Part shown: one piece after another, positions 1 to 35,477 of the stretch | Numbering within the stretch: the stretch's first letter is position 1 | Layout of the letters: each line of letters begins with the position of its first letter | UHGV virus genome: UHGV-1967114 | DNA from: a virus | Reading direction: 5' to 3' (one strand) | Length of the DNA: 35,477 bases | Made by a program: the position numbers and the translations under genes | Notes under the pieces: model-generated | What the model was told of the DNA's origin: nothing | The model's input: the letters and a program-made list of their open reading frames with translations, nothing else | Databases searched by the model: none

Positions 1-263
1 CTGAAGCGTTGACCCAGGGCGAAACAGTTGCTGAAGCGATGGAAGCGGCAAAAGATGCTTTACTGACCGCATTTGATTTTTATTTTGAAGATAATGAGCT
101 AATCCCGTTGCCTTCGCCATTAACTAACAACGATCACTTTATTGAAGTACCTTTGAGCGTCGCCTCTAAAGTATTGCTGTTAAATGCTTTTTTACAGTCA
201 GAAATCACTCAGCAAGAGTTAGCCAGGCGAATTGGCAACCCGAATGTAGTCAACCCAAAATAA
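1..263 (+). CDS. hicB: HicB-family antitoxin, 5' portion of a gene interrupted by prophage insertion (truncated by window start); ORF now ends in 8 phage-derived codons (NPNVVNPK) then stop
   Basis: In-frame translation ...TQGETVAEAMEAAKDALLTAFDFYFEDNELIPLPSP...SEITQQELARRIG matches my recollection of E. coli HicB N-domain plus first half of an XRE-type HTH; second half of the HTH is found at 35268..35381 on the same strand. Confidence 0.75.
   Translation, partial: EALTQGETVAEAMEAAKDALLTAFDFYFEDNELIPLPSPLTNNDHFIEVPLSVASKVLLLNAFLQSEITQQELARRIGNPNVVNPK
231..246. other. attL junction: host ATTGGC - AA - phage CCCGAATG; putative 2-bp crossover AA at 237-238
   Basis: hicB reading frame diverges immediately after codon GGC-AA; compare attR at 35261..35276 where hicB frame resumes after AA. 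Confidence 0.55.
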
Positions 264-434
264 CTAAAAATTTTGCAATAAAAAGCCCCATCACAAGGAC
301 AGGGCTATAGAATCAATGAATTAGAAGAATTCTATAGCAACTGAGTCGCAATTAACACCATAAGAAATGAACTTAGGAACTAACTAGTAATATTCAGGCG
401 TTTAACTATCTCTGATTGTATTATGTCGCCTCTA

Positions 435-1229
435 TCATTTTTTCTCTACACAAGAATATTTCCATTCGATTTCCTTTCCGGTACGGTTGTCAACATAAAT
501 ATGATGATAGTCCAGTGTTCTTACATCATCAACCATCTTATCACCGGAATATGTTTTTCCGTGTTGTGCGTATAACTCTACACCAGTTTTTGTAGTTTTT
601 GACATGAATCCATCAGCGTCAATATTCATTTCCACTACAACTGGGGGGTGCATCGTTCCAGAAATTAGAAGTTTTGCCTTGTCTTTGTTTTTATCGATTA
701 CAATTTTTGTGTTTTCTTTCACTATATCACGATCTTCTACACTCAGTCCGTCAATTGTGGTTATCTTAACTACTTTCGGACAAATATATACGAAGTTGCT
801 ATTTGGGGACTTTTCCAGAACAACTTGTTTCTCTTTGGTTTTTAGAGTTTCTACTGCCTTCGGTTGTTCTTCTTCAACCTTCGCAGAAGTCTCTGAATCG
901 CTTTCTGACGCGGTTTCTTCTTTAGATAATACATCCATCAAGTTTTGGATTTGAGCGTTGTATACAGCCTCCAGTGGCTGAATCTGCCCGATATTGATCA
1001 TTGTATCACGAACAGTTTTATTCCAGTTGCGTTGCTCTTGTTTAAGCGACGGATCAATCTTAACAGCCTTAACATATACTTCATGAAGTTTAGAGTCCAG
1101 TGCGGAGATTGACTCATTAGCACAAATAAACTTCTCTGATTTGGTAGTAGCTTTAGTGCAATCGAAGGATGCAGCATTAGCACCGAATGCAGTAGCAGAA
1201 AGAACGATAGCAGCGATAATGTTTTTCAT
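435..1229 (-). CDS. Secreted protein with N-terminal LprI/DUF1311-like domain (signal peptide MKNIIAAIVLSATAFGANA) and C-terminal Cys-containing domain; probable moron
   Basis: Signal peptide; motif C-x(n)-EKFIC...LD..L...Y....QR.W...RD typical of DUF1311; RBS AGAGG upstream of ATG on minus strand. Confidence 0.6.
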   Translation of the reverse strand: MKNIIAAIVLSATAFGANAASFDCTKATTKSEKFICANESISALDSKLHEVYVKAVKIDPSLKQEQRNWNKTVRDTMINIGQIQPLEAVYNAQIQNLMDVLSKEETASESDSETSAKVEEEQPKAVETLKTKEKQVVLEKSPNSNFVYICPKVVKITTIDGLSVEDRDIVKENTKIVIDKNKDKAKLLISGTMHPPVVVEMNIDADGFMSKTTKTGVELYAQHGKTYSGDKMVDDVRTLDYHHIYVDNRTGKEIEWKYSCVEKK

Positions 1230-1587
1230 TTTATACCTCTTTTGGTATGGACTGACTTTTAGATGCTTACTTTATTGATTTTTGATATTTTTTCAATTAT
1301 TGGGATGAGATTTAGTAATTAAATTAAGAAATTAATGCTTGACAAATTAAAAAGGTACTGTTCCACGGATGAAATAAAGGGAGTTTTCGGCACCCCGGTA
1401 TTTGATGTGCGTGTGAGATTCTAAAACGTGATCACTTCACTTATGGCGCGGTCGCTACGCGACTATTAACCCACTTCCTAACCCTTACCATTACTGGATC
1501 TTTCCCTTCGTTAGAATGCGATTTAGGCGCTTAGATTGTGCGTAAAACCAATAAATAAAATTACGCAAATTTAATGGAGGATAACCA

Positions 1588-2142
1588 ATGAAAGAAGAAT
1601 TAACCCTTACAGAAATTTCCCGTTTATATGGCTATACATTGAATGGTGGCGGTAAGCGATGGTTAGAAAGGGGATTGCCATTTAACACCAATACCCGCCG
1701 CGTGCCAGCCAAAGAAGGAACAGAATGGGTCTTGAAAAATATTATCAACCCGCTTAAACAAACTTCTATCAAAGAACAAATCGACGTAGAGAAATTACGC
1801 CGTGAACGTGCTTTGGCAGATGCAGCCGAACGAGAGAACCAGGAAAAAATGAATCTCCTGATTCCTGTCGGTTATGTAGAACAGGAACTAGCGGAATACT
1901 GCGGGAAAGTGAAACAGACTATTTTGCAGATTTGTACGATCGATGCCCTAGAAATTTTAGAATCCGCCACTGATCAGAAAACATTGAAGAATAAGCTAAG
2001 GGAGATCATCGAACGTCGTTTAAATGAAGTAGGGGACTTGTTCGAAAATGCAGATTTGGGAGAAGACGAGGAAGAAGAATTAGCATTAATGGATGAACCG
2101 GAACAAGAACCAGAAGAAGACGATGAATTTGATGTGTCTTAA
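1588..2142 (+). CDS. Nu1-like DNA-packaging protein / terminase small subunit candidate (N-terminal HTH, GGGK motif, EKLRRE, acidic C-terminus)
   Basis: Pattern resembles lambda Nu1 N-terminus (HTH...GGGK...EKLRRE); strong RBS GGAGG 9 nt upstream; note it is not adjacent to the large subunit. Confidence 0.5.
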   Translation: MKEELTLTEISRLYGYTLNGGGKRWLERGLPFNTNTRRVPAKEGTEWVLKNIINPLKQTSIKEQIDVEKLRRERALADAAERENQEKMNLLIPVGYVEQELAEYCGKVKQTILQICTIDALEILESATDQKTLKNKLREIIERRLNEVGDLFENADLGEDEEEELALMDEPEQEPEEDDEFDVS

Positions 2143-2242
2143 AAATTAGATACTAAATATATACGTGAAGGATGTTGAGCTGGTCAACGTCTACGGGGGA
2201 GAACATCCCCCGCTAACCTTTTTCTTATTTGAGGATTTACCT

Positions 2243-2344
2243 ATGGTTGAATTTTTGATTTATCTGGCTGTAGGATTAACTATCGTATATTCACTTGCTC
2301 ACATTGGCATTTCTACTGTGTGTAACGCTTTCAAGTATCATTAA
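2243..2344 (+). CDS. Small hydrophobic membrane peptide (33 aa)
   Basis: ATG preceded by GAGGA RBS; single predicted TM helix; below ORF-track size cutoff. Confidence 0.3.
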   Translation: MVEFLIYLAVGLTIVYSLAHIGISTVCNAFKYH

Positions 2345-2397
2345 TTAAATCGATGAATTGAACTATAGATGATGGTCGTTTTCAAAGAGGATTATCT

Positions 2398-2571
2398 ATG
2401 GATCTTTTTGTCTACTTTGCTACTCTGCTGTTTTTGACTATCGTCGCTGGCATTAAATTGATTTTTATATCGCTGGTGGTGTTTTTCAAATTTCTAATCG
2501 GTACGCCTTACGGCTGGGTATGCTTAATCCAGTTTATTCTTTTTAGTTGCTGTAAAAAGGATACTAAATAA
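2398..2571 (+). CDS. Small membrane protein (57 aa, two hydrophobic segments)
   Basis: ATG preceded by AGAGGA RBS; hydrophobic composition. Confidence 0.35.
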   Translation: MDLFVYFATLLFLTIVAGIKLIFISLVVFFKFLIGTPYGWVCLIQFILFSCCKKDTK

Positions 2572-2728
2572 TAGTGTAATCTGCCTTTTCTCCTTATGGT
2601 TATTAACAGGGGATCTTCTTTGAGGATTCCCGATTAAAAGCCATAAAACACACTCCAGTACAGTGTTTTCATAGTCAGTGATCTATACAACACAAAAACA
2701 TAACAAGTATAGATTGAGTATTAATCCT

Positions 2729-2757
2729 CCCGCCCTTCGGGGCGGTTATTTTTCTGG
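2729..2757 (+). terminator. Intrinsic terminator (CCCGCCC-TTCG-GGGCGG + T-run)
   Basis: GC stem with UUCG tetraloop followed by TTATTTTTCT. Confidence 0.6.
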
Positions 2758-2830
2758 CTTTAAAGAATAATGTAGCATTATGTTCATTATAACCTCATCT
2801 TTGTTGTGCAAACCTAACCTAAACTTACTA

Positions 2831-2857
2831 GGGACTCTTCGGAGTCCCTTTTTTATT
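2831..2857 (+). terminator. Intrinsic terminator (GGGACTC-TTCG-GAGTCCC + T6)
   Basis: Perfect 7-bp stem, UUCG loop, TTTTTTATT; overlaps 3' end of minus-strand gene 2853..3794. Confidence 0.6.
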
Positions 2858-3794
2858 GGCAGTAAGAAAAGTTAGTACCGTACATTTCATCATGAAGCAT
2901 TGCAGCATTGCGTTTCTGTTCTTCTTCCTCGTCTACCGCATCACTAGAAAAATGAGATTTGCCCTTAAAAGAACGAAGCAATTGCAGTGCAGCCATCGGA
3001 TCACGCATCACATCGATTTTCACTTCTACTTCATCATTTGCGGCCTCATCAGCCGCATTTTCAACTACTGCCACCGGAGCAACTTCTTTAGCTTTCAGTT
3101 CTTCAATTTCAGCTTTCTGGGCTTCGATAATCTGGTCTTTTTCTTCCAGTGCAGCTTTCAGTTCTGCGATCTGTGCTTCCAGTGCAGCAAAGCGATCTTC
3201 TACAACAGGAGAAACAGCATTAACCTGTGCTTCCAGTTCCAGAAATGCTTCGCAAGATTCAATACGTTCTTTCTCTTCACCTTCATAAGCAACCAGTTCT
3301 ACAACTTCTTTTTCGGTAGCGTGGCTGTTAAAGAATACAGCAAAGTAAGGATTGCCGGATTTAGTGAAGTTCAGTTTAGCTTTTCCGGTAACTTCTTTAC
3401 GACGACCGAAGGTGATCTGGCAATCAGCGGTATCCTGAAAATCCATGTTAGGAGCGGAAACGATAGCAGTATCACCAGCAATAACCAGGTGGAACAGTTC
3501 AGAAGAGTTCTTAACGGTAAAGGTAACGATGTGGTCTACTGCAACGTCTTTAGCTGGTTTAACGCGGTCGATTGCTTTACGAATGCCGTTAGGCAGTTTA
3601 CCGTCAACACCAAAGCCAGCCGCGATCAGTGCTTCACGATGTGCTTTAAAGCCAGCGAAAGCGGATTTCTGCTGCGCAAAGGAAACATGAGCAACAACTT
3701 TCGGCTGAATCTTCTTGTTTGCTTCGGTGCCAAATTTGATAACTGCTTTAGCGTTGGTTACTTCGTTAGTGAAAAAGTTAGCGGAAAATAACAT
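2853..3794 (-). CDS. Hypothetical early protein with central coiled coil (AALEAQIAELKAALEEKDQIIEAQKAEIEELKAKE) and acidic region; function unknown
   Basis: 313-aa ORF with normal amino-acid composition; overlapping plus-strand ORFs are low-complexity and rejected. Confidence 0.6.
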   Translation of the reverse strand: MLFSANFFTNEVTNAKAVIKFGTEANKKIQPKVVAHVSFAQQKSAFAGFKAHREALIAAGFGVDGKLPNGIRKAIDRVKPAKDVAVDHIVTFTVKNSSELFHLVIAGDTAIVSAPNMDFQDTADCQITFGRRKEVTGKAKLNFTKSGNPYFAVFFNSHATEKEVVELVAYEGEEKERIESCEAFLELEAQVNAVSPVVEDRFAALEAQIAELKAALEEKDQIIEAQKAEIEELKAKEVAPVAVVENAADEAANDEVEVKIDVMRDPMAALQLLRSFKGKSHFSSDAVDEEEEQKRNAAMLHDEMYGTNFSYCQ

Positions 3795-3840
3795 TATAAA
3801 TACTCCTGTGGAAAGTTAGTTTTAATTGTTCATCGCAAAA

Positions 3841-3875
3841 GCCTCCTTGTTGCCGCAAGGGGGCTTTTTTATTTT
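3841..3875. terminator. Intrinsic terminator, possibly bidirectional (GCCTCCTTG...CAAGGGGGC + T6, A4 on other side)
   Basis: 9-bp stem with one wobble, 6-nt loop, T-run on plus side and short A-run upstream. Confidence 0.55.
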
Positions 3876-3906
3876 TAAAGCCATCATATAATTCTCAGTC
3901 AAAGTA

Positions 3907-4089
3907 TCAGTAAACCTCTGCGGTTATCTTTACTTTAATGTCATACTTCTTTAAGAGTTTGTGGAAGGTTGATTGATCAATACCTTCACCTTTAAACCAT
4001 TCACCAATCACTACATCAGGCGTCAGTTCAAAATAACGCTTTGCCATTTCTAAAACGATTTCACGAGTGAACTTAACAGGTCGTGCCAT
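3907..4089 (-). CDS. Small putative DNA-binding protein (60 aa), member of a 3-gene paralog family sharing motif F.RE...[FY]..LKKY.IKV
   Basis: Strong RBS AGGAGG 8 nt upstream; shared motif with 7207..7467 and both halves of 7470..8045. Confidence 0.55.
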   Translation of the reverse strand: MARPVKFTREIVLEMAKRYFELTPDVVIGEWFKGEGIDQSTFHKLLKKYDIKVKITAEVY

Positions 4090-4124
4090 CTTGAATCCTC
4101 CTAAATCTGGATTAATTATTTCTT

Positions 4125-4147
4125 AAAAAAAAGAGCGTTAACCGCTC
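4125..4147 (-). terminator. Possible leader terminator/attenuator upstream of 3907..4089 (minus strand GAGCG-GTTAA-CGCTC + T8)
   Basis: Short 5-bp stem but followed by 8 consecutive T on minus strand, located between candidate promoter and the gene RBS. Confidence 0.3.
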
Positions 4148-4606
4148 ATTGTTATTTATACGGGGATTGTTTTTTAATTTTTCAACCCCTCACATTTATC
4201 TCTTATATATGTATTTATAACAGAGATATGTTAAAATGTTATTCAGATGTTATCAGGCGTGTTAAATGTGTTAAACCACAGCACGAATTGCTAAAGCGAA
4301 GAACGCGATTTAACCAAATTGATGTATATTTAATCAATTTAGAAAAATGCATAGCACTTTTTGCTAAAGCGGTGAGTATTAATTGAGCTATGAATTGTAA
4401 AGATTTGTTACAGGATTTTCTCTCAGATCCAAACCTTAACAGACATATAACAATTTAACAGGATAATAACAATAGGAAGGAAAATCGGTAAATTTTTACT
4501 TTCAATACAAATATTATAACATATTTATCTCGAATTGTCAATTATACCACTGTTCCTACACAGTGTCAACAAAGGACTTTCAAACCTACACTAGCCCTAC
4601 ACTATG

Positions 4607-4785
4607 AAAATTGCCCCTGAACCAAAATCCCCTAGATTTCACATCCCATTTTTGCCCCTGAAACCCACTATTTTTGCCCCTGAAATTCTGGGAAACAGTG
4701 ATTTTGCCCCTCATTTTTGCCCCTGAAATGCCAATAATTGCCCCTGAAAATCTAATTTTTGCCCCTGAAATTTGCCCCCGAAAAG
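4607..4785 (+). repeat. Array of 8 direct repeats, consensus TTTTTGCCCCTGAAA, spacing 13-41 bp, in a 1.37-kb non-coding region; candidate iterons / protein-binding array
   Basis: Copies at about 4611, 4652, 4674, 4704(variant CTCA), 4717, 4738, 4759, 4772(variant CCCCCGA), all same orientation. Confidence 0.8.
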
Positions 4786-5458
4786 GATTGGTAAGAAAAA
4801 CTCTTTATAAAACATTAAGTTAGTGAGGGCAAAAACGGGGAATTGGGCGTGCATAGATATTATATAACACATTCGCTACGCTCATGTGTAAAACCAAAAA
4901 CAACAAATAACCAAAAAGATATTAGGAGGGCGTAGCCCGACTGCGCGAAGCGCTAACCAATTACTTCTAGTAACACTAATTTAAACTAGATGATACTAGA
5001 TGGTCTTAGAAGGAATTAACTAGTTTGCTCGCTCGCTTCGCTCACTCTCAAACGTCTGCGACGCCACTGCGTGGCATCGAGAATCACTTCTGAAAGGATT
5101 TTCTTGAAAGGGATTTTAAACTAGTTACTAACTGATTCTAGTAAACGAACGAAGTGAGTAACAATCACTTTCTAGAAAGGTATTGGTATCCCTTCGGGAT
5201 TGCAACCTTCGGTTGCTAAATTTCTTCCTGATTATTATTTCTTCAAAAGAAAGATTCTTATATTCTAAAGATACTTCTTCGTTTTGGTGATGATTTAATC
5301 AAAATCTATGAAGGAGGGCTTTAGCCCGACTGAATCCAATCACCTTTCAAGTACAGACCAGTTTTGGACTCTACCAGATCACTCTTTTCATAATAACAAG
5401 AATTTTCTCTTTATAAATAATATTAGATTGATTCACTTTCTTTTAGAGGATTTCCACT

Positions 5459-5926
5459 ATGAACCATAAAATGACTACCACTACTCCTTTTATCCTTCTG
5501 GGTCTGGATTCTGATAGCTTCCACAATGACAAGTTAATGAAGATGTTCCGTGAACGTGGTTATAACATCCTTTTCAACTCTGATGAATCCCATTTCTCTA
5601 GTGCATGGTATGCGTTTTGCCGTAATAAGAAGCCGACCATTGTTGTTAACGTCTTCACCGATGAAGAACGCTTAAAGTACCAGAATCTACCAGCAATTAT
5701 TGTTCGTGATGATCTGCCGTTTCAAGTCCGTTCCGGTGACATTGATCTGGGTAGCTTCGTTACTGTCTATGAACTGGATGAAGCAATGTTTAACTACGGT
5801 AAAGAAACCGCTCAGGAAGCCCCAGAAGAAGATGAACAAGACGAAGATGACGACGACTACGCACCAATCTGTTTTTCTTCTCAGAATGGCTTCTACGGTT
5901 ACGACGAAGGCTTAGATATGCTGTAA
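5459..5926 (+). CDS. Hypothetical early protein with highly acidic C-terminus (EEDEQDEDDDDY)
   Basis: 155-aa ORF, RBS AGAGGA; acidic tail. Confidence 0.6.
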   Translation: MNHKMTTTTPFILLGLDSDSFHNDKLMKMFRERGYNILFNSDESHFSSAWYAFCRNKKPTIVVNVFTDEERLKYQNLPAIIVRDDLPFQVRSGDIDLGSFVTVYELDEAMFNYGKETAQEAPEEDEQDEDDDDYAPICFSSQNGFYGYDEGLDML

Positions 5927-5948
5927 GTTAGGTCAACCCTTTGGTGTC

Positions 5949-5990
5949 TTGTCAAGGGGTATTGACAAAAATTTCTAACTTTTTTATGAT
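5949..5990 (+). promoter_or_regulatory. Sigma70-like promoter (TTGACA 5962-5967, 17-bp spacer, TATGAT 5985-5990) overlapped by inverted repeat TTGTCAA-N6-TTGACAA (5949-5968); candidate operator
   Basis: Near-consensus -35/-10 with optimal spacing; palindromic half-sites; third TTGACAA copy at 5999-6005. Confidence 0.5.
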
Positions 5991-6048
5991 TATCGCACTT
6001 GACAACTATGAATCTATTTGACCTAGATTTGTAAATGGAATGTTAATT

Positions 6049-6195
6049 ATGAACGCTACTAAGAAAATTGATGGACGCAAAAACCCGAACCGCAAACCGT
6101 GGACCCCAAACCTGAATTTCTCAATGGTTGACTTCCATGAACGCCAGCGTCGCATTCAAGAAGAAATTGATCGCGCGATTGCTGAATCTAAATGA
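6049..6195 (+). CDS. Small basic protein (48 aa)
   Basis: ATG downstream of promoter at 5962-5990; basic composition; below ORF-track cutoff. Confidence 0.3.
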   Translation: MNATKKIDGRKNPNRKPWTPNLNFSMVDFHERQRRIQEEIDRAIAESK

Positions 6196-6284
6196 GATAA
6201 AAATTTCTTTATAAATAAAATTGTTCCGGTAGTGATGCCGGAACTAGGAGGATCATCACTAAACCGTTTAAGGGGGATTTTACT

Positions 6285-7127
6285 ATGAATACTGTTACTA
6301 CTATGAATACTGCTATTAAACCTGCTTCCGTGTCTCTGGTTGTTGATAACACCAAACCGCTGACCATGTCTACTTTGCAGATCGCGGAATTAACCGGAAA
6401 GAATCATAAAGATGTTATGCGTGATTTTCGTAATATGGTTGATTCACTTGAAAAGGGTAGCAAACTGGTCGGAGGAGATGAGCGCAATTTTGCGCCCATC
6501 GGTTTTTATAAAGAAACGACTTATAAAGATTCTCTGAATCGTAATAAACCGATGTATGAACTGGATGAAGATCTCTGTAATACTCTGGTTATGGGATACG
6601 ATGCACCGCTTCGCTTCAAAATTGCTAAAGAATGGCGTTTGATGAAAGAAGGTAAAGCTAATGTTCCGGTTAATCCATATGAACACTTTGAAGAAACCGA
6701 TTGGATCGAACTGGCATTAGAGAAAACCCGCGAAAACAAACGTCTGGTTGAATTGCATGTTCGTAAAGCTATCGACACACACAGTCTTAGCCGCTTATTA
6801 GGCGAAAAACGAGGCTCTACGAAGGTACAAATGATTCTGAAAGGTTTATGTGCTGCTGGTGTTCTTGAGCGTCGTCTGGATGATTCTGGTAAGCCTAAAG
6901 GCTATGATCTGCTTCCTCCTGGCTATATGTTCGCTCGTATGTCGGCACACGGTCAGATCGAGTTCACTGCTGATGCTATCCCGCATCTCGTAAAACTCGG
7001 ATTGCTTGAAGAAGAAAAGGCCGCAACTTTGAAATTGCCACAGCCGAATAACTCACGAGCAATCGTCAATAATACTGCTTTGCTGATTCGTCAGAATGCT
7101 GGATCACTGGAACACTTCGGACTGTAA
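6285..7127 (+). CDS. Rha-family phage regulatory protein / antirepressor-like (N-terminal Rha domain, C-terminal Ant-like domain)
   Basis: N-terminal motif LQIAELTGKNHKDVMRDFRNMVDSLE...LVMGYD typical of Phage_pRha domain (recollection). Confidence 0.65.
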   Translation: MNTVTTMNTAIKPASVSLVVDNTKPLTMSTLQIAELTGKNHKDVMRDFRNMVDSLEKGSKLVGGDERNFAPIGFYKETTYKDSLNRNKPMYELDEDLCNTLVMGYDAPLRFKIAKEWRLMKEGKANVPVNPYEHFEETDWIELALEKTRENKRLVELHVRKAIDTHSLSRLLGEKRGSTKVQMILKGLCAAGVLERRLDDSGKPKGYDLLPPGYMFARMSAHGQIEFTADAIPHLVKLGLLEEEKAATLKLPQPNNSRAIVNNTALLIRQNAGSLEHFGL

Positions 7128-7135
7128 TAATTTTT

Positions 7136-7164
7136 GCCCCTGAATTTCAGGGGCTTTTTGTTTT
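7136..7164 (+). terminator. Intrinsic terminator built from one copy of the TTTTTGCCCCTGAA motif paired with its inverted partner (GCCCCTG-AATTT-CAGGGGC + T-run)
   Basis: 7-bp GC stem, 5-nt loop, TTTTTGTTTT immediately downstream of stop at 7127. Confidence 0.65.
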
Positions 7165-7172
7165 CTATAGGT

Positions 7173-7198
7173 ATAAAAAAGCCACTCCGAAGAGTGGC
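7173..7198 (-). terminator. Intrinsic terminator for the minus-strand operon (GCCACTC-CGAA-GAGTGGC, A-run on plus = T-run on minus)
   Basis: Perfect 7-bp stem and tetraloop 9 nt downstream of stop of 7207..7467. Confidence 0.6.
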
Positions 7199-7206
7199 AA
7201 TGAGAA

Positions 7207-7467
7207 TCAAACTCCGTTGATTGGTACAACCTCTCCACCGTCTACACGTATAAAGAACTCGACATTAAGTTTCTTCATACTTTTATAAAACTGGGCGGTG
7301 GAGATGCCCAGATCGTTTAATACTTTCTCTCTGCTTTCTTTACCCTTGCCAGCTTTGTAAAACTCGTAGCAAATGTATGCCAGTTGTTCACGATTAAAAC
7401 GGGCAGGACGACCGCGAGTAGCTTTAGTAGTCATAGTCATTTTCTCCAAATTAAAGTGAATGTTCAC
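7207..7467 (-). CDS. Small putative DNA-binding protein (86 aa), paralog of 3907..4089
   Basis: Shared motif ...FYKSMKKLNVEFFIRVDGGE.. with the C-terminal half of 7470..8045. Confidence 0.55.
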   Translation of the reverse strand: MNIHFNLEKMTMTTKATRGRPARFNREQLAYICYEFYKAGKGKESREKVLNDLGISTAQFYKSMKKLNVEFFIRVDGGEVVPINGV

Positions 7468-7469
7468 CT

Positions 7470-8045
7470 TTATTTAGAGGACTTAGATTTTATAGGAAAA
7501 AGTTCTCCATCGTCAACTGACATAAAGAACTCAACCTTAATCCCGTACTTCTTCAACCGTGAATAATATGTACCCCGACTTATATCAACCTTGCGAAGCA
7601 CTTCAAAGAAGGACTTAGGATCGTTGTAATAGTGGCTGTACTTCACGTTAGCGAGTTCAACGAATAGTTCTCTTGTATCACCATAGTCTTTCTTAAAAGC
7701 CACGTTACGATAGCGTGTAATGGCATGATTCAATCTCTTCTGTTTAAGCACTTCCCTGATCGGTGTCCACTGCAACCGATAGATAGGACCGTCATCTACT
7801 CGATAGAATCGCTTAATGTCAAAATCAAACCACTCACGGACTCGCTGAAACTCTGTCTGTGATGTGCGATGCTTCTTAAAGAAGTTATGAATATCGGTAT
7901 ACCCATTATCACGATACAACTCGATTAAAATCTGTTTAGCTTCCTCACGACTAAAGCCAGATGTTGTGTAGTCGGTCTTTAAGTGCTTATGTTTTACTGG
8001 CAAACGATATTCATGATCGGTACAAGACAAGACAAGACAAGACAA
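7470..8045 (-). CDS. Protein with tandem duplication of the same HTH-like module (191 aa); start codon uncertain (only TTG candidates, inside the pentanucleotide repeat)
   Basis: Two internal copies of the family motif ending VDDG; no in-frame ATG near 5' end. Confidence 0.45.
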   Translation of the reverse strand: MSCLVLSCTDHEYRLPVKHKHLKTDYTTSGFSREEAKQILIELYRDNGYTDIHNFFKKHRTSQTEFQRVREWFDFDIKRFYRVDDGPIYRLQWTPIREVLKQKRLNHAITRYRNVAFKKDYGDTRELFVELANVKYSHYYNDPKSFFEVLRKVDISRGTYYSRLKKYGIKVEFFMSVDDGELFPIKSKSSK

Positions 8046-8056
8046 GACAAGACAAG
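8022..8056. repeat. Pentanucleotide microsatellite (ACAAG)x7 (CTTGT on minus strand)
   Basis: Seven perfect tandem units read directly from the sequence. Confidence 0.9.
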
Positions 8057-8185
8057 GCTAATTCTAATTCATCTCTTTCTTGCTGATTAATTAGCATACA
8101 CCCCCCCTTAAATCTTAATACCCGTATTTATCAAAATATCAACAATTTAATAAATACCTTCATATTTCGTAATGAGGGTAATTAC

Positions 8186-10099
8186 ATGAAACTGATTTCT
8201 AATAAGGCCAAATTAAAAAAGATTCTCAGAAATGCAGCCAAATATATTACGCCACCGCCTAAACTCCTTCCTTCTGAATGGTGCGAAGCGAATCTAACGC
8301 TAGTCGATGGTCCTCGTGCTGGGGATAAAGTTAAATTACTGTCATTTCAGAAAGGCATGATTGATGCTCCTTTCCTTGAGAAGAAAAAGAAGTACGTTTT
8401 TTGTACGAGTGCGCAGATCGGAAAGACGACCATCATGTCAGGGATCATGTTTAACCAGATGGCAAACGATCCGTGCAATATCATTATCGGGCAAAGTACC
8501 GCTAAAGAAGTGGCTATGTACTTGAATACTAAGATCCGTCCTTCTATTGAAGCATGTCCGGCATTACAGGAAGTGGTAACAGATAAGAATGATCGTAATG
8601 CGGTAAACAACAATAACCAGATTCAGCTAAAAACAAACCATTTCCTTTACATGGTTTCTTTGACCAGTCCTTCAAGTTTGCGTGGGCGTACTGCCAAGTT
8701 AGGGATTGTAGACGAATGCGACGCAGCAACAATCACCGAAGAAGGTTGTCCGGTGGCACTAACTGCAAACCGTTTAACTACCTTTGGTGATGAAGCTCGA
8801 TTGATTGTTTCTAGTACCCCAACCAATAAGCTGGGAATCATTAACCAGCAATGGTTATCAAGTGATATGCGTATGTTTTTTGTTCCGTGTCCTCATTGCG
8901 GGGAACACCAGGTGATCGAGTGGGAAAACGTTCAATTTGAATGGCGTAACATCGATGGTAAGAACTTACCCGATCCTGATACCGCTCGTTATATTTGCCC
9001 CCACTGTAAGCAATCATGGACAGAAGGGGAACGAATCAGGGCAGTAGCGCAAGGCGAGTGGAGAGCAACCCGTGAAAGTGAAGTAGCAGGATTCTGGATC
9101 AGCCGTCTGTATTCACCTTTCAGTAGTATCCGCGCTTGTGTGGTTGATTTTAGTCATGCGTGGCAATCCTTTGATTTACAATCATTTTATAACACAGTGT
9201 TAGGTAAGGTATACGACGATCAGGACACGGCAGTAGAAGCAAATGAACTGGAACAACTCAAAACAGATGTTTCTATCGAGAATATCCCTGATGACGTGAT
9301 TTTCTTGTGTGCGGGTACTGACCAGCAATTAGATCGCGCAGAAACTACGATCATGGGCGTGGCAAAGGATAAGATTTATATTCTGGATCATCGCAGCTTT
9401 TACGACCATAACTGTGAACGATATGAATCTCCTGTATGGGACAGATTAATCAACTTCCATAAAACCAAATTTACTACTGTATCGGGTGATCGTGTTCCTA
9501 TGCTCGCCAGCTTCCTTGATACATCGAACGGTCGATTCACTCAAGCCGGATACCGTATTTGCGGTGGTAAGTGGAAGAACTTACACGCAATCAAAGGTAG
9601 TTCATCTGGTACTGCTCCAATCATTCCGGTGAAACCAACTACCACGGGTGGTCATGAATTGCTTATGTTGGGCGTTAACGTGGGTAAAACGGCTATTCGT
9701 GAGCTATTAACACGCAACTTGAAAGAAAACCCTCATATTGGTTTAGAGATATCAGAAACCGTTCCTGATGATTATCTCGATCAGCTTTTGAGTGAATCCA
9801 TCAAGCGTACTGTTACTGGAACACGTTGGGTAAAAAATCCAGGTGCGACACGAAACGAGGCGCTCGACTGTCTGGTTTATAGCTATGCGGCTTCTCGCTA
9901 TGTTCTTTCAAAAATGTCATGGGATAAGCTCATTGCAATGAAAGAAAAGCTGAATCGTGAACCAGAAGCAACCGTAGAAGCTCCTAAATCACATTCTAAC
10001 GAGCAAATCGAAGAAACTAAGCCAATCACTCATCACAAACCTAATCGTCGTCCTATGGCGCGTCCTGTGCGTCGTGGTGGGTGGGTAAATAACTTTTAA
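8186..10099 (+). CDS. Terminase large subunit (lambda gpA-like ATPase/nuclease)
   Basis: 637 aa; Walker A-like SAQIGKTT and Walker B LGIVDECD; CPHCGEH...CPHCKQ motif; position upstream of portal. Confidence 0.85.
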
Positions 10100-10170
10100 T
10101 TGATGCCGTCCTTCGGGGCGGCTTGCTCCTAAATATTGTTAATCCAATAACAATTAAATAAGGGGTAATT

Positions 10171-10665
10171 ATGAGTTTAGAACTAATTCCCTTAGTAATT
10201 CGTAAAGGCGAAAAAATCACGCTGGCGAATGAAGAGGGTGTAACAATTCAGGTAGGAAATAGTAAAGGTATCATTTATCAGGTTGATGACACTCCGGCTA
10301 ATCATGAGATTAAAACCTTAGATTTTGCCGAAGGTAAATATACCATCGTAACCACTTTGGAAAATGAACTGGTATCAATGCAGGAATTAACTGTTTTACC
10401 AGTATTCGCCAAACAATCCAAAAAAGAATATCTGCGGGAAACTATCGCCACCATAGAGCAAGTTATTTTCGCCAGGCTATCTGGAGACGAAGCCGCATTA
10501 TCTGCAATGACCGTGAAAGGGAATACTTTCGCCTATGAGTCATTAGGTGTTCTCCAGCAATTAAAGACTGATTATGAACGTCAGTTATCTAAACTAATTC
10601 AAGCCGAACGACGTAAACAGGGAATTAGCCCGATTAAAAATATCAAATTACGTCTTACGCGATAA
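10171..10665 (+). CDS. Hypothetical head-module protein between terminase and portal
   Basis: 164-aa ORF with RBS AAGGGGTAA; position only. Confidence 0.5.
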   Translation: MSLELIPLVIRKGEKITLANEEGVTIQVGNSKGIIYQVDDTPANHEIKTLDFAEGKYTIVTTLENELVSMQELTVLPVFAKQSKKEYLRETIATIEQVIFARLSGDEAALSAMTVKGNTFAYESLGVLQQLKTDYERQLSKLIQAERRKQGISPIKNIKLRLTR

Positions 10666-10675
10666 GGGGTAAATC

Positions 10676-12187
10676 ATGTTTAATCTTTTTCGACGCAAAA
10701 AGGCGGTAGAAACTCCAGTTAAAACTAATCACCGCCAGCAACAACCAAAAATTTTCATCGACAAATCTATAGAAAGATACCAGAAAGACATATCTAAACG
10801 TAGTTTAGGACTGGTTGGTGATCGCATTGATGGATCGCTTCAACAAGATACTATCACAGGAACCTTCAATAAGGCTCTCAAATCGAACGGTAAGCGCCTT
10901 TATGATCAGGGTCGTACTCTGGCCTTAAACACTTCCGTAGGCAGTCGCTACACGCAATACATCACCGATATGGTGGTTGGTACTGGTCTAGATCCGAAGC
11001 CGTCAGTTGTTAAATCAAATGGCAAACTTGATAGCGCACTGAATAAGCAGATCGAGAATGCTTTCTGGAAGTGGGCGCAGAATGCTAAACGCTTCTCTCG
11101 TAACGGTCGCTTTAACTTCCGTGAATTGCTGGTAATGGCTGAACGTGAGCGCGTTATGGGTGGTGAGTGCTTCATAGTTTTAACCAAAGAAAACAATGAG
11201 TTAAATGTTTCTATCCTGTCTGCTGATAAGTGCGACTGGACGCTCAACCGTGAAGTAAGCAAAGAACGCGCTATCTATCAGGGGATCGAGTATGACGTAG
11301 AAACAATGCGCCCTGTTGCATTTTGGTTTCGTAAAATCAACCTACTGACTCAGACTTACACAGGTGATAACTATCGCGTAGATGCTTCGCAAGTATGCCA
11401 TTATTATCAACCACTTGCGGCCGAATCTCTGCGTGGTGTGACTGACTTCCTGCCAGTGATCAAGGATATTGCGCATCAAGACGCATTCCGCGAAACCGCG
11501 ATCATCCAGAAACGTATTGCAGCTAGCTCTATGGGCTTTATCGAACGTCCGAAAGATTCTGGTGACGATTTTGATACTGGTGAAGAGGATGAACAATATC
11601 AAGCGCCGGAAGTAGTACAGGATTTTGCACCGGGTACTATTCAGGAATTGCCGGAAGGGGCAACGATTAAATCAATCCAAGCTACTCAATCAGGCGATGA
11701 TTTCAATTCCTTCAATGATGCGATGTTTACTAGCGTATCAATGGGCTTAGGCGTGTTCAAACAGGGCTTAACAGGAGATTGTTCACAAATCAACTACTCA
11801 GCCGCGCGTTTCGGCGAATTGCTTCAACGTAACCGTGTTAAATCGCTGCAAAACAAATTGATTGAAACAGTGGTGTTGCCAATTTTCGAAGCGTATCTGC
11901 GTCATTATTCTGCGCGTGGTATTGTTCCGATTCGTATTACTGCAATTCCACATATTATCGATAACACTACTATTATCAGGCCACGTTTCGAGTCTGTCGA
12001 TGTTATTAAAGACGTAAACGCTGATATTGCTTTAATTGATAAAGGACTTAAATCACGTACTGCCGTTATTCTTGAACGTGGTGATGATCCTGAAAAAGTA
12101 TTCTCAGAGATTCAAGCCGAAAAGAGCGCACTAAATATTATCGTTAATGGCGAGGGTGAAGAAAAAAATTCCCCAGCCGATCCCTAA
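10676..12187 (+). CDS. Portal protein
   Basis: 503 aa, immediately downstream of terminase large subunit and upstream of protease/capsid gene; acidic region typical of portals. Confidence 0.7.
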   Translation: MFNLFRRKKAVETPVKTNHRQQQPKIFIDKSIERYQKDISKRSLGLVGDRIDGSLQQDTITGTFNKALKSNGKRLYDQGRTLALNTSVGSRYTQYITDMVVGTGLDPKPSVVKSNGKLDSALNKQIENAFWKWAQNAKRFSRNGRFNFRELLVMAERERVMGGECFIVLTKENNELNVSILSADKCDWTLNREVSKERAIYQGIEYDVETMRPVAFWFRKINLLTQTYTGDNYRVDASQVCHYYQPLAAESLRGVTDFLPVIKDIAHQDAFRETAIIQKRIAASSMGFIERPKDSGDDFDTGEEDEQYQAPEVVQDFAPGTIQELPEGATIKSIQATQSGDDFNSFNDAMFTSVSMGLGVFKQGLTGDCSQINYSAARFGELLQRNRVKSLQNKLIETVVLPIFEAYLRHYSARGIVPIRITAIPHIIDNTTIIRPRFESVDVIKDVNADIALIDKGLKSRTAVILERGDDPEKVFSEIQAEKSALNIIVNGEGEEKNSPADP

Positions 12188-12232
12188 TAACCAACGGGGG
12201 CGCAATGCCCCCAATTAATTAAAGGTGATTAA

Positions 12233-14233
12233 ATGCTTAAATTTCGCCGCGATCTTAACGGTTACGGTGGAGTTATTAACGAAGGGCAGAATGATCAATA
12301 CGAATTTGAAATTGCTTTCTCCAGTGAACAGCCTTATCAGCGCCAATTCTGGGATGAGCAAAATCAAGAAATGGTGGTATTAGATGAAATTCTGGTACAT
12401 ACACCGGAAGCGGTTGATCTGTCTCGTCTGAATAATAACGCTCCGTTGCTGTTCAATCATAATTTCGATAATCACATTGGTGTCGTTTGTAACGCTCGAA
12501 TCGATGCGGATAACGTAGGTCGTGCTCTGGTTAAATTCTCCAAGCATGGCACTTTGGCTAATGATATTCGTAATAAAGTCATTGAAGGTACGATGGAAAA
12601 AATTTCTGTCGGTTATGACATTAAAGAATATCACATCGACTACACCAAAGGACAATTGATTGTTACTAAGTGGGCACCCTATGAACTCTCATTTGTCACC
12701 GTTCCCGCAGACGATACGGTCGGTTTAAATCGCTCTCTAAATACTATCACAGTTAATTTGGAGGCTAAACGCGATATGACTAAAGAACAAATCGAAGAAA
12801 TCAAAGAAGAACAAGAACCCGCTCAGGTTGAAGAAACTCCGGTAGAAGAAATTAAAGAACCGGAAGTTGAAGAAACTCAAGAGCGCCAAGTTGAAGAGAA
12901 TAAAGAAAATGAAAATCTCGAAGACGGAAAAGACGCTGAACATCCTGAAAGTGTTGATGATGATAGTTCAACTGTTCGGGAAGAAGAAGTAAAAGAAGAA
13001 CGTGAAGCCGCTCCGGTTGAAGAAGAAAAAATCGAAGAAGTGGCTGAACGTTCCGAAGAAGACGAATTAGAAATTCGCGAGATCGCTCGCGAGCTAAATA
13101 TTAACGACGAAGAATTAGAACGCGCATTGGCAGTTAAAGACATGACGCCGGAAGCATTCCGCACTAAGGCACTAAATAACATTACCAATGCTCAACGTAA
13201 TAACGAACAAATTAAGGACTCTAAAATGGAAAAAACTTTTGACCTGAACAACGTAATTCGCTCTCTGGTAGATGGTGCTGCTCTGGGTGCTAACGAAGCT
13301 GAATATTCCGCTATGGCTGCTGGTGCTGCAATGCAGCGTGGTCGTGCTGCTCGCGGTGGCTCTGTATTCGTTCCGGCTGCTGCTCTGCGTGCTGCTTCCG
13401 AAGGTAACACCAAAGCTACTCTGACCGCTGTAACTGACGAAAAACTGCTGACCGAATCCTATGTTGAAATGCTGTTGCCTCAGAGTGTTTTAGGCCGCCT
13501 CGGTGTGACTGTTCTGTCTGGTCTGAATGCTCCGATTGCTGTACCGAAAATGACTACTTCCAGCGTTGATGCTTTCGGTTTCGTTGATGAAAACGGTGCT
13601 GCACCGGAAAGCAAAGCTGAATTTGCAAACGTGAAAATGGCTCCGAAAACTTTTGCTGGTGGCAACCCGATCAGCCGTCAGTCTCTGAAAACTGTTCCGA
13701 ATATTGCTACCCTGATCACCGATCACATTAACAAATCTGTTCGGATCAAACTGGAACAACTGATTCTGTCTGATAAAGAAAATGCTCGTGGTCCGGCTGG
13801 TCTGGTTAAGCAACTGGTAGACGCGGGTCGCGTTACTAAGAAAGCCGCTTTCTCTTACAAAGACTTCCTGAAAGAAATTGCAGCACTGACCGACGCTGGC
13901 GTTCCTGCTCAGGCGATCAAGTTTGCGATGAGCGGTGCAACTGCTGCTGAACTGGAATCTACCCTGAAAGATAACGGCGTTTCCGGTTATATCATCGAAA
14001 ACGGCAAACTGGCTGGTTACGAAGTAGTTACTTCTGGTGTTATCCCGGCAGACCACATCGTTCTGGGCGCGTTCGACGGTATCACCATTGGTGAGTGGGG
14101 CGGTCTGGAACTGGATATGGACGACACTACCTACCGCGCACAGTCTGCTATCGTTCCGCGAATCTGGGTAGACCTGGATTATGTTGTTACTCAGCCGGAA
14201 GCCCTGAAAGTTCTTCACATCTCCGCTGAATGA
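12233..14233 (+). CDS. Prohead protease - scaffold-like acidic coiled-coil - major capsid protein (HK97-fold) fusion
   Basis: N-terminal motif LLFNHNFDNHIGV...SVGY...ELSFVTVPADD resembles HK97-type prohead protease (recollection); residues ~180-330 are E/K-rich; C-terminal ~330 aa capsid-like. Confidence 0.7.
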   Translation: MLKFRRDLNGYGGVINEGQNDQYEFEIAFSSEQPYQRQFWDEQNQEMVVLDEILVHTPEAVDLSRLNNNAPLLFNHNFDNHIGVVCNARIDADNVGRALVKFSKHGTLANDIRNKVIEGTMEKISVGYDIKEYHIDYTKGQLIVTKWAPYELSFVTVPADDTVGLNRSLNTITVNLEAKRDMTKEQIEEIKEEQEPAQVEETPVEEIKEPEVEETQERQVEENKENENLEDGKDAEHPESVDDDSSTVREEEVKEEREAAPVEEEKIEEVAERSEEDELEIREIARELNINDEELERALAVKDMTPEAFRTKALNNITNAQRNNEQIKDSKMEKTFDLNNVIRSLVDGAALGANEAEYSAMAAGAAMQRGRAARGGSVFVPAAALRAASEGNTKATLTAVTDEKLLTESYVEMLLPQSVLGRLGVTVLSGLNAPIAVPKMTTSSVDAFGFVDENGAAPESKAEFANVKMAPKTFAGGNPISRQSLKTVPNIATLITDHINKSVRIKLEQLILSDKENARGPAGLVKQLVDAGRVTKKAAFSYKDFLKEIAALTDAGVPAQAIKFAMSGATAAELESTLKDNGVSGYIIENGKLAGYEVVTSGVIPADHIVLGAFDGITIGEWGGLELDMDDTTYRAQSAIVPRIWVDLDYVVTQPEALKVLHISAE

Positions 14234-14254
14234 ACTCCTGTAGAACCATCTTAA

Positions 14255-14362
14255 CCTTCCCCCGATTTGGGGGAAGAAAATCTGATTCCTGAACCGGAAG
14301 AAGAATCCCAGACGGTTAAGGCGAAAGCCACAGCTAAAAAACAGCGTAAAACTAAAGAATAA
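14255..14362 (+). other. Pro/Glu-rich + Lys-rich coding module (PSPDLGEENLIPEPEEESQTVKAKATAKKQRKTKE) in the same frame as the capsid gene but separated from it by TGA and TAA; homologous to the extension after the tail tube gene
   Basis: Frame and 15-nt identical core GGCGAAAGCCACAGC shared with 20176..20301; synonymous differences preserve K/R residues. Confidence 0.4.
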
Positions 14363-14367
14363 TAATT

Positions 14368-14397
14368 AGCCCTGCCGTTATTGGCGGGGCTTTTTTG
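14368..14397 (+). terminator. Intrinsic terminator (AGCCCTGCC-GTTATT-GGCGGGGC + T6)
   Basis: Strong GC stem and T-run; near-identical copy at 20307..20336. Confidence 0.75.
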
Positions 14398-14426
14398 TAT
14401 GTAAATACTCCATAAAGGGGGTAACT

Positions 14427-14717
14427 ATGTTCAAATTATCAGAATCACAATTATCAAGAATGTTTAAGAGTGCTCCTGTATTTTCGGTGGAAGGTGGTAA
14501 ATCAATTCGTGCTTATCATGAAATTACTACTACCGACGAATCAGGGGTAATGACAGAGACAGAATTTCTATTTTGTCGTGAGGGAGACTTAAAGCAGGGT
14601 GATATTGTCACTGTAGAAAATCAGCGTTTCAAAGTTCAATACGTTAAGCGCAATGGTGATAATACCACTGATTGCTTTATTACTCTGGCAGGGGGTACAC
14701 ATGCTCGCTACCGTTAA
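14427..14717 (+). CDS. Head-tail connector/adaptor candidate
   Basis: 96-aa ORF with RBS AAGGGGGTAA directly after capsid gene terminator; position only. Confidence 0.45.
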   Translation: MFKLSESQLSRMFKSAPVFSVEGGKSIRAYHEITTTDESGVMTETEFLFCREGDLKQGDIVTVENQRFKVQYVKRNGDNTTDCFITLAGGTHARYR

Positions 14718-15123
14718 TAATATGCCTAGACTGAAAATCAAACGCGCCTTGCAAGATATTATCGAACAAGATTTAGGTCTGGCTTTAAACGTAGAACAAA
14801 CTCAGCAAGGTTTTAGTGATGACGTGGTTTGTTGGATTACTGGCATGAATGAGACTTACACTAGGGTCCGTGGTGGTAATGCAATGCAAGCTGAATGCGT
14901 TATCGAAATGCAATTATATTCTCAGATTCATGAAACAAAAATCCATGAGGGTATTTGCCAGATAATCCAGATTCAGCCGGATAACCCACGATTTAAAGAT
15001 TTGGGCTTCTCTATTTCAGATATCACTCCAGTAGCTTCTAATACCGATTATGACGATGATTCTAGTGATGGGGGTATCGTTGGGACACTTAGCCTTAAAT
15101 TTTCTTATCTAGCGCGTTTTTAA
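14701..15123 (+). CDS. Head-tail joining / tail completion candidate (start taken at ATG 14701, overlapping previous stop)
   Basis: ORF 14653..15123 trimmed to first ATG with upstream GGGGG; position only. Confidence 0.4.
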   Translation: MLATVNNMPRLKIKRALQDIIEQDLGLALNVEQTQQGFSDDVVCWITGMNETYTRVRGGNAMQAECVIEMQLYSQIHETKIHEGICQIIQIQPDNPRFKDLGFSISDITPVASNTDYDDDSSDGGIVGTLSLKFSYLARF

Positions 15124-15132
15124 GGGGTAATA

Positions 15133-15966
15133 ATGAATATTACACAAGATAACTTAGATATTTTCACTGGATCACATGTTGAAGTGTCGATCTCTAACCA
15201 GATAGACAATCAGGTCGACTTTTTCGATCCTAGCTTTAGTTCTATGGAGAACATCGCAGCATTCCCTACGCTAACCGAATCCACAGAGATAGAAACTCTG
15301 GAAGAGTACGATCAGGACGCTACGGGGAAACTTGCTGGTTATCGTAGACTGGAACCGACAACACTCACATTAAACCGTGTTCTTGACGATGAACATCAAG
15401 CAATGTTGATGAAAGCGGTAGAGGATAAAACACCTTTACGCTTCCGTATGTTCTATGTTGTGAACTCTGGCTATAGTGCTGCTAACACAGGGTACTTTTG
15501 TATATTCGATGCTTACGTCACATCACATAAAACCCGTGGTAGTGATAACAAAGCTGTAACACTGGAATTTAAACTTGAACCAGATGGCGGGATTCTAGCA
15601 AGGGGTATAGCGACCGAGGGAAAAATTCTGCGACAAGGGGATTATGGCGTAGGCTCAGGCGTTAGCCCATTCACCGGACCTATTGATAGTGAATCTCTGA
15701 CAGGAAACCGCTTCGTAACCTACAAAGGAACGGCTAGCACTAACCCTTATGGTGCTGATACATCATTAATTCACCTTCAAGCTAATGAGCATGGCGCATG
15801 GCAATTAACCTGTAATACTTCCGGTGCACCACGTTTACGTGTCCGAAATATTCAGGAAAACGGTCGCTCTGAATGGATCAAGGTATATTCCACCAATGAG
15901 AAACCGACACCTAGCGAAATTGGCGCAGTGGCTAAGACTGATAGAATCGACTTCGGTGAGTATTAA
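15133..15966 (+). CDS. Tail-tube-like paralog (N-domain related to 19702..20175) with extra C-terminal domain carrying KPTPSEIGA motif
   Basis: Shared DIFTG...LTL...ED.T...F....VT.EF...DG pattern with the gpV-like protein; C-terminal motif shared with tail fiber. Confidence 0.5.
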   Translation: MNITQDNLDIFTGSHVEVSISNQIDNQVDFFDPSFSSMENIAAFPTLTESTEIETLEEYDQDATGKLAGYRRLEPTTLTLNRVLDDEHQAMLMKAVEDKTPLRFRMFYVVNSGYSAANTGYFCIFDAYVTSHKTRGSDNKAVTLEFKLEPDGGILARGIATEGKILRQGDYGVGSGVSPFTGPIDSESLTGNRFVTYKGTASTNPYGADTSLIHLQANEHGAWQLTCNTSGAPRLRVRNIQENGRSEWIKVYSTNEKPTPSEIGAVAKTDRIDFGEY

Positions 15967-16041
15967 GATTGCTTACCTAAATAAAACATGACGCGGGGAG
16001 GTTAACGCCTCCCTTATTCCTGTTTTATGTGAGGTGATTAG

Positions 16042-19000
16042 ATGCAATCAATCCAATTTAAACGCACACAAACGGCTGGTAAAAAACCAACGCCGGAACA
16101 ATTACAGGTCGGTGAAATCGCTATTCAGATGGCAGACCATGTAATTTACACCAAAGACAAAAATAACGCAGTAGTTCAAATCAGCGTTTCCCCAGAAAGT
16201 CATAATGCTTTAAACACGAAAGTAGACAATAACAAAACTAGCACTGACCGTGTTATTGCTTCCAACAAACAAGAGGCCGCTAATAATCTGGCTAGTGCTA
16301 AAGCTGAACTGAATCAGACTATTACCACGAAAGATACAGCGACCAATAAGCGCATTGATGCTACCAACACCACTGTTAGTAACTTAACCCAGACAGTTAC
16401 GGCAAATAAAACCGATGCCGACACTAAGATCAATAACCTTACGGGGACCGTATCTGCGAATAAGACCGCAATTGAAAGAACCGTTGCCGCAAACAAATCT
16501 GATGCAGATAGCAAACATGCAGCTTTAACGAAAACGGTCACTGACAATAACACCGCGATTAACAACAAGGTTAATACCACTAACACCAACGTTAGCAACT
16601 TAACTAAAACTGTTACTGCAAATAAAACCGATGCAGATAACAAAATTTCTAGCTTAACTAGCACGGTTGCAGCTAACAAGACAGCGATCGAAAAGACTGT
16701 TTCCGACAATAAGAAAGACGCGGATACTAAGATTACCAATCTTACTGGCACTGTTAATAGCAACCATACCGCAATTAACAACAAGGTAGACCAGAATAAA
16801 TCTTCTACTGATGCCGCAATTGCAGCCGCTAACAAACGAATTGATGGTATTGAAGGTAGCAATGATGCTCTTTACATCAAGAAGAATACCAATACTAAGC
16901 ATGGTGGGTATCTGTTAAGCAAGACAGCTAACTATCTGGAAGACCAGACATCACGAGATCTTAACTACTTTGGTGCTTTCCGTACCAATGGTCAAGATGG
17001 ACTCATGGATCTAACTCTTAACGTTCCTCACTCTTCCGGTAAAGCGCACGGTCGCGGATTTACTTTCCGTTATGCATCTGGTGGATCTCGTGTTGAAACC
17101 TATGGTTTTGATAGAGAAGGACAGAAGAACTTTAGCTATAAGATGTATCACGAAGGTGATAAGCCGACTCCTGGCGAGATTGGTGCATACACCAAAGCCG
17201 AAGTTGATAAGATGTTTGTTAAAAACGTCGTTATGTCTGTTCCCAATTCTAGCGAAAACGTATCTGCATATTTCAAATTGGCAACCGCAACAATTCCACA
17301 AAACGGGCGTAGTGTGTTTTTCCGTATTCATGGTGGTAATGGTTACAACGTTACGGCATATGATCAGGTTGACGTAGTAGAAATTCTTCTGCGTAGTGGT
17401 AACGATAGACCTAAAGGTCTTAACGTAATTGCATACCGTAGAAATACAAACAAAGATTTTGAGGTATTTGCTGTCAATACTTCCGGTGATAACTATGATA
17501 TCTACGTGAAATATCAGCGTTATACCGATAACGTTATTGTCGAATATGGGAAATCTGTTTATGTAAGTTTGACGGTTTATGATACGCCGGAAGCCACGTT
17601 AATTAAACCTTCCGTTGGTGTTATCGGTGGTCGCAACGTAACTCTTTTTAATACTGAAAATAAACGTGGTGTGTTAAGTTTTGATGATAACACACAAAAC
17701 AGCTATGACATTGTTCATCTAAGTAATGATAAAGGTACTGGACGGAAATATATTCGTAAATTCCGTAGCAACTATAACGAAATGGTTTGGCATGAAACCG
17801 TTCAGGGTGCTGTATATCGTCTTGCTACTGGTGCTACAGATTCTACAGAAGTTATTAGAATTGATTCTAATAGTGCAATACCGGGTAATTATAAAGGATA
17901 TGTAATTACTGGTAAAATGGAATTGCACGGTAGTGGTAATGCGATGACTTTACATCGACAGACTGGTCAAGCTGCATATATGGCGTGGTGGGATCGTCGT
18001 GATGGTAAAAACCAACGTAGTGGTTATATCGGTCATGCGGATGGTACTAGTGATGGTTTTGTGTGGCGTAATGATGTTGGTGCTAACTCATTTGATTTGG
18101 AAGGTAGTGGACAAGTAAATTTGACTACAGGAAAAACAAAAATTGTATATACCAATGGTCAATATTATTCCGCTAACGCTGATGCATTCCGTATGATTTA
18201 CGGTAAGTATGGTGCATTCTGGCGAAATGATGGTGGTAAAGTTTATCTGTTGTCTACTGCCGAAAATGATAGATTTGGTGGTTGGAATACATATCGACCT
18301 TTTATCTACGATCTTACTTCCGGTAACGTTCAATTAGGTGGTGATGGAAACGAAGATGTATTAACTCTAGAACGCGCAAGCAAGGCCGCTCGATTCTCTG
18401 GCAACGCTTACATCAAAGGTCAACATTTAACATTTGATGCTGGTGCTGGACAATCCCGCGATTACTTCCGGTTTAACCATTGGGGCGATAGTAATAACGC
18501 TCGCGATAACATCCTACAGATTGAAGACAGTCAGGGTGCACACTTTACCACTGAACGCGCTATGGGTACTGGCAATATCACAGCACGTTTTAAAGGCTTC
18601 GTGCGTGTAGAATCCGGTGAGATTGCCTTTGATGCTAATCGTGGATCTGCGTCTCAATTTACCTTACATACATGGGGTAACGAGCAACGCAAACAGGTTT
18701 TTGAATGTAAGGATGCTACTAGTTATCATTGGTATACCGAACGTACAAACGGTGGAACTGGTCCTATCCTGTTCTCTGTTGCTGGTACATTAAAAACTGC
18801 GAGCAATATACAGGTTGGCGGTGCTGATATTGAGTTTCGTCGCAGTGGTAATAAGCATTTATGGTTTAGAGATCCGAACGGTTTAGAATTAGGTTTGATG
18901 TACTGCGATGATGCTGGTGTTATCCGCTTCCGTGGTCAGAAACAAGGTCAAACTTGGAAACTTGCTGATAAAATGATTCATCTTGAGGCGGGGACTGTCG

Positions 19001-19644
19001 GCGGGTCTGATAAAGGTTTGATTCGTGGTAATGTTGCTGGTGGTAGCTGGGCTAGCTGGCGTGATCGTTCTGCCGGAATCCTCGTAGACTGTCCGAACTC
19101 AACCGATTCCGCTCATAACATCTGGAAAGCGACTCATTGGGGAAAATATCATATTGCGGCAATGGGTGTGCATGTTCCTAGTGGTACTATTACCAATGCT
19201 TTAGCTCGCCTAAACGTTCACGACGCCAACTTTGACTTTAACGCTGCGGGTGATTTTAGCGCAGGTCGTAACGGTAGCTTTAACGATGTTTACATTCGCT
19301 CTGACTCCCGTTTGAAGATTAACAAGGAAGAATTACAGGACGGTGCATTAGAGAAAGTAAACTCACTGAAAGTCTACACCTACGATAAAGTTAAATCTCT
19401 TTCCGATGACACGGTGATTAAACGCGAAGTAGGTATTATTGCTCAGGATCTGGAAAAAGTATTGCCGGAAGCAGTAGGTATTCAATCCACAGAAGATCCA
19501 GAACAACCGGAAGCAATCAAGACTATTTCTAACTCTGCTGTTAATGCCTTGATTATTAAAGCTATGCAGGAAATGGACGCCAAATATAAAACACAGATCG
19601 AAGCATTACAGAAAGAAATTGCCGAACTGAAAGCAACTAAATAA
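16042..19644 (+). CDS. Tail fiber protein (1200 aa) with N-terminal repetitive shaft and C-terminal intramolecular chaperone (peptidase S74-like) domain
   Basis: Repeats TVTANKTDADTKI...; C-terminal YIRSDSRLKINKEELQ...LKVYTYDK matches endosialidase-type chaperone signature (recollection). Confidence 0.75.
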   Translation: MQSIQFKRTQTAGKKPTPEQLQVGEIAIQMADHVIYTKDKNNAVVQISVSPESHNALNTKVDNNKTSTDRVIASNKQEAANNLASAKAELNQTITTKDTATNKRIDATNTTVSNLTQTVTANKTDADTKINNLTGTVSANKTAIERTVAANKSDADSKHAALTKTVTDNNTAINNKVNTTNTNVSNLTKTVTANKTDADNKISSLTSTVAANKTAIEKTVSDNKKDADTKITNLTGTVNSNHTAINNKVDQNKSSTDAAIAAANKRIDGIEGSNDALYIKKNTNTKHGGYLLSKTANYLEDQTSRDLNYFGAFRTNGQDGLMDLTLNVPHSSGKAHGRGFTFRYASGGSRVETYGFDREGQKNFSYKMYHEGDKPTPGEIGAYTKAEVDKMFVKNVVMSVPNSSENVSAYFKLATATIPQNGRSVFFRIHGGNGYNVTAYDQVDVVEILLRSGNDRPKGLNVIAYRRNTNKDFEVFAVNTSGDNYDIYVKYQRYTDNVIVEYGKSVYVSLTVYDTPEATLIKPSVGVIGGRNVTLFNTENKRGVLSFDDNTQNSYDIVHLSNDKGTGRKYIRKFRSNYNEMVWHETVQGAVYRLATGATDSTEVIRIDSNSAIPGNYKGYVITGKMELHGSGNAMTLHRQTGQAAYMAWWDRRDGKNQRSGYIGHADGTSDGFVWRNDVGANSFDLEGSGQVNLTTGKTKIVYTNGQYYSANADAFRMIYGKYGAFWRNDGGKVYLLSTAENDRFGGWNTYRPFIYDLTSGNVQLGGDGNEDVLTLERASKAARFSGNAYIKGQHLTFDAGAGQSRDYFRFNHWGDSNNARDNILQIEDSQGAHFTTERAMGTGNITARFKGFVRVESGEIAFDANRGSASQFTLHTWGNEQRKQVFECKDATSYHWYTERTNGGTGPILFSVAGTLKTASNIQVGGADIEFRRSGNKHLWFRDPNGLELGLMYCDDAGVIRFRGQKQGQTWKLADKMIHLEAGTVGGSDKGLIRGNVAGGSWASWRDRSAGILVDCPNSTDSAHNIWKATHWGKYHIAAMGVHVPSGTITNALARLNVHDANFDFNAAGDFSAGRNGSFNDVYIRSDSRLKINKEELQDGALEKVNSLKVYTYDKVKSLSDDTVIKREVGIIAQDLEKVLPEAVGIQSTEDPEQPEAIKTISNSAVNALIIKAMQEMDAKYKTQIEALQKEIAELKATK
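16366..16797 (+). repeat. In-gene tandem coding repeats (two ~216-nt units with ~33-nt subrepeats) in tail fiber shaft
   Basis: Near-identical stretch ACTGTTACTGCAAATAAAACCGATGC at ~16390 and ~16611; explains spurious minus ORF 16314..16862. Confidence 0.6.
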
Positions 19645-19651
19645 TAAAAGT

Positions 19652-19670
19652 CGGGGGACTAGTTCCCCCG
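19652..19670 (+). terminator. Stem-loop after tail fiber gene (CGGGGGA-CTAGT-TCCCCCG), weak T-run
   Basis: Perfect 7-bp stem; downstream TTATAAACAATTTT is only moderately U-rich. Confidence 0.35.
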
Positions 19671-19701
19671 TTATAAACAATTTTAATTAAGGGGTAATTC
19701 T

Positions 19702-20175
19702 ATGTCTCAGCAATTTAAAGATATTTTTACTGGTGGTCTGGTAAGTATGTTCTATCACGCCGATACCACTAACACCAATCTTGCACATGAAAGCTATGAA
19801 GAAATTAAAGAGTGTGCTGGTTTTCCTGAAACTGGTATCGAGCGCGGCACTGTAGAAGTTAAATCCTTCTCTTCTCAGTATAACCGTAAGCTGGTAGGTA
19901 AACTGAACGTTCCTGATCTGACTCTGACCGTTAACTACATTCCTGGTGATGCGGTACACGAGAAGCTCATTAAAGCTGCCGAAGACGGTACTCGAATTCA
20001 GATTAAGATTGAATACTATGTAGATGCAGCAAAACAGACTGGTATTCGCACAGCTTTCAACGGCTTCATCTCTAAAGTTGCTATGAACGGTGGCGATGAA
20101 GAAGTGGTAACGAAAGAGTTTACCTTTGCTGTTGATGGTGCTCCGCTGAAACAGCAAATCTTCACTGCCGGATGA
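19702..20175 (+). CDS. Major tail tube protein (lambda gpV-like N-domain)
   Basis: Pattern PGD...L....EDGT...I......F.GF......G..EVVT..F...VDG resembles gpV; RBS TAAGGGGTAA; position upstream of chaperones and tape measure. Confidence 0.7.
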   Translation: MSQQFKDIFTGGLVSMFYHADTTNTNLAHESYEEIKECAGFPETGIERGTVEVKSFSSQYNRKLVGKLNVPDLTLTVNYIPGDAVHEKLIKAAEDGTRIQIKIEYYVDAAKQTGIRTAFNGFISKVAMNGGDEEVVTKEFTFAVDGAPLKQQIFTAG

Positions 20176-20301
20176 ACTAACGAAGAACTTCCTTTACCAG
20201 AACCGGAACCACTGCCGGAACATGAAGCGGTGGTGATTCCAGAAGTAGAAGAAGTTACGGCGAAAGCCACAGCAAAACGAGGCCGCAAGGCTAAGAATTA
20301 A
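20176..20301 (+). other. 41-codon in-frame extension directly after the tail tube UGA stop (TNEELPLPEPEPLPEHEAVVIPEVEEVTAKATAKRGRKAKN); candidate readthrough product
   Basis: Same frame as 19702..20175 with a single intervening TGA; homologous to 14255..14362. Confidence 0.45.
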
Positions 20302-20306
20302 TTTTA

Positions 20307-20336
20307 AGCCCTGCCTTAATGGTGGGGCTTTTTTAT
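20307..20336 (+). terminator. Intrinsic terminator (AGCCCTGCC-TTAAT-GGTGGGGCT + T6)
   Basis: Paralogous copy of terminator at 14368..14397. Confidence 0.75.
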
Positions 20337-20349
20337 TGGAGTAATCAAA

Positions 20350-20856
20350 ATGGCAAATGTCGTTAAAGTTCCTGGCTGGATCGGGTCATCTGCTGTATCG
20401 GTGACGGGTAAGCGATGGATGAAAGAAGCATTAACAGCTTTAAAAGTTCCGGCTCCGCGTAATATGTCGGCAATGGCTGGTCGTGGTATGGATACGGTTG
20501 TAGCTACTGCATCGTGGTCTACTTCATTGGGTAATAACTGGGGTGTAACTGCTTCAAACTATCCTGTTTCCGGTATGCAAAGCAAAGGATCTATGGAGAA
20601 CCCCGAAAACGTGGGCGTAGGGCGTCTGGTTGGCGTTATCGTTGGTCAATTCAATGGCGGTACTCCTACTATGGCTGTATATCTCCAGAACGGTAGAGCG
20701 GGGAATATAACCGTTAATTTGGGTGGTGCTGCTGTCACTGTTCCTTATAACAGTATGCAAAGTGGTTTTCATTACTATTGGTTAAGCAATCCTCCGGCTG
20801 CTTTCCTAACAAATATTAAGAAAACTGGCACTAAGCAGACTTTGAAAATCTCTTAA
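20350..20856 (+). CDS. Hypothetical Gly/Ser/Thr-rich protein inserted between tail tube terminator and tail chaperone genes
   Basis: 168-aa ORF with RBS GGAG; no lambda counterpart at this position. Confidence 0.5.
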   Translation: MANVVKVPGWIGSSAVSVTGKRWMKEALTALKVPAPRNMSAMAGRGMDTVVATASWSTSLGNNWGVTASNYPVSGMQSKGSMENPENVGVGRLVGVIVGQFNGGTPTMAVYLQNGRAGNITVNLGGAAVTVPYNSMQSGFHYYWLSNPPAAFLTNIKKTGTKQTLKIS

Positions 20857-20901
20857 ATTCTAAATAAATACAGCGTAATCACTATTAATGAGGAAACAAT
20901 A

Positions 20902-21210
20902 ATGAATCTGAATGAAATGCTGAAAGCTCTTTCTCCGAAACGTGAATCTTTAACCCTCGGCGGATTTACGTTCTATGCTCGCCCTATGTCGGTGCAAGAA
21001 TTTAATGAACATGTTTTCAATACTGATAAAAAAGACCGCGATGAACGCTCTATTCTTCGTTGTATTGAAGATGAAGACGGTAAGCCAGTATTTGAATCTA
21101 TTGAACAAGTTAAGGCACTGTATACTAGCGTCCGCAGCGAATTAATCGGCTTAGTTGCTCAAGCATCATTGATGAAAGATGCGGCGGTAATTGAAAACGA
21201 GGTAAAGTAA
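20902..21210 (+). CDS. Tail assembly chaperone (gpG-like by position)
   Basis: 102-aa ORF between tail tube and tape measure genes, overlapped at 3' end by a -1 frame ORF. Confidence 0.55.
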   Translation: MNLNEMLKALSPKRESLTLGGFTFYARPMSVQEFNEHVFNTDKKDRDERSILRCIEDEDGKPVFESIEQVKALYTSVRSELIGLVAQASLMKDAAVIENEVK

Positions 21211-21593
21211 ACCCGCTCTTGAATTTTTATTTTCGGCAAATGATGCGTCGGGGCTTGAGTAAAGATGAGATGGATAATATGCCAATTACGCTATTTTGGG
21301 CGTTGCATATATTCGATACATATCTTGAACCACAAAGCCCCCTATATCAAGATGCGCGACATGCACAGTCGATGTATTACATGCACGTTACATCTCCTAA
21401 CATGACTCGTGAATGGTTGAATAAAATCAATGTTAACCAATTCCGAATGATTAAGGACGACAAGCAATTTAAAACGCAAGAAGAAATAAAAAAAATTGCT
21501 CGTAAGAAAGAGGAAGAACGTAACTCTGCTTTGGTTGATAGTTATTTCGACGCTTCATTATTACAAAAGCTCAAGAGCGGTCAATTGGGGTAA
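21195..21593 (+). CDS. -1 frame extension ORF (gpT-like); probable G-T fusion via programmed -1 frameshift within 21195..21210
   Basis: Frame-0 ORF opens at 21195 (after TGA 21192-21194) and overlaps the last 5 codons of the G-like ORF; ends TAA 21591-21593, 3 nt before tape measure ATG. Confidence 0.5.
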   Translation, partial: KRGKVNPLLNFYFRQMMRRGLSKDEMDNMPITLFWALHIFDTYLEPQSPLYQDARHAQSMYYMHVTSPNMTREWLNKINVNQFRMIKDDKQFKTQEEIKKIARKKEEERNSALVDSYFDASLLQKLKSGQLG

Positions 21594-21596
21594 TTT

Positions 21597-24029
21597 ATGA
21601 CAAAACATATAGTAACAATAGAAGGGGATAATAAAGGTCTAAGGAGAAGTACCAATGAAGCCGCCGACCTTCTCGATAGTTTGTCTGAAAAGGCAAGTGG
21701 TATTGATTTTGGTGGTGGCTTATCTGGTCTGACTGGATCTCTTCGTGGGATCGCTGGCTCTGCTGGTTTGGCTGCTGGTGGTATCGGCTTAGTTGCGACC
21801 GCAGTGGTTGCAGCCGCTAAAGCTGGCGCGGAATACGTTAAACAATATTCAGAAGTATCTAAGGCGACCGGACTCTCGATTGAATCCCTTCAAAGACTGG
21901 AAAAGGAATTTTCTGGTACTGGCCTAACAGTTGAAAAATTCGGTGATATCAACAAAGACACCTTAGATAAGATGGGTGATGCATGGGCTAACGGTGGTGG
22001 TATTGCTGATGACTTAGAATCGGTTGGCCTTAAGTTAGAAAACTATGCTCACTTCATGACTGATCCGCAAGGTGGTATGAAAGCGGCGATCCAAGTGTTC
22101 TATGACATGAAGAAAGCCGGAAAATCAATGGCTGAAATCAAGTTCATGATGGAATCTTTAGCCAGTGATTCAAGTCATATGACCAGCCAGCTTGAGAAAT
22201 ATAATAGTGCTCAAGAGGCGATGATCGCTATTCAGAATCAATCTGTTAACGTCACCGAAGAAAACGCTAAAAAATATGATAAATTTTCTCAAAATATCAA
22301 TAAGCTGGAAAATAACCTGAAAGGTGTCGGCATGACCATTTCTGGTCCTTTGGTTGATAGCTTAAACTGGTTATTTGACTGGTTTAATATTGATTGGGAA
22401 AAGAGTTCTCTATTCAGGGCATTAGATCGACTGAATAAAGAAGGCAAGACCGCAACTGGTGGTATTCTTAACGCCAACCATAAAGACGCTCAAAAGATTA
22501 TTGACAAGTACAATAAAGAAAAGCGTTGGAATAATCTAGCAGATTGGGAAAAGGCCGCGATCCGTGGTGCTGGTGTCGATCCTCGTACTGCTGGCTTTGA
22601 TGTAGAAGGATTTAAGAAACGTTTTGGTGGGTCTTATAAGAAAAATGGTGCTCTGATTGTCGTAGATGCTGGTGAACATCTGACACGCAAGGCAGATCCT
22701 AACACTGATTTAACTCTACCAAATAAACCAGTAAGACCAGAATCATTGGGTAAATCTGGCAACGAGAAGAAAGCCGAGGAAGAAGCACGCAAGAAAGCGG
22801 AAGAGGCAGCTAAAAAGGCTAAGGAAGCCGCAGAAAAAGCACAGAAAGAACGTGAGGATGCAATCAAGCGTCTGAATGCACTTGATGTTAAATTGCAAGG
22901 GCAAGTTGCAGCGTCTATTGCTTCTCAAAACAAGCAGTTAGAAGCCAGCTTGAAAGATTTGGATACTGCTTTAGATCTGGGCTTAATCTCTCAACAAGAC
23001 GCAGCCGCGAAACGCCAATCCTTAATCGATCAGAATACTGAAAACGTATACAAAATGGTCTTAGGTGCTGATCCTGTTGATGCGCTGAATGCTTTAACAC
23101 AATTGCAACAAATCAGGGACAATGAGTTAGAAAGCCATAAACGGTTACTTGATGGTAAGGCTATCTCCTACGATGAATATATGCGTCGTGTGAATGATAC
23201 CAATCAGAATTATAGTCAAATTGGCAATGCTTTACAGGGAATGGATGGTTTTAAAACCAATCAATTAACCAGCGGATTTGATTATCAAGACTCAAATAAT
23301 CCGTTTGCTAAATTTAATGCAATCGATAAAGAGAAATCGGAAGCCGAACAAGATTATAAGACCGATAAACTACTCAAGATTGATGGGATCACCGATCCGG
23401 CTAAACGGATGGAAGCATTAGAAAAACTCAATGAAAACCATCAAAAACGGATGGCTGCAATTGAAAAGAAATATGCTGATGCTCGCCAGTCAATAGCCGA
23501 TGATATGTATGGCGGTTTTGCTGCTGCAATGACTCTCTTCGGGCAGGAAAACACAAAGGCTATGCAGATGGCTTTCAATGCTCATAAGGCATTCTCTATT
23601 GGACAAGCGACGGTGAACATGTGGACGGCTGCTACCGATGCATGGAACGATCCGACCAACGTCACCACAGGTCAAAAAATTGCTGCTGCTGCATTGGCTG
23701 TTTCTCAGAACATGGGGAACATCGCAAACATCAAGTCTACTAACGTTAGCGGTATGGCTCATGATGGTATTGATAACATCCCTCGTGAGGGTACATGGTT
23801 GCTTGATAAGGGTGAACGAGTAGTTGATCAGCGTACTAACGGTGATTTGAAAGACTTCTTATCTGCTCAAAAATCAGGCGGTGGTAACTCTCAGCCGATT
23901 GAAGTTAATGCGCCTTTGAACATTAACGGCAACGTTAATAGCTCAGACAAGATGGTTATGGATGCTATCAAACGTCACGCTAAGTTTGTTGCTCAGGCGA
24001 TAGAAGACGTTCAGCGTCGTAAGATGTAA
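21597..24029 (+). CDS. Tail tape measure protein
   Basis: 810 aa, Gly/Ala-rich hydrophobic N-region, extended coiled-coil-like central region, position after chaperone pair. Confidence 0.8.
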   Translation: MTKHIVTIEGDNKGLRRSTNEAADLLDSLSEKASGIDFGGGLSGLTGSLRGIAGSAGLAAGGIGLVATAVVAAAKAGAEYVKQYSEVSKATGLSIESLQRLEKEFSGTGLTVEKFGDINKDTLDKMGDAWANGGGIADDLESVGLKLENYAHFMTDPQGGMKAAIQVFYDMKKAGKSMAEIKFMMESLASDSSHMTSQLEKYNSAQEAMIAIQNQSVNVTEENAKKYDKFSQNINKLENNLKGVGMTISGPLVDSLNWLFDWFNIDWEKSSLFRALDRLNKEGKTATGGILNANHKDAQKIIDKYNKEKRWNNLADWEKAAIRGAGVDPRTAGFDVEGFKKRFGGSYKKNGALIVVDAGEHLTRKADPNTDLTLPNKPVRPESLGKSGNEKKAEEEARKKAEEAAKKAKEAAEKAQKEREDAIKRLNALDVKLQGQVAASIASQNKQLEASLKDLDTALDLGLISQQDAAAKRQSLIDQNTENVYKMVLGADPVDALNALTQLQQIRDNELESHKRLLDGKAISYDEYMRRVNDTNQNYSQIGNALQGMDGFKTNQLTSGFDYQDSNNPFAKFNAIDKEKSEAEQDYKTDKLLKIDGITDPAKRMEALEKLNENHQKRMAAIEKKYADARQSIADDMYGGFAAAMTLFGQENTKAMQMAFNAHKAFSIGQATVNMWTAATDAWNDPTNVTTGQKIAAAALAVSQNMGNIANIKSTNVSGMAHDGIDNIPREGTWLLDKGERVVDQRTNGDLKDFLSAQKSGGGNSQPIEVNAPLNINGNVNSSDKMVMDAIKRHAKFVAQAIEDVQRRKM

Positions 24030-24034
24030 TTAAA

Positions 24035-24080
24035 AGCCCCCATAGTGATAAATAATCATAAAACTATGGGGGCTTTTTCT
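24035..24080 (+). terminator. Stem-loop/terminator-like structure between tape measure and distal tail genes (AGCCCCCATAG...CTATGGGGGCT + T5); 3' arm contains the RBS of the next gene
   Basis: 11-bp stem, 18-nt loop, TTTTT; GGGGG of stem is the likely SD for ATG 24081. Confidence 0.4.
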
Positions 24081-24641
24081 ATGTTCAAATCCAAGAATAT
24101 TAAAATCACAGATTTTACTCTTAAATCAAAACAACCTTTCTTCAAGGCGCAATCTATTTCTGGTAAGTTCCAGCGTCGCTTTACTGGTATTCATTTTTAT
24201 GAAGCAGAATTTACAGCTAATTTCATGGCTCAGGATATTAACGAAGTAAAAGAATTTGTAGCACGTCACCTTTTTGGTCGTCCTTTTAGTGTGCCACTGT
24301 CTTACTTTTCAAAATATACAGGTGATGTACGCCAGATGGTTACGGCTGCTGCTGGTACTGCTCGCGGTGGGCGTAAGGTGAGAATCTCCAACTTCACCGG
24401 AACACTGAAAGCAGGAACTATCATCCAGTTTGAGAACCACAAGAAAATCTACACGATCACCGAAGATGTGAAATCAGGTGGTGAAATGAAACTCTTCCCT
24501 AACTTGCGTCAGAACGTCCTAGCGGGTGAGGTGATCAAGTATCAGAACGTAGAAGGTGAATTTGTTCTCAAAACTGAAAATATCGATTGGAAGATCGCCC
24601 AGATTGGCAAGATGAAATTCGAATTAGTGGAGAATGTATAA
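24081..24641 (+). CDS. Minor tail protein (gpM-like position / distal tail protein candidate); start at ATG 24081
   Basis: Position after tape measure; stop overlaps next start (TAATG). Confidence 0.5.
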   Translation: MFKSKNIKITDFTLKSKQPFFKAQSISGKFQRRFTGIHFYEAEFTANFMAQDINEVKEFVARHLFGRPFSVPLSYFSKYTGDVRQMVTAAAGTARGGRKVRISNFTGTLKAGTIIQFENHKKIYTITEDVKSGGEMKLFPNLRQNVLAGEVIKYQNVEGEFVLKTENIDWKIAQIGKMKFELVENV

Positions 24642-25294
24642 TGGCAACTATTCAGGAATCATTCAGCAAACTATGCACTAATCTGGACTTCATCGAGGTC
24701 TACAACGACCAGACAGGTCAGAATGTGTCTAGATTGACGCTACCGCAGCTTTTCTCCACTGGATCGATGTTTCACATTATCGAAGTGATAACAGCGTCAG
24801 GGGACGTTCTACGGCTTACAGATGGGTATTTCGATTTGGACTATAACGGTTTTACATATCTCGCAACGGGTGATTTTCTTCAAATCTCATCGAATACCGA
24901 AGAGAAGGAGATCAACAACAACGGGATCAACGTAACTGTTTCTAACGTTCGCGAAGAATACATTACCCTGATTCGTAACAAGCAATTCGATAAATCAGAT
25001 GTGAAAATCGAGATGGTTTTCCTTAACCCCAACACGGGCAAAGTTGAAACCACTTACCCTGTTTTCCGTGGGGTAGTCGATTCCATCGGGATTAACATCG
25101 AACATGAAGATGATGAGTGTAAAAACGAATCAGAATTTCAGCTTAATAGTATCTGGGAAGTTCTAGATAAAAACGCTCGTAGTCATGCCTCCGATGGTAT
25201 CCACCGTTCCTATGTTGGAAACGAGAACGATCTATTCTTCTCAAGGGCGGGTCGCTGGCAATCAGAAAGCAGGTGGCATTCATCGAAGAAATAA
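24641..25294 (+). CDS. Minor tail protein (gpL-like position)
   Basis: 217-aa ORF coupled to upstream gene by TAATG overlap; position. Confidence 0.5.
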   Translation: MATIQESFSKLCTNLDFIEVYNDQTGQNVSRLTLPQLFSTGSMFHIIEVITASGDVLRLTDGYFDLDYNGFTYLATGDFLQISSNTEEKEINNNGINVTVSNVREEYITLIRNKQFDKSDVKIEMVFLNPNTGKVETTYPVFRGVVDSIGINIEHEDDECKNESEFQLNSIWEVLDKNARSHASDGIHRSYVGNENDLFFSRAGRWQSESRWHSSKK

Positions 25295-25340
25295 TCCCTT
25301 CTCCCTAAGCCTAGTAAATAACAGCATGGAGGTATTCAAC

Positions 25341-25760
25341 ATGCTAAAAACTAGGCTTATCACCGATTACATCAATTCTTTAATAGGTCAGGAGTTCGTT
25401 CAGGGTGAGAATGATTGCAATTTAATTGCATGTAAGATCATCGATATTCTCGCTGGCACTGATCTATATAATTCTCTTTATAAAAAATATTCAACTAAAG
25501 AAGAAGGCTTGAAAATCTGCAAAGAATTAAGCGGGTATTCAAATATCCTTCAACCAATTAAGAAACATTTCAAATTAGTCACTGATGATTTACAGGACGG
25601 CGATTTACTGGTCACAGCCCACAAATTAGGAAACCGTAATTATTATTCCGTAGTTCCTCATTATTCCGGTTATGGCCTCGTTGAAGAAGATGGTATCTGG
25701 ATGACCATTCCTGTTTCAGACATTGACTATGAACAAGTTTATAGATTCGGGGGTGAATAA
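25341..25760 (+). CDS. NlpC/P60-like tail assembly protein (gpK-like C-terminal domain)
   Basis: GENDCNLIAC...GDLLV.AH....NYYSVVPHYSGYG pattern resembles Cys-His-His NlpC/P60 catalytic arrangement; RBS GGAGG; stop overlaps J-like start. Confidence 0.5.
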   Translation: MLKTRLITDYINSLIGQEFVQGENDCNLIACKIIDILAGTDLYNSLYKKYSTKEEGLKICKELSGYSNILQPIKKHFKLVTDDLQDGDLLVTAHKLGNRNYYSVVPHYSGYGLVEEDGIWMTIPVSDIDYEQVYRFGGE

Positions 25761-28700
25761 TGGGATTTGAAATATTGGTAGGCGCGGTTATTGCTGGTGC
25801 GTCTGCTGGGATGGCTGCTGCTGCAACATTTTCTGTTATGACCGCAGTCGCTATCGGTATGGCTGCTGGTGCAATGACCTTGATCGCTTCCACTGTAGGC
25901 GCACCAAAAACACCTAAAGTACAAAGCCCAGATAATGCGGTGACACTAGGAACATCAAACGATCCGAAAGCGGTGATACCAGTCGTTTTCGGTACTACCC
26001 GCACTGGCACAAACTGTGTTTACAAAGCAGTTTCTAAGCAAGAAAACAATAAGCTAGTGCAAATCTTCTCTGTAGCCGAGGGTGAAATCGACCATTACAA
26101 AGCACTCTTTATTGATAATAAAAATGTTCTTGTTGGTAAGAACATGACGATCCGTGATGGTATTCTCGATAAGGGCAACATTAAAGAAGAATATCGTAAA
26201 GTATTAGAAGTCGAGTTCCGCACGGGCAAGAATCCTAACACCGCTTTGTCGCTGGCAAAACGTCATTTAGGCTCAGACTGGACCGACGCTTTCAAGGGTA
26301 ACGGCATTGCAACCATGTGTATTGTGTTACGTCGTGATGACAAATCTCTTGCTGCTGGTGTTGATATTCTCCAGCCAAATAGCCAGGTAGCAGTAGACGT
26401 TTGCGGGTTAAAGATTCGTAACCTTGAAACCAATGCTATTGAGGCTAGCACTAACGGCGTGGACCAGATTTTCCACTACCTAACAAATGAAAAATATGGT
26501 TTATCAGTACCAATTGAAAACATCAACGTTGATTCATTCCTGAAAGTACGTAAACAAGTACGCCAGATGGACCTACATTCAAACGGTGCATGTGATCCGA
26601 ACGCCAGCTTTAAAGAGAACTTGACCAGTCTTATGCAGACTTTCGGCGGGGTGATGTTCGAATCCTTTGGACGTATTACGCTGAAACTGGATGCTCCTGA
26701 TATTGTTAAGCATACCTTCAATGAAGACAATATCATGATGGGTAAGGTATCACTGAAAACAGGTGGCACTAACGGTTATTTCAATACCATTAACGCAATG
26801 TATCAGGAACCATCAATCGACTATTCAGAGCAAATGCTACGTTATCCGGCTGATGCTGAAAACGATGCTACTGTTCGCGCAGATGGTCGAATTATTGCTA
26901 AGGATGTAGAATATCGTTTCGTTAAGTCTAAAGACCAGATTGATAAACTTGCGAGTATTGAACGAAATAAATCTCGTATCACTCAGGTTATCAGCTTTAT
27001 GACTACTGACGCATTCACTGCCGAAGTATGGGACGTTATCAGCGTAACCTATGATGAATTGAAGCTGAATAATTCCTTATGGCGTATTACTGCAATTGAT
27101 CGCTCGATTGATTCTGGTATTGCTGGGATGATGACTATCACCGCCACAGAATATAATTCTCAGGTTTATACTGACCTGAACTATGCGGCAACTCCAGACA
27201 ATAGACCAAGTGGTTTACCGGATTCAATGACAGTACAGAAGCCTACTAATTTCAGAATTAAGGCAACTGGCGAGACGATTTACGGTAAAAACGTTACTTT
27301 GACATGGGATGCGCCGGAAGATTTTAACCGTTATGGTTTTCAGATTGATTACCGTGTAAGCGGATCACCTAACTGGATTAAGCTGGGACAGACTTCACAG
27401 CAAATTTTCAGTGTCAATGCACTGGCAAAAGATCGTTCTTATGATTACCGAGTTTGTGCTTTCGGTATCATCGCTCGATCCGATTGGGTAGAACTGATTA
27501 ACCAGAATCCAACTGTTACATATGAATTGCCGACTCCGGTTATTCGAATCAAAAATCAGGGTAGCACGCCAGGAACTTTCGAAGGTAATGATCTGATTAT
27601 CGAATGGGAAAATCAGCAACAATTAGATGTTGAGATCAACGGGGAAACTAACAAGTTTAGTGACCTGTTTGAAGCATACATTATCAAGGTGACTAACAAG
27701 GCTGGTAAGTCTATTCAGTACCGTACCCGCGATCCTGAATCATGGACTTATACGCTTGATATGAACCAGTTTAACGGCCTTTCGCGTCAACTGACGGTAG
27801 AAGTATCAGCTAAGGGCTATAACAACTCAGAGAGCGCCCCAGCGCGTTTAGTGGCTATCAACCCACAGCATAAGCCAATGAAAGGTTTTAGTGCGCGTGG
27901 TGGCTTTAATACTGCGTTTGTTAGCTGGGCAGATGACGTAGAACATGACTATGCAGGGTCAATCATCCAGTATGCAACCGATAACACTTTCTCCGATGCA
28001 AGGGCAGTAAGCACGAATAGTGTTAGCCATACTTCCTTTGATATTGCTGACGGTGATTATTATATCCGTGGTGCTCACTACGATATTTTCGGTATGGATG
28101 ATGCTGTCTGGTCCGAACCTTATTTCATGTCTATGAAGTCTACGATTAGTTGGGACGACCAGGACAAAGAAGCACTGGAAGACCTGATTGGTTTACAAGA
28201 TCGCTTAGATGAAACCATCGCTGATGCTATTGCTCAAGCTGGCGCTAATGCCGATGCTAAAATTGATGCAATGCATAAGCAAATCACTACCGAAACAGGG
28301 CAGACGGTGCAAGCCTCAGCCGATACCTTAAAGAGTCTGATTACTTCTGGTGATCAAGCCAGTGCAACTAAGATTGATCAGGTTAAAGCTGAACTGAAAG
28401 GCGATATCACCAAAGAAGTTAGCGCATCTGCTACTACCCTGAAACAAGCTATTGCTACCAGTGAGGCAGCAAGCGCAAGTAAGATTGATCAAGTTCGGGT
28501 AGAAATGGATGGCAAGATTGCTGGTGTGAATCAGGAAGCAGATGTAAAAATCGATGCTTTGAAAGGAACCATTAACAGCAAATACAATCTGGCAGTTAAT
28601 GCAGATGGTCGCGTGGCTGGTATTCACATGAGCGCAACCAACGATCCGGCACAACCGACTAAAATCATCTTTACGGCTGATAAAATTGCTGTAGCTCCGC

Positions 28701-29506
28701 AGAACGGGACCGATGTTTGCCCGTTTGGTATCGAAGGTAACAAGGTTTATCTCGATAATGCGATGATTCGTAATGCTGCAATTGGCACAGCCCAGATTAA
28801 TGATGCGGCGATTACTACCGCTAAGATCGGAAATGCTGCAATTAACAGCGCGAAGATTCAGGACGGGGCAATCACTAACGCCAAGATCGTAAACGGTGCA
28901 ATTGATAACGCCAAAATTGGTAACTATATCCAGTCTTCCAACTGGAACGGATCTACCGGATGGCATATCAACAAGAACGGGTCCGCTACGTTCATGAATG
29001 CTACCGTTAAAGGTAATATCACGGCTGATTCTGGTACTCTGAACAACGTCACGATTAACTCTAGCTGTGTTATTAAGGGTATGCTTGAAGCTACTCAGGT
29101 TAAGGGTGATTTCGTTAAGGTGATTGGTAAGAAATTCCCTCATCGTCAACAAAACTGGCCTGATGGCACTGTTACGGTAAGGGTGGAAGATGATCATAAG
29201 TTTGATCGCCAAATTGTGATTCCAGCTATTCACCATAACGGGTCTGTTCGTCGTGGCGAAAGTAGTGATCATTGGGACACTTGCCGATTAATCGTTAAGA
29301 AAAATGGCTCTGTTCTATATGATCGCACGGCTACTTCTGGCAGCATGTACACAGGCGTTATTGACATGCCAGCGGGTAAAGGTGCTGTAACGTTAACATT
29401 CCAAGTTATTTGTGATGGTGTTAACAACTATAACCCAAGTGCATATATCAGCGATCTAACAGTAATGGTAACTAAAAAAGCCACTACTGGTATTACTGTT
29501 TCTTAA
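25760..29506 (+). CDS. Central tail fiber / host specificity protein (lambda gpJ-like) with hydrophobic Gly/Ala-rich N-terminal segment
   Basis: C-terminal ~150 aa (..SGTLNNVTINSSCVIKGMLEA..FPHRQQNWPDGTVTVRVEDDHKFDRQIV...VIDMPAGKGAVTLTF...MVTKKATTGITVS) closely resembles my recollection of lambda J receptor-binding end. Confidence 0.85.
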   Translation: MGFEILVGAVIAGASAGMAAAATFSVMTAVAIGMAAGAMTLIASTVGAPKTPKVQSPDNAVTLGTSNDPKAVIPVVFGTTRTGTNCVYKAVSKQENNKLVQIFSVAEGEIDHYKALFIDNKNVLVGKNMTIRDGILDKGNIKEEYRKVLEVEFRTGKNPNTALSLAKRHLGSDWTDAFKGNGIATMCIVLRRDDKSLAAGVDILQPNSQVAVDVCGLKIRNLETNAIEASTNGVDQIFHYLTNEKYGLSVPIENINVDSFLKVRKQVRQMDLHSNGACDPNASFKENLTSLMQTFGGVMFESFGRITLKLDAPDIVKHTFNEDNIMMGKVSLKTGGTNGYFNTINAMYQEPSIDYSEQMLRYPADAENDATVRADGRIIAKDVEYRFVKSKDQIDKLASIERNKSRITQVISFMTTDAFTAEVWDVISVTYDELKLNNSLWRITAIDRSIDSGIAGMMTITATEYNSQVYTDLNYAATPDNRPSGLPDSMTVQKPTNFRIKATGETIYGKNVTLTWDAPEDFNRYGFQIDYRVSGSPNWIKLGQTSQQIFSVNALAKDRSYDYRVCAFGIIARSDWVELINQNPTVTYELPTPVIRIKNQGSTPGTFEGNDLIIEWENQQQLDVEINGETNKFSDLFEAYIIKVTNKAGKSIQYRTRDPESWTYTLDMNQFNGLSRQLTVEVSAKGYNNSESAPARLVAINPQHKPMKGFSARGGFNTAFVSWADDVEHDYAGSIIQYATDNTFSDARAVSTNSVSHTSFDIADGDYYIRGAHYDIFGMDDAVWSEPYFMSMKSTISWDDQDKEALEDLIGLQDRLDETIADAIAQAGANADAKIDAMHKQITTETGQTVQASADTLKSLITSGDQASATKIDQVKAELKGDITKEVSASATTLKQAIATSEAASASKIDQVRVEMDGKIAGVNQEADVKIDALKGTINSKYNLAVNADGRVAGIHMSATNDPAQPTKIIFTADKIAVAPQNGTDVCPFGIEGNKVYLDNAMIRNAAIGTAQINDAAITTAKIGNAAINSAKIQDGAITNAKIVNGAIDNAKIGNYIQSSNWNGSTGWHINKNGSATFMNATVKGNITADSGTLNNVTINSSCVIKGMLEATQVKGDFVKVIGKKFPHRQQNWPDGTVTVRVEDDHKFDRQIVIPAIHHNGSVRRGESSDHWDTCRLIVKKNGSVLYDRTATSGSMYTGVIDMPAGKGAVTLTFQVICDGVNNYNPSAYISDLTVMVTKKATTGITVS

Positions 29507-29524
29507 AATTTAATTTTAATAATA

Positions 29525-29566
29525 AATCCCGCTTAATTCTTTTGAGTTAGGCGGGATTATTTTTAT
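29525..29566 (+). terminator. Terminator-like hairpin after J-like gene (AATCCCGC...GCGGGATT + ATTTTTAT)
   Basis: 8-bp stem with large 18-nt loop and T-rich tail. Confidence 0.45.
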
Positions 29567-29611
29567 CTAAATAATTTTGCCATTAAACTATATAAAAATA
29601 TCGGGGGCGTA

Positions 29612-29890
29612 ATGACTGAAATTATATATGGCGGTATCGGTGTTATCGCCTTAATTTGTGGTGGTCTTTGGAGACTTCACCGAAATCAATTAGCAACTGA
29701 AAATAGGTTATCTAAATTGGAATCCAGCGACGCATTGTTAAACCAGAAGTTTGAGACGATGCAGAATAACCATACTCAGATTGCTGAACGTGTTTACCAA
29801 ATGGAACAAACACTACACGGTATAGAGAAGAAAGTGGTTGCGATGGACGCCAAATTTGACCAAGTTCTCGACATACTCAAACAAAAATAA
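29612..29890 (+). CDS. Membrane protein with N-terminal TM helix and coiled-coil tail; holin- or spanin-like lysis protein candidate
   Basis: IIYGGIGVIALICGGLW hydrophobic segment then charged helical region; RBS GGGGGCG; position at start of lysis region. Confidence 0.4.
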   Translation: MTEIIYGGIGVIALICGGLWRLHRNQLATENRLSKLESSDALLNQKFETMQNNHTQIAERVYQMEQTLHGIEKKVVAMDAKFDQVLDILKQK

Positions 29891-29908
29891 TAATAAAGGG
29901 GTGAATAT

Positions 29909-30079
29909 ATGAAGAATAAACTTAAGAAATATTTTGGTTATCTCTTGATTGTCGCCCTCACTTATAACGTAGCTATTAGACCTCTGCTAACGTCCTTTGG
30001 GCTTGAACTCCCGGCTATGACCGTGGATGAACAATTGCTAAGGACACTGGCGGGGGTCTTTTCGTTATTAGGGGGCTAA
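29909..30079 (+). CDS. Small single-TM protein (56 aa); holin/antiholin candidate
   Basis: RBS AAAGGGGTGA; hydrophobic core YLLIVALTYNVAI; below ORF-track cutoff. Confidence 0.3.
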   Translation: MKNKLKKYFGYLLIVALTYNVAIRPLLTSFGLELPAMTVDEQLLRTLAGVFSLLGG

Positions 30080-30080
30080 C

Positions 30081-30764
30081 ATGGCAACCAGTACCAATAA
30101 ACGAAACGCTCTAAGGACTAAGAAAGCGTTACGCCAATGGACTGATAAAGCAACCGATACATTCGAAAAGGCGATAGGGGAAGGGGCGATCTTTGCTTCC
30201 AGAGCACTCCAGAAGAAGATTAACAAGAATGTTGATAGACCTACTCGATGGACTCAGCAAGCTGTAGGTAATACCAACTACAAGAACCGATCAGGGACGA
30301 GACACCAAATCTTCATCAAGGGCGCAAGGGATAAGGACAAGAAGATCGGTAGTCAGGACGACTATCTGAAACACTATTTCGATGGTGGCAAAATCAATAA
30401 GCTAGTGCCAATCGCTAACGGTAAGGTCTTAGACGCCCACGGGAACATTAAGGCCATCAAAGGCGGTAAGATGATGCGTAACATCGAAAACGGCAACTTC
30501 ATCAAGGTAGAGAACAAGGAAGGGACTTTTATCATGAAGAAGTACAAGCCTAAGAAATCCCGAACCAAACGCGCTAAGAATGGATCGGCGGTGGCAAAAC
30601 GTCGCTTAGAGAAACGCATCCAGAAACAGAGTAAGCGAATTGTTGCCGTTAAGTCGGATAAAATTTCTACTCGTTATTCGACGCTAGGATCGTGGGAAAG
30701 CAATGAAGCAATGATGCTTGAAAACATCAATAAGCACATTAAATCGCGCATGAAATACGTTTAA
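30081..30764 (+). CDS. Hypothetical highly basic protein (Lys/Arg-rich)
   Basis: 227-aa ORF with RBS; basic composition. Confidence 0.55.
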   Translation: MATSTNKRNALRTKKALRQWTDKATDTFEKAIGEGAIFASRALQKKINKNVDRPTRWTQQAVGNTNYKNRSGTRHQIFIKGARDKDKKIGSQDDYLKHYFDGGKINKLVPIANGKVLDAHGNIKAIKGGKMMRNIENGNFIKVENKEGTFIMKKYKPKKSRTKRAKNGSAVAKRRLEKRIQKQSKRIVAVKSDKISTRYSTLGSWESNEAMMLENINKHIKSRMKYV

Positions 30765-30802
30765 TCAATAAATACCCTCATAGAATCCTATGGAGGTATA
30801 AC

Positions 30803-31150
30803 ATGGCTAAAAATATTTTCACTGAATTTCCTACTTATCCGGTCGATCAGCTTTCCGGTATTTTTATTAATGGCATTAGCCCAGAATCAATGACCTATGA
30901 TTTTGAGGCGAAGAGAGTTAAACATAAACAATATAAAGAATGTATCCGCGATCATGAAAAAGGGACCGTGTTTTGTGTCGCTACATTGGCTAAACGTCCT
31001 AAGTATCGTTTTCGTGTCGGGCAAGAAGTCGATGTAGTTAATCCTTATAGCTTTAACTGTCTGGGTGATGCACGCGCGGTGTGTGTAGGCACTGCTCCTT
31101 ATTATATCAAGGGTATGCGCTTTATTGGTTATATCTTCGAAATGATCTAA
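30803..31150 (+). CDS. Hypothetical protein
   Basis: 115-aa ORF with RBS GGAGG. Confidence 0.55.
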   Translation: MAKNIFTEFPTYPVDQLSGIFINGISPESMTYDFEAKRVKHKQYKECIRDHEKGTVFCVATLAKRPKYRFRVGQEVDVVNPYSFNCLGDARAVCVGTAPYYIKGMRFIGYIFEMI

Positions 31151-31159
31151 GGGGGTAAT

Positions 31160-31513
31160 ATGTTAAGTAAGCATTTTTCTCGCAAGGAATTTAAATGTAG
31201 ATGCGGAAAATGTGATTATGATACTATCGATGCTGAATTACTGGTAATTCTTGAGGATGTACGAGAACACTTCGGGAAACCAGTTATTATTAACAGTGGC
31301 AACCGTTGCCCGACTCATAACAAGAATGTAGGCGGGGCAGCCAATAGCTATCACGTTCGAGGCCGCGCGGCTGACATTGTTATCAAGGGTGTCTCACCTG
31401 ATATTGTTCATGCTTATCTTGATGGGAAATATCCTACTCAATACGGCTTAGGAAAATATAAAACATTTACGCATATCGATTCCAGATCGAAAAAATCACG
31501 ATGGAATGGATAA
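31160..31513 (+). CDS. Peptidase M15 family (Peptidase_M15_3-like) cell-wall hydrolase; endolysin candidate
   Basis: Motif SGNRCPTHNKNVGGAANSYHVRGRAADIV ... FTHID matches zinc-binding H/D/H signature of M15 peptidases (recollection). Confidence 0.65.
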   Translation: MLSKHFSRKEFKCRCGKCDYDTIDAELLVILEDVREHFGKPVIINSGNRCPTHNKNVGGAANSYHVRGRAADIVIKGVSPDIVHAYLDGKYPTQYGLGKYKTFTHIDSRSKKSRWNG

Positions 31514-31518
31514 AATTA

Positions 31519-31545
31519 AAGCGCCTCTAGTGGGCGCTTTTTTGT
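31519..31545 (+). terminator. Intrinsic terminator ending the late operon (AAGCGCC-TCTAGTG-GGCGCTT + T6)
   Basis: GC stem and TTTTTTG immediately after stop of 31160..31513. Confidence 0.7.
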
Positions 31546-31710
31546 TAGAATATGCTGGCGACGTTAGCTATATTTCTGACCATTTTTTCATTATAGACAA
31601 ATATACCGCAGACGATAAAGTCGTTTTTGACGAAGCCGTCTCTGGTTGAAGTAATGAAAGAACCGGAAGACCTAGAGCTTGATTTAAGCCCATTAGAGAC
31701 TCTCTAACGC

Positions 31711-31741
31711 AATTAAATTAAAAAGGGGTACGAATTACCCC
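31711..31741 (-). terminator. Intrinsic terminator for minus-strand recombinase-side operon (GGGGTA-CGAAT-TACCCC with T-run on minus strand)
   Basis: Hairpin preceded on plus strand by AATTAAATTAAAAA; located downstream of minus-strand stop at 31780. Confidence 0.5.
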
Positions 31742-31779
31742 TTAAAGCGTTTGGTTCGTTATACGGCGATTTAGGCCGC

Positions 31780-32052
31780 CTATGATTTATTTTCTTGTTC
31801 TATGAAAATCTTTCTCACCTCATCAGAATAAATGTCTAGTGATTCCTCATAACATTTTCTGTATTCACCGTAATTACTGGTGGTCTTTTGACATAGCAAT
31901 TTCAATGTTTTATGTGCTCCATCAATGAAAGCATCTTCTCTATAGGTTAGCGGTCTACGCATTTCTTGGTCTACGGTTGCCAATGCCAGGCAAGAATTCA
32001 TAGATAAAATCAAACCTAAAATCTTAATCATCTTCATTAGCTTAAATTCCAA
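31780..32052 (-). CDS. Small secreted protein (signal peptide MKMIKILGLILSMNSCLALA), Cys-containing
   Basis: Hydrophobic N-terminus with ALA cleavage-like site; overlaps 3' end of recombinase gene. Confidence 0.5.
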   Translation of the reverse strand: MEFKLMKMIKILGLILSMNSCLALATVDQEMRRPLTYREDAFIDGAHKTLKLLCQKTTSNYGEYRKCYEESLDIYSDEVRKIFIEQENKS

Positions 32053-33721
32053 ATTCCTGTAATGGACCTGGTATTTCTTCTTCTGGTTTCCAGTTCTTAT
32101 CTGTCAGCATGTCTAAACATGGATGCAGAACAAGCCCGTTACTCTCCAGAATCTGCCTATCATTGATAGTCTTCAAATCAATGAAGATCCGGCCTTTCCT
32201 CGGTCCTCTTGAATTTTCTATTACAACTCTCTGGGTCTTGCCATCGATGTATTCCAATACAAACAAGTTTTTGTACTTGTCAATCCTGCTACACCCGATC
32301 CGTTTTAGAGCTTGCTTAATCTTAAACCGGACCTTAATGCGATCCTCGTTGTAAACATCTTCTAAATCAAATTCTGCGAGCTTCTCCCAGCCTTGAGAGT
32401 CAACAGAATACATTTCCTCTTCTGCCATCTTAATTTGATTGTAGAGTGTTTCACGCTCGCTATTGAGGGTAGTAATCTGATCGGCTAGCTCCTTCGTTGC
32501 TCCTGTCATAGCAGAAAGGGTAATCAGGTTATCAATCTTGCGTGATATTTCATCAATCTGTACTTTCAAAGCCGGAACCGGATTAGCCTTATCTTCAGCA
32601 ATCCAGATTTTATCAGCCAGCAATTGCAATACAGCTTTCTCTAATTGGTCGCCGCGAAAACTCCAGTTTGTATGCACACATTCAATACGACTAGAGCGCA
32701 TTGCATCGCATGAATAACGATATTGGTTAGGCCGTCTGTTTGTTCCTTTCACCTTAACCATAGCGGAACCGCAATGTTCACATTTCAATAGACCAACACC
32801 ACTAAGCAAGGGAATAGGTTTAACTTCTTCTTTGTCTCCAAAGTTACATGCTCTAACACCAATGCTTTTCTTAAGGTGATAAAACTCAGCGTCATCTAGC
32901 ACACGAGGATAATAATCCTTTAACTCATACTTAACGCCATCTACAGAGATTTCCTTGATACCAATCAAAGCGCGGGTATGGAACAACCTTTCAATCATTG
33001 CCCGTGACCAGTTTGAATGCCTCTTGTGACTTGCGGCTGGTGGTGGTGTGTATGTCGCGTTAAGGTGATCCAGTATCTCGGCGGTTGACCGTCCATTCCT
33101 GCGTAATTCCACAACTTCCTGAACAATAGGGAAGAAGACCGGATGAGGAAGCACATAACCAGATGTGGTATCAGTCCACCACATATTCTTTCCAATTTCC
33201 TCGATTGCAACAGCCGGATTTTGTGGATTTTCTTGATGAGCTTTAATCTTAATCAGTGCGCTTGAGTTAGTACGATTGCGCTTAGTCTGGCTTTCCTCAT
33301 TACCACGGATGAATAAAAGGATGGAGAACATCAGGTCCATCGGGTTAGCGGTAACAGTATCCAGCGAGTAGATCTTGTTATCCATGCCAGTAACAATGGT
33401 TATCCCCCTACGGATGATTGAAAGGAATAACTCCTGCGCACTGACAATATCGGCACGGGATAAACGGTCCAAGTTTTCGATGAATAGCCAGCTACCAACA
33501 GGAACGGATCTACCTATTGCATCAAGGAAACGAGATAGCGCCCCTGTTTTGGAGTTAGCACCCTTAAACGCAGATACACCCAGATCCTGATAATCATTTA
33601 CCAGTTCAAGGTCATACTTTACCGCAATCTCTCTAGCCATCCTGATTTGTCGTTCATAACTCGAACCATCATTCTGACGCATAGACGAGAAGCGAATATA
33701 CGAATACAGTTTAGTTTTCAT
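32042..33721 (-). CDS. Large serine recombinase (probable prophage integrase); start taken at ATG 33721
   Basis: N-terminal resolvase-type motif YIRFSSMRQ (catalytic Ser), central recombinase region, zinc-ribbon CEHCGSAMVKV...YRYSCD...IECVH; 559 aa. Confidence 0.85.
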   Translation of the reverse strand: MKTKLYSYIRFSSMRQNDGSSYERQIRMAREIAVKYDLELVNDYQDLGVSAFKGANSKTGALSRFLDAIGRSVPVGSWLFIENLDRLSRADIVSAQELFLSIIRRGITIVTGMDNKIYSLDTVTANPMDLMFSILLFIRGNEESQTKRNRTNSSALIKIKAHQENPQNPAVAIEEIGKNMWWTDTTSGYVLPHPVFFPIVQEVVELRRNGRSTAEILDHLNATYTPPPAASHKRHSNWSRAMIERLFHTRALIGIKEISVDGVKYELKDYYPRVLDDAEFYHLKKSIGVRACNFGDKEEVKPIPLLSGVGLLKCEHCGSAMVKVKGTNRRPNQYRYSCDAMRSSRIECVHTNWSFRGDQLEKAVLQLLADKIWIAEDKANPVPALKVQIDEISRKIDNLITLSAMTGATKELADQITTLNSERETLYNQIKMAEEEMYSVDSQGWEKLAEFDLEDVYNEDRIKVRFKIKQALKRIGCSRIDKYKNLFVLEYIDGKTQRVVIENSRGPRKGRIFIDLKTINDRQILESNGLVLHPCLDMLTDKNWKPEEEIPGPLQEFGI

Positions 33722-33730
33722 ACCATTTCC

Positions 33731-33770
33731 AAACAAAAACGCCCCTACCGCGTATTATAACGATAGGGGC
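33731..33770 (-). terminator. Terminator-like hairpin between secreted-protein gene and recombinase gene (minus strand)
   Basis: GCCCCTA...TAGGGGC stem with 16-nt loop, followed on minus strand by GTTTTTGTTT. Confidence 0.45.
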
Positions 33771-33784
33771 TAGGTGATTAAAGA

Positions 33785-34204
33785 TTAAAGAATTTCACGG
33801 CAGCTAATCAGGGTATAAGATGTATCACCTTTTTTAACATCAAATATAGGAGCGCCATCTACAGAATGCAGATATTTGATGTAAGACTTACCATCTTCGG
33901 AACCATAATATTCTTCTTTCTCGTTCTTATCTTCTTTCAGTTTCGGGCTTTTGATTGTTTTATCAAATACCGGATCGTTGAAAGCAAATTGACTATTATC
34001 ATCATTCACTCGAACCTTTACACCGATAAAACCACGGTATTTGCCAGACGGCGCATGATAATAACGGTCGCCATCACTCAGGTAGCGTGTATCATCTCCT
34101 TTATATTCGAAGTAGGAATTGCACACATAATAGGTATAGGTATTAGCATTTGCAGCACCAACCAAACCCAGAGCAAGAACGATACCAGCGATAATCTTTT
34201 TCAT
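33785..34204 (-). CDS. Secreted protein (signal peptide ...LVGAANA), two Cys; possibly related to C-terminal domain of 435..1229
   Basis: Signal peptide; Y-V-C near N-terminus and I-S-C near C-terminus as in the 264-aa protein (FVYIC...KYSC). Confidence 0.6.
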   Translation of the reverse strand: MKKIIAGIVLALGLVGAANANTYTYYVCNSYFEYKGDDTRYLSDGDRYYHAPSGKYRGFIGVKVRVNDDNSQFAFNDPVFDKTIKSPKLKEDKNEKEEYYGSEDGKSYIKYLHSVDGAPIFDVKKGDTSYTLISCREIL

Positions 34205-34515
34205 AGTAGAATTTCCTCTTGTTGTTTGAATTACGATATATTTATATCGTTAAAAATTGATGCTAATTACCAGACCAAACACAACCGCACCAATCAAATC
34301 AATCCAGTTAATACACAATCCGCTATATTCTTTCTTGAATGTCTTAGATGAAATGCCATCATGAAATTGTTTCATTGCTCACCCCATACTAACGACAAGA
34401 TAAGAAAGACTAATAATAGTTGTGAGACTACCTCCCACGAATGAGATAAAAGCTAACATGTTTGATTCTCCATTTAAAAAGCGGTGGGAATTACACCCAC
34501 CAAATTAGAAATTAA

Positions 34516-34953
34516 TTAAGCGCGAACGATGGTCAGAGTATCCAGCAAACCTTTTTCGTATAATTCAAAACACGTTTTATATTGCTCAATCTGGAAACCA
34601 TAGCGGGTGATCTTATTCAGTAGAACAATCACGGTATTCTCATCTAGGTATTGTCCTTGCTTACCAATTACATATGACTCGCGGGATAGTCTCAGCTTAC
34701 GGAAACCTTTAACACCTAATTCCTTAGCCACCGCTTTAATCTCGTTAATCTCACCTTCTGCGGCTACATATTCAGCGTCGATAATATCAGTTGATGATCT
34801 CAGTGCTACCAGAACTAAAGCCATTGCTTCTTCTTCGGTACGAGCAACACCAGCTTTCTCGAAAGTCATCTCACCAAATTTACGAATCATGATATTGAAC
34901 ATTGTCTGTATTCCGTTTAAATCGGCGGGAATAGTACCCGCCAAATTAGACAT
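34516..34953 (-). CDS. Hypothetical protein (145 aa), second gene of attR-proximal two-gene operon
   Basis: Start overlaps upstream stop (TAATG); no recognizable motif. Confidence 0.55.
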   Translation of the reverse strand: MSNLAGTIPADLNGIQTMFNIMIRKFGEMTFEKAGVARTEEEAMALVLVALRSSTDIIDAEYVAAEGEINEIKAVAKELGVKGFRKLRLSRESYVIGKQGQYLDENTVIVLLNKITRYGFQIEQYKTCFELYEKGLLDTLTIVRA

Positions 34954-35249
34954 TACTTCTTGCTGATAAACTCTTTAGCGATAAAGTTGATTACTTCTTT
35001 CAGCTTCTTGTCTGTATCGATGCACGCTGGTAATTCTTCTTTAATATCCTGCGGCAGATACACATTCCCTTTAAAGTGGAGGAAACCATCATTACCAATC
35101 ATGTAGGAGAACATCCATTCACAATCGTTATCCGCTTCCCAGAACGCCACGGTCTCATCGTCAATCAAGGTAATGTCCATGTTGCGACGTGCTGCGTAGT
35201 TGATGATTGCTTTACCGATGTTCATTGTTGTACCCCCTCGTGTTATCAT
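34953..35249 (-). CDS. Hypothetical protein (98 aa), first gene of attR-proximal two-gene operon
   Basis: ORF begins 18 nt inside attR; RBS GGGGGT; no recognizable motif. Confidence 0.55.
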   Translation of the reverse strand: MITRGGTTMNIGKAIINYAARRNMDITLIDDETVAFWEADNDCEWMFSYMIGNDGFLHFKGNVYLPQDIKEELPACIDTDKKLKEVINFIAKEFISKK

Positions 35250-35267
35250 GGGTACATGATATTAGGG

Positions 35268-35381
<114 letters not shown>

Positions 35382-35459
35382 TTACAGTTAACGAAAAGTT
35401 GTCATTTTTAACAACTGATATAGACTGCCGAATCATCTGCACATAATTACGATTCGATA

Positions 35460-35477
35460 ATGAAAAAATACCAGCAG
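35460..35477 (+). CDS. Start of a downstream host gene (partial, MKKYQQ...)
   Basis: ATG at 35460 at window edge; only 6 codons visible. Confidence 0.25.

What the first reader, a model, noticed from the sequence alone, without database searches (positions are those of the whole stretch)
8022..8056. (ACAAG)x7 microsatellite at the 5' end of the tandem-HTH gene and next to the terminase promoter region
Seven perfect pentanucleotide units lie at the start of ORF 7470..8045; its only possible start codons (TTG) are inside the repeat, and the tract sits ~130 bp upstream of the large terminase start. Gain or loss of one unit shifts the frame by 5 nt, so slipped-strand mispairing could switch this protein on or off, or alter divergent promoter spacing. 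That would be a phase-variation-like mechanism, uncommon in enterobacterial phages.
Basis: seen in the sequence. Interest (0 to 1): 0.45.

Follow-up and report, generated by a model that had tools for sequence, protein, structure and literature searches.

The report
Frame-switching pentanucleotide repeat in prophage gene
A perfect 5-base repeat just inside a conserved DNA-binding gene of an E. coli prophage changes its copy number (5 to 9) between otherwise identical prophages, putting the gene in or out of reading frame; the copy in this window (7 units) is out of frame.

Summary
The (ACAAG)x7 tract at 8022..8056 is real. On the coding (minus) strand it reads (CTTGT)x7.

The gene ("X") starts at ATG 8097..8095, behind a Shine-Dalgarno run, 41 nt upstream of the tract. 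About 30 relatives carry two or fewer units and an intact ORF of about 200 aa from that ATG. With 7 units the ATG frame stops after 28 codons, so this copy is OFF. In-frame counts are 2, 5, 8 and so on.

On two sequence backgrounds, contigs that differ by 0-5 substitutions over 1-9 kb carry n = 5, 6, 7, 8 (and 9 on the second). The predicted in-frame 205-aa and 210-aa proteins exist in public E. coli assemblies. The downstream ORF is intact in all 19 expanded loci.

This matches translational phase variation by slipped-strand mispairing, as in Neisseria opa (CTCTT)n. Here it sits in a temperate coliphage, although E. coli coding regions tend to avoid such repeats.

X is an orphan tandem helix-turn-helix protein. 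With its small paralog Y it always lies divergent from terL. Its function is unknown. Switching rate and any adaptive value are untested. The promoter-spacing idea is not supported.

The parts
8022..8056 (-). (CTTGT)x7 on the coding strand, (ACAAG)x7 on the + strand. A hypermutable pentanucleotide tract in codons 15-26 of gene X. Seven units is out of frame.
   Evidence: Allele series n=5-9.
8095..8097 (-). True ATG start codon of gene X.
   Evidence: In 29 of 31 IMG/VR relatives this ATG opens an intact ORF of 197-201 aa. The N-terminus MLINQ..RDELELALSC is conserved in Salmonella and Proteus homologs.
8101..8109 (-). Shine-Dalgarno region AAGGGGGGG (a G7 run) 3 nt before the ATG. Relatives have AAGGAGGG or G5-G6.
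8011..8097 (-). Truncated reading frame actually opened by the ATG in this window: 28 codons ([28 protein letters not shown]) followed by TGA at 8013..8011.
7470..8021 (-). Body of gene X downstream of the tract: 183 codons plus stop, two three-helix plus beta-hairpin (HTH-like) modules. It is intact but out of frame with the ATG in this window.
8001..8003 (-). In-frame TTG used as the start by PGAP (177-aa product). It lies 7 nt after the TGA of the truncated frame and is a possible weak re-initiation site. No Shine-Dalgarno sequence precedes it.
7207..7434 (-). Gene Y (75 aa), a single-module paralog of X with its own GGAG ribosome-binding site. It is the second gene of the X-Y operon.
   Evidence: BLASTP E 2e-8 to X module 2. 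Synteny.
7181..7198 (-). Terminator-like hairpin plus T-run that ends the X-Y operon. It faces a + strand terminator at 7136..7154 after the Rha gene.
8124..8131 (-). ATAAATAC motif 26 nt upstream of the X ATG, a putative -10-like promoter element.
8150..8157 (+). ATAAATAC motif 28 nt upstream of the terL ATG, a putative terL promoter element lying back to back with that of X.
8186..10099 (+). Large terminase (GpA ATPase plus nuclease), the divergent neighbour of X.

Best explanation
The tract is a hypermutable simple-sequence repeat inside the 5' coding region of a conserved prophage gene, X. It switches that gene between a full-length product and an early stop by slipped-strand mispairing. 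Translation starts at ATG 8097 behind an AAGGGGGGG Shine-Dalgarno sequence. After 14 codons the ribosome enters (CTTGT)n. When n = 2, 5, 8 and so on, the frame continues into the 183-codon body, and each extra three units add the pentapeptide LVLSC at the junction between an N-terminal helix and a disordered linker. Any other n gives a stop after 28-37 codons. The window has n = 7, one unit away from the in-frame n = 8, so X is OFF here, apart from possible weak re-initiation at a TTG. The downstream gene Y has its own ribosome-binding site. Shown here: the tract, the true start, the frame arithmetic, natural alleles n = 5-9 on near-identical backgrounds, the existence of both in-frame and out-of-frame alleles, and an intact downstream ORF under purifying selection. 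Inferred: that the changes arise by replication slippage at high, reversible rates within a lysogen population (5-nt loops are poorly corrected by E. coli MutS, from my own knowledge of Parker and Marinus 1992). Also inferred, at roughly even odds, is that this is a selected bet-hedging switch for a late-expressed DNA-binding protein acting beside the terminase gene.
For: The tract is exact. The ATG start and N-terminus are conserved: 29 of 31 relatives have two or fewer units and an intact ORF of 197-201 aa, and family alignment A1 shows M1, N4, E10, L13, A14, S16 and C17 nearly invariant. Background A, which includes the window, gave these loci: L044 n=5 with 0 mismatches over 4796 nt, L043 n=5, L035 n=6 with 0 mismatches over 5301 nt, L034/L036/L045/L046 n=7, and L042 n=8 with 0 mismatches over 5301 nt. 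Over the whole 35-kb prophage, the window and strain 24AR0357 differ by one SNP inside the prophage, one repeat unit and two small insertions. Background B gave n=5 (L048-L050), n=6 (L052, L055), n=7 (L033, L053, L054, L056), n=8 (L051) and n=9 (L018), with 0-5 mismatches over 1-8.8 kb. Exact-sequence look-ups found the predicted in-frame products: 205 aa and 210 aa on background A (1 contig for the 205-aa product, with 3 read; 2 contigs for the 210-aa product), and 10 and 1 contigs on background B. The out-of-frame 191-aa product is on 63 contigs (A) and 11 contigs (B). An n=2 version of either exact protein is absent. The downstream ORF is intact in all 19 expanded loci, and dN/dS is about 0.1. 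The AlphaFold model places the insertion point next to a low-confidence linker, residues 18-29.
Against: No within-culture switching rate has been measured, so all variation seen is between isolates or samples. Out-of-frame alleles dominate background A (63 contigs against about 3-5 in-frame). That could reflect drift in a gene that lysogens do not need, rather than regulated bet-hedging. The contigs are not independent samples. Other lineages carry ordinary disruptions of X (truncations, fusions, IS3 chimeras), and identical prophages carry small insertions in terL and the portal gene. So prophage decay is happening in this group. The function of X is unknown, so no phenotype can be attached to ON or OFF.
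Confidence: 0.75

Rival explanations
1. The tract is an unstable microsatellite with no biological role. It expanded by chance in a prophage gene that lysogens do not need, and its length simply drifts. The out-of-frame alleles are early steps of pseudogenisation.
For: Out-of-frame alleles predominate on background A. Other X alleles are broken by truncations and IS insertions. Small insertions hit terL and the portal gene in otherwise identical prophages. Among the 21 DNA-checked sequences (20 contigs plus the window), 7 are in frame, close to the one-third expected without selection. That sample was biased by my own searches for in-frame products.
Against: Every unit is perfect in all 20 contigs on two backgrounds whose X genes differ at dS of about 0.43. 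No out-of-frame allele has a second lesion in the 183-codon body. X and Y are strictly conserved next to terL down to 45% identity, with dN/dS of about 0.1. In-frame alleles are as frequent as out-of-frame ones on background B.
Confidence: 0.3
2. The out-of-frame alleles are not null. Ribosomes that terminate at TGA 8013..8011 (n=7), or at the TAA just after 8003 (n=6 or 9), re-initiate at TTG 8003 or at TTGs inside the tract. The repeat would then toggle between a full-length protein and a low-level form lacking the N-terminal helix.
For: In every frame the tract supplies in-frame TTG codons. A further TTG lies 7 nt after the stop of the truncated frame. Both HTH modules would be retained.
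Against: No Shine-Dalgarno-like sequence precedes any of these TTGs, and TTG is a weak start codon. The N-terminal 17 residues are nearly invariant in the family, which suggests they are needed.
Confidence: 0.1
3. Unit number acts on transcription, by changing the spacing or helical phase between the divergent X and terL promoters or an upstream activator site.
For: The tract is only 130 nt from the terL ATG. One unit is about half a helical turn.
Against: The tract lies downstream of X's start codon. Both ATAAATAC promoter-like elements and both ribosome-binding sites sit in the conserved 88-nt intergenic region 8098..8185, outside the tract. Relatives with 2 units and those with 5-9 units share that region.
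Confidence: 0.04
4. The unit-number differences are sequencing or assembly artefacts.
For: Short tandem repeats can be mis-assembled, and long-read assemblies make indel errors.
Against: Tracts of 25-45 nt fit inside single short reads. All differences are whole 5-nt units. The same values recur in independent NCBI, ENA, Logan, IMG/VR and JGI records.
Confidence: 0.01

Closest known systems
Neisseria opa genes: (CTCTT)n pentameric repeat in the leader-peptide coding sequence (PMC3745409)
   Same: Both have a pyrimidine-rich pentanucleotide repeat just inside the 5' coding region. Unit number sets the reading frame, so one length class in three is in frame. Repeat units in frame are translated as extra hydrophobic residues. 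Natural populations hold both ON and OFF alleles.
   Different: There is no sequence homology. Here the host is E. coli, whose coding regions avoid SSRs (PMC3315296). The gene is a single-copy prophage late-region gene for a cytoplasmic DNA-binding-type protein, not a multi-copy surface adhesin. The switching rate is unmeasured here, against about 1e-3 for opa.
Phage contingency loci in T2, T4 and others (Gomez, Barrick and Waters, bioRxiv 2025, PMC12633550)
   Same: A slippage-prone repeat inside a phage gene gives reversible frameshifts and mixed progeny, proposed as bet-hedging.
   Different: Those loci are mononucleotide runs of 6 or more bases in lytic phages, shown by reversion assays and deep sequencing. 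Here it is a multi-unit pentanucleotide tract in a temperate prophage, supported by a natural allele series only. That paper has no occurrence of 'temperate' or 'pentanucleotide'.
Promoter-spacer SSR phase variation (for example meningococcal nadA upstream repeats, PMC2791445)
   Same: Repeat-number change alters expression of an adjacent gene.
   Different: In that class the tract lies in or upstream of the promoter and changes transcription. Here it lies inside the ORF and changes the reading frame.
lacI (CTGG)3 frameshift hotspot of E. coli (Farabaugh et al. 1978, from my own knowledge)
   Same: Gain or loss of whole short repeat units by slippage inside an E. coli coding sequence.
   Different: lacI has only three units and is a mutational hotspot with no switch role. 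Here there are 5-9 perfect units with both frames populated in nature.

Membership tests
SSR-mediated translational phase-variable gene (contingency locus) | Perfect tandem repeat, with a unit length not divisible by 3, inside the 5' part of the ORF. | tested here: met
   (CTTGT)x7 at codons 15-26, 100% pure.
SSR-mediated translational phase-variable gene (contingency locus) | Unit number differs among otherwise identical or near-identical genomes. | tested here: met
   n=5, 6, 7, 8 on background A with 0 mismatches over 4.8-5.3 kb. n=5-9 on background B with 0-5 mismatches.
SSR-mediated translational phase-variable gene (contingency locus) | Unit number decides whether the authentic start codon is in frame with the ORF, and both states occur while the rest of the ORF stays intact. 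| tested here: met
   Frame arithmetic. In-frame 205-aa and 210-aa products and out-of-frame 191-aa and 196-aa products are in public data. The ORF is intact in 19 of 19 expanded loci.
SSR-mediated translational phase-variable gene (contingency locus) | High-frequency, reversible switching within a clonal population. | not testable with these tools
   This needs read-level or culture data. Only a rough inference is possible: at least 3-4 unit changes against 0-5 substitutions in about 5 kb.
SSR-mediated translational phase-variable gene (contingency locus) | A phenotype that differs between ON and OFF and is under fluctuating selection. | not testable with these tools
   The function of X is unknown.
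Promoter-spacing SSR switch | The tract lies between or upstream of the core promoter elements of the regulated gene. | tested here: not met
   The tract is 41 nt downstream of X's ATG. The conserved promoter-like elements lie at 8124..8131 and 8150..8157. Transcription start sites have not been mapped.
Small terminase subunit (as a possible identity of X and Y) | Sequence or fold membership in a known TerS family. | tested here: not met
Small terminase subunit (as a possible identity of X and Y) | Gene adjacent to terL, and a DNA-binding winged-helix domain. | tested here: inconclusive
   X and Y are always next to terL but divergent from it. The model shows two three-helix plus hairpin modules.
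HTH DNA-binding proteins (HTH_23 / HTH_28-like) | A significant match to an HTH family profile. | tested here: inconclusive

The most novel reading that the evidence does not exclude
A temperate coliphage keeps a pentanucleotide contingency locus in a conserved late gene beside its terminase. Each lysogen population would then continuously produce prophages with and without this DNA-binding protein. Possible purposes are to gate productive packaging or late development, or to escape a host defence that senses or is countered by X. The mutable tract may have spread between prophage lineages by recombination: the only relative identical to the window across the whole -50..+47 patch around the tract is the other expanded lineage.
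Probability: 0.3. Interest if true: 0.75.

Novelty: new member of a known kind. Interest (0 to 1): 0.58.

Why it matters
Repeat-driven phase variation is textbook for Neisseria, Haemophilus and Campylobacter. It is largely absent from accounts of E. coli, where fim inversion and Dam-dependent pap switching dominate (PMC11868660). For phages it has only just been proposed, and only for homopolymer runs in lytic phages (PMC12633550). This locus is a naturally replicated allele series (n=5-9 on two backgrounds) in a common E. coli prophage group found in 54 of 5426 complete genomes. That makes it directly testable whether temperate phages use multi-base repeats to bet-hedge. It also gives a handle on the function of an orphan gene pair that is conserved beside terL. 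On the practical side, annotation pipelines mis-start this gene: PGAP calls a 177-aa product from a TTG. Repeat number would also be a fast-evolving typing marker for these lysogens.

Tried and rejected

2. X or Y as the small terminase. This is not supported by homology, and a separate TerS-like ORF exists at 1588..2142. A PDB sequence search with that ORF was uninformative.

3. Repeat length affecting Shine-Dalgarno accessibility. Single-sequence folding pairs the SD with the first units of the tract, but the predicted unpaired probability is the same (0.12-0.13) for n=2-9. The alignment fold shows no conserved structure: -1.4 kcal/mol, with an unfavourable covariation term.

4. Single or double origin of the expansion. 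The X-Y region is a recombination mosaic, and neighbour-joining trees and segment identities disagree between segments. This stays unresolved.

5. Species-representative genomes held no relative and no expanded tract. No isolated phage among 50,697 records matches the locus at the DNA level. No paper contains the repeat string in a relevant context.

6. An early coordinate error of mine. I first placed the stop of the truncated frame at 8016..8014; recounting puts the TGA at 8013..8011.

Full report
**1. The observation**

Tandem Repeats Finder reports one perfect array at 8022..8056: period 5, 7.0 copies, 100% matches, score 70. A 20-nt (ACAAG)4 probe with up to two mismatches matches only inside the tract and in none of 100 dinucleotide-preserving shuffles. 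The tract overlaps the 5' end of minus-strand ORF 7470..8045. It ends 130 nt before the ATG of the large terminase gene, 8186..10099, which carries GpA ATPase and nuclease domains. Four independent public contigs are identical to the window here and also carry seven units.

**2. The gene model is different from the one assumed**

On the coding (minus) strand the tract reads (CTTGT)x7. Upstream of it lies AAGGGGGGG-TGT-ATG, with the ATG at 8097..8095.

A protein-pattern scan of IMG/VR returned 31 related prophage loci at 87-94% protein identity. In 29 of them the tract has two or fewer units. In those loci this ATG opens an intact ORF of 197-201 aa that begins MLINQQ.RDELELALSC-TDHEYRLPVKH. Some relatives have a canonical AAGGAGGG Shine-Dalgarno sequence at the same place.

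In an alignment of 28 family members that includes Salmonella and Proteus homologs at 45-66% identity, M1, N4, E10, L13, A14, S16 and C17 are nearly invariant. So the gene, which I call X, starts at ATG 8097, and the repeat occupies codons 15 onward.

With seven units the ATG frame reads [28 protein letters not shown] and stops at TGA 8013..8011. The 183-codon body (7473..8021, followed by the stop codon at 7470..7472) is in another frame. The TTG "starts" are an artefact of the frameshift. PGAP picks yet another TTG, at 8003, and annotates a 177-aa protein. Counts of n = 2, 5, 8, 11 are in frame, and every three extra units add the pentapeptide LVLSC.

**3. Repeat number varies where almost nothing else does**

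The host is Escherichia coli (source names). Relatives occur in 54 of 5426 complete genomes.

Background A is the sequence background of the window:
- Strain 24AR0357 has six units and no other difference over 5301 nt.
- Over the whole 35-kb prophage, 24AR0357 differs from the window by one SNP inside the prophage, one repeat unit and two small insertions.
- GCA_012739335.1 (L042) has eight units and 0 mismatches over 5301 nt.
- Logan contig L044 has five units and 0 mismatches over 4796 nt. L043 also has five units.
- L034, L036, L045 and L046 have seven units.

Background B has an X protein that differs from the window's at 14 of the 183 residues downstream of the tract. Against L033, its members show 0-5 mismatches over 1-8.8 kb:
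- n = 5: L048, L049, L050
- n = 6: L052, L055
- n = 7: L033, L053, L054, L056
- n = 8: L051
- n = 9: L018

I built the protein predicted for each unit number and looked each one up by exact sequence:

| Product | Unit number | Background A | Background B |
|---|---|---|---|
| 205 aa, in frame | 5 | 1 contig listed (3 read) | 10 contigs |
| 210 aa, in frame | 8 | 2 contigs (e.g. WP_440226395.1) | 1 contig |
| 191 aa, out of frame | 6 or 7 | 63 contigs | 11 contigs |
| 196 aa, out of frame | 9 or 10 | not found | 1 contig |
| 200 aa, in frame | 2 | not found | not found |

All 19 expanded loci keep the 183-codon body open. dN/dS between the two backgrounds is about 0.1, with dS about 0.43. The tract therefore mutates orders of magnitude faster than the surrounding sites, always by whole units, and both reading states exist in nature.

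**4. Origin of the tract**

The motif L-S-C is conserved across the family. Only the E. coli branch encodes it as TTG TCT TGT after a C, which makes a (CTTGT)2 proto-repeat. A Salmonella homolog uses CTT TCA TGC for the same residues. Expansion to five or more units was seen only on the two backgrounds.

The region is a recombination mosaic. Background B is the only relative identical to the window across the whole -50..+47 patch around the tract. That hints at one expansion spread by recombination, but independent expansions are not excluded.

**5. What the gene is**

X has no Pfam, PHROG, NCBIfam or PDB relative. A full profile search of 1.84 billion representative proteins found 13 hits, mostly fragments of the same family.

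The AlphaFold model has mean pLDDT 76. It shows:
- an N-terminal helix (residues 5-16),
- a low-confidence linker (residues 18-29),
- two three-helix plus beta-hairpin modules (residues 35-100 and 130-195).

The next gene, Y (7207..7434, 75 aa, with its own GGAG ribosome-binding site), is a single-module paralog of X. A terminator-like hairpin follows Y and faces the terminator of the Rha gene. X and Y therefore form a self-contained minus-strand operon.

The X-Y pair lies divergent from terL in every homolog examined, down to 45% identity in Salmonella and 66% in Proteus. It is a core feature of this prophage group, not a moron.

**6. The promoter region**

The 88-nt X-terL intergenic region is conserved across those distant homologs. 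It contains the motif ATAAATAC once on each strand, 26 nt before the X ATG and 28 nt before the terL ATG.

The motif occurs six times in the window against 2.1 expected; 3 of 100 shuffles reach six. Two further copies lie 30 and 27 nt before the first ATG of the gene blocks that start at 20902 and at 30803, the latter just upstream of the endolysin gene.

I read this as a phage-specific -10-like element shared by X, terL and other late blocks. It resembles the T4 late promoter TATAAATA, which is a recollection, not a test. That would make X a late-region gene. This is inference, and no transcription start site is mapped.

The repeat lies downstream of X's start codon and outside this region. 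The promoter-spacing alternative is therefore unlikely.

**7. Mechanism and rivals**

Best explanation: a translational ON/OFF switch by slipped-strand mispairing, with this window in the OFF state, one unit from ON. It works like the Neisseria opa (CTCTT)n leader-peptide repeats (PMC3745409).

Five-base loops are poorly recognised by E. coli mismatch repair (my own knowledge, Parker and Marinus 1992). That would explain why a pentanucleotide tract can be unstable in a repair-proficient host.

Not shown: the within-population rate, reversibility, and any phenotype.

The main rival is that the instability has no role. Out-of-frame alleles dominate background A. Other lineages carry ordinary truncations and IS3 fusions of X. 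A mobile miniature element has hit terL and the portal gene in otherwise identical prophages. Prophage decay is clearly under way in this group.

Against that rival:
- repeat purity on two backgrounds,
- no second lesion in any out-of-frame allele,
- strong purifying selection on X,
- roughly equal in-frame and out-of-frame counts on background B.

A lesser rival is that out-of-frame alleles still make a truncated protein by re-initiation at TTG 8003, which lies 7 nt after the stop. No ribosome-binding site supports this. I tested RNA-structure effects of tract length on the Shine-Dalgarno sequence and dropped the idea.

**8. Novelty**

The mechanism is a known kind; the setting is new. E. coli coding regions avoid SSRs (PMC3315296). 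A recent review lists E. coli phase variation as recombinase- or Dam-based (PMC11868660). The only report of phage contingency loci that I found concerns homopolymer runs in lytic T-even and other phages, and says such loci had not been described in phages before (PMC12633550). No paper in the library contains this repeat in a relevant context. I rate it a new member of a known kind, of moderate-to-good interest. The natural allele series makes it immediately testable.

Noticed in passing
Window ~8300 (terL), ~11524 (portal) and ~30606, seen in L034 4097..4207 and L047 28361..28471 and 9166..9271: A 106-109-bp element with terminal inverted repeats of about 20 bp (GGGAAGGTGCGAATAAGT...) is absent from the window. 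It is inserted at CTAG or TTAG sites in terL of strain PI7 and in the portal gene and a third site of strain 24AR0357, in otherwise identical prophages. It looks like an active IS630-type miniature transposable element that knocks out virion genes.
   Followed up: partly
Window 8124..8131(-), 8150..8157(+), 20864..20871(+), 30768..30775(+); also 3796(+) and 4211(-): The motif ATAAATAC lies 26-30 nt upstream of the first ATG of X, of terL, of the tail-region block at 20902 and of the block at 30803. There are six copies against 2.1 expected. It is a possible phage-specific late-promoter element that resembles T4 TATAAATA.
   Followed up: partly
Window ends; L047 4390..4509 and 39750..40058: The window is a complete prophage of about 35 kb. 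It is inserted inside hicB, the antitoxin gene of the hicAB toxin-antitoxin pair, and splits it. The integrase is a large serine recombinase (32042..33736, minus strand).
   Followed up: partly
Window 16042..19644: The C-terminal 2.6 kb of the 1200-aa tail-fibre gene is about 80% identical at DNA level to the distal long tail fibre (gp37) of lytic T4-like phages RB49 and JSE. The rest of the prophage matches no isolated phage.
   Followed up: no
Window 8101..8107 (minus strand): The G7 run forming the Shine-Dalgarno sequence of X is G5, G6 or GGAGGG in relatives. It did not vary among the near-identical contigs.
   Followed up: partly
Window 1588..2142: The only ORF with a small-terminase match (PHROG 57, E 6e-11) lies 6 kb from terL, separated from it by genes on both strands. 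PGAP calls it hypothetical.
   Followed up: partly
Window ~3800..5450, including 4436..4473 and 4717..4783: A stretch of about 1.6 kb has no ORF of 80 aa or more. It holds 19-nt, 21-nt and 13-nt tandem repeats. It could be an origin, a cos region or a regulatory region.
   Followed up: no
Proteins P0018, P0022, P0023, P0029, P0036, P0069-P0075; cluster with IS3 transposases: Many other alleles of X in public E. coli assemblies are truncated or fused, and some are clustered with IS3 transposase chimeras. X is often disrupted by ordinary mutations in lineages with only two repeat units.
   Followed up: no
Window 28772..28903: A 60-nt period tandem repeat (2.2 copies, 76% matches) lies inside the 1248-aa tail-tip protein gene.
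   Followed up: no

What the first reader, a model, noticed from the sequence alone, without database searches (positions are those of the whole stretch)
14228..14397. Same extension module after the capsid gene, separated by a 39-nt insert with two stops and a GC hairpin: possible bypass, or a decayed extension
After the capsid TGA (14231-14233) the same frame carries TAA at 14252-14254, then from 14255 a 35-codon module homologous to the tail-tube extension (shared 15-nt core GGCGAAAGCCACAGC and near-identical terminator stem AGCCCTGCC). Relative to the tail-tube copy, the capsid copy carries a 39-nt (13-codon, frame-preserving) insert between the stop and the homologous GAAGAA, containing a perfect 8-bp hairpin CTTCCCCC-GATTT-GGGGGAAG (14256-14276). 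The last sense codon GAA (14228-14230) recurs as GAA at 14273 and 14276 inside the hairpin 3' arm, a geometry reminiscent of T4 gene 60 translational bypassing (matching take-off/landing codons, stop after take-off, gap ~42-45 nt). Alternatives are an independently duplicated 3' cassette or a decayed readthrough signal.
Basis: inference. Interest (0 to 1): 0.8.

Follow-up and report, generated by a model that had tools for sequence, protein, structure and literature searches.

The report
Leaky-stop tail cassette, locally broken
In this E. coli prophage the capsid and tail-tube genes both end in a leak-prone UGA stop followed by an in-frame, lysine-rich tail, most likely added to a few percent of subunits by readthrough; the capsid copy here is cut short by one private mutation, not skipped by ribosome hopping.

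Summary

The bypass reading fails. In 38 distinct related capsid loci the "39-nt insert" is open reading frame, and the TAA at 14252-14254 is GAA. Against strain PI7 this G>T is the only difference in 27,178 bases. No copy of the TAA was found in 5,426 E. coli genomes or in IMG/VR.

The real feature is family-wide:
- The capsid (MCP) and tail-tube (TTP) genes are the two most codon-optimised late genes. They are the only late genes ending in TGA; the rest use TAA.
- The stop is always TGA-A, the context reported as most misread by tRNA-Trp in E. coli.
- An in-frame extension of 24-45 codons follows. It has a Pro/Glu-rich linker and a Lys/Arg-rich tip, then TAA(TAA) and a terminator.
- Frame 0 is open in every relative, frames +1/+2 never are, and all indels are multiples of three.
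- TTP alleles without the extension end in TAA.
- The cassette also follows capsid alleles only about 40% identical, including one in Providencia.

Best reading: programmed UGA readthrough, unannotated, with no description found. It rests on sequence evidence only, and amino-acid constraint on the extension is weak.

The parts
12233..14233 (+). Prohead protease-scaffold-major capsid protein fusion gene (666 codons), ending in TGA
   Evidence: Pfam Peptidase_S78 plus Phage_capsid and PHROG 617. The MCP part has the highest codon optimality of the late genes, Fop 0.84.
14231..14234 (+). UGA-A tetranucleotide, the proposed leaky stop of the capsid gene
   Evidence: TGA-A is invariant in 35 distinct close capsid contexts and 3 distant ones. 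UGA followed by A is reported as the context most misread by tRNA-Trp in E. coli (PMC5289835).
14234..14251 (+). First six codons of the capsid extension (TPVEPS)
   Evidence: In frame with the capsid gene and conserved in relatives.
14252..14254 (+). Private TAA nonsense codon; GAA in all relatives
   Evidence: This is the only mismatch to E. coli PI7 in 27,178 nt. No 100% match was found in 5,426 E. coli genomes, and there were 0 exact hits in IMG/VR.
14255..14365 (+). Remainder of the capsid extension (PSPDLGEENLIPEPEEESQTVKAKATAKKQRKTKE) plus the TAATAA double stop
   Evidence: Frame 0 is open in 17 distinct relatives' variants, and frames +1 and +2 always carry stops.
14256..14276 (+). 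8-bp hairpin inside the long-allele extension
   Evidence: Seen in the fold. It is invariant among the 14 distinct long alleles aligned, and one later-sampled long allele (L109) changes only a loop base. The short allele lacks it and has a different hairpin at another distance, so it is not a shared signal.
14320..14334 (+). Shared core GGCGAAAGCCACAGC (codes AKAT), capsid copy
14368..14397 (+). Intrinsic terminator of the capsid cassette
   Evidence: 10-bp stem followed by a T run.
19702..20175 (+). Major tail tube gene (157 codons), ending in TGA-A
   Evidence: PHROG 158. The AF2 model best matches the phage lambda gpV tube domain, E 1e-6. Fop 0.66.
20176..20301 (+). Intact 41-codon in-frame tail-tube extension (TNEELPLPEPEPLPEHEAVVIPEVEEVTAKATAKRGRKAKN) plus TAA
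   Evidence: Open in all 22 distinct related contexts, with 3n indels only.
20259..20273 (+). Shared core GGCGAAAGCCACAGC, tail copy
20306..20336 (+). Intrinsic terminator of the tail cassette

Best explanation
The region is the 3' cassette of a stop-codon readthrough system found across this E. coli prophage family.

The capsid and tail-tube genes each end in UGA-A. Most ribosomes terminate there. A small fraction is inferred to insert Trp via tRNA-Trp; published UGA leakiness is about 0.1-1%. Those ribosomes continue in frame through a Pro/Glu-rich spacer and a Lys/Arg-rich tip (some alleles are AT-hook-like, ..KKVGRPPKAK), then stop at TAA(TAA) just before an intrinsic terminator.

A few subunits per virion would then carry a flexible cationic tail on the outer surface of head and tail. 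This is the position where lambda gpV carries its Ig-like domain. The tail is presumably for weak adhesion to polyanionic surfaces or DNA.

In this window the capsid copy has just been disabled. A G>T change turns codon 7 of the extension (GAA) into TAA, so readthrough adds only W-TPVEPS. The tail-tube copy is intact.

Shown: the anatomy, the conservation, the frame and stop-codon statistics, and the private nature of the TAA. Inferred: that readthrough happens, its level, surface exposure, and function.
For: 1. The TAA is private.
- It is GAA in all relatives sampled.
- It is the sole difference from strain PI7 over 27,178 nt.
- It is absent from 5,426 E. coli genomes and from IMG/VR.

2. The stop choice is unusual.
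- Of 34 annotated prophage CDSs, 28 end in TAA and 6 in TGA.
- In the late operon only MCP and TTP use TGA.
- These two are the most codon-optimised genes, Fop 0.84 and 0.66 against 0.49-0.59 for the others.
- Highly expressed E. coli genes normally avoid UGA (PMC4989110).

3. The stop is always UGA-A, the context prone to tRNA-Trp misreading in E. coli (PMC5289835).

4. The frame is maintained.
- Frame 0 is open in 17 capsid and 15 tail variants, and frames +1 and +2 always contain stops.
- At least 8 indel events are all multiples of three.
- About 4.5% of random substitutions would create a stop. With at least 81 variable sites, about 3.6 such events are expected, and none is seen outside the window.

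5. TGA and the extension go together.
- 35 of 36 distinct close capsid contexts have TGA-A plus an open extension. The exception is the window.
- So do 22 of 22 close TTP contexts.
- TTP alleles at 56-73% identity in the same prophage family end in TAA followed directly by a terminator, with no extension, while their capsid genes keep TGA plus the extension.
- Of the distant capsids sampled, most end in TAA (most followed by a stop within 20 codons). The six that end in TGA are three TGA-A contexts that carry the cassette and three TGA-T contexts that do not.

6. The cassette stays in frame after unrelated partners.
- It follows capsid alleles only about 40% identical (L123, L131).
- It follows a Providencia capsid: TGA ACT AAC GAA GAG TTG CCG.. 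= TNEELPEEEPLPVATEKSTKRRKSK.

7. Related TTPs and MCPs in Edwardsiella, Proteus, Salmonella and Hafniaceae carry short basic tails encoded directly. A BLASTP alignment of the E. coli readthrough product with the Edwardsiella TTP runs across the stop position.

8. The TTP model matches the lambda gpV tube domain, so the extension starts where the gpV Ig-like domain starts.
Against: - There is no protein-level evidence. The extension peptide is absent from 5.8 billion predicted protein clusters. The one 198-aa "fusion" (P0002) is a gene-caller artefact that read TGA as W.
- Amino-acid constraint is weak. pN/pS is 0.72 (capsid) and 0.42 (tail), against 0.26 and 0.16 in the gene bodies. Variable sites are not concentrated at third positions.
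- The 20-nt core is conserved at synonymous sites as well. This could reflect gene conversion or an RNA-level role.
- No shared stimulatory RNA structure exists. Hairpins sit at +14, +26 and +34, without covariation.
- In the Edwardsiella and Proteus capsid genes the homologous peptide is in the -1 frame, starting at a GTG that overlaps the TGA. That fits a separate small ORF or a frameshift better than readthrough.
- The relatives are closely related E. coli prophages, so the counts are not independent.
Confidence: 0.65

Rival explanations
1. Translational bypassing (T4 gene 60-like). Peptidyl-tRNA-Glu would take off at GAA 14228-14230, slide over TGA..TAA, and land on GAA 14273 or 14276.
For: The take-off and landing codons match, a stop follows the take-off codon, and the gap is about 42-45 nt with a hairpin.
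Against: - The "gap" is open, in-frame and conserved in all relatives, and the TAA is a private SNP.
- GAA makes up 20% of the codons there, so a match is expected by chance.
- No take-off stem-loop covers the stop codon. The hairpin is at the landing side.
- The nascent-peptide region varies among relatives (..HISAE..QIGGE..KMGEE).
- The defining features of gene 60 (PMC7026636) are not met.
Confidence: 0.02
2. An untranslated 3' cassette. The shared module would be a 3'-UTR element, such as an mRNA-stabilising or terminator module or a 3'-derived small RNA with the conserved 15-20 nt core as seed. It would have been copied behind two highly expressed genes, and its ORF-like look would be incidental.
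For: - The core and the terminator are conserved at the nucleotide level, including synonymous sites.
- pN/pS is near 0.4-0.7.
- No protein homologue was found.
- GGC-GAAA-GCC could form a mini-hairpin (third fold).
Against: - It does not explain the invariant TGA where TAA is the norm, or the TGA/extension association.
- It does not explain the exclusive frame-0 openness or the 3n indels.
- It does not explain why the variable C-terminal segments stay basic despite different nucleotides (QRKTKE, ERKTKAK, VGRPPKAK, RGRKAKN, KRRKSK).
- It does not explain the directly fused tails in other genera.
- There is no Rfam match.
Confidence: 0.14
3. A separate small peptide. After termination at TGA, ribosomes would re-initiate and make a free 20-30 aa Lys-rich peptide rather than an extended capsid or tube protein. 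Candidate starts are the in-frame TTG at 14267 and a GTG in the tail copy. In Edwardsiella and Proteus the candidate is the GTG overlapping the stop.
For: In the Edwardsiella and Proteus capsid genes the homologous peptide starts at a GTG overlapping the stop (GTGA) in the -1 frame. This is a classic coupling arrangement.
Against: - In E. coli there is no start codon at a homologous position and no Shine-Dalgarno sequence.
- The 5-25 codons between the TGA and any candidate start are nevertheless kept open and in frame, with 3n indels only.
- Homology between the capsid-short, tail and Providencia cassettes begins at the first codon after the TGA ((T/N)NEELP).
Confidence: 0.1
4. The TAA is a sequencing or assembly error, the capsid cassette of this genome is intact, and nothing has decayed.
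For: It is a single-base singleton in 27 kb that is otherwise identical to PI7, and it is absent from all other collections searched.
Against: - This cannot be tested without reads.
- An independent GAA>TAA truncation of the directly encoded capsid tail is seen in a Hafniaceae relative (L178 against L179), so real losses of this kind do occur.
- This rival concerns only the state of this copy, not what the cassette is.
Confidence: 0.15
5. The UGA codes selenocysteine, directed by the downstream hairpin acting as a SECIS element.
For: UGA is followed by a stable hairpin in each allele, and E. coli has the Sec machinery (established knowledge).
Against: - The hairpins differ in sequence and lie at +14, +26 and +34. 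None has the loop or bulge features of the E. coli fdhF SECIS (my knowledge of that element).
- There is no covariation.
- No Rfam hit appeared even at E<=10.
Confidence: 0.01

Closest known systems
Coliphage Qbeta A1 (readthrough) protein
   Same: The abundant coat protein gene ends in a leaky UGA that tRNA-Trp reads at a low rate. A minor, C-terminally extended coat species results and is incorporated into virions (Weiner and Weber 1973, as cited in PMC5289835; details from my own knowledge). The host and the stop codon are the same. By my recollection, which I did not verify here, the UGA-A context is also the same.
   Different: Qbeta is an ssRNA levivirus and its extension is a folded domain of about 196 aa needed for infection. 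Here the phage is a tailed dsDNA prophage and the extension is 24-45 residues of low-complexity sequence. It sits on two different structural genes, and nothing has been tested experimentally.
Listeria phages PSA, A118 and A500: recoded C-terminal variants of both the capsid (cps) and tail (tsh) proteins
   Same: In one siphovirus, both the major capsid and the major tail protein genes yield a second, C-terminally longer product through recoding at or near the stop codon (PMC5009743).
   Different: Those phages use +1 or -1 ribosomal frameshifting (for example CCC_UGA), sometimes with a pseudoknot. Here the extension is in the zero frame behind UGA, so no shift is needed.
Ig-like or FN3 C-terminal decorations of tail tube and capsid proteins (lambda gpV C-domain, T3 10B, SPP1 gp17.1*)
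   Same: The attachment point is the same. The TTP model matches the gpV tube domain and ends where the gpV Ig-like domain begins. These decorations are accessory and often sub-stoichiometric, and they are frequently added by recoding (PMC5009743).
   Different: The extension here has no fold or domain. It is an acidic Pro/Glu spacer with a short cationic tip. The only Pfam signal is a sub-threshold AT_hook match in some alleles.
T4 gene 60 translational bypassing
   Same: A stop follows a codon that recurs downstream, and a hairpin lies nearby.
   Different: There is no take-off stem-loop and no conserved non-coding gap. The intervening sequence is coding in all relatives.

Membership tests
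T4 gene 60-type translational bypass | Matched take-off and landing codons flanking a non-coding gap of about 50 nt | tested here: not met
   GAA recurs, but it makes up 7 of the 35 codons. The "gap" is open and in frame in all relatives, and the second stop is a private SNP.
T4 gene 60-type translational bypass | Take-off stem-loop that includes the stop codon next to the take-off codon (PMC7026636) | tested here: not met
   The fold of 14216-14300 shows no stable helix over 14228-14240. The only robust helix is 14256-14276.
T4 gene 60-type translational bypass | Conserved nascent-peptide signal upstream of the take-off site | tested here: inconclusive
   The C-terminal residues vary among relatives (HISAE, QIGGE, KMGEE, HISE). 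Function cannot be tested here.
Programmed stop-codon readthrough (Qbeta A1-like) | A leaky stop codon in a leaky context | tested here: met
   UGA-A is invariant at both genes in all cassette-bearing loci. The leakiness of this context is documented in PMC5289835 and PMC4989110.
Programmed stop-codon readthrough (Qbeta A1-like) | A downstream zero-frame ORF kept open across relatives, ending in a strong stop | tested here: met
   Met for the family and for the window's tail copy. Not met for the window's capsid copy, which has the private TAA at 14252.
Programmed stop-codon readthrough (Qbeta A1-like) | Protein-level purifying selection on the extension | tested here: inconclusive
   pN/pS is 0.72 (capsid) and 0.42 (tail), against 0.26 and 0.16 in the gene bodies. 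Composition is conserved but sequence only weakly.
Programmed stop-codon readthrough (Qbeta A1-like) | An extended protein species is made and incorporated into virions | not testable with these tools
   This needs proteomics, reporters or ribosome profiling.
Frameshift-derived capsid/tail variants (PSA, A118, T7 10B) | The extension lies in the +1 or -1 frame, reached at a slippery site | tested here: not met
   In E. coli and Providencia the extension is in frame 0. Only the Edwardsiella and Proteus capsid genes have it in the -1 frame.
AT-hook motif (Pfam PF02178) | A GRP core flanked by basic residues that scores above the Pfam threshold | tested here: not met
   The GRPPKAK alleles score 14.2-14.7 bits, below the 17.4-bit cut-off (E 0.03-0.04). 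The window's own alleles (KKQRKTKE, KRGRKAKN) give no hit.
Bacterial selenocysteine insertion (UGA + SECIS) | A SECIS hairpin at fixed spacing after the UGA | tested here: not met
   Hairpin positions vary and none is shared between alleles. There are no Rfam matches.

The most novel reading that the evidence does not exclude
A portable recoding cassette has been grafted in frame onto the two most abundant virion proteins and moves among divergent capsid alleles and genera. It consists of the UGA-A leaky stop, an acidic Pro/Glu spacer, a cationic AT-hook-like tip, a double stop and a terminator. It would give tailed dsDNA phages a Qbeta-style, sub-stoichiometric and RF2-tunable surface decoration. 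I found no description of programmed stop-codon readthrough in structural genes of tailed phages, so this may be the first case.
Probability: 0.45. Interest if true: 0.75.

Novelty: new variant of a known kind. Interest (0 to 1): 0.6.

Why it matters
If the readthrough is real, it adds stop-codon readthrough to the ways tailed phages make minor C-terminal variants of capsid and tail proteins. Until now these were attributed to frameshifting. It occurs in E. coli, where it can be tested directly.

It also exposes an annotation blind spot. PGAP leaves about 190 nt after the capsid gene and about 175 nt after the tail-tube gene empty in every genome checked. Finally, it points to a short cationic surface tail whose binding target (LPS, capsule, DNA or mucus) could affect adsorption or persistence.

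For this window specifically, the lesson is cautionary. A bypass-like geometry was produced by one private nonsense mutation.

Tried and rejected
- **Bypassing:** rejected on comparative grounds and on structure.
- **Selenocysteine or a known RNA family:** Rfam at E<=10 gave only sub-threshold hits, mostly overlapping the terminator region.
- **Phage-encoded suppressor tRNA:** no tRNA genes in the window.
- **A shared readthrough-stimulating hairpin:** each allele has a hairpin, but at +14, +26 and +34 and without compensatory changes.
- **A natural in-frame fusion:** P0002 (198 aa, W at the stop position) turned out to be TGA in the DNA. A gene caller had used a TGA=Trp code.
- **Homologues of the extension peptide:** none among 5.8 billion protein clusters, none in PHROGs, and only a sub-threshold AT_hook match in Pfam.
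- **Searches that found nothing useful:**
  - INPHARED phages gave one weak hit and no hit.
  - GTDB species genomes gave none, twice.
  - PDB by sequence gave none.
  - The third protein search, with the Proteus capsid, returned one irrelevant hit.
  - Viral-contig searches with the Edwardsiella and Proteus capsids found only the same contig.
- **The cassette behind other genes:** the conserved context TGAAMTAACGAAGARYTNCC found only the same capsid and tail-tube loci in IMG/VR. In JGI metagenomes it found those loci plus chance matches with no upstream ORF.
- **Literature:** seven full-text searches found no description of this system.
Full report
**Context**

The window is a complete siphovirus-type prophage of about 35 kb. 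Its late operon encodes:
- large terminase (8186-10099) and portal (10676-12187);
- a prohead protease-scaffold-major capsid fusion (12233-14233);
- head-tail connectors and a 277-aa tube-like paralogue;
- a gp37-like fibre;
- a 157-aa major tail tube protein (19702-20175);
- a gp38-like adhesin, chaperones, tape measure and tip proteins.

The host is Escherichia coli. The capsid region matches 58 of 5,426 complete genomes. In strain PI7 the prophage sits inside hicB next to a serine recombinase. PGAP annotates nothing in the ~190 nt after the capsid gene or the ~175 nt after the tail-tube gene.

**Checking the observation**

- TGA lies at 14231-14233, an in-frame TAA at 14252-14254, and an open 35-codon stretch at 14255-14359.
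- TAATAA follows, and then a terminator at 14368-14391.
- The 8-bp hairpin at 14256-14276 is the only robust helix in the local fold.
- The 15-mer GGCGAAAGCCACAGC occurs only at 14320 and 20259, with 0.09 matches expected by chance.
- The two 3' regions align over 81 nt at 72% identity and end in near-identical terminators.
- The tail-tube gene also ends in TGA (20173-20175). An intact 41-codon in-frame ORF follows, ending in TAA.

**What relatives show**

I collected related loci from IMG/VR, E. coli genomes and public assemblies.

In all 31 close capsid loci first examined the gene ends in TGA, and the in-frame sequence downstream is open up to TAATAA. The window's TAA is GAA in each of them (..CCA TCT GAA CCT..). 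The wider tally gives 35 of 36 distinct close capsid contexts with TGA-A plus an open extension of at least 20 codons. The one exception is the window itself.

Aligned against strain PI7, the window differs by exactly one base in 27,178 nt (8300-35477). That base is 14252, T against G. No complete E. coli genome matches the 151 nt around it at 100%, and the TAA-containing 27-mer is absent from IMG/VR. The second stop is therefore a private, very recent mutation or a base-calling error. The "39-nt insert" is part of a reading frame, not a gap to be bypassed.

**Why the family-wide feature looks like programmed readthrough**

*Stop choice.* Of 34 annotated prophage genes, 28 end in TAA and 6 in TGA. 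Within the late operon only the capsid and tail-tube genes use TGA. These two have by far the best codon adaptation, Fop 0.84 and 0.66 against 0.49-0.59 for the rest. Highly expressed E. coli genes normally prefer UAA and avoid UGA, and UGA is the leakiest stop at 10^-2 to 10^-3 (PMC4989110).

*Context.* The base after the stop is A in every cassette-bearing locus. UGA followed by A is the context reported as particularly prone to misreading by tRNA-Trp in E. coli (PMC5289835).

*Frame.* Frame 0 is open in 17 distinct capsid and 15 distinct tail variants, while frames +1 and +2 always contain stops. Lengths differ only by multiples of three: 95, 137, 140, 143 and 146 nt for the capsid cassette, and 119, 128 and 134 nt for the tail cassette. 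That is at least eight indel events. About 4.5% of random substitutions would create a frame-0 stop. With at least 81 variable sites, roughly 3.6 such events are expected under neutrality, and none is seen apart from the window's.

*Association.* Tail-tube alleles of the same prophage family at 73% and 56-60% identity end in TAA followed directly by a terminator, with no extension. The capsid genes of those same genomes keep TGA plus the extension. Most of the distant capsid relatives sampled (29-54% identical) end in TAA, and most of those meet another stop within 20 codons. The six distant contexts that end in TGA are three TGA-A contexts carrying the cassette (L123, L131, Providencia) and three TGA-T contexts without a frame-0 extension.

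*Portability in frame.* The cassette follows capsid alleles only ~40% identical to the window's (L123, L131). It also follows a Providencia capsid gene with diverged nucleotides: TGA ACT AAC GAA GAG TTG CCG.., coding TNEELPEEEPLPVATEKSTKRRKSK. Homology between the tail copy, the short capsid allele and the Providencia copy starts at the first codon after the TGA, with (T/N)NEELP.

*Direct fusions elsewhere.* Related tube and capsid proteins of Edwardsiella, Proteus, Salmonella and Hafniaceae end in short basic tails encoded without a stop..NVIPEAVAAKEK..LVKEK..ASGLRK..EAKSKD. A BLASTP alignment of the E. coli readthrough product with the Edwardsiella tube protein continues across the stop position to ..VIPE.

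**The extension itself**

It is low-complexity sequence: an acidic Pro/Glu-rich spacer followed by TAKATAK and a Lys/Arg-rich end. The ends seen are QRKTKE, ERKTKAK, (V/A)GRPPKAK, RGRKAKN and RSRKAKD. The GRPPKAK alleles give a sub-threshold Pfam AT_hook match at 14-15 bits against a cut-off of 17.4, and the window's alleles give none.

An AlphaFold model of the tube protein (pLDDT 69) best matches the phage lambda gpV tube domain (E ~1e-6). The extension therefore starts where the externally exposed Ig-like domain of gpV starts. From this I infer, but have not shown, that the tails are displayed on the outside of the virion in a few copies. There they could act as weak polyanion or DNA binders.

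**Caveats**

- No protein evidence exists. The peptide has no match among 5.8 billion clusters. The one apparent natural fusion (P0002) is a gene-caller artefact, since the DNA has TGA.
- Amino-acid-level constraint is weak. pN/pS is 0.72 and 0.42, against 0.26 and 0.16 in the gene bodies.
- The core is conserved at synonymous sites too. Gene conversion or an RNA-level role cannot be excluded.
- Each allele has a hairpin after the stop, but at +14, +26 and +34 and without covariation. I do not assign these a role.
- In the Edwardsiella and Proteus capsid genes the homologous peptide is in the -1 frame and begins with a GTG overlapping the TGA. That suggests termination-reinitiation or a -1 shift there, and keeps a "separate small peptide" model alive.
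- The sampled E. coli prophages are close relatives, so the counts overstate independence.

**Alternatives examined**

- Bypassing fails the defining features of gene 60, as described above.
- Selenocysteine and known RNA families find no support.
- There is no suppressor tRNA in the window.
- A search for the conserved context TGAAMTAACGAAGARYTNCC found the cassette only behind these two genes. This covered IMG/VR and JGI metagenomes.
- Seven full-text literature searches found no description of this system.
- The closest documented analogues are Qbeta A1 (UGA readthrough of a coat gene) and the Listeria phages PSA, A118 and A500. In those phages both capsid and tail proteins get a second C-terminus by frameshifting (PMC5009743).

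**Verdict**

The underlying feature is a conserved, unannotated UGA-A readthrough cassette on both the major capsid and the tail-tube genes of an E. coli prophage family. It is a plausible new variant of a known kind of recoding and is worth an experimental test.

My confidence levels are:
- about 0.97 that the TAA is a private change in an otherwise open extension;
- about 0.65 that the extension is really translated by readthrough;
- low for any specific function.

Noticed in passing
window 4635-4777 and 7130-7152: There are six copies of a ~22-nt repeat, ATTTTTGCCCCTGAAA.., at 21-43 nt spacing, with one distant copy. They look like iterons or operators in the early/replication region.
   Followed up: no
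window 15133-15966: A second tube-like gene (277 aa) has an N-terminal PHROG 158 tail-tube match and a C-terminal fibre-like segment. Its codon optimality is low (Fop 0.50) and it ends in TAA. It lies upstream of the gp37-like fibre and may be a minor tube paralogue or a fibre anchor.
   Followed up: partly
window 16042-20856: The gene order is unusual. The gp37-like long fibre gene (16042-19644) and its gp38-like adhesin (20350-20856) are separated by the major tail-tube gene and its cassette. In Edwardsiella the gp38-like gene sits directly after the fibre gene.
   Followed up: no
L104 (E. coli PI7), equivalent to window ~8303: The otherwise identical PI7 prophage carries a 109-nt insertion in the large terminase gene. 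It has the inverted repeats GGAAGGTGCGAATAAGT.. and a CTAG target duplication. From memory of IS5 ends, it looks like a miniature IS5 derivative. PGAP calls the gene frameshifted. The window lacks the insertion.
   Followed up: partly
L178 vs L179 (Hafniaceae-type relatives), end of the capsid gene: This is an independent GAA>TAA truncation of the directly encoded capsid tail..QPAGV TAA AKSKD TAA against ..QPAGAEAKSKD TAA. It parallels the window's mutation. Loss of the tail may recur, or these Glu-rich tails may simply be prone to nonsense mutations.
   Followed up: no
L112 (Edwardsiella) 2787-2860 and L116 (Proteus) 4570-4640: The capsid gene ends ..GGG TGA TAC / ..GAG TGA TAT. A homologous Lys-rich peptide (VIPTGREEVSVKSGRKPKTDN, VISQAVGSEVSVKKAKKAKAE) lies in the -1 frame and starts at a GTG overlapping the stop. 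This could be a -1 shift at the stop or a coupled mini-ORF.
   Followed up: partly
L105 / P0002 (ENA contig k141_243218): A public protein record of 198 aa fuses the tube protein and its extension with W at the stop position. The DNA has TGA, so a gene caller applied a TGA=Trp code to this short contig.
   Followed up: yes
L109 12926-13693: One E. coli relative has a NUMOD3-domain ORF, which looks like a homing endonuclease, inserted among the distal tail genes. The window lacks it.
   Followed up: no
window 1-131: Eleven of the twelve mismatches to PI7 cluster in the first 131 bases, at the prophage/hicB junction. The rest of the element is virtually identical.
   Followed up: no

What the first reader, a model, noticed from the sequence alone, without database searches (positions are those of the whole stretch)
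12233..14233. Single 666-aa polypeptide combining prohead protease, scaffold-like acidic linker and major capsid protein
The N-terminal ~175 aa carries an HK97-type prohead protease signature, residues ~180-330 are a Glu/Lys-rich coiled-coil-like region, and the C-terminal ~330 aa is the capsid domain. No separate protease or scaffold gene is present between portal and capsid. This implies self-processing of the capsid precursor, a less common head-module architecture.
Basis: partly seen in the sequence, partly recalled or inferred. Interest (0 to 1): 0.5.

Follow-up and report, generated by a model that had tools for sequence, protein, structure and literature searches.

The report
Fused prohead protease–scaffold–capsid gene
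An E. coli prophage makes its head-maturation protease, an internal scaffold-like segment and its major capsid protein as one 666-residue polypeptide; this is real, but it is a widespread arrangement that databases and papers already name.

Summary
ORF 12233-14233 (+) encodes 666 aa with an S78 (HK97 gp4-type) prohead protease domain (aa 21-167) and an HK97-fold capsid domain (aa ~406-666). The catalytic H76/S125/E151 align with gp4 H65/S114/E141. No other head protease or scaffold gene lies in the 35.5-kb window. Residues 168-269 form a polyanionic tract (net charge about -35) that is proline-punctuated and predicted disordered, not a Glu/Lys coiled coil. Residues 270-390 form a confident, family-conserved helical domain in the position of HK97's delta domain. 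A flexible hinge at 391-405 is the likely maturation-cleavage zone. Self-processing is inferred, not shown. The architecture is not new. The identical protein sits in E. coli RefSeq genomes, and PHROG 617 matches end to end. PHROG 4523, NCBIfam NF045541 and SEA-PHAGES all name such fusions, and papers describe 'protease-scaffold-capsid fusions'. At least 454 clusters at 50% identity and at least 591 viral contigs encode relatives. I tested a possible nested internal start at M182; a synonymous-shuffle null did not support it family-wide (p = 0.11). Verdict: correct, ordinary, already known.

The parts
12222..12228 (+). Shine-Dalgarno-like AAGGTGA, 4 nt upstream of the ATG at 12233
   Evidence: Read directly from the sequence. 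Duplex energy with the anti-SD is -4.3 kcal/mol.
12233..14233 (+). Whole ORF: 666-aa protease-linker-scaffold-capsid polyprotein (73.4 kDa, pI 4.6), stop codon included
   Evidence: PHROG 617 matches aa 20-661 against profile positions 23-621 of 626, E = 1.2e-92. An identical protein, P0001, occurs on 78 public contigs.
12293..12733 (+). Prohead protease domain, aa 21-167 (Peptidase S78, HK97 gp4 family)
12458..12460 (+). Codon of His76, predicted catalytic histidine
   Evidence: Invariant in 69 sequences sharing 24-91% identity. Aligns with HK97 gp4 His65.
12605..12607 (+). Codon of Ser125, predicted catalytic nucleophile (motif ISVGY)
   Evidence: Invariant in 69 sequences. Aligns with HK97 gp4 Ser114.
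12683..12685 (+). Codon of Glu151, an invariant acidic residue and candidate third catalytic residue (motif W-x-P-x-E-x-S)
   Evidence: Invariant in 69 sequences. Aligns with HK97 gp4 Glu141. A catalytic role is inferred, not shown.
12734..13039 (+). Polyanionic, predicted disordered tether, aa 168-269 (11.9 kDa, pI 4.1)
   Evidence: pLDDT is below 50, with only one short helix at 184-192. Prolines sit at 196, 203, 210, 238 and 261, and only 17.6% of residues are hydrophobic. dN/dS is about 0.94 with very low dS of 0.031. Close relatives place indels at 191, 194 and 250 here and at 290, 325 and 327 in the helical domain.
12760..12778 (+). Candidate internal start: GGAGG (12760-12764), 11-nt spacer, in-frame ATG of Met182 (12776-12778). 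Function not established.
   Evidence: SD duplex energy is -9.3 kcal/mol, the 0.5th percentile of the ORF. Against a synonymous-shuffle null, p = 0.057 for the window and Fisher p = 0.11 across 26 lineages.
13040..13402 (+). Helical scaffold-like (delta-domain-like) region, aa 270-390
   Evidence: Five helices (275-287, 292-300, 306-335, 338-347, 353-368), a short strand and helix 382-389, with pLDDT of about 73-94. Motifs are conserved across the family consensus. dN/dS = 0.24. No sequence match to any solved structure.
13403..13447 (+). Flexible hinge, aa 391-405; most likely zone of the maturation cleavage (inferred)
   Evidence: pLDDT is below 50 between two confident domains. It lies just upstream of the stretch that aligns to residue 12 of the 268-residue capsid chain 8GTA_A.
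13448..14230 (+). HK97-fold major capsid domain, aa 406-666 (the piece from 391 is about 29 kDa)
   Evidence: Pfam PF05065 at aa 408-662, E = 2.2e-25. TIGR01554 scores 71.7 bits against a cut-off of 27.5. phmmer to 8GTA_A gives E = 8.4e-25. Foldseek to 8GTA gives E = 2e-18, with HK97, D3, GTA and SaPI1 capsids also matched. dN/dS = 0.21.
14368..14397 (+). Terminator-like hairpin (10 pairs, 7 G-C) followed by a T-run, downstream of the capsid gene
   Evidence: This is a consensus match only.
10676..12187 (+). Lambda-family portal gene immediately upstream (context)
   Evidence: PF05136, E = 3.3e-62.
8186..10099 (+). gpA-type large terminase (context); a gpW-like head-tail joining ORF follows at 10171-10665
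   Evidence: PF05876 and PF20454; phrog_5774.

Best explanation
The gene encodes a capsid polyprotein that folds HK97's separate gp4 protease and gp5 (delta domain plus capsid) into one chain, in the order protease, flexible tether, helical scaffold-like domain, HK97-fold capsid protein.

Proposed pathway:
1. The C-terminal HK97-fold domains assemble on the portal into a procapsid shell. The N-terminal ~390 residues of each subunit point inward.
2. The helical domain (aa 270-390) plays the assembly-directing role of a delta domain or scaffold.
3. The disordered polyanionic tether (aa 168-269) lets each covalently attached protease reach neighbouring chains.
4. Once concentrated inside the shell, the Ser125/His76 protease cuts within or near the hinge (aa ~385-405) and degrades the internal parts, itself included.
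5. The fragments leave. A shell of ~29-kDa mature subunits remains, which expands as the gpA-type terminase packages DNA.

What is shown here: the domain identities, folds and order; conservation of the catalytic residues; purifying selection on the three folded parts; and the absence of any other head protease or scaffold gene in the window.

What is inferred: inward topology, the scaffold role, cis or trans self-cleavage, the cleavage position and the fate of the fragments.
For: - Domains: Pfam S78 and Phage_capsid both score above their curated cut-offs. PHROG 617 matches full length at E = 1e-92, and PHROG 4523 is named 'major head and protease protein'.
- Active site: H76, S125 and E151 are invariant in 69 sequences at 24-91% identity. 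They align to HK97 gp4 H65, S114 and E141.
- Selection: dN/dS is 0.19 for the protease, 0.24 for the helical domain and 0.21 for the capsid domain.
- Stability of the fusion: 89 of 89 related loci carry both domains in one frame. 454 clusters at 50% identity reach E <= 1e-30, and nearly all of the top 150 are 565-700 aa.
- The same module order (TerL, gpW-like, portal, fused gene) occurs in VP882, phiHAP-1, ep3, Mica, Murka and S-CBS3.
- No other head protease or scaffold: Pfam and PHROG scans of all other sizeable ORFs found only an M15 endolysin and a tail-fibre S74 chaperone domain.
- The model shows a disordered tether, a helical domain and a hinge.
Against: - No experimental data on processing were found for this protein or for any close relative. 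The phiHAP-1 and VP882 characterisation papers are not in the held library.
- The scaffold role of aa 270-390 rests on position, helicity and conservation only. There is no detectable sequence similarity to the HK97 delta domain or to any solved scaffold.
- Carrying one protease per capsid subunit is a heavy internal load. My own rough estimate, assuming T=7 and HK97-like prohead dimensions, is about 18 MDa, or roughly 45% of the cavity. That leaves room for a mechanism that lowers the protease dose.
- The tether shows dN/dS of about 0.94, so its exact sequence is not conserved. Its role may be purely physical.
- The ~1,100 bases of the prophage beyond the right end of the window were not examined.
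Confidence: 0.8

Rival explanations
1. Nested translation. Besides the full-length polyprotein, ribosomes start internally at Met182 (GGAGG, 11 nt, ATG at 12776) and make a 485-aa protease-less scaffold+capsid protein. That product would resemble HK97 gp5, and the nesting would resemble lambda C/Nu3. Most shell subunits would then carry no protease, and the protease dose would be set by the ratio of the two starts. A second possible start at Met332 (TAAGGA, 7 nt, ATG at 13226) would give a 335-aa protein.
For: - The SD match upstream of Met182 is the 0.5th percentile of all positions in the ORF, and Met332 is at 2.6%.
- All nine phage homologues first examined have a Met 5-35 residues after the protease domain. 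Its SD rank is at or below 5.4% in five of them.
- Four enterobacterial-clade representatives (window, L001, L016, L070) all have AAGGA or GGAGG followed by ATG at this boundary, with p = 0.057, 0.18, 0.01 and 0.057.
- The stretch downstream of Met182 shows unusually low synonymous divergence.
Against: - With the protein sequence held fixed in synonymous shuffles, and lineages de-replicated below 60% identity, the signal is not significant. Fisher p = 0.11 for the Met182-type site and 0.12 for the Met332-type site.
- 5 of 26 lineages have no Met within 50 residues of the protease end, and 9 of 26 have none near the start of the capsid domain.
- Purine-rich Glu/Lys codons generate SD-like strings by chance.
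- The clade-level support was picked out after seeing the data.
- The low-diversity tract fits the patchy recombination mosaic seen across the whole locus.
- No internal promoter-like site was found.
Confidence: 0.15
2. The protease domain is a catalytically dead relic kept only as an internal structural or scaffolding module, and maturation cleavage is done by a host protease or another phage protease, or does not occur.
For: No direct activity data exist. The TIGR01543 'proheadase_HK97' equivalog score is 36.9-40.3 bits, below its 59-bit cut-off, so the domain is divergent from canonical gp4.
Against: - His, Ser and Glu are strictly invariant across 69 divergent sequences and coincide with gp4 H65, S114 and E141.
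- dN/dS = 0.19.
- The Pfam S78 score is above its cut-off.
- The fold matches active prohead proteases.
- No alternative head protease is present in the window.
Confidence: 0.04
3. The single ORF is an artefact: a sequencing or assembly frameshift, or a pseudogene-type fusion of two adjacent genes in a decaying prophage.
For: The element is a chromosomal prophage. In strain PI7 its terminase is annotated as frameshifted.
Against: - The same continuous frame occurs in 89 of 89 loci from unrelated hosts and in hundreds of 50% clusters of 565-700 aa.
- The identical protein is found on 78 contigs.
- The window's own terminase is intact, because the ~110-bp insertion is specific to PI7.
- All three folded segments show purifying selection.
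Confidence: 0.01

Closest known systems
HK97 gp4 (S78 prohead protease) plus gp5 (delta domain + major capsid protein)
   Same: The protease family is the same and the catalytic residues align: H65/S114/E141 with H76/S125/E151. The capsid fold is the same. A scaffold-like N-terminal extension is fused to the capsid protein. From my own knowledge of the HK97 literature, the logic is also the same: the protease is enclosed in the prohead and then digests the internal domains and itself.
   Different: HK97 has two genes, 3348-4025 and 4028-5185 in NC_002167; here there is one. From my own knowledge, gp4 is targeted non-covalently by its C-terminal tail and is present at far fewer copies than gp5. 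Here the tail is replaced by a covalent ~100-residue polyanionic tether, which gives 1:1 stoichiometry unless an internal start exists. The helical domain shows no detectable sequence similarity to the HK97 delta domain. HK97's cross-link lysine K169 aligns to Ala457 here, although that alignment is weak.
Fused 'major head / major capsid and protease' proteins of Hapunavirus (VP882, phiHAP-1), Jilinvirus ep3, Burkholderia phage Mica, Xanthomonas Foxunavirus (Murka, FoX), Rhodobacter RcA/RcC phages and cyanophage S-CBS3 (PHROG 617)
   Same: These are homologous over the full length at 27-31% identity. The three-part order is the same, and so is the upstream module of gpA terminase, gpW-like protein and lambda-family portal. 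[quoted passage not shown]
   Different: Their linkers are shorter (92-158 aa) and only mildly acidic (net -1 to -7), against -35 here. The tail modules are often different, for example the P2-like contractile tails of VP882, phiHAP-1 and Mica.
Actinobacteriophage 'protease-scaffold-capsid fusions' (Arthrobacter clusters AM, AU, AN; Microbacterium EE; Gordonia CW/DM; Rhodococcus RRH1) and NCBIfam NF045541 'prohead protease/major capsid protein fusion protein'
   Same: The concept and domain order are the same and are explicitly described in the literature (PMC5513430, PMC7302621). SEA-PHAGES uses the function name 'major capsid and protease fusion protein'.
   Different: These are separate lineages. 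The window protein scores 131.6 bits against NF045541, whose cut-off is 525, and only its N-terminal half aligns. In the actinophages the fusion is linked to very small genomes; here the genome is a ~35-40-kb temperate coliphage.
Lambda gpC/gpNu3 (and Mu gpI/gpZ) nested protease-scaffold genes
   Same: Protease and scaffold functions share one reading frame. The flanking lambda-type genes (A, W, B, FII homologues) are present here.
   Different: From my own knowledge, lambda's protease belongs to a different family (S49/ClpP-like), its scaffold Nu3 is made from an internal start, and its capsid protein gpE is a separate gene. Here the protease is S78 and the capsid protein is part of the same chain. 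An internal start is not established.

Membership tests
Peptidase S78 (HK97 gp4-type caudoviral prohead serine protease; Pfam PF04586) | Sequence match to the family profile above the curated threshold | tested here: met
   PF04586 scores 41.6 bits against a cut-off of 21, covering aa 40-162 and profile positions 23-149 of 165.
Peptidase S78 (HK97 gp4-type caudoviral prohead serine protease; Pfam PF04586) | Catalytic His and Ser at the positions of HK97 gp4 His65 and Ser114 (the catalytic residue numbers come from my own knowledge of the HK97 literature) | tested here: met
   A profile-guided alignment pairs H76 with H65 and S125 with S114, and also E151 with E141 and PAD with PAN. All three residues are invariant in 69 divergent homologues.
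Peptidase S78 (HK97 gp4-type caudoviral prohead serine protease; Pfam PF04586) | Herpesvirus-assemblin / T4 gp21-like fold | tested here: met
Peptidase S78 (HK97 gp4-type caudoviral prohead serine protease; Pfam PF04586) | Proteolytic activity on the capsid precursor | not testable with these tools
   Needs expression with an S125A control, or virion mass spectrometry.
TIGR01543 proheadase_HK97 (NCBI equivalog) | Score at or above the equivalog cut-off | tested here: not met
   36.9-40.3 bits against a cut-off of 59. The domain is a divergent S78 member, not an equivalog of gp4.
HK97-fold major capsid protein (Pfam PF05065 / TIGR01554) | Sequence match above the curated thresholds | tested here: met
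   PF05065 scores 90.1 bits against 24.2. TIGR01554 scores 71.7 bits against 27.5 on aa 391-666.
HK97-fold major capsid protein (Pfam PF05065 / TIGR01554) | HK97 fold | tested here: met
   Foldseek gives 8GTA at E = 2e-18 (TM-score normalised to the target 0.71), and HK97 1OHG, 2FT1 and 3E8K at E of about 1e-10 to 1e-11.
HK97-fold major capsid protein (Pfam PF05065 / TIGR01554) | HK97-type Lys169-Asn356 chainmail cross-link residues | tested here: inconclusive
   K169 aligns to Ala457, but N356 and E363 did not fall in aligned match columns. The alignment is too weak to decide.
PHROG 617 (fused 'major head protein' family) | End-to-end match to the ~626-position profile that covers protease, linker and capsid | tested here: met
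   E = 1.2e-92, aa 20-661 against profile positions 23-621 of 626.
NCBIfam NF045541 scaf_prot_MCP2 (prohead protease/major capsid protein fusion protein) | Score at or above the model cut-off over the full length | tested here: not met
   131.6 bits against a cut-off of 525, with only profile positions 4-287 of 634 aligned. The architecture is the same but the lineage differs.
Delta-domain-type internal scaffold (HK97 gp5 residues 2-103) | Helical segment directly N-terminal to the HK97 fold | tested here: met
   Helices between aa 275 and 389 with pLDDT of about 73-94, followed by a hinge and then the HK97 fold.
Delta-domain-type internal scaffold (HK97 gp5 residues 2-103) | Required for assembly and removed by the protease | not testable with these tools
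   No experimental data found. No sequence similarity to solved scaffolds.
   For aa 168-269, pLDDT is below 50 and only a 9-residue helix is predicted. There are five prolines, 17.6% hydrophobic residues and a net charge of about -35. From aa 270 onward the model shows several short helices rather than one long coiled coil. No dedicated coiled-coil predictor was available.

The most novel reading that the evidence does not exclude
In the enterobacterial clade of this family, the polyprotein gene may be a nested gene. A conserved SD+ATG at the protease/linker boundary (Met182, 12760-12778) would produce a protease-less scaffold+capsid protein alongside the full-length chain. The capsid would then be built mostly from gp5-like subunits and seeded with a tunable minority of protease-bearing ones. 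The unusually low synonymous divergence across 12712-13062 would reflect nucleotide-level constraint on this internal translation-initiation region.
Probability: 0.15. Interest if true: 0.4.

Novelty: already known. Interest (0 to 1): 0.15.

Why it matters
The finding has little discovery value, because the protein, its family and its fused architecture are already catalogued. Three practical points remain:
- RefSeq labels the gene only 'phage major capsid (family) protein', which hides the protease and scaffold parts. A better name is 'prohead protease/scaffold/major capsid fusion protein'.
- The boundaries given here (protease 21-167, disordered polyanionic tether 168-269, helical domain 270-390, hinge 391-405, HK97 fold 406-666) are a ready design for testing single-gene, self-maturing HK97-type capsids in E. 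coli. Such capsids could serve as a compact nanocontainer chassis.
- The stoichiometry question, one protease per subunit or a nested start, can be tested cheaply in this system.

Tried and rejected
1. Nested internal starts at Met182 and Met332. These looked promising on nine phages. They did not survive a synonymous-codon-shuffle null on 26 de-replicated lineages: Fisher p = 0.11 and 0.12, and several lineages lack the Met altogether. Negative-control Mets in the folded domains gave p = 0.89 and 0.998. I keep this only as a low-probability rival.
2. Nucleotide-level constraint in the acidic linker. dS is 0.031 there against 0.19-0.35 in the flanks. A sliding-window profile shows the whole locus is a patchwork with other near-zero patches, so recombination explains it equally well. 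This is unresolved.
3. A second head protease or scaffold elsewhere in the window. None was found.
4. Artefactual gene fusion. Rejected.
5. Experimental evidence for processing in relatives. The phiHAP-1 and VP882 papers are not held. The R4C capsid paper does not mention a protease or cleavage. The V. campbellii phiHAP-1-like prophage paper gives no size data.
6. The search for related loci with the 69-sequence alignment failed because no stretch was conserved enough. A 9-sequence alignment worked.
7. Sequence similarity of the helical domain to solved structures. None was found.
8. The conserved N-terminal extension in cyanophage and marine relatives. Pfam gave only a Tudor-like hit, and I did not pursue it.
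Full report
**Observation.** The window holds an ATG-initiated ORF of 666 codons at exactly 12233-14233 on the + strand. It is preceded by AAGGTGA at 12222-12228. It starts 45 nt after the stop of a lambda-family portal gene (10676-12187; PF05136, E = 3e-62). Upstream of the portal lie a gpA-type large terminase (8186-10099) and a gpW-like ORF (10171-10665). Downstream come a terminator-like hairpin (14368-14391), an FII-like ORF (14427-14717) and the tail genes. The finding's coordinates and length are correct.

**Domain identities.**
- Pfam places Peptidase_S78 on aa 40-162 (41.6 bits; cut-off 21) and Phage_capsid on aa 408-662 (90.1 bits; cut-off 24.2).
- PHROG 617 ('major head protein', 626 positions) matches end to end at E = 1.2e-92. 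PHROG 4523 is literally named 'major head and protease protein'.
- NCBIfam's TIGR01554 (major_cap_HK97) passes its cut-off on the C-terminal segment.
- TIGR01543 (proheadase_HK97) and NF045541 ('prohead protease/major capsid protein fusion protein') are hit but score below their cut-offs.
- The protease is therefore a divergent S78 member, and the fusion belongs to a different lineage from the one NF045541 was built on.

**Structure.**

An AlphaFold2 model built from a 69-sequence alignment (mean pLDDT 80.2) splits the chain into five parts:

| Residues | Prediction | pLDDT |
|---|---|---|
| 21-167 | β-rich domain | >90 |
| 168-269 | essentially unstructured; one 9-residue helix | <50 |
| 270-390 | helical domain | about 73-94 |
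| 391-405 | hinge | <50 |
| 406-666 | α/β domain | mostly >85 |

- The C-terminal part matches solved HK97-fold capsids: Foldseek gives 8GTA at E = 2e-18, and also HK97, D3, GTA and SaPI1 capsids. phmmer to 8GTA_A gives E = 8e-25.

**Active site.** Across 69 homologues sharing 24-91% identity with the query, the only invariant columns in the N-terminal half are M1, E52, H76, G83, S125, Y128 and E151. I fetched HK97 itself and aligned gp4 to a profile of this family. H76 pairs with gp4 H65, S125 with S114, E151 with E141, and the PAD motif with gp4's PAN. From my own knowledge of the HK97 literature, H65 and S114 are the gp4 catalytic residues, and the fetched sequence does have His and Ser at those positions.

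- Residues 176-300 hold 44 Glu and 8 Asp against 8 Lys and 8 Arg, a net charge of -36. The tract is Glu-rich, not Glu/Lys-rich.
- The segment 168-269 has five prolines and only 17.6% hydrophobic residues, and it is predicted disordered. A coiled coil is not supported there.
- The helical part is a separate domain at 270-390. Its motifs are conserved across the whole family consensus, and it sits exactly where HK97 gp5 carries its delta domain.
- The linker is net-negative in all 26 de-replicated lineages (-1 to -46). It is strongly polyanionic only in about half of them, including this clade.

**Selection.** I compared the window with seven viral contigs at 90-93% protein identity.
- dN/dS is 0.19 for the protease, 0.24 for the helical domain and 0.21 for the capsid domain.
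- dN/dS is about 0.94 for the acidic tract.
- Apart from one at the C-terminus, all indels among these close relatives fall in the linker or the helical region.
- The three folded parts are therefore maintained by selection, while the tether's exact sequence is not.

**Refutation tests named in the finding.**
- A protease domain is detected in residues 1-175, by sequence and by fold.
- No separate head protease or scaffold is present. Pfam scans of every other sizeable ORF found only an M15 endolysin (31160-31513) and the S74 intramolecular-chaperone domain at the C-terminus of the tail fibre.
- The window is a chromosomal E. coli prophage inserted at hicB, 99.9-100% identical to strain PI7.
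- About 1.1 kb at the right end of the element lies outside the window and was not examined.

**How common and how well known it is.**
- The identical protein is in NCBI, JGI and UniRef on 78 contigs, named 'phage major capsid protein' or 'HK97 family phage prohead protease'.
- The gene occurs in 52 of 5,426 complete E. coli genomes.
- An exhaustive HMMER scan of 1.84 billion cluster representatives gives 6,632 hits, 454 of them at E <= 1e-30. Nearly all of the top 150 are 565-700 aa and match both halves.
- At least 591 IMG/VR contigs encode relatives. In all 89 loci examined, the two domains share one uninterrupted frame.
- Homologous fused genes sit in the same TerL, gpW-like, portal context in VP882, phiHAP-1, ep3, Mica, Murka and S-CBS3, and directly after the portal gene in RcCronus.
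- Published descriptions exist. [quoted passage not shown] Thaumarchaeal proviruses have an S78 protease fused to the MCP (PMC6563490).
- Arthrobacter AM, AU and AN clusters and Rhodococcus RRH1 have a 'fused protease-capsid gene' (PMC5513430). [quoted passage not shown]
- 'Major capsid and protease fusion protein' is a standard annotation term.
- The finding is therefore correct but already known.

**Mechanism.** The best-supported reading is an HK97-type maturation pathway collapsed into one chain.
- The shell-forming C-terminal domains assemble on the portal, with the N-terminal ~390 residues inside.
- The helical domain acts as the delta-like scaffold.
- The disordered tether gives the covalently attached protease reach.
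- Concentration inside the shell triggers cleavage near the hinge and digestion of the internal parts.
- This leaves ~29-kDa subunits (for masses).
- From my own knowledge, HK97 gp4 is targeted to the prohead by its C-terminal tail, which is the end that is covalently joined to the scaffold here. The fusion is thus a topologically natural replacement for that interaction.
- Domain identity, order, catalytic conservation and selection are shown. Topology, self-cleavage, the cleavage site and fragment loss are inferred.

**A more interesting possibility that did not hold up.**
- Met182 lies exactly at the protease/linker boundary and is preceded by GGAGG. Its SD duplex energy is -9.3 kcal/mol, the 0.5th percentile of the ORF.
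- All nine phage homologues first examined have a Met shortly after the protease domain, often with a strong SD-like string.
- That suggested a lambda C/Nu3-style nested start producing a gp5-like protein without the protease.
- Glu/Lys-rich coding sequence imitates SD motifs, so I used a synonymous-shuffle null on 26 lineages de-replicated below 60% identity.
- Fisher p is 0.11 for this site and 0.12 for a second site at Met332. 5 of 26 and 9 of 26 lineages respectively lack a Met altogether. Controls behaved as expected, with p = 0.89 and 0.998.
- Within the enterobacterial clade the motif is consistent, but that subgroup was chosen after seeing the data.
- I give nested initiation about 15%.

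**Unexplained.** Synonymous divergence collapses across the acidic tract: dS is 0.031 against 0.19-0.35 elsewhere. Third-position diversity is 0.04 or less over about 360 nt, window 12712-13062. The locus as a whole is a recombination mosaic with other short low-diversity patches. A recent recombinational sweep and a nucleotide-level constraint therefore cannot be told apart with eight sequences.

**Verdict.** The architecture and the likely self-processing are right. The coiled-coil description and the domain boundaries are wrong. The novelty class is 'already known', and interest is low.

Noticed in passing
window 16042-19644 and 20350-20856: A 1,200-aa tail-fibre gene (Gp34_trimer and Peptidase_S74 chaperone domains) shares about 78-82% nucleotide identity over ~2.6 kb (window ~16910-19576) with the gp37 distal long-tail-fibre genes of lytic T4-like Krischvirus phages such as RB49 and JSE. 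A gp38-like adhesin N-domain ORF follows. This is a T-even fibre module inside a lambda-like temperate prophage. It lies between a major-tail-like ORF (15133-15966) and a second tail-tube-like ORF (19702-20175).
   Followed up: partly
window 12712-13062: Synonymous divergence nearly vanishes across the acidic linker among relatives at 90-93% identity: dS is 0.031 against 0.19-0.35 in the flanks, and third-position diversity is 0-0.037 over four consecutive 90-nt windows. This could be a recombination block or a nucleotide-level constraint; it is unresolved.
   Followed up: partly
window 1-260 and 32042-33736; L089: The window is a chromosomal E. coli prophage inserted into the hicB antitoxin gene, which RefSeq annotates as truncated in strain PI7. 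A large serine recombinase sits near the right end. The element occurs in 52 of 5,426 complete E. coli genomes.
   Followed up: partly
window ~8300; L089 15958-16068: The otherwise 99.9-100% identical prophage in strain PI7 has about 110 extra bases inside the large terminase gene, which PGAP annotates as 'frameshifted; internal stop'. The window's terminase ORF (8186-10099) is intact.
   Followed up: yes
L001 (GenBank PQ671644, Escherichia phage DCP80) 1-13786: A 141-kb record filed under Straboviridae begins with this lambda-like head module: gpA-type terminase, portal and a 666-aa fused protease-capsid protein 46% identical to the window's. All are annotated 'hypothetical protein'. The record may be a chimeric assembly.
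   Followed up: no
L008 2275-4785 (S-CBS3); L056, L063, L073 and others: Cyanophage and marine relatives carry a further conserved extension of 240-460 aa upstream of the protease in the same frame, giving polyproteins of up to about 1,000 aa. Recurring motifs include MREEAQRYRxWK and RPYPNEHAARL. Pfam finds only an Hva1_TUDOR hit.
   Followed up: partly
window 14368-14397: A strong terminator-like hairpin (10 pairs, 7 G-C) with a T-run lies about 135 nt after the capsid stop codon. HK97 and phage Mica have a similarly placed annotated terminator after their capsid genes.
   Followed up: no
window 13601-13603 (Ala457): In a weak profile alignment, HK97 gp5 Lys169, the chainmail cross-link residue, pairs with Ala457. 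There is thus no evidence that this capsid uses HK97-type covalent cross-linking.
   Followed up: no

What the first reader, a model, noticed from the sequence alone, without database searches (positions are those of the whole stretch)
20173..20336. In-frame 41-codon extension immediately after the tail tube protein UGA stop: candidate programmed readthrough
The gpV-like tail tube gene ends with TGA at 20173-20175 and the same frame continues open for 41 codons to TAA at 20299-20301. The extension is Pro/Glu-rich and ends in a Lys/Arg-rich tail (AKATAKRGRKAKN), then a strong terminator. A homologous module lies in frame downstream of the capsid gene. Differences between the two copies are often synonymous or conservative (AAA/AAG Lys, CGT/CGC Arg), which suggests the segment is translated. 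Where lambda gpV has a C-terminal Ig-like domain, this phage may add a short basic tail to a subset of tube subunits by UGA readthrough.
Basis: seen in the sequence. Interest (0 to 1): 0.85.

Follow-up and report, generated by a model that had tools for sequence, protein, structure and literature searches.

The report
Leaky stop extends phage tail-tube protein
In this E. coli prophage the tail-tube gene (and, in its relatives, the capsid gene) ends in the same leaky stop signal that RNA phage Qβ uses, followed by a conserved in-frame 41-codon tail, so a few percent of the subunits probably carry a floppy, positively charged appendage; this would be an undescribed use of stop-codon readthrough in a tailed DNA phage.

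Summary
A lambda-gpV-like tube gene (19702-20175) ends in TGA. Frame 0 then stays open for 41 codons (Pro/Glu-rich linker, Lys/Arg-rich end) up to TAA 20299-20301 and a strong terminator.

A single sequence could show this by chance. The comparative evidence could not:
- About 36 related tube loci and about 45 capsid loci all keep TGA-A and an open in-frame extension.
- Tube extensions are 36, 39, 40 or 41 codons long. Capsid extensions are 28 or 42-45.
- Orthologues that lack the extension end in TAA, placed directly before the terminator.
- The hexanucleotide UGAACU is identical to Qβ's leaky stop.
- Substitutions show a frame-0 coding signature. The most divergent pair gives dN/dS 0.33, against 1.0-1.4 in the other two frames.
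- Two relatives keep the extension but carry a different terminator.
- Sister lineages reach similar basic tails by direct fusion or through a −1 frame behind A_AAA_AAG-type slippery sites.
- A stem-loop starts 10 nt after the UGA in all three extension classes.

Caveats:
- No protein data exist.
- Within-clade dN/dS is weak.
- UGA-A terminates well with wild-type RF2.
- In this window the capsid copy is broken by an in-frame TAA.

Verdict: programmed UGA readthrough is well supported. The function of the tail is inferred.

The parts
19702..20172 (+). Tail tube protein gene (157 codons), lambda gpV N-domain type
   Evidence: phrog_158 E=1.3e-20 and PF16460 28.2 bits. AF2 model matched by Foldseek to lambda tail tube 8k36_A at E=1.5e-6, TMt 0.63. 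It lies upstream of the tail assembly chaperone and tape-measure genes.
20173..20178 (+). Candidate leaky stop with its context, UGA ACU
   Evidence: Invariant in 36 of 36 tube loci that carry the extension. Identical to the Qβ coat/A1 readthrough hexanucleotide UGAACU (PMC13517186). Only the capsid and tube genes of the structural module use TGA.
20176..20298 (+). 41-codon in-frame extension: Pro/Glu-rich linker followed by a Lys/Arg-rich tail
   Evidence: Open in all relatives, at 36, 39, 40 or 41 codons. Frame-0 dN/dS is 0.33 against 1.37 and 1.01 in the other frames. Predicted disordered, pLDDT below 50.
20186..20256 (+). Predicted extended RNA stem-loop starting 10 nt 3' of the UGA; possible readthrough stimulator
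   Evidence: MFE z-score of -3.7 without the terminator. The outer helix AACUUC/GAAGUU shows two compensatory U-A to A-U changes in the L008/L017 type and is broken in the L013 recombinant. Analogous stems start at the same distance in both capsid extension classes.
20299..20301 (+). TAA stop of the extension
20306..20336 (+). Intrinsic terminator (10-bp stem, 5-nt loop, T-run), 4 nt after the extension stop
   Evidence: It is replaced by a different terminator in L312, L313 and L317 while the extension ORF is kept.
12233..14233 (+). Protease-scaffold-major capsid protein fusion gene, ending in TGA (14231-14233) followed by ACT
   Evidence: phrog_617 E=1e-92; PF04586 plus PF05065.
14234..14359 (+). 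Paralogous extension after the capsid gene, in frame but interrupted here by TAA at 14252-14254; ends TAA TAA at 14360-14365
   Evidence: Intact in about 45 related loci, at 28 or 42-45 codons and always behind TGA-A.
14256..14276 (+). Invariant 8-bp hairpin CUUCCCCC-GAUUU-GGGGGAAG inside the long capsid extension
   Evidence: The only variation seen is in the loop (U to C).
14368..14397 (+). Intrinsic terminator after the capsid extension; homologous to the tube terminator
   Evidence: (repeat family D5).

Best explanation
The UGA that ends the tail-tube gene is a programmed leaky stop. Most ribosomes terminate there and make the 157-aa tube subunit. A small fraction, of the order of 1-5%, insert an amino acid at UGA, presumably Trp from near-cognate tRNA-Trp as in Qβ. 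These ribosomes continue for 41 codons and make a 199-aa subunit that carries a disordered acidic Pro/Glu linker tipped with a Lys/Arg-rich peptide.

In relatives the major capsid gene carries a paralogous module behind the same signal, so both head and tail would display a few copies of the same cationic tail. The extension begins where lambda gpV continues into its external Ig-like domain. The tail is therefore inferred to project from the virion surface and to act as a low-copy, electrostatic adhesion or decoration element. This would be the functional analogue of frameshift-added Ig-like and FN3 domains.

The sequence comparison shows these points:
- the conserved UGAACU signal;
- the conserved in-frame ORF;
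- the frame-0 coding signature;
- TAA in orthologues that lack the extension.

These points are inferred:
- actual readthrough and its level;
- the inserted residue;
- a stimulatory role for the stem-loop 10 nt downstream;
- surface exposure;
- function.
For: 1. Junction stop. TGA ACT is present in 24 of 24 tube loci, in 8 of 8 extension-bearing metagenome loci, in 3 of 3 E. coli genomes, and in the P0001 contig. TGA A(C/A)T is present in every capsid locus that carries the extension. In the window, 29 of 33 genes end in TAA. Within the structural module only the capsid and tube genes end in TGA.
2. Tight stops where there is no extension. Tube and capsid orthologues without an extension end in TAA or TAATAA directly before a terminator: tubes of L027-L032, tubes and capsids of L033-L038, tube of L314, and 46 of 47 distant capsids.
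3. Context. UGAACU equals the Qβ leaky hexanucleotide, for which 3-5% readthrough in E. coli is reported (PMC13517186).
4. The ORF is maintained. There is no stop or frameshift in 22 unique tube and 25 unique capsid extension sequences. Nucleotide-level alignments show only gaps that are multiples of 3: 6 and 15 nt in the tube, and 48, 3, 6 and 9 nt in the capsid.
5. Coding signature. L313 and L008 differ at 24 positions, distributed 6/4/14 by codon position. dN/dS is 0.33 (p=0.004) in frame 0, and 1.37 and 1.01 in the other frames. The first 14 codons after the UGA contain no start codon and show 4 synonymous changes to 1 non-synonymous change. Counts on a minimum spanning tree give a synonymous excess with p=1e-5 for the tube and 0.007 for the capsid.
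6. The ORF is kept while the terminator is swapped.
7. Sister lineages have similar basic tails. Some are fused directly: the Edwardsiella tube P0023 and the capsids L277, L279, L281 and L302. Others lie in the -1 frame behind in-phase A_AAA_AAG or A_AAA_AAA (L278, L282), with the 0-frame stop 2-4 codons later.
8. Structured RNA begins 10 nt after the UGA in all three extension classes, with compensatory changes.
9. There is no tRNA gene in the prophage and no Rfam family or SECIS element.
10. The tube fold ends where the lambda gpV external domain begins (PMC8718954). The extension is predicted to be disordered.
Against: - There is no proteomic, ribosome-profiling or reporter evidence.
- Within the E. 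coli clade the substitution pattern is only weakly protein-like. Pooled dN/dS is 0.41 for the tube extension and 0.75 for the capsid extension. 'Synonymous' diversity in the extensions (0.15-0.19) is lower than in the adjacent genes (0.29-0.32). This indicates nucleotide-level constraint or gene conversion.
- The relatives are closely related, so the number of independent evolutionary events is small.
- Ribosome profiling in E. coli showed that UGA readthrough is prominent with the K-12 RF2 variant. The nudL readthrough product was undetectable, and UGAA termination was rapid, with the RF2-B variant (PMC5373646). Efficiency in wild hosts may therefore be low unless it is stimulated.
- The capsid copy in this window has an in-frame TAA, so at least that extension is dispensable or the prophage is decaying.
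- Some relatives have no tube extension at all.
Confidence: 0.68

Rival explanations
1. The segment is an untranslated, structured 3'UTR plus terminator cassette that stabilises or terminates the abundant capsid and tube mRNAs. It spreads by recombination together with its own TGA. The open frame is inherited by descent and has no protein product.
For: - The extension and terminator are more conserved at 'synonymous' sites than the neighbouring genes.
- Folding z-scores range from -3.3 to -5.7.
- Base pairs are kept through compensatory changes.
- The two copies share the terminator.
- Mosaic variants indicate frequent recombination and gene conversion.
Against: - Codon-position bias and synonymous excess appear only in frame 0.
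- All length changes are multiples of 3 in nucleotide alignments.
- The ORF survives replacement of the terminator.
- Similar tails are fused to, or frameshift-linked with, the same proteins in other lineages.
- RNA structure alone does not explain why the junction stop is never TAA or TAG.
Confidence: 0.12
2. The extension is the decaying remnant of a formerly fused C-terminal tail, cut off by an ancestral nonsense mutation to TGA. It is no longer expressed at a meaningful level.
For: - Distant relatives carry short basic tails fused directly to the capsid or tube protein.
- The window's capsid copy has acquired a second stop.
- Hafnia locus L036 shows a similar GAA-to-TAA change.
- Some tubes have lost the extension entirely.
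Against: - Only 1 of about 80 copies carries a secondary stop, and none carries a frameshift.
- A signature of purifying selection is present.
- The same TGA-A(C/A)U junction is kept independently at two genes and across mosaic variants.
- A dead remnant would not keep exactly the Qβ leaky context.
Confidence: 0.08
3. The extension is translated by readthrough, but the peptide does not matter. Rare ribosomes that reach the TAA, 4 nt before the terminator stem, occlude the hairpin. Translational readthrough is thereby coupled to transcriptional readthrough into the downstream genes.
For: The extension stop lies 3-4 nt before the terminator stem at both genes. In extension-less relatives the gene stop lies 7-8 nt before the terminator.
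Against: - The amino-acid pattern of acidic Pro-rich linker plus basic end is conserved between nucleotide-divergent variants and across lineages with different access modes.
- The terminator can be exchanged.
- Lambdoid late transcription is normally antiterminated (general knowledge).
Confidence: 0.08
4. The extension is a separate small gene: a free basic peptide started internally, or by termination-reinitiation at the tube stop.
For: In the Edwardsiella and Proteus capsid loci, a GTG overlaps the TGA (GTGA) at the head of the -1-frame tail ORF. In-frame GTG GTG lies at 20230-20235 in the tube extension.
Against: - There is no conserved start codon or Shine-Dalgarno sequence in any of the three E. 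coli extension classes.
- The 14 codons between the UGA and the first possible start evolve mainly synonymously.
- The frame relative to the upstream gene is always preserved, which an independent ORF would not require.
Confidence: 0.04

Closest known systems
Qβ (Qubevirus) coat protein / A1 readthrough protein
   Same: A UGA at the end of the major structural protein gene is read through at a few percent. This gives a C-terminally extended minor virion protein. The hexanucleotide UGAACU is identical (PMC13517186). The extension starts with a Pro-rich flexible linker. The host is E. coli.
   Different: Qβ is an ssRNA levivirus. Its extension is 196 aa, folded and essential for infection. Here the phage is a tailed dsDNA prophage and the extension is 28-45 aa and disordered. 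It is present on two different structural proteins and is evidently dispensable in some relatives. No experimental proof exists here.
T7/T3 capsid proteins 10A/10B (-1 frameshift near the end of gene 10)
   Same: A minor C-terminally extended form of the major capsid protein is made by recoding. It is incorporated at low copy and is non-essential (PMC5009743). That the T7 10B C-terminus is surface-exposed is general knowledge from T7 display.
   Different: The mechanism there is a -1 frameshift, not in-frame readthrough. No paralogous extension sits on the tail.
Listeria phages PSA, A118 and A500: Cps and Tsh long forms; Lactobacillus phage A2
   Same: Both the major capsid protein and the major tail protein of one phage receive C-terminal extensions by recoding at the 3' end of the gene (PMC5009743).
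   Different: Those phages use +1 or -1 frameshifts at CCC_UGA or slippery heptamers. Where characterised, the extensions are Ig-like domains. Here the frame is unchanged and the two extensions are short, homologous low-complexity tails.
SPP1 gp17.1* and the lambda gpV C-terminal Ig-like domain
   Same: The extra C-terminal module sits on the outside of a gpV-fold tube subunit, in a subset of subunits (3:1 in SPP1). It is thought to give weak cell-surface binding and is not required for tube assembly (PMC8718954).
   Different: Those modules are folded FN3 or Big_2 domains, either fused constitutively (lambda) or added by frameshift (SPP1). Here the module is a 41-aa disordered peptide behind a UGA.

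Membership tests
Programmed stop-codon readthrough (Qβ A1 type) | The junction stop codon is a conserved leaky codon (UGA) and is not interchangeable with UAA or UAG | tested here: met
   TGA is present in all 36 tube loci and about 45 capsid loci that carry the extension. 29 of 33 window genes use TAA.
Programmed stop-codon readthrough (Qβ A1 type) | The downstream ORF is in the same frame, conserved as open, and carries a protein-coding substitution signature | tested here: met
   The ORF is open in all copies except the window's capsid copy. Frame-0 dN/dS is 0.33 against 1.37 and 1.01. Synonymous excess on the spanning tree has p=1e-5 for the tube and 0.007 for the capsid. Pooled within-clade values are weak, at 0.41 and 0.75.
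Programmed stop-codon readthrough (Qβ A1 type) | The stop-codon context is known to permit readthrough in the host | tested here: met
   UGA ACU is identical to the Qβ hexanucleotide. Caveat: UGAA terminates efficiently with the RF2-B variant (PMC5373646).
Programmed stop-codon readthrough (Qβ A1 type) | Orthologues without the extension use a tight stop | tested here: met
   TAA or TAATAA ends all extension-less tube and capsid orthologues except one, which has TGA TAG.
Programmed stop-codon readthrough (Qβ A1 type) | A 3' stimulatory RNA structure is present (a feature of many, not all, readthrough sites) | tested here: inconclusive
   Stem-loops start 10 nt after the UGA in all three extension classes, with z from -3.3 to -5.7. 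A few compensatory changes are seen: tube U-A to A-U twice, and capsid-short U-A to C-G. The events are few, and one recombinant breaks the helix.
Programmed stop-codon readthrough (Qβ A1 type) | The extended protein is actually made and is present in virions | not testable with these tools
   This needs mass spectrometry, western blotting, a reporter assay or ribosome profiling.
Lambda gpV-like siphophage tail tube proteins | Sequence-profile and fold match to the gpV N-domain | tested here: met
   phrog_158 E=1.3e-20. PF16460 scores 28.2 bits, just under the 28.4 cut-off. Foldseek matches 8k36_A and 7t2e_A (lambda tube) at E about 1e-6 with TMt 0.62-0.63.
Lambda gpV-like siphophage tail tube proteins | C-terminal Ig-like (Big_2) domain as in gpV itself | tested here: not met
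   No domain was hit. Residues 159-198 of the readthrough product have pLDDT below 50 and no secondary structure.
Frameshift-generated long forms of capsid/tail proteins (T7 10B, SPP1 gp17.1*, PSA Cps/Tsh) | The extension lies in an alternative frame behind a slippery site | tested here: not met
   In the window and the whole E. coli clade the extension is in frame 0. Sister lineages (L278, L282, L275, L284, L024, L237, L239) do place their tail ORF in the -1 frame behind A-rich slippery runs.
Selenocysteine insertion at UGA | A bacterial SECIS hairpin with a conserved apical loop directly 3' of the UGA | tested here: not met
   No Rfam hit was found at gathering threshold or at E<=5. The downstream stems differ completely in loop and sequence among the three extension classes.
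Rho-independent terminator | GC-rich hairpin followed by a U-run | tested here: met
   20306-20330 has 10 bp plus TTTTTT. 14368-14391 has 10 bp plus TTTTTT.

The most novel reading that the evidence does not exclude
A family of temperate enterobacterial siphophage-type prophages sets the copy number of one shared polycationic surface tail on both head and tail by interchangeable recoding. The modes are direct fusion, -1 frameshifting at A_AAA_AAG-type sites, and, in the E. coli clade, genuine programmed UGA readthrough at the Qβ hexanucleotide UGAACU. The readthrough is stimulated by an RNA stem-loop 10 nt downstream. This would be the first programmed stop-codon readthrough described for a tailed dsDNA phage, and a rare bacterial example of structure-stimulated readthrough.
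Probability: 0.35. Interest if true: 0.85.

Novelty: new variant of a known kind. Interest (0 to 1): 0.72.

Why it matters
- Recoding-generated long forms of capsid and tail proteins in dsDNA phages are known only from frameshifting. Readthrough-generated virion proteins in bacteria are known essentially only from Qβ-like RNA phages. My library searches found no tailed-phage case.
- If the prediction holds, the two phenomena are linked. The same appendage would be reached by fusion, frameshift or readthrough in related phages.
- It would also be a natural test case for structure-assisted UGA readthrough in E. coli.
- Annotation pipelines miss the long forms. PGAP calls only the short proteins, and one metagenome pipeline mis-called the gene with genetic code 4.
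- A low-copy, naturally tolerated C-terminal display site on both head and tail would be useful for phage engineering.
- UGA readthrough varies with RF2 allele, temperature and cAMP (PMC5373646; PMC10570021). Virion decoration could therefore depend on host state.

Tried and rejected
- **Fused 198-aa protein.** The protein database holds a 198-aa 'fused' tube protein (P0001) with W at the stop position. This looked like a sense-codon variant. The DNA has TGA, so it is a genetic-code-4 gene-calling artefact.
- **14-mer scan.** After filtering, true modules were found only behind capsid or tube genes of this family.
- **Species-representative genomes.** A profile scan found no relative.
- **Named phages.** Megablast and tblastn against cultured phages found only T-even fibre similarity and one distant relative, DCP80. 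tblastn of the extension peptide found nothing.
- **PDB sequence search.** It found nothing useful for either tube paralogue.
- **Rfam.** No family was found, so no SECIS element and no known sRNA.
- **Phage-encoded suppressor tRNA.** There is none.
- **Pooled within-clade dN/dS and codon-position counts.** These were not decisive. The signal needed the divergent L313 and tree-based counting. Indel lengths from codon-based alignments are circular, so only nucleotide alignments were used for that argument.
- **The 8-bp hairpin in the long capsid extension as the stimulator.** It starts 22 nt after the UGA, which is too far. The larger domain that starts at nt 14 is the better candidate.
- **AT-hook reading of the tail.** The GRP core occurs only in the ...KKVGRPPKAK capsid variants and is not conserved.
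Full report
**What is there**

The window is an E. coli prophage. It is 100% identical to strains PI7 and 24AR0357, and relatives occur in 58 of 5426 complete genomes. No cultured phage is closely related; the only named relative is Escherichia phage DCP80, with 45% tube identity.

The ORF 19702-20175 encodes a 157-aa protein. It matches major-tail-protein profiles: phrog_158 at E=1e-20, and PF16460 at 28.2 bits against a 28.4 cut-off. Its AF2 model matches the lambda gpV tube domain and other siphophage tubes, for example 8k36_A at E=1.5e-6 and TMt 0.63.

The gene ends TGA at 20173-20175. Frame 0 continues for 41 codons, TNEELPLPEPEPLPEHEAVVIPEVEEVTAKATAKRGRKAKN, to TAA at 20299-20301. A 10-bp terminator follows 4 nt later, at 20306-20330 plus a T-run.

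The capsid gene (12233-14233) is a protease-scaffold-MCP fusion. It also ends TGA ACT and is followed in frame by a homologous module and a homologous terminator.

**Is it more than chance?**

Not from one sequence. A 41-codon open stretch has a probability of roughly 0.1, and another window gene has 42 in-frame codons after its stop. The case rests on relatives.

I gathered loci from five sources:
- 23 IMG/VR loci through the tube protein;
- 79 and 65 loci through the capsid;
- 9 metagenome loci;
- contigs that encode more distant tube homologues;
- 3 further E. coli genomes.

Every tube gene that carries the extension ends TGA ACT: 24 of 24, 8 of 8, 3 of 3, and the P0001 contig. The extension is open in all of them, at 36, 39, 40 or 41 codons.

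Every capsid gene with the extension ends TGA A(C/A)T. The extension is open at 28 or 42-45 codons in all of them except the window. Nucleotide-level alignments show only gaps that are multiples of 3.

Orthologues without the extension end in TAA or TAATAA, placed directly before a terminator. These are the tubes of L027-L032 and L314, the tubes and capsids of the Salmonella (L033-L035) and Hafnia (L036-L038) prophages, and 46 of 47 distant capsids. In the window, 29 of 33 genes end in TAA. Within the structural module only these two genes use TGA.

**Is it translated?**

Within the closely related E. coli clade the substitution pattern is only weakly protein-like. Pooled dN/dS is 0.41 for the tube extension and 0.75 for the capsid extension. 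Synonymous diversity is lower than in the adjacent genes, which suggests extra nucleotide-level constraint or gene conversion.

A more divergent copy, L313, settles the frame. Against L008 it differs at 24 positions, distributed 6/4/14 over the codon positions. dN/dS is 0.33 in frame 0 (p=0.004) and 1.37 and 1.01 in the other two frames. The first 14 codons after the UGA contain no possible start codon and show four synonymous changes to one replacement. Counting changes along a minimum spanning tree of all unique sequences gives a synonymous excess with p=1e-5 for the tube and 0.007 for the capsid.

L312, L313 and L317 keep the ORF but carry a different terminator. The prophage encodes no tRNA. 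No Rfam family, including SECIS, matches.

**The recoding signal**

UGAACU is exactly the hexanucleotide of the Qβ coat/A1 leaky stop. I confirmed it in record NC_001890. A recent review lists it as such and quotes 3-5% readthrough in E. coli (PMC13517186).

The extension RNAs fold better than shuffled controls even without the terminator, with z-scores of -3.7 for the tube, -3.3 for the long capsid form and -5.5 for the short capsid form. In all three classes a stem starts at nt 14, which is 10 nt after the UGA.

A few compensatory changes support these stems:
- U-A to A-U, twice, in the outer tube helix of the L008/L017 type;
- U-A to C-G in the short capsid hairpin of L019;
- GGUGG/CCACC to GGCGG/CCGCC further downstream in the capsid extension.

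The events are few, and one recombinant (L013) breaks the tube helix. A stimulatory role is therefore plausible but not shown.

**Wider family**

The same kind of tail, an Ala/Pro/Glu linker ending in Lys/Arg, is attached differently elsewhere.
- The Edwardsiella tarda tube protein has it fused with no stop...PLATYHMNVIPEAVAAKEK.
- Several capsids end ...EKGTPAEAKAAKQ or similar.
- In Edwardsiella, Proteus, DCP80 and four IMG/VR contigs the tail ORF lies in the -1 frame. It sits directly behind A-rich runs at a conserved ...EK motif, and the 0-frame stop follows 2-4 codons later.
- Two of these have canonical in-phase heptamers: A_AAA_AAG in L278 and A_AAA_AAA in L282.
- This phage's own chaperone genes show the usual G/GT arrangement, with a GUA_AAG_UAA site.

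Tails accessed by fusion, -1 frameshift or in-frame UGA in related genes argue that the tail is a protein feature whose dosage is set by recoding. This echoes the remark in PMC5009743 that phage extensions seem indifferent to the recoding mode.

**Mechanism proposed**

Most ribosomes terminate at the UGA. A small fraction decode it, presumably as Trp as in Qβ (general knowledge). These add a disordered 41-residue tail; pLDDT is below 50 for residues 159-198 of the modelled readthrough product.

The tube fold ends where lambda gpV continues into its external Ig-like domain (PMC8718954). T7 10B shows that an MCP C-terminus can be displayed (general knowledge). I therefore infer that the tail projects outward from both tube and, in relatives, head. 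It would give a handful of cationic tips per virion that could bind anionic surfaces. This functional step is inference only.

**Against**

- No expression data exist.
- UGA-A termination is efficient with the RF2-B variant, and the nudL readthrough product was undetectable in that background (PMC5373646).
- The capsid copy here is broken, and some relatives lack the tube extension, so the tail is not essential.
- The sample is phylogenetically shallow.

**Rivals**

- A purely RNA-level 3'UTR/terminator cassette explains the extra nucleotide conservation and the stems. It does not explain the frame-specific signal, the in-frame indels, the exclusive TGA or the fused and frameshifted homologues.
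- A decaying remnant of a fused tail is contradicted by purifying selection and by the near absence of secondary lesions.
- A free small peptide lacks any conserved start codon.
- A role of readthrough ribosomes in masking the terminator is possible in addition. It does not explain conservation of the peptide.

**Known relatives and novelty**

The closest known systems are Qβ A1 (same signal, same host, different virus type and extension) and the frameshift-made long forms of T7/T3, A2, SPP1 and the Listeria phages (same logic, different mechanism). In PSA, A118 and A500 both capsid and tail proteins are extended (PMC5009743).

Library searches found no report of stop-codon readthrough producing capsid or tail-tube variants in a tailed phage. 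I rate it a new variant of a known kind. It is well supported computationally and is directly testable.

Noticed in passing
window 14234-14365 (TAA at 14252-14254): The capsid-side copy of the extension is interrupted in this prophage by an in-frame TAA. That codon is GAA in all roughly 45 relatives. The two identical E. coli genomes (PI7, 24AR0357) share the lesion. Here, therefore, only six extra residues could be added to the capsid protein.
   Followed up: yes
L278, L282, L275, L284 (IMG/VR), L024 (phage DCP80), L237/L241 (Edwardsiella), L239 (Proteus): 3' ends of the capsid genes: Related capsid genes have a Lys-rich tail ORF in the -1 frame behind A-rich slippery runs. In-phase A_AAA_AAG occurs in L278 and A_AAA_AAA in L282; others have GUA_AAG or GAA_AAG. 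The 0-frame stop follows 2-4 codons later and a hairpin lies downstream. This is a candidate programmed -1 frameshift. Sister capsids have the tail fused directly.
   Followed up: partly
window 16042-19644 and 20350-20856: The tube gene is sandwiched between a T-even gp37-like tail fibre and a gp38-like adhesin (PF21721). The fibre shows about 80% nucleotide identity to RB49-group gp37 over 16909-19575 and has a Peptidase_S74-type C-terminal chaperone region. In the Edwardsiella relative the order is fibre, gp38, tube. This implies exchange of receptor-binding modules between a temperate siphophage-type prophage and lytic T4-like phages.
   Followed up: partly
window 15133-15966: A second tube-like paralogue of 277 aa has an N-terminal phrog_158 match (E=1e-8) and a C-terminal region that hits tail-fibre profiles. 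It lies just upstream of the fibre gene. It may be a tube-like collar or fibre-anchoring protein rather than the main tube.
   Followed up: no
window 21195-21219 (GUA_AAG_UAA at 21202-21210): Tail assembly chaperone pair of the G/GT type. The ORF 21219-21593 is in the -1 frame of 20902-21210, and that frame is open from 21195. The likely shift site is A_AAG immediately before the UAA stop.
   Followed up: partly
window 4620-4780 and 7130-7152: Six or seven closely spaced direct repeats of TTTTTGCCCCTGAAA, at 21-22 or 43 bp spacing, with one further copy at 7130. They look like iterons or operator-like binding sites in the early region.
   Followed up: no
L026 (ENA contig k141_243218), protein P0001: A public metagenome gene call gives a 198-aa 'tube protein' with Trp at the stop position. 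The DNA has TGA, so the caller used genetic code 4. Such artefacts could be mined to find more readthrough candidates.
   Followed up: yes
capsid extensions of the ...KKVGRPPKAK type (e.g. L005, L008, L166): A small hairpin, GGUGG-GACGU-CCACC, inside the coding extension is kept through a compensatory U-A to C-G change (GGCGG...CCGCC). This indicates RNA-level constraint overlapping the coding constraint.
   Followed up: partly

What the first reader, a model, noticed from the sequence alone, without database searches (positions are those of the whole stretch)
21190..21215. Tail assembly chaperone frameshift must occur within a 16-nt window lacking a canonical slippery heptamer
The -1 frame ORF continuous with 21219..21593 opens only at 21195 (TGA at 21192-21194), while the G-like ORF stops at 21208-21210. 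A G-T fusion therefore requires a -1 shift within AAACGAGGTAAAGTAA. The only plausible site is the P-site Lys codon AAG (21205-21207) slipping back onto AAA (21204-21206) while the A site holds the UAA stop, i.e. stop-codon-stimulated single-tRNA slippage.
Basis: inference. Interest (0 to 1): 0.45.

Follow-up and report, generated by a model that had tools for sequence, protein, structure and literature searches.

The report
Unannotated tail-chaperone frameshift at GUA_AAG
An E. coli prophage almost certainly makes its longer tail assembly chaperone by a -1 ribosomal slip of the lysine tRNA on A_AAG just before the stop codon, which is an ordinary phage trick using a known but less common type of slip site that public annotation has missed.

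Summary
The G-like ORF is 20902..21210. The -1 frame is closed by TGA at 21192-94 and then open to 21593. The two frames overlap by 16 nt, with no X_XXY_YYZ heptamer.

Fifteen related lineages (E. coli, Salmonella, Edwardsiella, phage DCP80) keep the same -1 arrangement. None has a conserved start codon for T. The stretch between the G stop and the first Met evolves as coding sequence in the -1 frame.

The shift codon is pinned by comparison:
- NNA_AAG is present at the homologous Lys in all 15 lineages.
- It is [G/T]_GTA_AAG in the window's clade.
- Two distant relatives carry canonical heptamers at the same position: A_AAA_AAG and T_TTA_AAG.
- The in-window alternative A_AAC is not conserved.

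The "stop-codon-stimulated" part is plausible but unproven. Three GUA_AAG lineages have a sense codon (AAA) in place of the stop.

A_AAG tetramer and NNA_AAG hexamer sites are a described class in E. coli. This is a new, unannotated member of a known kind, of modest interest.

The parts
19702..20175 (+). Major tail / tail tube protein gene. This is the upstream landmark of the G-T-TMP cassette.
   Evidence: PHROG phrog_158 major tail protein, E 1.3e-20. Pfam Phage_TTP_11 and TTP_12 give weak hits. PGAP names it 'phage tail protein'.
20902..21210 (+). Tail assembly chaperone G ORF, 102 aa. ATG at 20902, GAGGA Shine-Dalgarno at 20890-94, stop TAA at 21208-10.
21192..21194 (+). TGA that closes the -1 (T) frame upstream. 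It sets the 5' limit of any productive shift.
   Evidence: Sequence. A -1-frame stop lies 10-16 nt upstream of the shift codon in 13 of 15 lineages.
21201..21207 (+). Shift site G_GTA_AAG. The functional core is the tetramer A_AAG (21204-07). tRNA-Lys moves from AAG (21205-07) to AAA (21204-06).
   Evidence: NNA_AAG is present at the homologous Lys in 15 of 15 lineages. GTA and AAG are codon-invariant in the 13 lineages of the window's clade. The first base is T in L113. The relatives L115 (A_AAA_AAG) and DCP80 (T_TTA_AAG) have canonical heptamers at the same position.
21208..21210 (+). 0-frame stop UAA directly 3' of the shift codon. It is a possible kinetic stimulator, since it fills the A site when AAG is in the P site.
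   Evidence: It is TAA in 9 of the 13 GUA_AAG lineages and TAG in L029. It is replaced by AAA in L108, L116 and L117. The stimulatory role is inference.
21207..21593 (+). T segment read in the -1 frame after the shift. It has 128 codons, starting at GTA 21207-09, plus stop TAA 21591-93. The predicted GT product is 102 + 128 = 230 aa.
   Evidence: Codons 21207-21239, upstream of the first Met, change almost only synonymously among lineages. TTG 21219 becomes CTG, TTA or CTA, and ATG 21240 becomes GTG in L110. No Shine-Dalgarno sequence lies before 21219 or 21240.
21597..24029 (+). Tape measure protein gene. This is the downstream landmark.
   Evidence: phrog_13674 tail length tape measure protein, E 2e-62.

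Best explanation
This is the G/GT tail assembly chaperone pair of an E. coli lambda-like (siphovirus-type) prophage.

Most ribosomes translate G (20902..21210) and terminate at UAA 21208-10, giving the 102-aa chaperone. A minority shift -1 at the last sense codon. The single E. coli tRNA-Lys (mnm5s2UUU), which pairs weakly with AAG, re-pairs with the overlapping AAA (21204-06). Reading then continues with GUA 21207-09 through 21590. The product is a 230-aa G-T fusion, ...IENEVK|VNPLLNFYFRQMMRRGL....

The site works as an NNA_AAG hexanucleotide / A_AAG tetranucleotide motif, not as a tandem X_XXY_YYZ heptamer:
- The P-site or preceding codon GUA does not need to re-pair, because the base before it is G or T among relatives.
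- Its decoder is expected to be wobble-prone and so to free the third-position A.

No RNA structure or conserved internal Shine-Dalgarno sequence is involved. The adjacent stop codon probably raises the yield by leaving tRNA-Lys in the P site opposite a slowly filled A site, but it is not indispensable.

Shown here: the anatomy, the chaperone identity of G, coding constraint on the -1 frame without a start codon, and the positional conservation of NNA_AAG. Inferred: that the fusion is made, its level, and the kinetic route. My estimate for the route is about 50% P-site slip at the stop, 40% A-site or translocation-coupled slip, and 10% both or other.
For: Anatomy.

Gene context (tube - G - T - tape measure - distal tail protein).

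Frame arrangement: all 15 lineages keep T in the -1 frame.

No independent start for T:
- The 11 codons between the shift and the first Met are conserved as protein (V N P L L x F Y F R Q). Substitutions are nearly all synonymous: CTC/CTT, TTG/CTG/TTA/CTA, TTT/TTC, TAT/TAC, CGG/CGC/CGT/AGG, CAA/CAG.
- The possible starts TTG 21219 and ATG 21240 are not conserved.

Shift site:
- GTA_AAG is invariant in 13 lineages. Only 2 of 35 invariant residues with at least 3-fold codon degeneracy keep one codon, and one of them is this Val.
- AAG is the minority Lys codon, 84 against 161 AAA.
- Gapless alignment places A_AAA_AAG (L115) and T_TTA_AAG (DCP80) at the same Lys.

No stimulatory RNA: fold z-score +0.54, RNAalifold -4.9 kcal/mol, no Rfam hit.

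Literature:
- A_AA.G is far the best tetramer in E. coli, and 87 IS elements use tetramers (PMC4066793).
- A_CGA_AAG (cdd) and G_CGA_AAG (IS1222) are known cases, and NNA_AAG efficiency depends on the wobble propensity of the 5' codon's tRNA (PMC5009743; PMC10861913).
- One-tRNA P-site slippage with a vacant A site needs no structure (PMC6771820).
Against: - No protein or ribosome-profiling data exist. The fusion is inferred.
- In reporter assays the A_AAG tetramer without a stimulator was barely above background, about 0.15% against 0.11% (PMC4066793). No stimulator other than the stop was found here, so the yield could be very low.
- UAA is read by both release factors and is not a classic slow "shifty" stop.
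- Three lineages lack the adjacent stop.
- In the Edwardsiella lineage an ATG in the T frame overlaps the G stop (TGATG). T alone could be made there by coupling.
- The lineages are related, so the conservation counts are not independent events.
- The wobble-prone status of tRNA-Val(cmo5UAC) on GUA rests on my own recall of Licznar et al. 2003. That paper could not be read here.
Confidence: 0.85

Rival explanations
1. This is the first reader's specific route, nested within the best explanation rather than exclusive of it. The shift happens only after AAG has reached the P site, while UAA occupies the A site. The stop codon is then the required stimulator (shifty-stop or hungry-type single-tRNA slippage).
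For: - The stop is directly 3' of AAG in 10 of 13 GUA_AAG lineages. The two relatives with canonical heptamers have it 6 and 10 sense codons away, which looks like compensation.
- The third position of the -1-frame Val codon, which is the middle A of TAA, never changes to G. TGA would keep both a stop and Val.
- No RNA structure or conserved Shine-Dalgarno sequence is available as a stimulator.
- P-site slippage with an unfilled A site needs no structure (PMC6771820).
Against: - L108/L065, L116 and L117 keep GUA_AAG but have AAA after it, with the stop 4 codons later.
- UAA-A is not a known poor termination context (own knowledge).
- The hungry route is described as very slow, and release factors would compete with it.
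- The ancestral-type heptamers in relatives place AAG in the A site.
Confidence: 0.45
2. T is made as a separate protein by its own initiation at TTG 21219, ATG 21240 or ATG 21279 as annotated by PGAP, or by termination-reinitiation after the G stop. There is no frameshift.
For: - Gene callers and PGAP annotate T alone from 21240 or 21279.
- No natural in-frame G-T fusion was found among 33 G and 35 T homologue clusters.
- The Edwardsiella lineage has a TGATG overlap.
Against: - 21207-21239 is under protein-coding constraint in the -1 frame upstream of every candidate start.
- TTG 21219 is CTG, TTA or CTA in relatives. ATG 21240 is GTG in L110 and absent in L116/L117-type sequences.
- No Shine-Dalgarno sequence precedes any of them.
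- In DCP80 and L115, homology in the T frame runs up to the AAG inside the G ORF.
Confidence: 0.06
3. The shift occurs elsewhere in the 16-nt overlap, at A_AAC (21195-98, tRNA-Asn AAC to AAA), giving ...IEN|RGKVNPLL....
For: A_AAC is the only other Z_ZZN tetramer in the overlap, and it lies just after the -1-frame TGA.
Against: - It is absent from L031/L032, L109, L111, L112, L114, L116, L117, L115 and DCP80.
- A_AAC was not among the tetramers clearly above background in E. coli (hierarchy in PMC4066793).
- E. coli tRNA-Asn is reported to support only double slippage (PMC5009743).
Confidence: 0.03
4. The frame break is a decayed or erroneous junction (a pseudogene or a sequencing indel), or the shift is made by RNA polymerase slippage rather than by the ribosome.
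For: None specific. The prophage's activity is unknown.
Against: - The same -1 offset is present in 15 lineages and in three 100%-identical complete E. coli genomes.
- Both frames show purifying selection.
- The A run is only 3 nt, far below what transcriptional slippage needs (established knowledge).
Confidence: 0.02

Closest known systems
Phage lambda gpG/gpGT (and HK97-type) tail assembly chaperone -1 frameshift, G_GGA_AAG (Levin 1993; Xu, Hendrix & Duda 2004, as cited in PMC5009743)
   Same: - The gene position is the same, between the tail tube gene and the tape measure gene.
- A short G ORF is followed by a T ORF in the -1 frame with no start of its own.
- The shift is near the end of G and the A-site codon is AAG.
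- No RNA stimulator is evident.
- The heptamer differs from lambda's by one base (G_GUA_AAG against G_GGA_AAG).
   Different: - The P-site codon GUA cannot re-pair cognately in the -1 frame (GGU, or UGU in L113), so the site is not a tandem-slippage heptamer.
- The 0-frame stop follows the shift codon immediately.
- The T segment matches no Pfam or PHROG family.
- Nothing has been tested experimentally.
NNA_AAG hexanucleotide / A_AAG tetranucleotide -1 sites in bacteria: IS3-family elements, IS1222 (G_CGA_AAG), B. subtilis cdd (A_CGA_AAG); Licznar 2003, Sharma 2014
   Same: - tRNA-Lys makes a single slip from AAG to AAA.
- The preceding NNA codon supplies only its third-position A.
- The host has one tRNA-Lys.
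- cdd also shifts close to the end of its ORF (own recall).
   Different: - The IS examples rely on a downstream pseudoknot or hairpin, and cdd on an upstream Shine-Dalgarno-like sequence (own recall). Neither was found or conserved here.
- Here the motif sits directly against the stop codon and serves a phage structural-assembly gene.
Stop- or hungry-codon-assisted P-site slippage ("shifty stops", Weiss 1987; one-tRNA route on dnaX and HIV-1, PMC6771820)
   Same: A slippery codon would sit in the P site with a slowly filled A site. No RNA structure is needed.
   Different: - Well-documented programmed cases at stops are mostly +1 (prfB, antizyme, pheL; PMC3082878).
- A -1 programmed case at a stop in a tail chaperone gene was not found in the papers searched.
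- The role of the stop is not demonstrated here, and three lineages do without it.

Membership tests
Phage tail assembly chaperone G/GT programmed -1 frameshift (lambda gpG/gpGT type) | The gene pair lies between the major tail/tube gene and the tape measure gene | tested here: met
   Tube gene 19702..20175 (phrog_158, E 1.3e-20). Tape measure gene 21597..24029 (phrog_13674, E 2e-62). Distal tail protein gene at 24045... A gp38-like adhesin ORF is intercalated between the tube gene and G.
Phage tail assembly chaperone G/GT programmed -1 frameshift (lambda gpG/gpGT type) | The upstream ORF is a tail assembly chaperone by sequence or fold | tested here: met
Phage tail assembly chaperone G/GT programmed -1 frameshift (lambda gpG/gpGT type) | The downstream ORF overlaps the end of G in the -1 frame and has no start codon or ribosome-binding site of its own | tested here: met
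   16-nt overlap. The candidate starts are not conserved, and coding constraint extends upstream of them.
Phage tail assembly chaperone G/GT programmed -1 frameshift (lambda gpG/gpGT type) | A slippery sequence in the overlap is conserved among relatives | tested here: met
   NNA_AAG at the homologous Lys in 15 of 15 lineages. Synonymous invariance of GTA and AAG.
Phage tail assembly chaperone G/GT programmed -1 frameshift (lambda gpG/gpGT type) | A canonical X_XXY_YYZ heptamer (usual in the family, not obligatory) | tested here: not met
   The window has G_GTA_AAG and L113 has T_GTA_AAG. The feature is met only in the distant relatives L115 (A_AAA_AAG) and DCP80 (T_TTA_AAG).
Phage tail assembly chaperone G/GT programmed -1 frameshift (lambda gpG/gpGT type) | Both G and a minor GT fusion are produced, and both are needed for tail assembly | not testable with these tools
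   This needs protein analysis and genetics.
A_AAG tetranucleotide / NNA_AAG hexanucleotide -1 frameshift sites of bacteria | The 0-frame reads NNA_AAG, so that tRNA-Lys can re-pair with AAA in the -1 frame | tested here: met
   GTA_AAG at 21202-07.
A_AAG tetranucleotide / NNA_AAG hexanucleotide -1 frameshift sites of bacteria | The host decodes AAA and AAG with a single tRNA-Lys (mnm5s2UUU) | not tested
   The host is E. coli (100% identical prophages). E. coli has one tRNA-Lys according to PMC5009743.
A_AAG tetranucleotide / NNA_AAG hexanucleotide -1 frameshift sites of bacteria | The 5' NNA codon is read by a wobble-prone tRNA | not tested
   GUA is read by tRNA-Val(cmo5UAC) (own knowledge). 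The rule is stated in PMC5009743 and PMC10861913. The original paper is not held in the library.
A_AAG tetranucleotide / NNA_AAG hexanucleotide -1 frameshift sites of bacteria | A flanking stimulator: a downstream hairpin or pseudoknot, or an upstream Shine-Dalgarno-like sequence 10-14 nt away | tested here: not met
   The downstream fold is no better than shuffled sequence (z +0.54). The consensus structure is -4.9 kcal/mol with little covariation. GAGG abuts the site but is not conserved; it is TCG, GCG or GAT in relatives. An AAGGT about 12 nt upstream occurs in only some lineages.
Stop-codon-assisted (shifty-stop) P-site slippage | The 0-frame stop is immediately 3' of the slippery codon | tested here: met
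   UAA at 21208-10. This holds in 10 of the 13 GUA_AAG lineages but not in L108, L116 or L117.
Stop-codon-assisted (shifty-stop) P-site slippage | Frameshift level depends on the stop codon and on release-factor activity | not testable with these tools
   This needs reporter mutagenesis and release-factor titration.

The most novel reading that the evidence does not exclude
In this prophage clade the canonical heptamer of the ancestral G-T site (A_AAA_AAG or U_UUA_AAG in distant relatives) has decayed to GUA_AAG. The loss was compensated by moving the G stop codon directly against the shift codon. Termination and -1 P-site slippage of tRNA-Lys would then compete at a single ribosomal state, and release-factor activity would set the G:GT ratio. 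That would be a programmed -1 "shifty stop" in a phage structural gene, with no RNA stimulator.
Probability: 0.35. Interest if true: 0.5.

Novelty: new member of a known kind. Interest (0 to 1): 0.3.

Why it matters
- **Annotation.** The frameshift is unannotated in every public record seen. PGAP calls G \"hypothetical\" or even \"cytochrome\", and truncates T to start at 21279 or 21240. The finding therefore corrects the annotation of a prophage family found in about 1% of complete E. coli genomes, and in Salmonella and Edwardsiella.
- **Recoding.** The family offers a natural allelic series at one homologous site: A_AAA_AAG, U_UUA_AAG, G/U_GUA_AAG+UAA, and GUA_AAG_AAA. This would be a convenient system to measure how much a heptamer's P-site half and an adjacent stop each contribute to -1 frameshifting in E. 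coli without RNA stimulators.
- **Limits.** It does not change what is known about tail assembly chaperones or about frameshifting.

Tried and rejected
- **Megablast of the G-T region against INPHARED phages:** no match. tblastn found only phage DCP80.
- **Profile-guided scan of species-representative genomes:** no confirmed relative.
- **Exact 17-mer scan of the same collection:** 40 loci. Most are in phyla unrelated to the host, and about 70 chance matches are expected from the collection size. The only enterobacterial hit, Xenorhabdus L068, lies at the end of an unrelated ORF.
- **Downstream stimulatory RNA:** rejected. The single-sequence fold is no better than shuffles, and the consensus fold is weak.
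- **Known RNA families:** none. One sub-threshold snoRNA hit is chance.
- **Promoter or terminator between G and T:** none.
- **Internal Shine-Dalgarno stimulator:** GAGG at 21199-202 abuts the site, which is too close for -1 stimulation, and it is not conserved. Rejected.
- **Tandem slippage on G_GUA_AAG with P-site re-pairing:** disfavoured, because L113 has T at heptamer position 1.
- **A_AAC at 21195-98:** rejected for lack of conservation.
- **A_AAA at 5995-98 in DCP80:** this was my first guess for that phage. It was replaced by T_TTA_AAG at 5977-83, which aligns without gaps to the window's junction.
- **Natural in-frame G-T fusions among homologues:** none found.
- **PDB sequence search with a G profile:** only E 0.47 to 2ob9. 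The fold comparison was needed to establish the match.
- **Structure prediction with my own alignment of loci:** It was redone with database homologues.
- **Licznar et al. 2003:** could not be read.
- **Literature search for GUA_AAG:** nothing relevant.

Full report
**1. The observation**

The G-like ORF runs from 20902 to 21210 and ends ...ATT GAA AAC GAG GTA AAG TAA. The frame one base behind it contains TGA at 21192-94 and is then open to TAA at 21591-93. A script that walks both frames gives an overlap of exactly 16 nt, AAACGAGGTAAAGTAA.

No X_XXY_YYZ heptamer is present. The nearest is G_GTA_AAG (21201-07), one base away from lambda's G_GGA_AAG. The overlap contains two Z_ZZN tetramers, A_AAC (21195-98) and A_AAG (21204-07).

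**2. What the genes are**

- The ORF at 19702..20175 is a major tail/tube protein (phrog_158, E 1.3e-20; weak Pfam Phage_TTP_11/12).
- The ORF at 21597..24029 is a tape measure protein (phrog_13674, E 2e-62).
- The ORF at 24045.. is a distal tail protein.
- G matches the tail assembly chaperone family phrog_344 (E 1.8e-7). It matches Pfam Phage_TAC_13 below the gathering score, as do 8 of 10 homologues.
- The T segment matches no Pfam or PHROG family.

The locus is the classical tube - G - T - tape measure cassette.

**3. Where it comes from**

There is no near-identical DNA among deposited phages. The stretch is 100% identical to chromosomal prophages of E. coli PI7 and 24AR0357, and 99.9% identical to one in 39EVA. 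Related copies (about 82% identity) occur in 50 of 5,426 complete E. coli genomes.

PGAP annotates G as "hypothetical" and elsewhere as "cytochrome". It annotates T as a truncated ORF starting at ATG 21279. No ribosomal slippage is annotated.

**4. Relatives**

I gathered relatives from several sources:
- IMG/VR gave 33 loci.
- Protein searches gave 35 T clusters and 33 G clusters from E. coli, Shigella, Salmonella, Edwardsiella tarda and Proteus columbae. I fetched ten further contigs from these.
- The only deposited phage with a relative is Escherichia phage DCP80, with 30-40% protein identity.

All G homologues are 80-106 aa and all T homologues are 98-123 aa. No natural in-frame fusion exists in these searches. 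In every locus examined, T is in the -1 frame relative to G.

**5. T has no start of its own**

The 11 codons between the G stop and the first Met read V N P L L x F Y F R Q in all 13 lineages of the window's clade. The nucleotide differences there are almost all synonymous in the -1 frame: CTC/CTT, TTG/CTG/TTA/CTA, TTT/TTC, TAT/TAC, CGG/CGC/CGT/AGG, CAA/CAG.

The only in-frame start-like codon in the window before 21240, TTG 21219, is CTG, TTA or CTA in relatives. ATG 21240 is GTG in L110. No purine-rich Shine-Dalgarno sequence precedes either. In DCP80 and L115 the T-frame homology continues into the G ORF up to the shift codon.

This stretch is therefore translated by ribosomes that arrive from G. 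That requires a -1 shift.

**6. Where the shift occurs**

GTA_AAG is present in all 13 lineages of the clade. The upstream sequence differs among them:
- GAG, TCG, GCG or GAT precedes GTA.
- The base before GTA is T in L113.
- A_AAC is missing from most lineages.

Codon analysis used 13 fusion sequences that are 59-84% identical to the window's protein. Among 71 invariant residues with degenerate codons, only 9 keep a single codon. Among the 35 with at least 3-fold degeneracy, only two do so: the Val GTA of the site and a Pro three codons downstream. AAG is invariant although AAA is the commoner Lys codon in these genes, 161 against 84.

Two more distant relatives settle the position:
- L115 reads CTC GAA AAA AAG TCC..., which contains A_AAA_AAG.
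- DCP80 reads AGT TTA AAG CCG..., which contains T_TTA_AAG.

Both are canonical heptamers. With the shift placed there, their G-T fusions align without gaps to the window's junction...EIEQSLK|ADWVKRFRYRLILRGL against ...VIENEVK|VNPLLNFYFRQMMRRGL.

**7. How it most likely works**

A_AAG is by far the most shift-prone tetramer in E. coli, and tetramers are used by 87 IS1/IS3 elements (PMC4066793). A_CGA_AAG in B. subtilis cdd and G_CGA_AAG in IS1222 are established cases. On NNA_AAG the yield depends on how readily the tRNA on the 5' codon frees its third base (PMC5009743; PMC10861913). From my own knowledge, GUA is read by tRNA-Val(cmo5UAC), a tRNA with extended wobble.

The variable base at heptamer position 1 argues that re-pairing of the Val tRNA is not needed.

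I found no stimulatory RNA:
- The 93 nt downstream fold no better than shuffled sequence (z +0.54).
- The consensus fold of eight lineages is -4.9 kcal/mol.
- No Rfam family matches.
- The adjacent GAGG is not conserved.

Without stimulators the tetramer was barely above background in reporters. One-tRNA P-site slippage with an unfilled A site needs no structure (PMC6771820).

Evidence in favour of the stop-codon idea:
- Ten of 13 GUA_AAG lineages have the stop directly after AAG.
- The two canonical-heptamer relatives have it 6 and 10 codons away.
- The middle A of TAA never varies, although TGA would preserve both reading frames.

Evidence against it being essential:
- L108/L065 (Edwardsiella), L116 (Salmonella) and L117 have GTA AAG AAA ACC...TGA. 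In these the stop has become AAA.
- That change creates A_AAG_AAA, a sequence reported as slippery in lambda cI.

Both routes give the same protein, so sequence alone cannot separate them.

**8. Comparison with what is known, and novelty**

The locus passes every testable criterion of the lambda-type G/GT system except possession of a canonical heptamer, which is usual but not obligatory. Its slip site belongs to the described A_AAG / NNA_AAG class but lacks that class's usual RNA or Shine-Dalgarno stimulator. Programmed shifts at a stop codon are well known in the +1 direction. I did not find a described -1 case in a tail chaperone gene in the papers searched, but the role of the stop here is unproven.

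I therefore rate it a new, unannotated member of a known kind. There is a 0.35 chance that it represents a stop-assisted variant, which would be moderately interesting.

The practical value is twofold: corrected annotation, and a natural series of site variants suited to reporter experiments.

Noticed in passing
window 16042..19644 and 20350..20856; hairpin 20306..20330: The tail fibre gene is about 80% identical at the DNA level, over about 2.6 kb, to the gp37 distal fibre of RB49-like T-even phages. A gp38_N-type adhesin ORF (phrog_1121, E 1.7e-34) sits between the tube gene and G, preceded by a terminator-like hairpin. This looks like a T-even fibre/adhesin cassette inside a lambda-like tail module. 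In relatives L108 and L115 the order is fibre - gp38 - tube - G - T instead.
   Followed up: partly
window 21192..21194; the same relative position in L009, L110, L111, L114-L117 and L001: A -1-frame stop lies only 10-16 nt upstream of the shift codon in 13 of 15 lineages, including the distant L115 and DCP80. It might limit aberrant fusions from premature slips, or it may simply follow from the conserved (I/V)-E residues.
   Followed up: no
L108 2499..2503 and L065 3017..3021: In the Edwardsiella lineage the G stop moved four codons downstream and overlaps an ATG in the T frame (TGATG). This is a translational-coupling-like arrangement that could also yield free T protein.
   Followed up: no
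G homologues P0037, P0040, P0042-P0063; RefSeq annotation in H23-H25: The tail assembly chaperone G of this prophage family is widely named "cytochrome" in NCBI records. This appears to be a propagated misannotation.
   Followed up: no
L001 (PQ671644.1, Escherichia phage DCP80, 8118..20366): DCP80 is filed under Straboviridae/Tevenvirinae (Gaprivervirus) at 141 kb, yet carries a lambda-like tube / chaperone G-T / tape measure module with all genes "hypothetical". Either the taxonomy or the assembly is odd. Its G-T frameshift (T_TTA_AAG at locus 5977-83) is also unannotated.
   Followed up: partly
window 21256..21285: A 30-nt stretch of T (TGAGTAAAGATGAGATGGATAATATGCCAA, encoding LSKDEMDNMP) is almost invariant at the nucleotide level, including wobble positions, within the window's clade. 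It did not take part in any supported RNA structure.
   Followed up: partly

What the first reader, a model, noticed from the sequence alone, without database searches (positions are those of the whole stretch)
25760..29506. J-like tip protein with lambda-J-like receptor-binding C-terminus and an unusual hydrophobic N-terminal segment
The C-terminal ~150 aa closely resemble the lambda J receptor-binding end as I recall it, suggesting an outer-membrane porin receptor such as LamB. The first ~50 residues are a Gly/Ala-rich hydrophobic stretch that I tentatively associate with the C-terminal region of gpI-type tail assembly proteins, so this could be an I-J fusion; no separate gpI-like gene is evident.
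Basis: partly seen in the sequence, partly recalled or inferred. Interest (0 to 1): 0.4.

Follow-up and report, generated by a model that had tools for sequence, protein, structure and literature searches.

The report
Prophage tail-tip protein with built-in plug
This gene encodes the tail-tip and central-fibre protein of an E. coli prophage; it carries at its front end the membrane-inserting plug that phage lambda makes as a separate protein (gpI) and at its back end a lambda-J-type receptor-binding domain, an arrangement that is real but already known and common.

Summary
The ORF at 25760-29506 (+, 1248 aa) is real and intact. The window is 100% identical to a prophage beside hicB/ydcR in E. 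coli PI7, and the gene occurs in 57 of 5426 complete E. coli genomes.

- **C-terminus.** The last ~135 aa are a lambda-J-type receptor-binding domain (Pfam Ig_GpJ_C, E 3.5e-35; 41% identical to lambda J).
- **N-terminus.** Residues 1-95 are homologous to the C-terminal half of lambda gpI, i.e. two hydrophobic helices plus the plug and beta-strands (hhalign 96.9%, E 1.6e-10). In a six-frame search of lambda, gpI is the only hit.
- **Rest of the protein.** Residues 95-1247 are colinear with lambda J 20-1131 (hhalign 99.7%).
- **No separate gpI.** No ubiquitin-like gpI domain is found anywhere in the window.

- **"Unusual".** The same N-terminus heads 493 protein clusters of J-like proteins. TAPI-TAPJ fusions were noted in 2006, and structures of RcGTA, R4C and Avs-1 describe the equivalent N-terminal iris/tripod.
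- **LamB.** The binding domain is as close to the OmpC-using A8 gpJ (45.5%) as to lambda J (41%), so the receptor cannot be named.

Verdict: an ordinary new member of a known kind. Interest is low.

The parts
25749..25762 (+). Translation start: GGGGGTG Shine-Dalgarno-like run, then an ATG that overlaps the upstream TAA by one base (TAATG)
   Evidence: Read directly from the sequence. The Met1 start is conserved in relatives.
25760..29506 (+). Whole gene: tail-tip hub plus central fibre protein (gpJ-type), 1248 aa
   Evidence: ORF. PGAP names it 'phage tail tip domain-containing protein' in identical E. coli genomes. The family alignment is colinear with lambda gpJ (hhalign 99.7%).
25760..25897 (+). 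aa 1-46: Ala/Gly-rich hydrophobic segment with two hydropathy maxima (about aa 5-23 and 24-44). Counterpart of lambda gpI helices H1/H2; inferred membrane-insertion element
   Evidence: Composition and hydropathy. HMM and hhalign alignment to gpI. Role of H1/H2 in lambda from PMC11101478. AF2 confidence here is low, pLDDT below 50.
25898..26044 (+). aa 47-95: conserved motif APKxPK...DP..V(I/L)PV(V/I)(F/Y)G..R.G. Counterpart of the gpI plug and beta-strands (gpI 156-211)
   Evidence: BLASTP 36% identity, aa 48-92 against gpI 156-208. A motif-only profile hits gpI alone in lambda six-frame ORFs, E 9e-6. hhalign 96.2-96.9%. AF2 strands at 75-91 have pLDDT about 90.
26045..27199 (+). aa 96-480: baseplate-hub domains, with a Phage-tail_3-like core at aa 285-447 (26612-27100)
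   Evidence: Pfam Phage-tail_3, 20.2 bits, below the 23-bit cutoff. 41 of 50 family members match it. Foldseek hits T5/DT57C pb3 at E 5e-33, lambda gpJ at 4.5e-23, and the T1, JBD30 and Chi hubs. hhalign to gpJ.
27212..28129 (+). aa ~485-790: fibronectin-type-III-like beta-sandwich repeats. Boundaries are approximate; aa 651-790 were not modelled
   Evidence: Pfam fn3 weak hit at 508-570. All-beta segments at 496-632 in the AF2 model. Many FN3 structure hits. Colinear with the lambda J FNIII region.
28142..29098 (+). aa ~795-1113: central fibre shaft, with Phage_Tail_Tip at aa 931-1028. Shared with lambda J, T1, F-pyocin and DCP80 fibres
   Evidence: Pfam PF09327, E 1.7e-18. PDB sequence hits 9l9p_S, 25vf_A, 23gd_D and 7z4b. 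44-78% identity to DCP80 over aa 951-1100.
28769..28918 (+). aa 1004-1053: five tandem 10-residue repeats (xxxAIxxA[K/Q]I), absent from lambda J
   Evidence: Motif scan. TRF finds a 60-nt period, 2.2 copies, at 28772-28903. The region falls in a gap of the lambda J alignment.
29099..29503 (+). aa 1114-1248: Ig-like receptor-binding domain of the lambda gpJ type (Ig_GpJ_C at 29150-29503)
   Evidence: Pfam E 3.5e-35. PDB 9wca A8 gpJ 116 bits, lambda gpJ 85 bits. It is the most variable part among E. coli relatives and is replaced by unrelated sequence in more distant family members.
24081..24641 (+). Neighbour: distal tail protein (in the position of lambda gpM)
   Evidence: phrog_1302 'distal tail protein', E 3e-16. 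Weak DTP-pb9_B-dom hit. PGAP coordinates.
24641..25294 (+). Neighbour: hub/attachment protein (in the position of lambda gpL; RcGTA g13-like N-domain)
   Evidence: Pfam Phage_phiJL001_Gp84_N, E 8.7e-6, 26.4 bits against a cutoff of 26. phrog_2048, E 1.9e-27. PGAP calls it 'DUF2163 domain-containing' in a relative.
25341..25760 (+). Neighbour: DUF6950 protein in the position of lambda gpK. No JAB/MPN domain detected
   Evidence: Pfam DUF6950, E 3.2e-12, is the only hit. No relative with a solved structure was found by sequence. PGAP coordinates.

Best explanation
The gene encodes the trimeric tail-tip protein of a temperate E. coli siphophage and combines three functions in one chain.

1. Residues 1-95 are the in-cis equivalent of the C-terminal half of lambda gpI. 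They comprise two hydrophobic helices followed by a plug and beta-strand segment.
2. Residues ~96-790 form the baseplate-hub cone plus FN3 domains.
3. Residues ~795-1248 form a central fibre that ends in a lambda-J-type Ig-like receptor-binding domain.

Proposed mechanism, by analogy with the lambda, RcGTA, R4C and Avs-1 structures (inferred, not shown here):
- In the virion the three N-termini sit inside the cone. They close the channel and support the C-terminus of the tape measure protein.
- The C-terminal domain binds a trimeric outer-membrane protein, probably a porin; which one is unknown.
- The resulting rearrangement opens the cone and releases the hydrophobic N-termini toward the outer membrane, so the tape measure protein and the DNA can leave.

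Lambda's separate gene I, with its extra ubiquitin-like domain, and the JAB domain of gpK are simply not part of this system.

Shown here: ORF integrity, the homologies, the domain order, the predicted hub fold and the population distribution. Inferred: the plug and membrane-insertion role, and the receptor class.
For: ORF and start site.

Homology of the N-terminus to gpI:
- BLASTP aa 48-92 against gpI 156-208, 36% identity.
- The gpI family phrog_32 matches aa 3-96 at profile positions 100-200 (E 0.005). The J family phrog_31 matches aa 6-110 at positions 182-297 (E 3.8e-6), and the lambda gpI C-terminus matches phrog_31 positions 182-276.
- A profile of 143 N-termini hits only gpI among 1025 six-frame ORFs of lambda plus an E. 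coli locus (E 5e-7). The motif-only profile gives 9e-6, with the next hit at 0.78.
- hhalign 96.9%, E 1.6e-10.
- The reverse search with a gpI-C profile ranks the J N-terminus first in the window, weakly (E 0.067).

Colinearity with gpJ: window aa 95-1247 against J 20-1131, 99.7%.

Hub fold: AF2 mean pLDDT 82.7. Foldseek hits pb3 of T5/DT57C at E 5e-33 and lambda gpJ at 4.5e-23.

Binding domain.

Function of the homologous parts, from the literature:
- Lambda gpI has helices H1/H2, a plug at 159-175 and strands threaded through gpJ (PMC11101478; PMC10721106).
- The megatron iris/penetration domain occupies residues 1-46 in RcGTA and 1-45 in R4C.
- The Avs-1 gp23 N-terminus forms a gpI-like tripod.

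Context:
- Gene order is distal tail protein, Gp84_N hub, DUF6950, then J.
- No ubiquitin-like gpI domain occurs anywhere in the window.
- The gene is maintained intact in 54 of 57 E. coli genomes that carry it.
Against: - No experiment bears on this protein.
- AF2 gives pLDDT below 50 for aa 1-60, so the helices and plug are not modelled.
- The single-sequence similarity to gpI is short, and its E-value of 2e-5 applies to a tiny search space. tblastn of gpI against the window reported nothing.
- The N-terminal profile does not score the R4C megatron significantly. Only a profile-to-sequence hhalign of 92% links the two.
- The terminase gene of this copy of the prophage is annotated as frameshifted, so this particular copy may not make virions.
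- The receptor is unknown.
Confidence: 0.8

Rival explanations
1. The receptor-binding domain specifically recognises LamB, as in lambda.
For: The domain belongs to the Ig_GpJ_C family. It is 41% identical to the LamB-binding domain of lambda J. The host is E. coli, which has LamB.
Against: It scores higher against A8 gpJ (116 bits, 45.5% identity) than against lambda J (85 bits, 41%). A8 was shown to use OmpC in a lamB-deleted host (PMC11338833). A8 and lambda are themselves 44.8% identical yet use different porins. The closest non-family domains are only 52-58% identical. Relatives differ most in this domain, with 54% identity over aa 1151-1200 in strain GN4741.
Confidence: 0.2
2. The I-J arrangement is a recent, lineage-specific gene fusion of formerly separate lambda-like I and J genes.
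For: Lambda-type phages have separate I and J genes in this order. The junction maps neatly, with gpI ~211 meeting gpJ ~20.
Against: The same N-terminus heads 493 clusters (at 50% identity) of long proteins from diverse metagenomes, and 41 of 50 tested carry Phage-tail_3. The hub part has no BLASTP similarity to lambda J. No trace of the ubiquitin-like half of gpI remains. The head and tail module is related to DCP80 and R4C/RcCronus-type phages, not to lambdoid phages.
Confidence: 0.05
3. The hydrophobic N-terminus is unrelated to gpI. It could be a signal peptide or membrane anchor, or the product of a mis-called start or a merged ORF.
For: Ala/Gly-rich hydrophobic stretches can give spurious profile scores; the bias term was 15.6 in the full N-terminal profile hit. 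AF2 does not model the segment.
Against: The low-bias motif-only profile (aa 46-96) still finds gpI alone (E 9e-6, bias 0.3), and hhalign gives 96.2% for it. There is a Shine-Dalgarno-like run and a coupled start. The start and segment are conserved across relatives that are 40-95% identical. The segment is 46 residues long with no basic n-region or cleavage motif. The ORF is identical or near-identical in many independent complete genomes.
Confidence: 0.04

Closest known systems
Phage lambda gpJ (central tail fibre / tip attachment protein J; PDB 8IYK, 8XCG, 8XCJ)
   Same: The overall order is the same: hub domains, FN3 domains, helical/beta-prism fibre, then a C-terminal Ig-like binding domain. 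The family alignment is colinear with gpJ 20-1131. Phage_Tail_Tip and Ig_GpJ_C are both present, and the fold search finds gpJ.
   Different: Only aa 949-1247 are similar at the BLASTP level (31%). NCBIfam lambda_TipJ scores 196.7 bits against a cutoff of 1950. This protein has an extra five 10-residue repeats. It carries the gpI-like segment in cis, whereas lambda J starts about 20 residues before the shared part.
Phage lambda gpI (tail assembly/insertion protein I, 'TAPI'), C-terminal half ('TAPI-C')
   Same: There is a hydrophobic Gly/Ala-rich stretch of about 45-55 residues, followed by APK..P...D and a (V/I)(L/I)PV(L/V)(Y/F)G..R.G motif. In lambda this part forms the lumenal plug/tripod and the predicted membrane-inserting helices.
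   Different: The ubiquitin-like N-domain (Pfam Lambda_tail_I, gpI 14-97) is absent. The segment is covalently joined to the J-like chain. The partner gpK-position protein has no JAB domain.
TAPI-TAPJ fusions noted by Iyer, Burroughs and Aravind 2006 (PMC1779556)
   Same: [quoted passage not shown]
   Different: As described there, those fusions involve the whole TAPI protein, including the ubiquitin-like domain. Here only the TAPI-C part is present.
'Megatron' proteins of RcGTA (g15) and roseophage R4C (gp16); Aeromonas phage Avs-1 gp23
   Same: An N-terminal hydrophobic iris/penetration domain (residues 1-46 or 1-45) closes the channel and is proposed to enter the outer membrane. The Avs-1 gp23 N-terminus forms a gpI-like tripod. 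Gene order is the same: distal tail protein, Gp84_N-type hub, small protein, large tip protein. The capsid is related to that of R4C (32% identity).
   Different: Sequence similarity to the R4C megatron is marginal: hhalign 92% over the first ~290 residues, with no BLASTP or HMM hit. Megatrons end in a fibre-binding domain with separate fibres, whereas this protein ends in its own central fibre and lambda-type binding domain.
A8 gpJ chimera (PDB 9WCA/9WCB; Brödel et al. 2024)
   Same: It is the closest solved binding domain (116 bits, 45.5% identity).
   Different: A8 is a lambda gpJ carrying a natural variant C-terminus that uses OmpC. At 45% identity, shared receptor use cannot be assumed.
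Phage T5 / DT57C baseplate hub protein pb3
   Same: It is the best structural match to the modelled first 650 residues (E 5e-33, TM 0.61). It also closes the tube with a hydrophobic plug carried in cis (discussed in PMC10721106).
   Different: The pb3 plug is an insertion within a hub domain, not an N-terminal segment. Sequence identity is about 16%. T5 uses a separate receptor-binding protein.

Membership tests
Lambda TipJ (NCBIfam NF049904 lambda_TipJ) | Full-length match above the curated cutoff of 1950 bits | tested here: not met
   196.7 bits, and only aa 1068-1248 match profile positions 973-1163.
gpJ-type receptor-binding domain (Pfam PF12421 Ig_GpJ_C) | Domain match above the gathering score at the extreme C-terminus | tested here: met
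   121.5 bits against 26.2, aa 1131-1248. Confirmed against the solved gpJ domains.
Phage tail tip fibre (Pfam PF09327 Phage_Tail_Tip) | Domain match above the gathering score upstream of the binding domain | tested here: met
   67.1 bits against 22, aa 931-1028.
Siphophage baseplate hub / J-like (Pfam PF13550 Phage-tail_3; hub-domain fold) | Phage-tail_3 match above the gathering score | tested here: inconclusive
   20.2 bits against a cutoff of 23 for this protein. However, 41 of 50 family members match (best E 5.3e-19).
Siphophage baseplate hub / J-like (Pfam PF13550 Phage-tail_3; hub-domain fold) | Hub-domain fold shared with pb3 and gpJ | tested here: met
   AF2 pLDDT 82.7. Foldseek hits pb3 at E 5e-33 and gpJ at 4.5e-23, plus the T1, JBD30 and Chi hubs. 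hhalign to gpJ 99.7%.
Lambda gpI / TAPI | Ubiquitin-like N-terminal domain (Pfam PF06805 Lambda_tail_I) | tested here: not met
   No Pfam hit even at E up to 10 for aa 1-110. A gpI N-domain profile finds nothing in the six-frame window (best E 0.7).
Lambda gpI / TAPI | C-terminal part: hydrophobic Gly/Ala-rich region plus the conserved plug/strand motif (TAPI-C) | tested here: met
   hhalign 96.9%, E 1.6e-10. gpI is the unique profile hit in lambda. phrog_32 E 0.005. BLASTP 36% identity.
Megatron proteins (RcGTA g15 / R4C gp16) | N-terminal hydrophobic iris/penetration segment of about 45 residues | tested here: met
   aa 1-46 are hydrophobic, compared with 1-46 in RcGTA and 1-45 in R4C.
Megatron proteins (RcGTA g15 / R4C gp16) | Detectable sequence homology to a structurally defined megatron | tested here: inconclusive
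   hhalign of family A2 against the R4C megatron gives 92.3%, E 5.4e-7, over residues 1-296/1-279. There is no BLASTP hit, and the N-terminal HMM is not significant.
Megatron proteins (RcGTA g15 / R4C gp16) | C-terminal fibre-binding domain that docks separate tail fibres | not tested
   The C-terminus here is a lambda-type fibre and binding domain instead. No comparison with the megatron fibre-binding domain was made.
LamB-dependent phages | Binding of the C-terminal domain to maltoporin LamB | not testable with these tools
   Sequence is equidistant from a LamB binder and an OmpC binder. A host-range or binding assay is needed.

The most novel reading that the evidence does not exclude
The prophage may be an undescribed E. 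coli lineage of the R4C/RcGTA-type siphophage group that has assembled its host-recognition apparatus from three sources:
- a megatron-type tip with the plug in cis;
- a lambda-type porin-binding domain belonging to its own clade (at most 58% identical to any lambdoid J domain found), which may recognise a receptor other than LamB or OmpC;
- a T-even-type gp37/gp38 side fibre.

Because it naturally lacks the ubiquitin-like domain of gpI and the JAB domain of gpK, it could serve as a minimal system for asking what that module does in lambda tail assembly.
Probability: 0.3. Interest if true: 0.35.

Novelty: new member of a known kind. Interest (0 to 1): 0.2.

Why it matters
It matters modestly.

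- **Annotation.** Pfam's Lambda_tail_I model covers only the ubiquitin-like half of gpI. The functionally important plug and membrane half therefore goes unannotated, both in gpI and at the N-terminus of hundreds of J-like protein clusters. This gene is currently labelled only 'phage tail tip domain-containing protein'.
- **Evolution.** The tip plug can be supplied in cis or in trans, and the ubiquitin-like and JAB parts of the lambda I/K pair are absent from this lineage.
- **Engineering.** The C-terminal domain is a further natural variant of the lambda-J binding module. It could be grafted onto lambda-based delivery particles, as was done for A8 and 1A2.

None of this overturns current understanding.

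Tried and rejected
- **Pfam on the N-terminus.** A scan of aa 1-110 at E up to 10 gave no gpI hit. This proved uninformative, because PF06805 models only gpI 14-97.
- **tblastn with lambda proteins.** Lambda M, L, K, I, J and H were searched against the window. Only the J C-terminus and a weak H match appeared. Nothing appeared for gpI, even though profile methods detect it, so tblastn is too insensitive here.
- **Word-indexed homologue search.** aa 1-450 returned only 8 proteins, mostly fragments. The exhaustive profile search was needed.
- **Standalone gpI-like hits.** I looked for them among the profile hits. All hits under 360 aa looked like truncated N-terminal fragments of J-like genes, judged by eye from their sequences. 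The profile included about 30 J residues, which biases it toward fused forms.
- **gpI C-terminus search.** It returned only close lambdoid gpI proteins (68% identity or more), so the gpI profile is narrow.
- **N-terminal HMMs against R4C proteins.** Not significant, so I do not file this protein as a megatron by sequence.
- **DUF6950 protein.** Sequence searches of the PDB and NCBIfam gave no informative hit. Its relation to the gpK NlpC/P60 domain is left open.
- **Literature on 9WCA/9WCB.** A search for a paper describing these structures found only the 2024 Nature paper.
- **Signal-peptide or mis-start reading.** Rejected on conservation and on the coupled start.

Full report
**What is there**

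Coordinates 25760-29506 hold one uninterrupted + strand ORF of 1248 codons. The ATG is preceded by GGGGGTG at 25749-25755 and overlaps the TAA of the upstream gene by one base. The window has about 41% G+C.

Over the stretch tested (25300-29600), the window is 100% identical to a chromosomal prophage of E. coli PI7 and of strain 24AR0357. The gene is present in 57 of 5426 complete E. coli genomes, and in 54 of them at 80% coverage or more. PGAP labels it 'phage tail tip (domain-containing) protein'. In PI7 the prophage sits next to a truncated hicB and ydcR, and it carries a large serine recombinase.

The genes just upstream, in order, are:
- a tape measure-sized protein (810 aa);
- a distal tail protein;
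- a hub protein with an RcGTA-g13-like N-domain (Phage_phiJL001_Gp84_N);
- a DUF6950 protein.

This is the position occupied by H-M-L-K-(I)-J in lambda.

**The C-terminus**

- Pfam finds Ig_GpJ_C at aa 1131-1248 (E 3.5e-35) and Phage_Tail_Tip at aa 931-1028 (E 1.7e-18).
- BLASTP against lambda J aligns only aa 949-1247 to J 872-1131 (31% identity, E 4e-36). A roughly 50-residue insertion in the window protein interrupts the alignment. The insertion consists of five tandem 10-residue repeats.
- Among solved structures, the best match to the last 135 residues is 'A8 gpJ 713' (9WCA, 116 bits), followed by lambda gpJ (85 bits).

**The receptor inference**

A8 is a natural gpJ C-terminal variant that was shown to deliver DNA through OmpC in a lamB-deleted host (PMC11338833). 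The window domain is 45.5% identical to A8 and 41.0% to lambda, and A8 and lambda are 44.8% identical to each other. The three domains are thus mutually equidistant, and two of them use different porins.

The nearest domains outside this prophage family are only 52-58% identical. All come from E. coli or E. albertii J proteins.

Within the prophage family the hub is 84-100% conserved, but aa 1001-1248 drop to 54-70% identity in places. More distant family members (phage DCP80 and metagenomic representatives) share the protein up to about aa 1100 and then carry unrelated C-termini. The binding domain is therefore an exchangeable, fast-evolving module. A trimeric porin is a reasonable guess at the receptor class, but LamB specifically is not supported.

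**The N-terminus**

Residues 1-47 are 45% Ala plus Gly with a single charged residue. They contain the only strongly hydrophobic windows in the protein, with two maxima.

Evidence for homology to the C-terminal half of lambda gpI:
- Lambda gpI residues ~101-155 have the same hydrophobic character and are followed by APKARTPRIQ...VLPVLYGEMRVGSRVV. The window has APKTPKVQ...VIPVVFGTTRTGTNCV.
- BLASTP aligns aa 48-92 to gpI 156-208 (36% identity).
- Pfam cannot see this similarity, because its Lambda_tail_I model covers only gpI 14-97.
- PHROGs can. The gpI family (phrog_32) matches aa 3-96 at profile positions 100-200. The J family (phrog_31) matches aa 6-110 at positions 182-297, and the lambda gpI C-terminus matches phrog_31 at positions 182-276.
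- A profile built from 143 diverse N-termini, run against all six-frame ORFs of lambda plus a 44-kb E. coli locus, finds gpI as the only non-self hit (E 5e-7).
- A low-bias profile of the motif region alone gives E 9e-6, with the next hit at 0.78.
- Profile-profile comparison gives 96.9% probability (E 1.6e-10) over aa 28-95 against gpI 140-211.

Evidence that the rest is gpJ-like:
- The family alignment is colinear with lambda gpJ from window residue 95 to J residue 20 and onward to the C-terminus (99.7%).
- An AlphaFold model of aa 1-650 has mean pLDDT 82.7, with aa 1-60 below 50.
- Its best solved-structure matches are the baseplate hub proteins of T5/DT57C (E 5e-33), lambda gpJ (4.5e-23), T1, JBD30 and Chi.

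The architecture is therefore gpI(C-terminal half) joined to gpJ.

No ubiquitin-like gpI domain exists anywhere in the window. The protein in the gpK position shows no JAB domain.

**How common and how known**

A profile of aa 1-128, searched exhaustively against 1.84 billion representative proteins, finds 493 clusters at E of 0.001 or better.
- Nearly all of the 150 best hits listed match at the extreme N-terminus.
- 95 of those 150 are 600 aa or longer.
- The hits under 360 aa looked like truncated fragments of the same kind of gene, judged by eye from their sequences.
- Of 50 long representatives, 41 carry Phage-tail_3, and only the window protein carries Ig_GpJ_C.

The literature already covers the arrangement:
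- Iyer et al. 2006 defined 'TAPI-C' and noted TAPI-TAPJ fusions in prophages.
- Lambda structures show that gpI 101-223 forms two predicted transmembrane helices, a plug (159-175) and strands threaded through gpJ.
- The RcGTA and R4C 'megatron' proteins begin with an iris/penetration domain at residues 1-46 and 1-45.
- The N-terminus of Avs-1 gp23 is described as a gpI-like tripod.

The capsid protein in the window is closest to DCP80 (46% identity), then to R4C (32%) and the RcCronus-type phages. This places the whole structural module in that lineage. Direct sequence evidence linking this tip protein to the R4C megatron is only marginal.

**Mechanism**

By homology, the trimer closes the tail tube. 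The N-terminal segments act as the lumenal plug and as a support for the tape measure C-terminus. Binding of the C-terminal domain to an outer-membrane protein triggers opening of the cone. The hydrophobic N-termini are then released toward the outer membrane ahead of the tape measure protein and the DNA.

The homologies and the hub fold are shown here. The plug and membrane roles and the receptor class are inferred.

**Verdict**

The protein is a new member of a known kind: a J-like tip protein with the gpI-C module in cis and a swapped-in lambda-type binding domain. Interest is low (0.2).

Noticed in passing
window 16042-19644 (+), especially 16910-19576: A 1200-aa tail-fibre gene with about 80% nucleotide identity to the long tail fibre distal subunit (gp37) of RB49-like T-even phages. 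It has Gp34_trimer and Peptidase_S74 (intramolecular chaperone) domains and is the only part of window 12000-35477 (the stretch searched) with a near-nucleotide match in the phage collection. It indicates exchange of fibre modules between a temperate siphophage-type prophage and lytic T-even phages.
   Followed up: partly
window 20350-20856 (+): A 168-aa ORF with a T-even Gp38 adhesin N-terminal domain (PF21721, E 3.9e-15). It lies between the tail tube gene and the tail chaperone genes, and presumably caps the gp37-like fibre.
   Followed up: no
window ~8073-10099 (+): In the identical E. coli PI7 record, the terminase large subunit is annotated as a pseudogene (frameshifted, internal stop). 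This copy of the prophage may therefore be unable to package DNA (coordinates converted with an offset of 5299).
   Followed up: no
window 32042-33736 (-) and the prophage end; L005 29963-30082: A large serine recombinase (Resolvase + Recombinase + Zn_ribbon_recom) lies near the prophage end. In PI7 the element abuts a truncated hicB antitoxin gene next to ydcR, which suggests integration into hicB.
   Followed up: no
L003 11078-12306 (E. coli CP149945.1): In one E. coli genome the orthologous J gene is split by an IS3-family transposase into a 333-aa N-terminal piece and a 940-aa C-terminal piece.
   Followed up: no
L008 and L009 1-295 (E. coli PK8568, O55:H7 DEC5A): In some relatives the gene immediately upstream of the DUF6950 gene encodes a NUMOD3-domain DNA-binding protein (homing-endonuclease-like). 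In GN4741 the gene at that position is the DUF2163 hub gene; the window also has the hub gene there.
   Followed up: no
window 12233-14233 (+): The 666-aa 'major capsid family' protein is closest to Escherichia phage DCP80 (46% identity). The next matches are Dinoroseobacter phage R4C (32%) and Rhodobacter RcCronus-type phages, so this is an E. coli relative of a mainly alphaproteobacterial phage group. The DCP80 record is classified under Straboviridae/Gaprivervirus, which looks inconsistent with these structural genes.
   Followed up: partly
window 28328-29272 (-): A 314-aa antisense ORF lies wholly inside the J gene. There is no evidence that it is a gene, and it is probably a by-product of the codon composition of the sense strand.
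   Followed up: no
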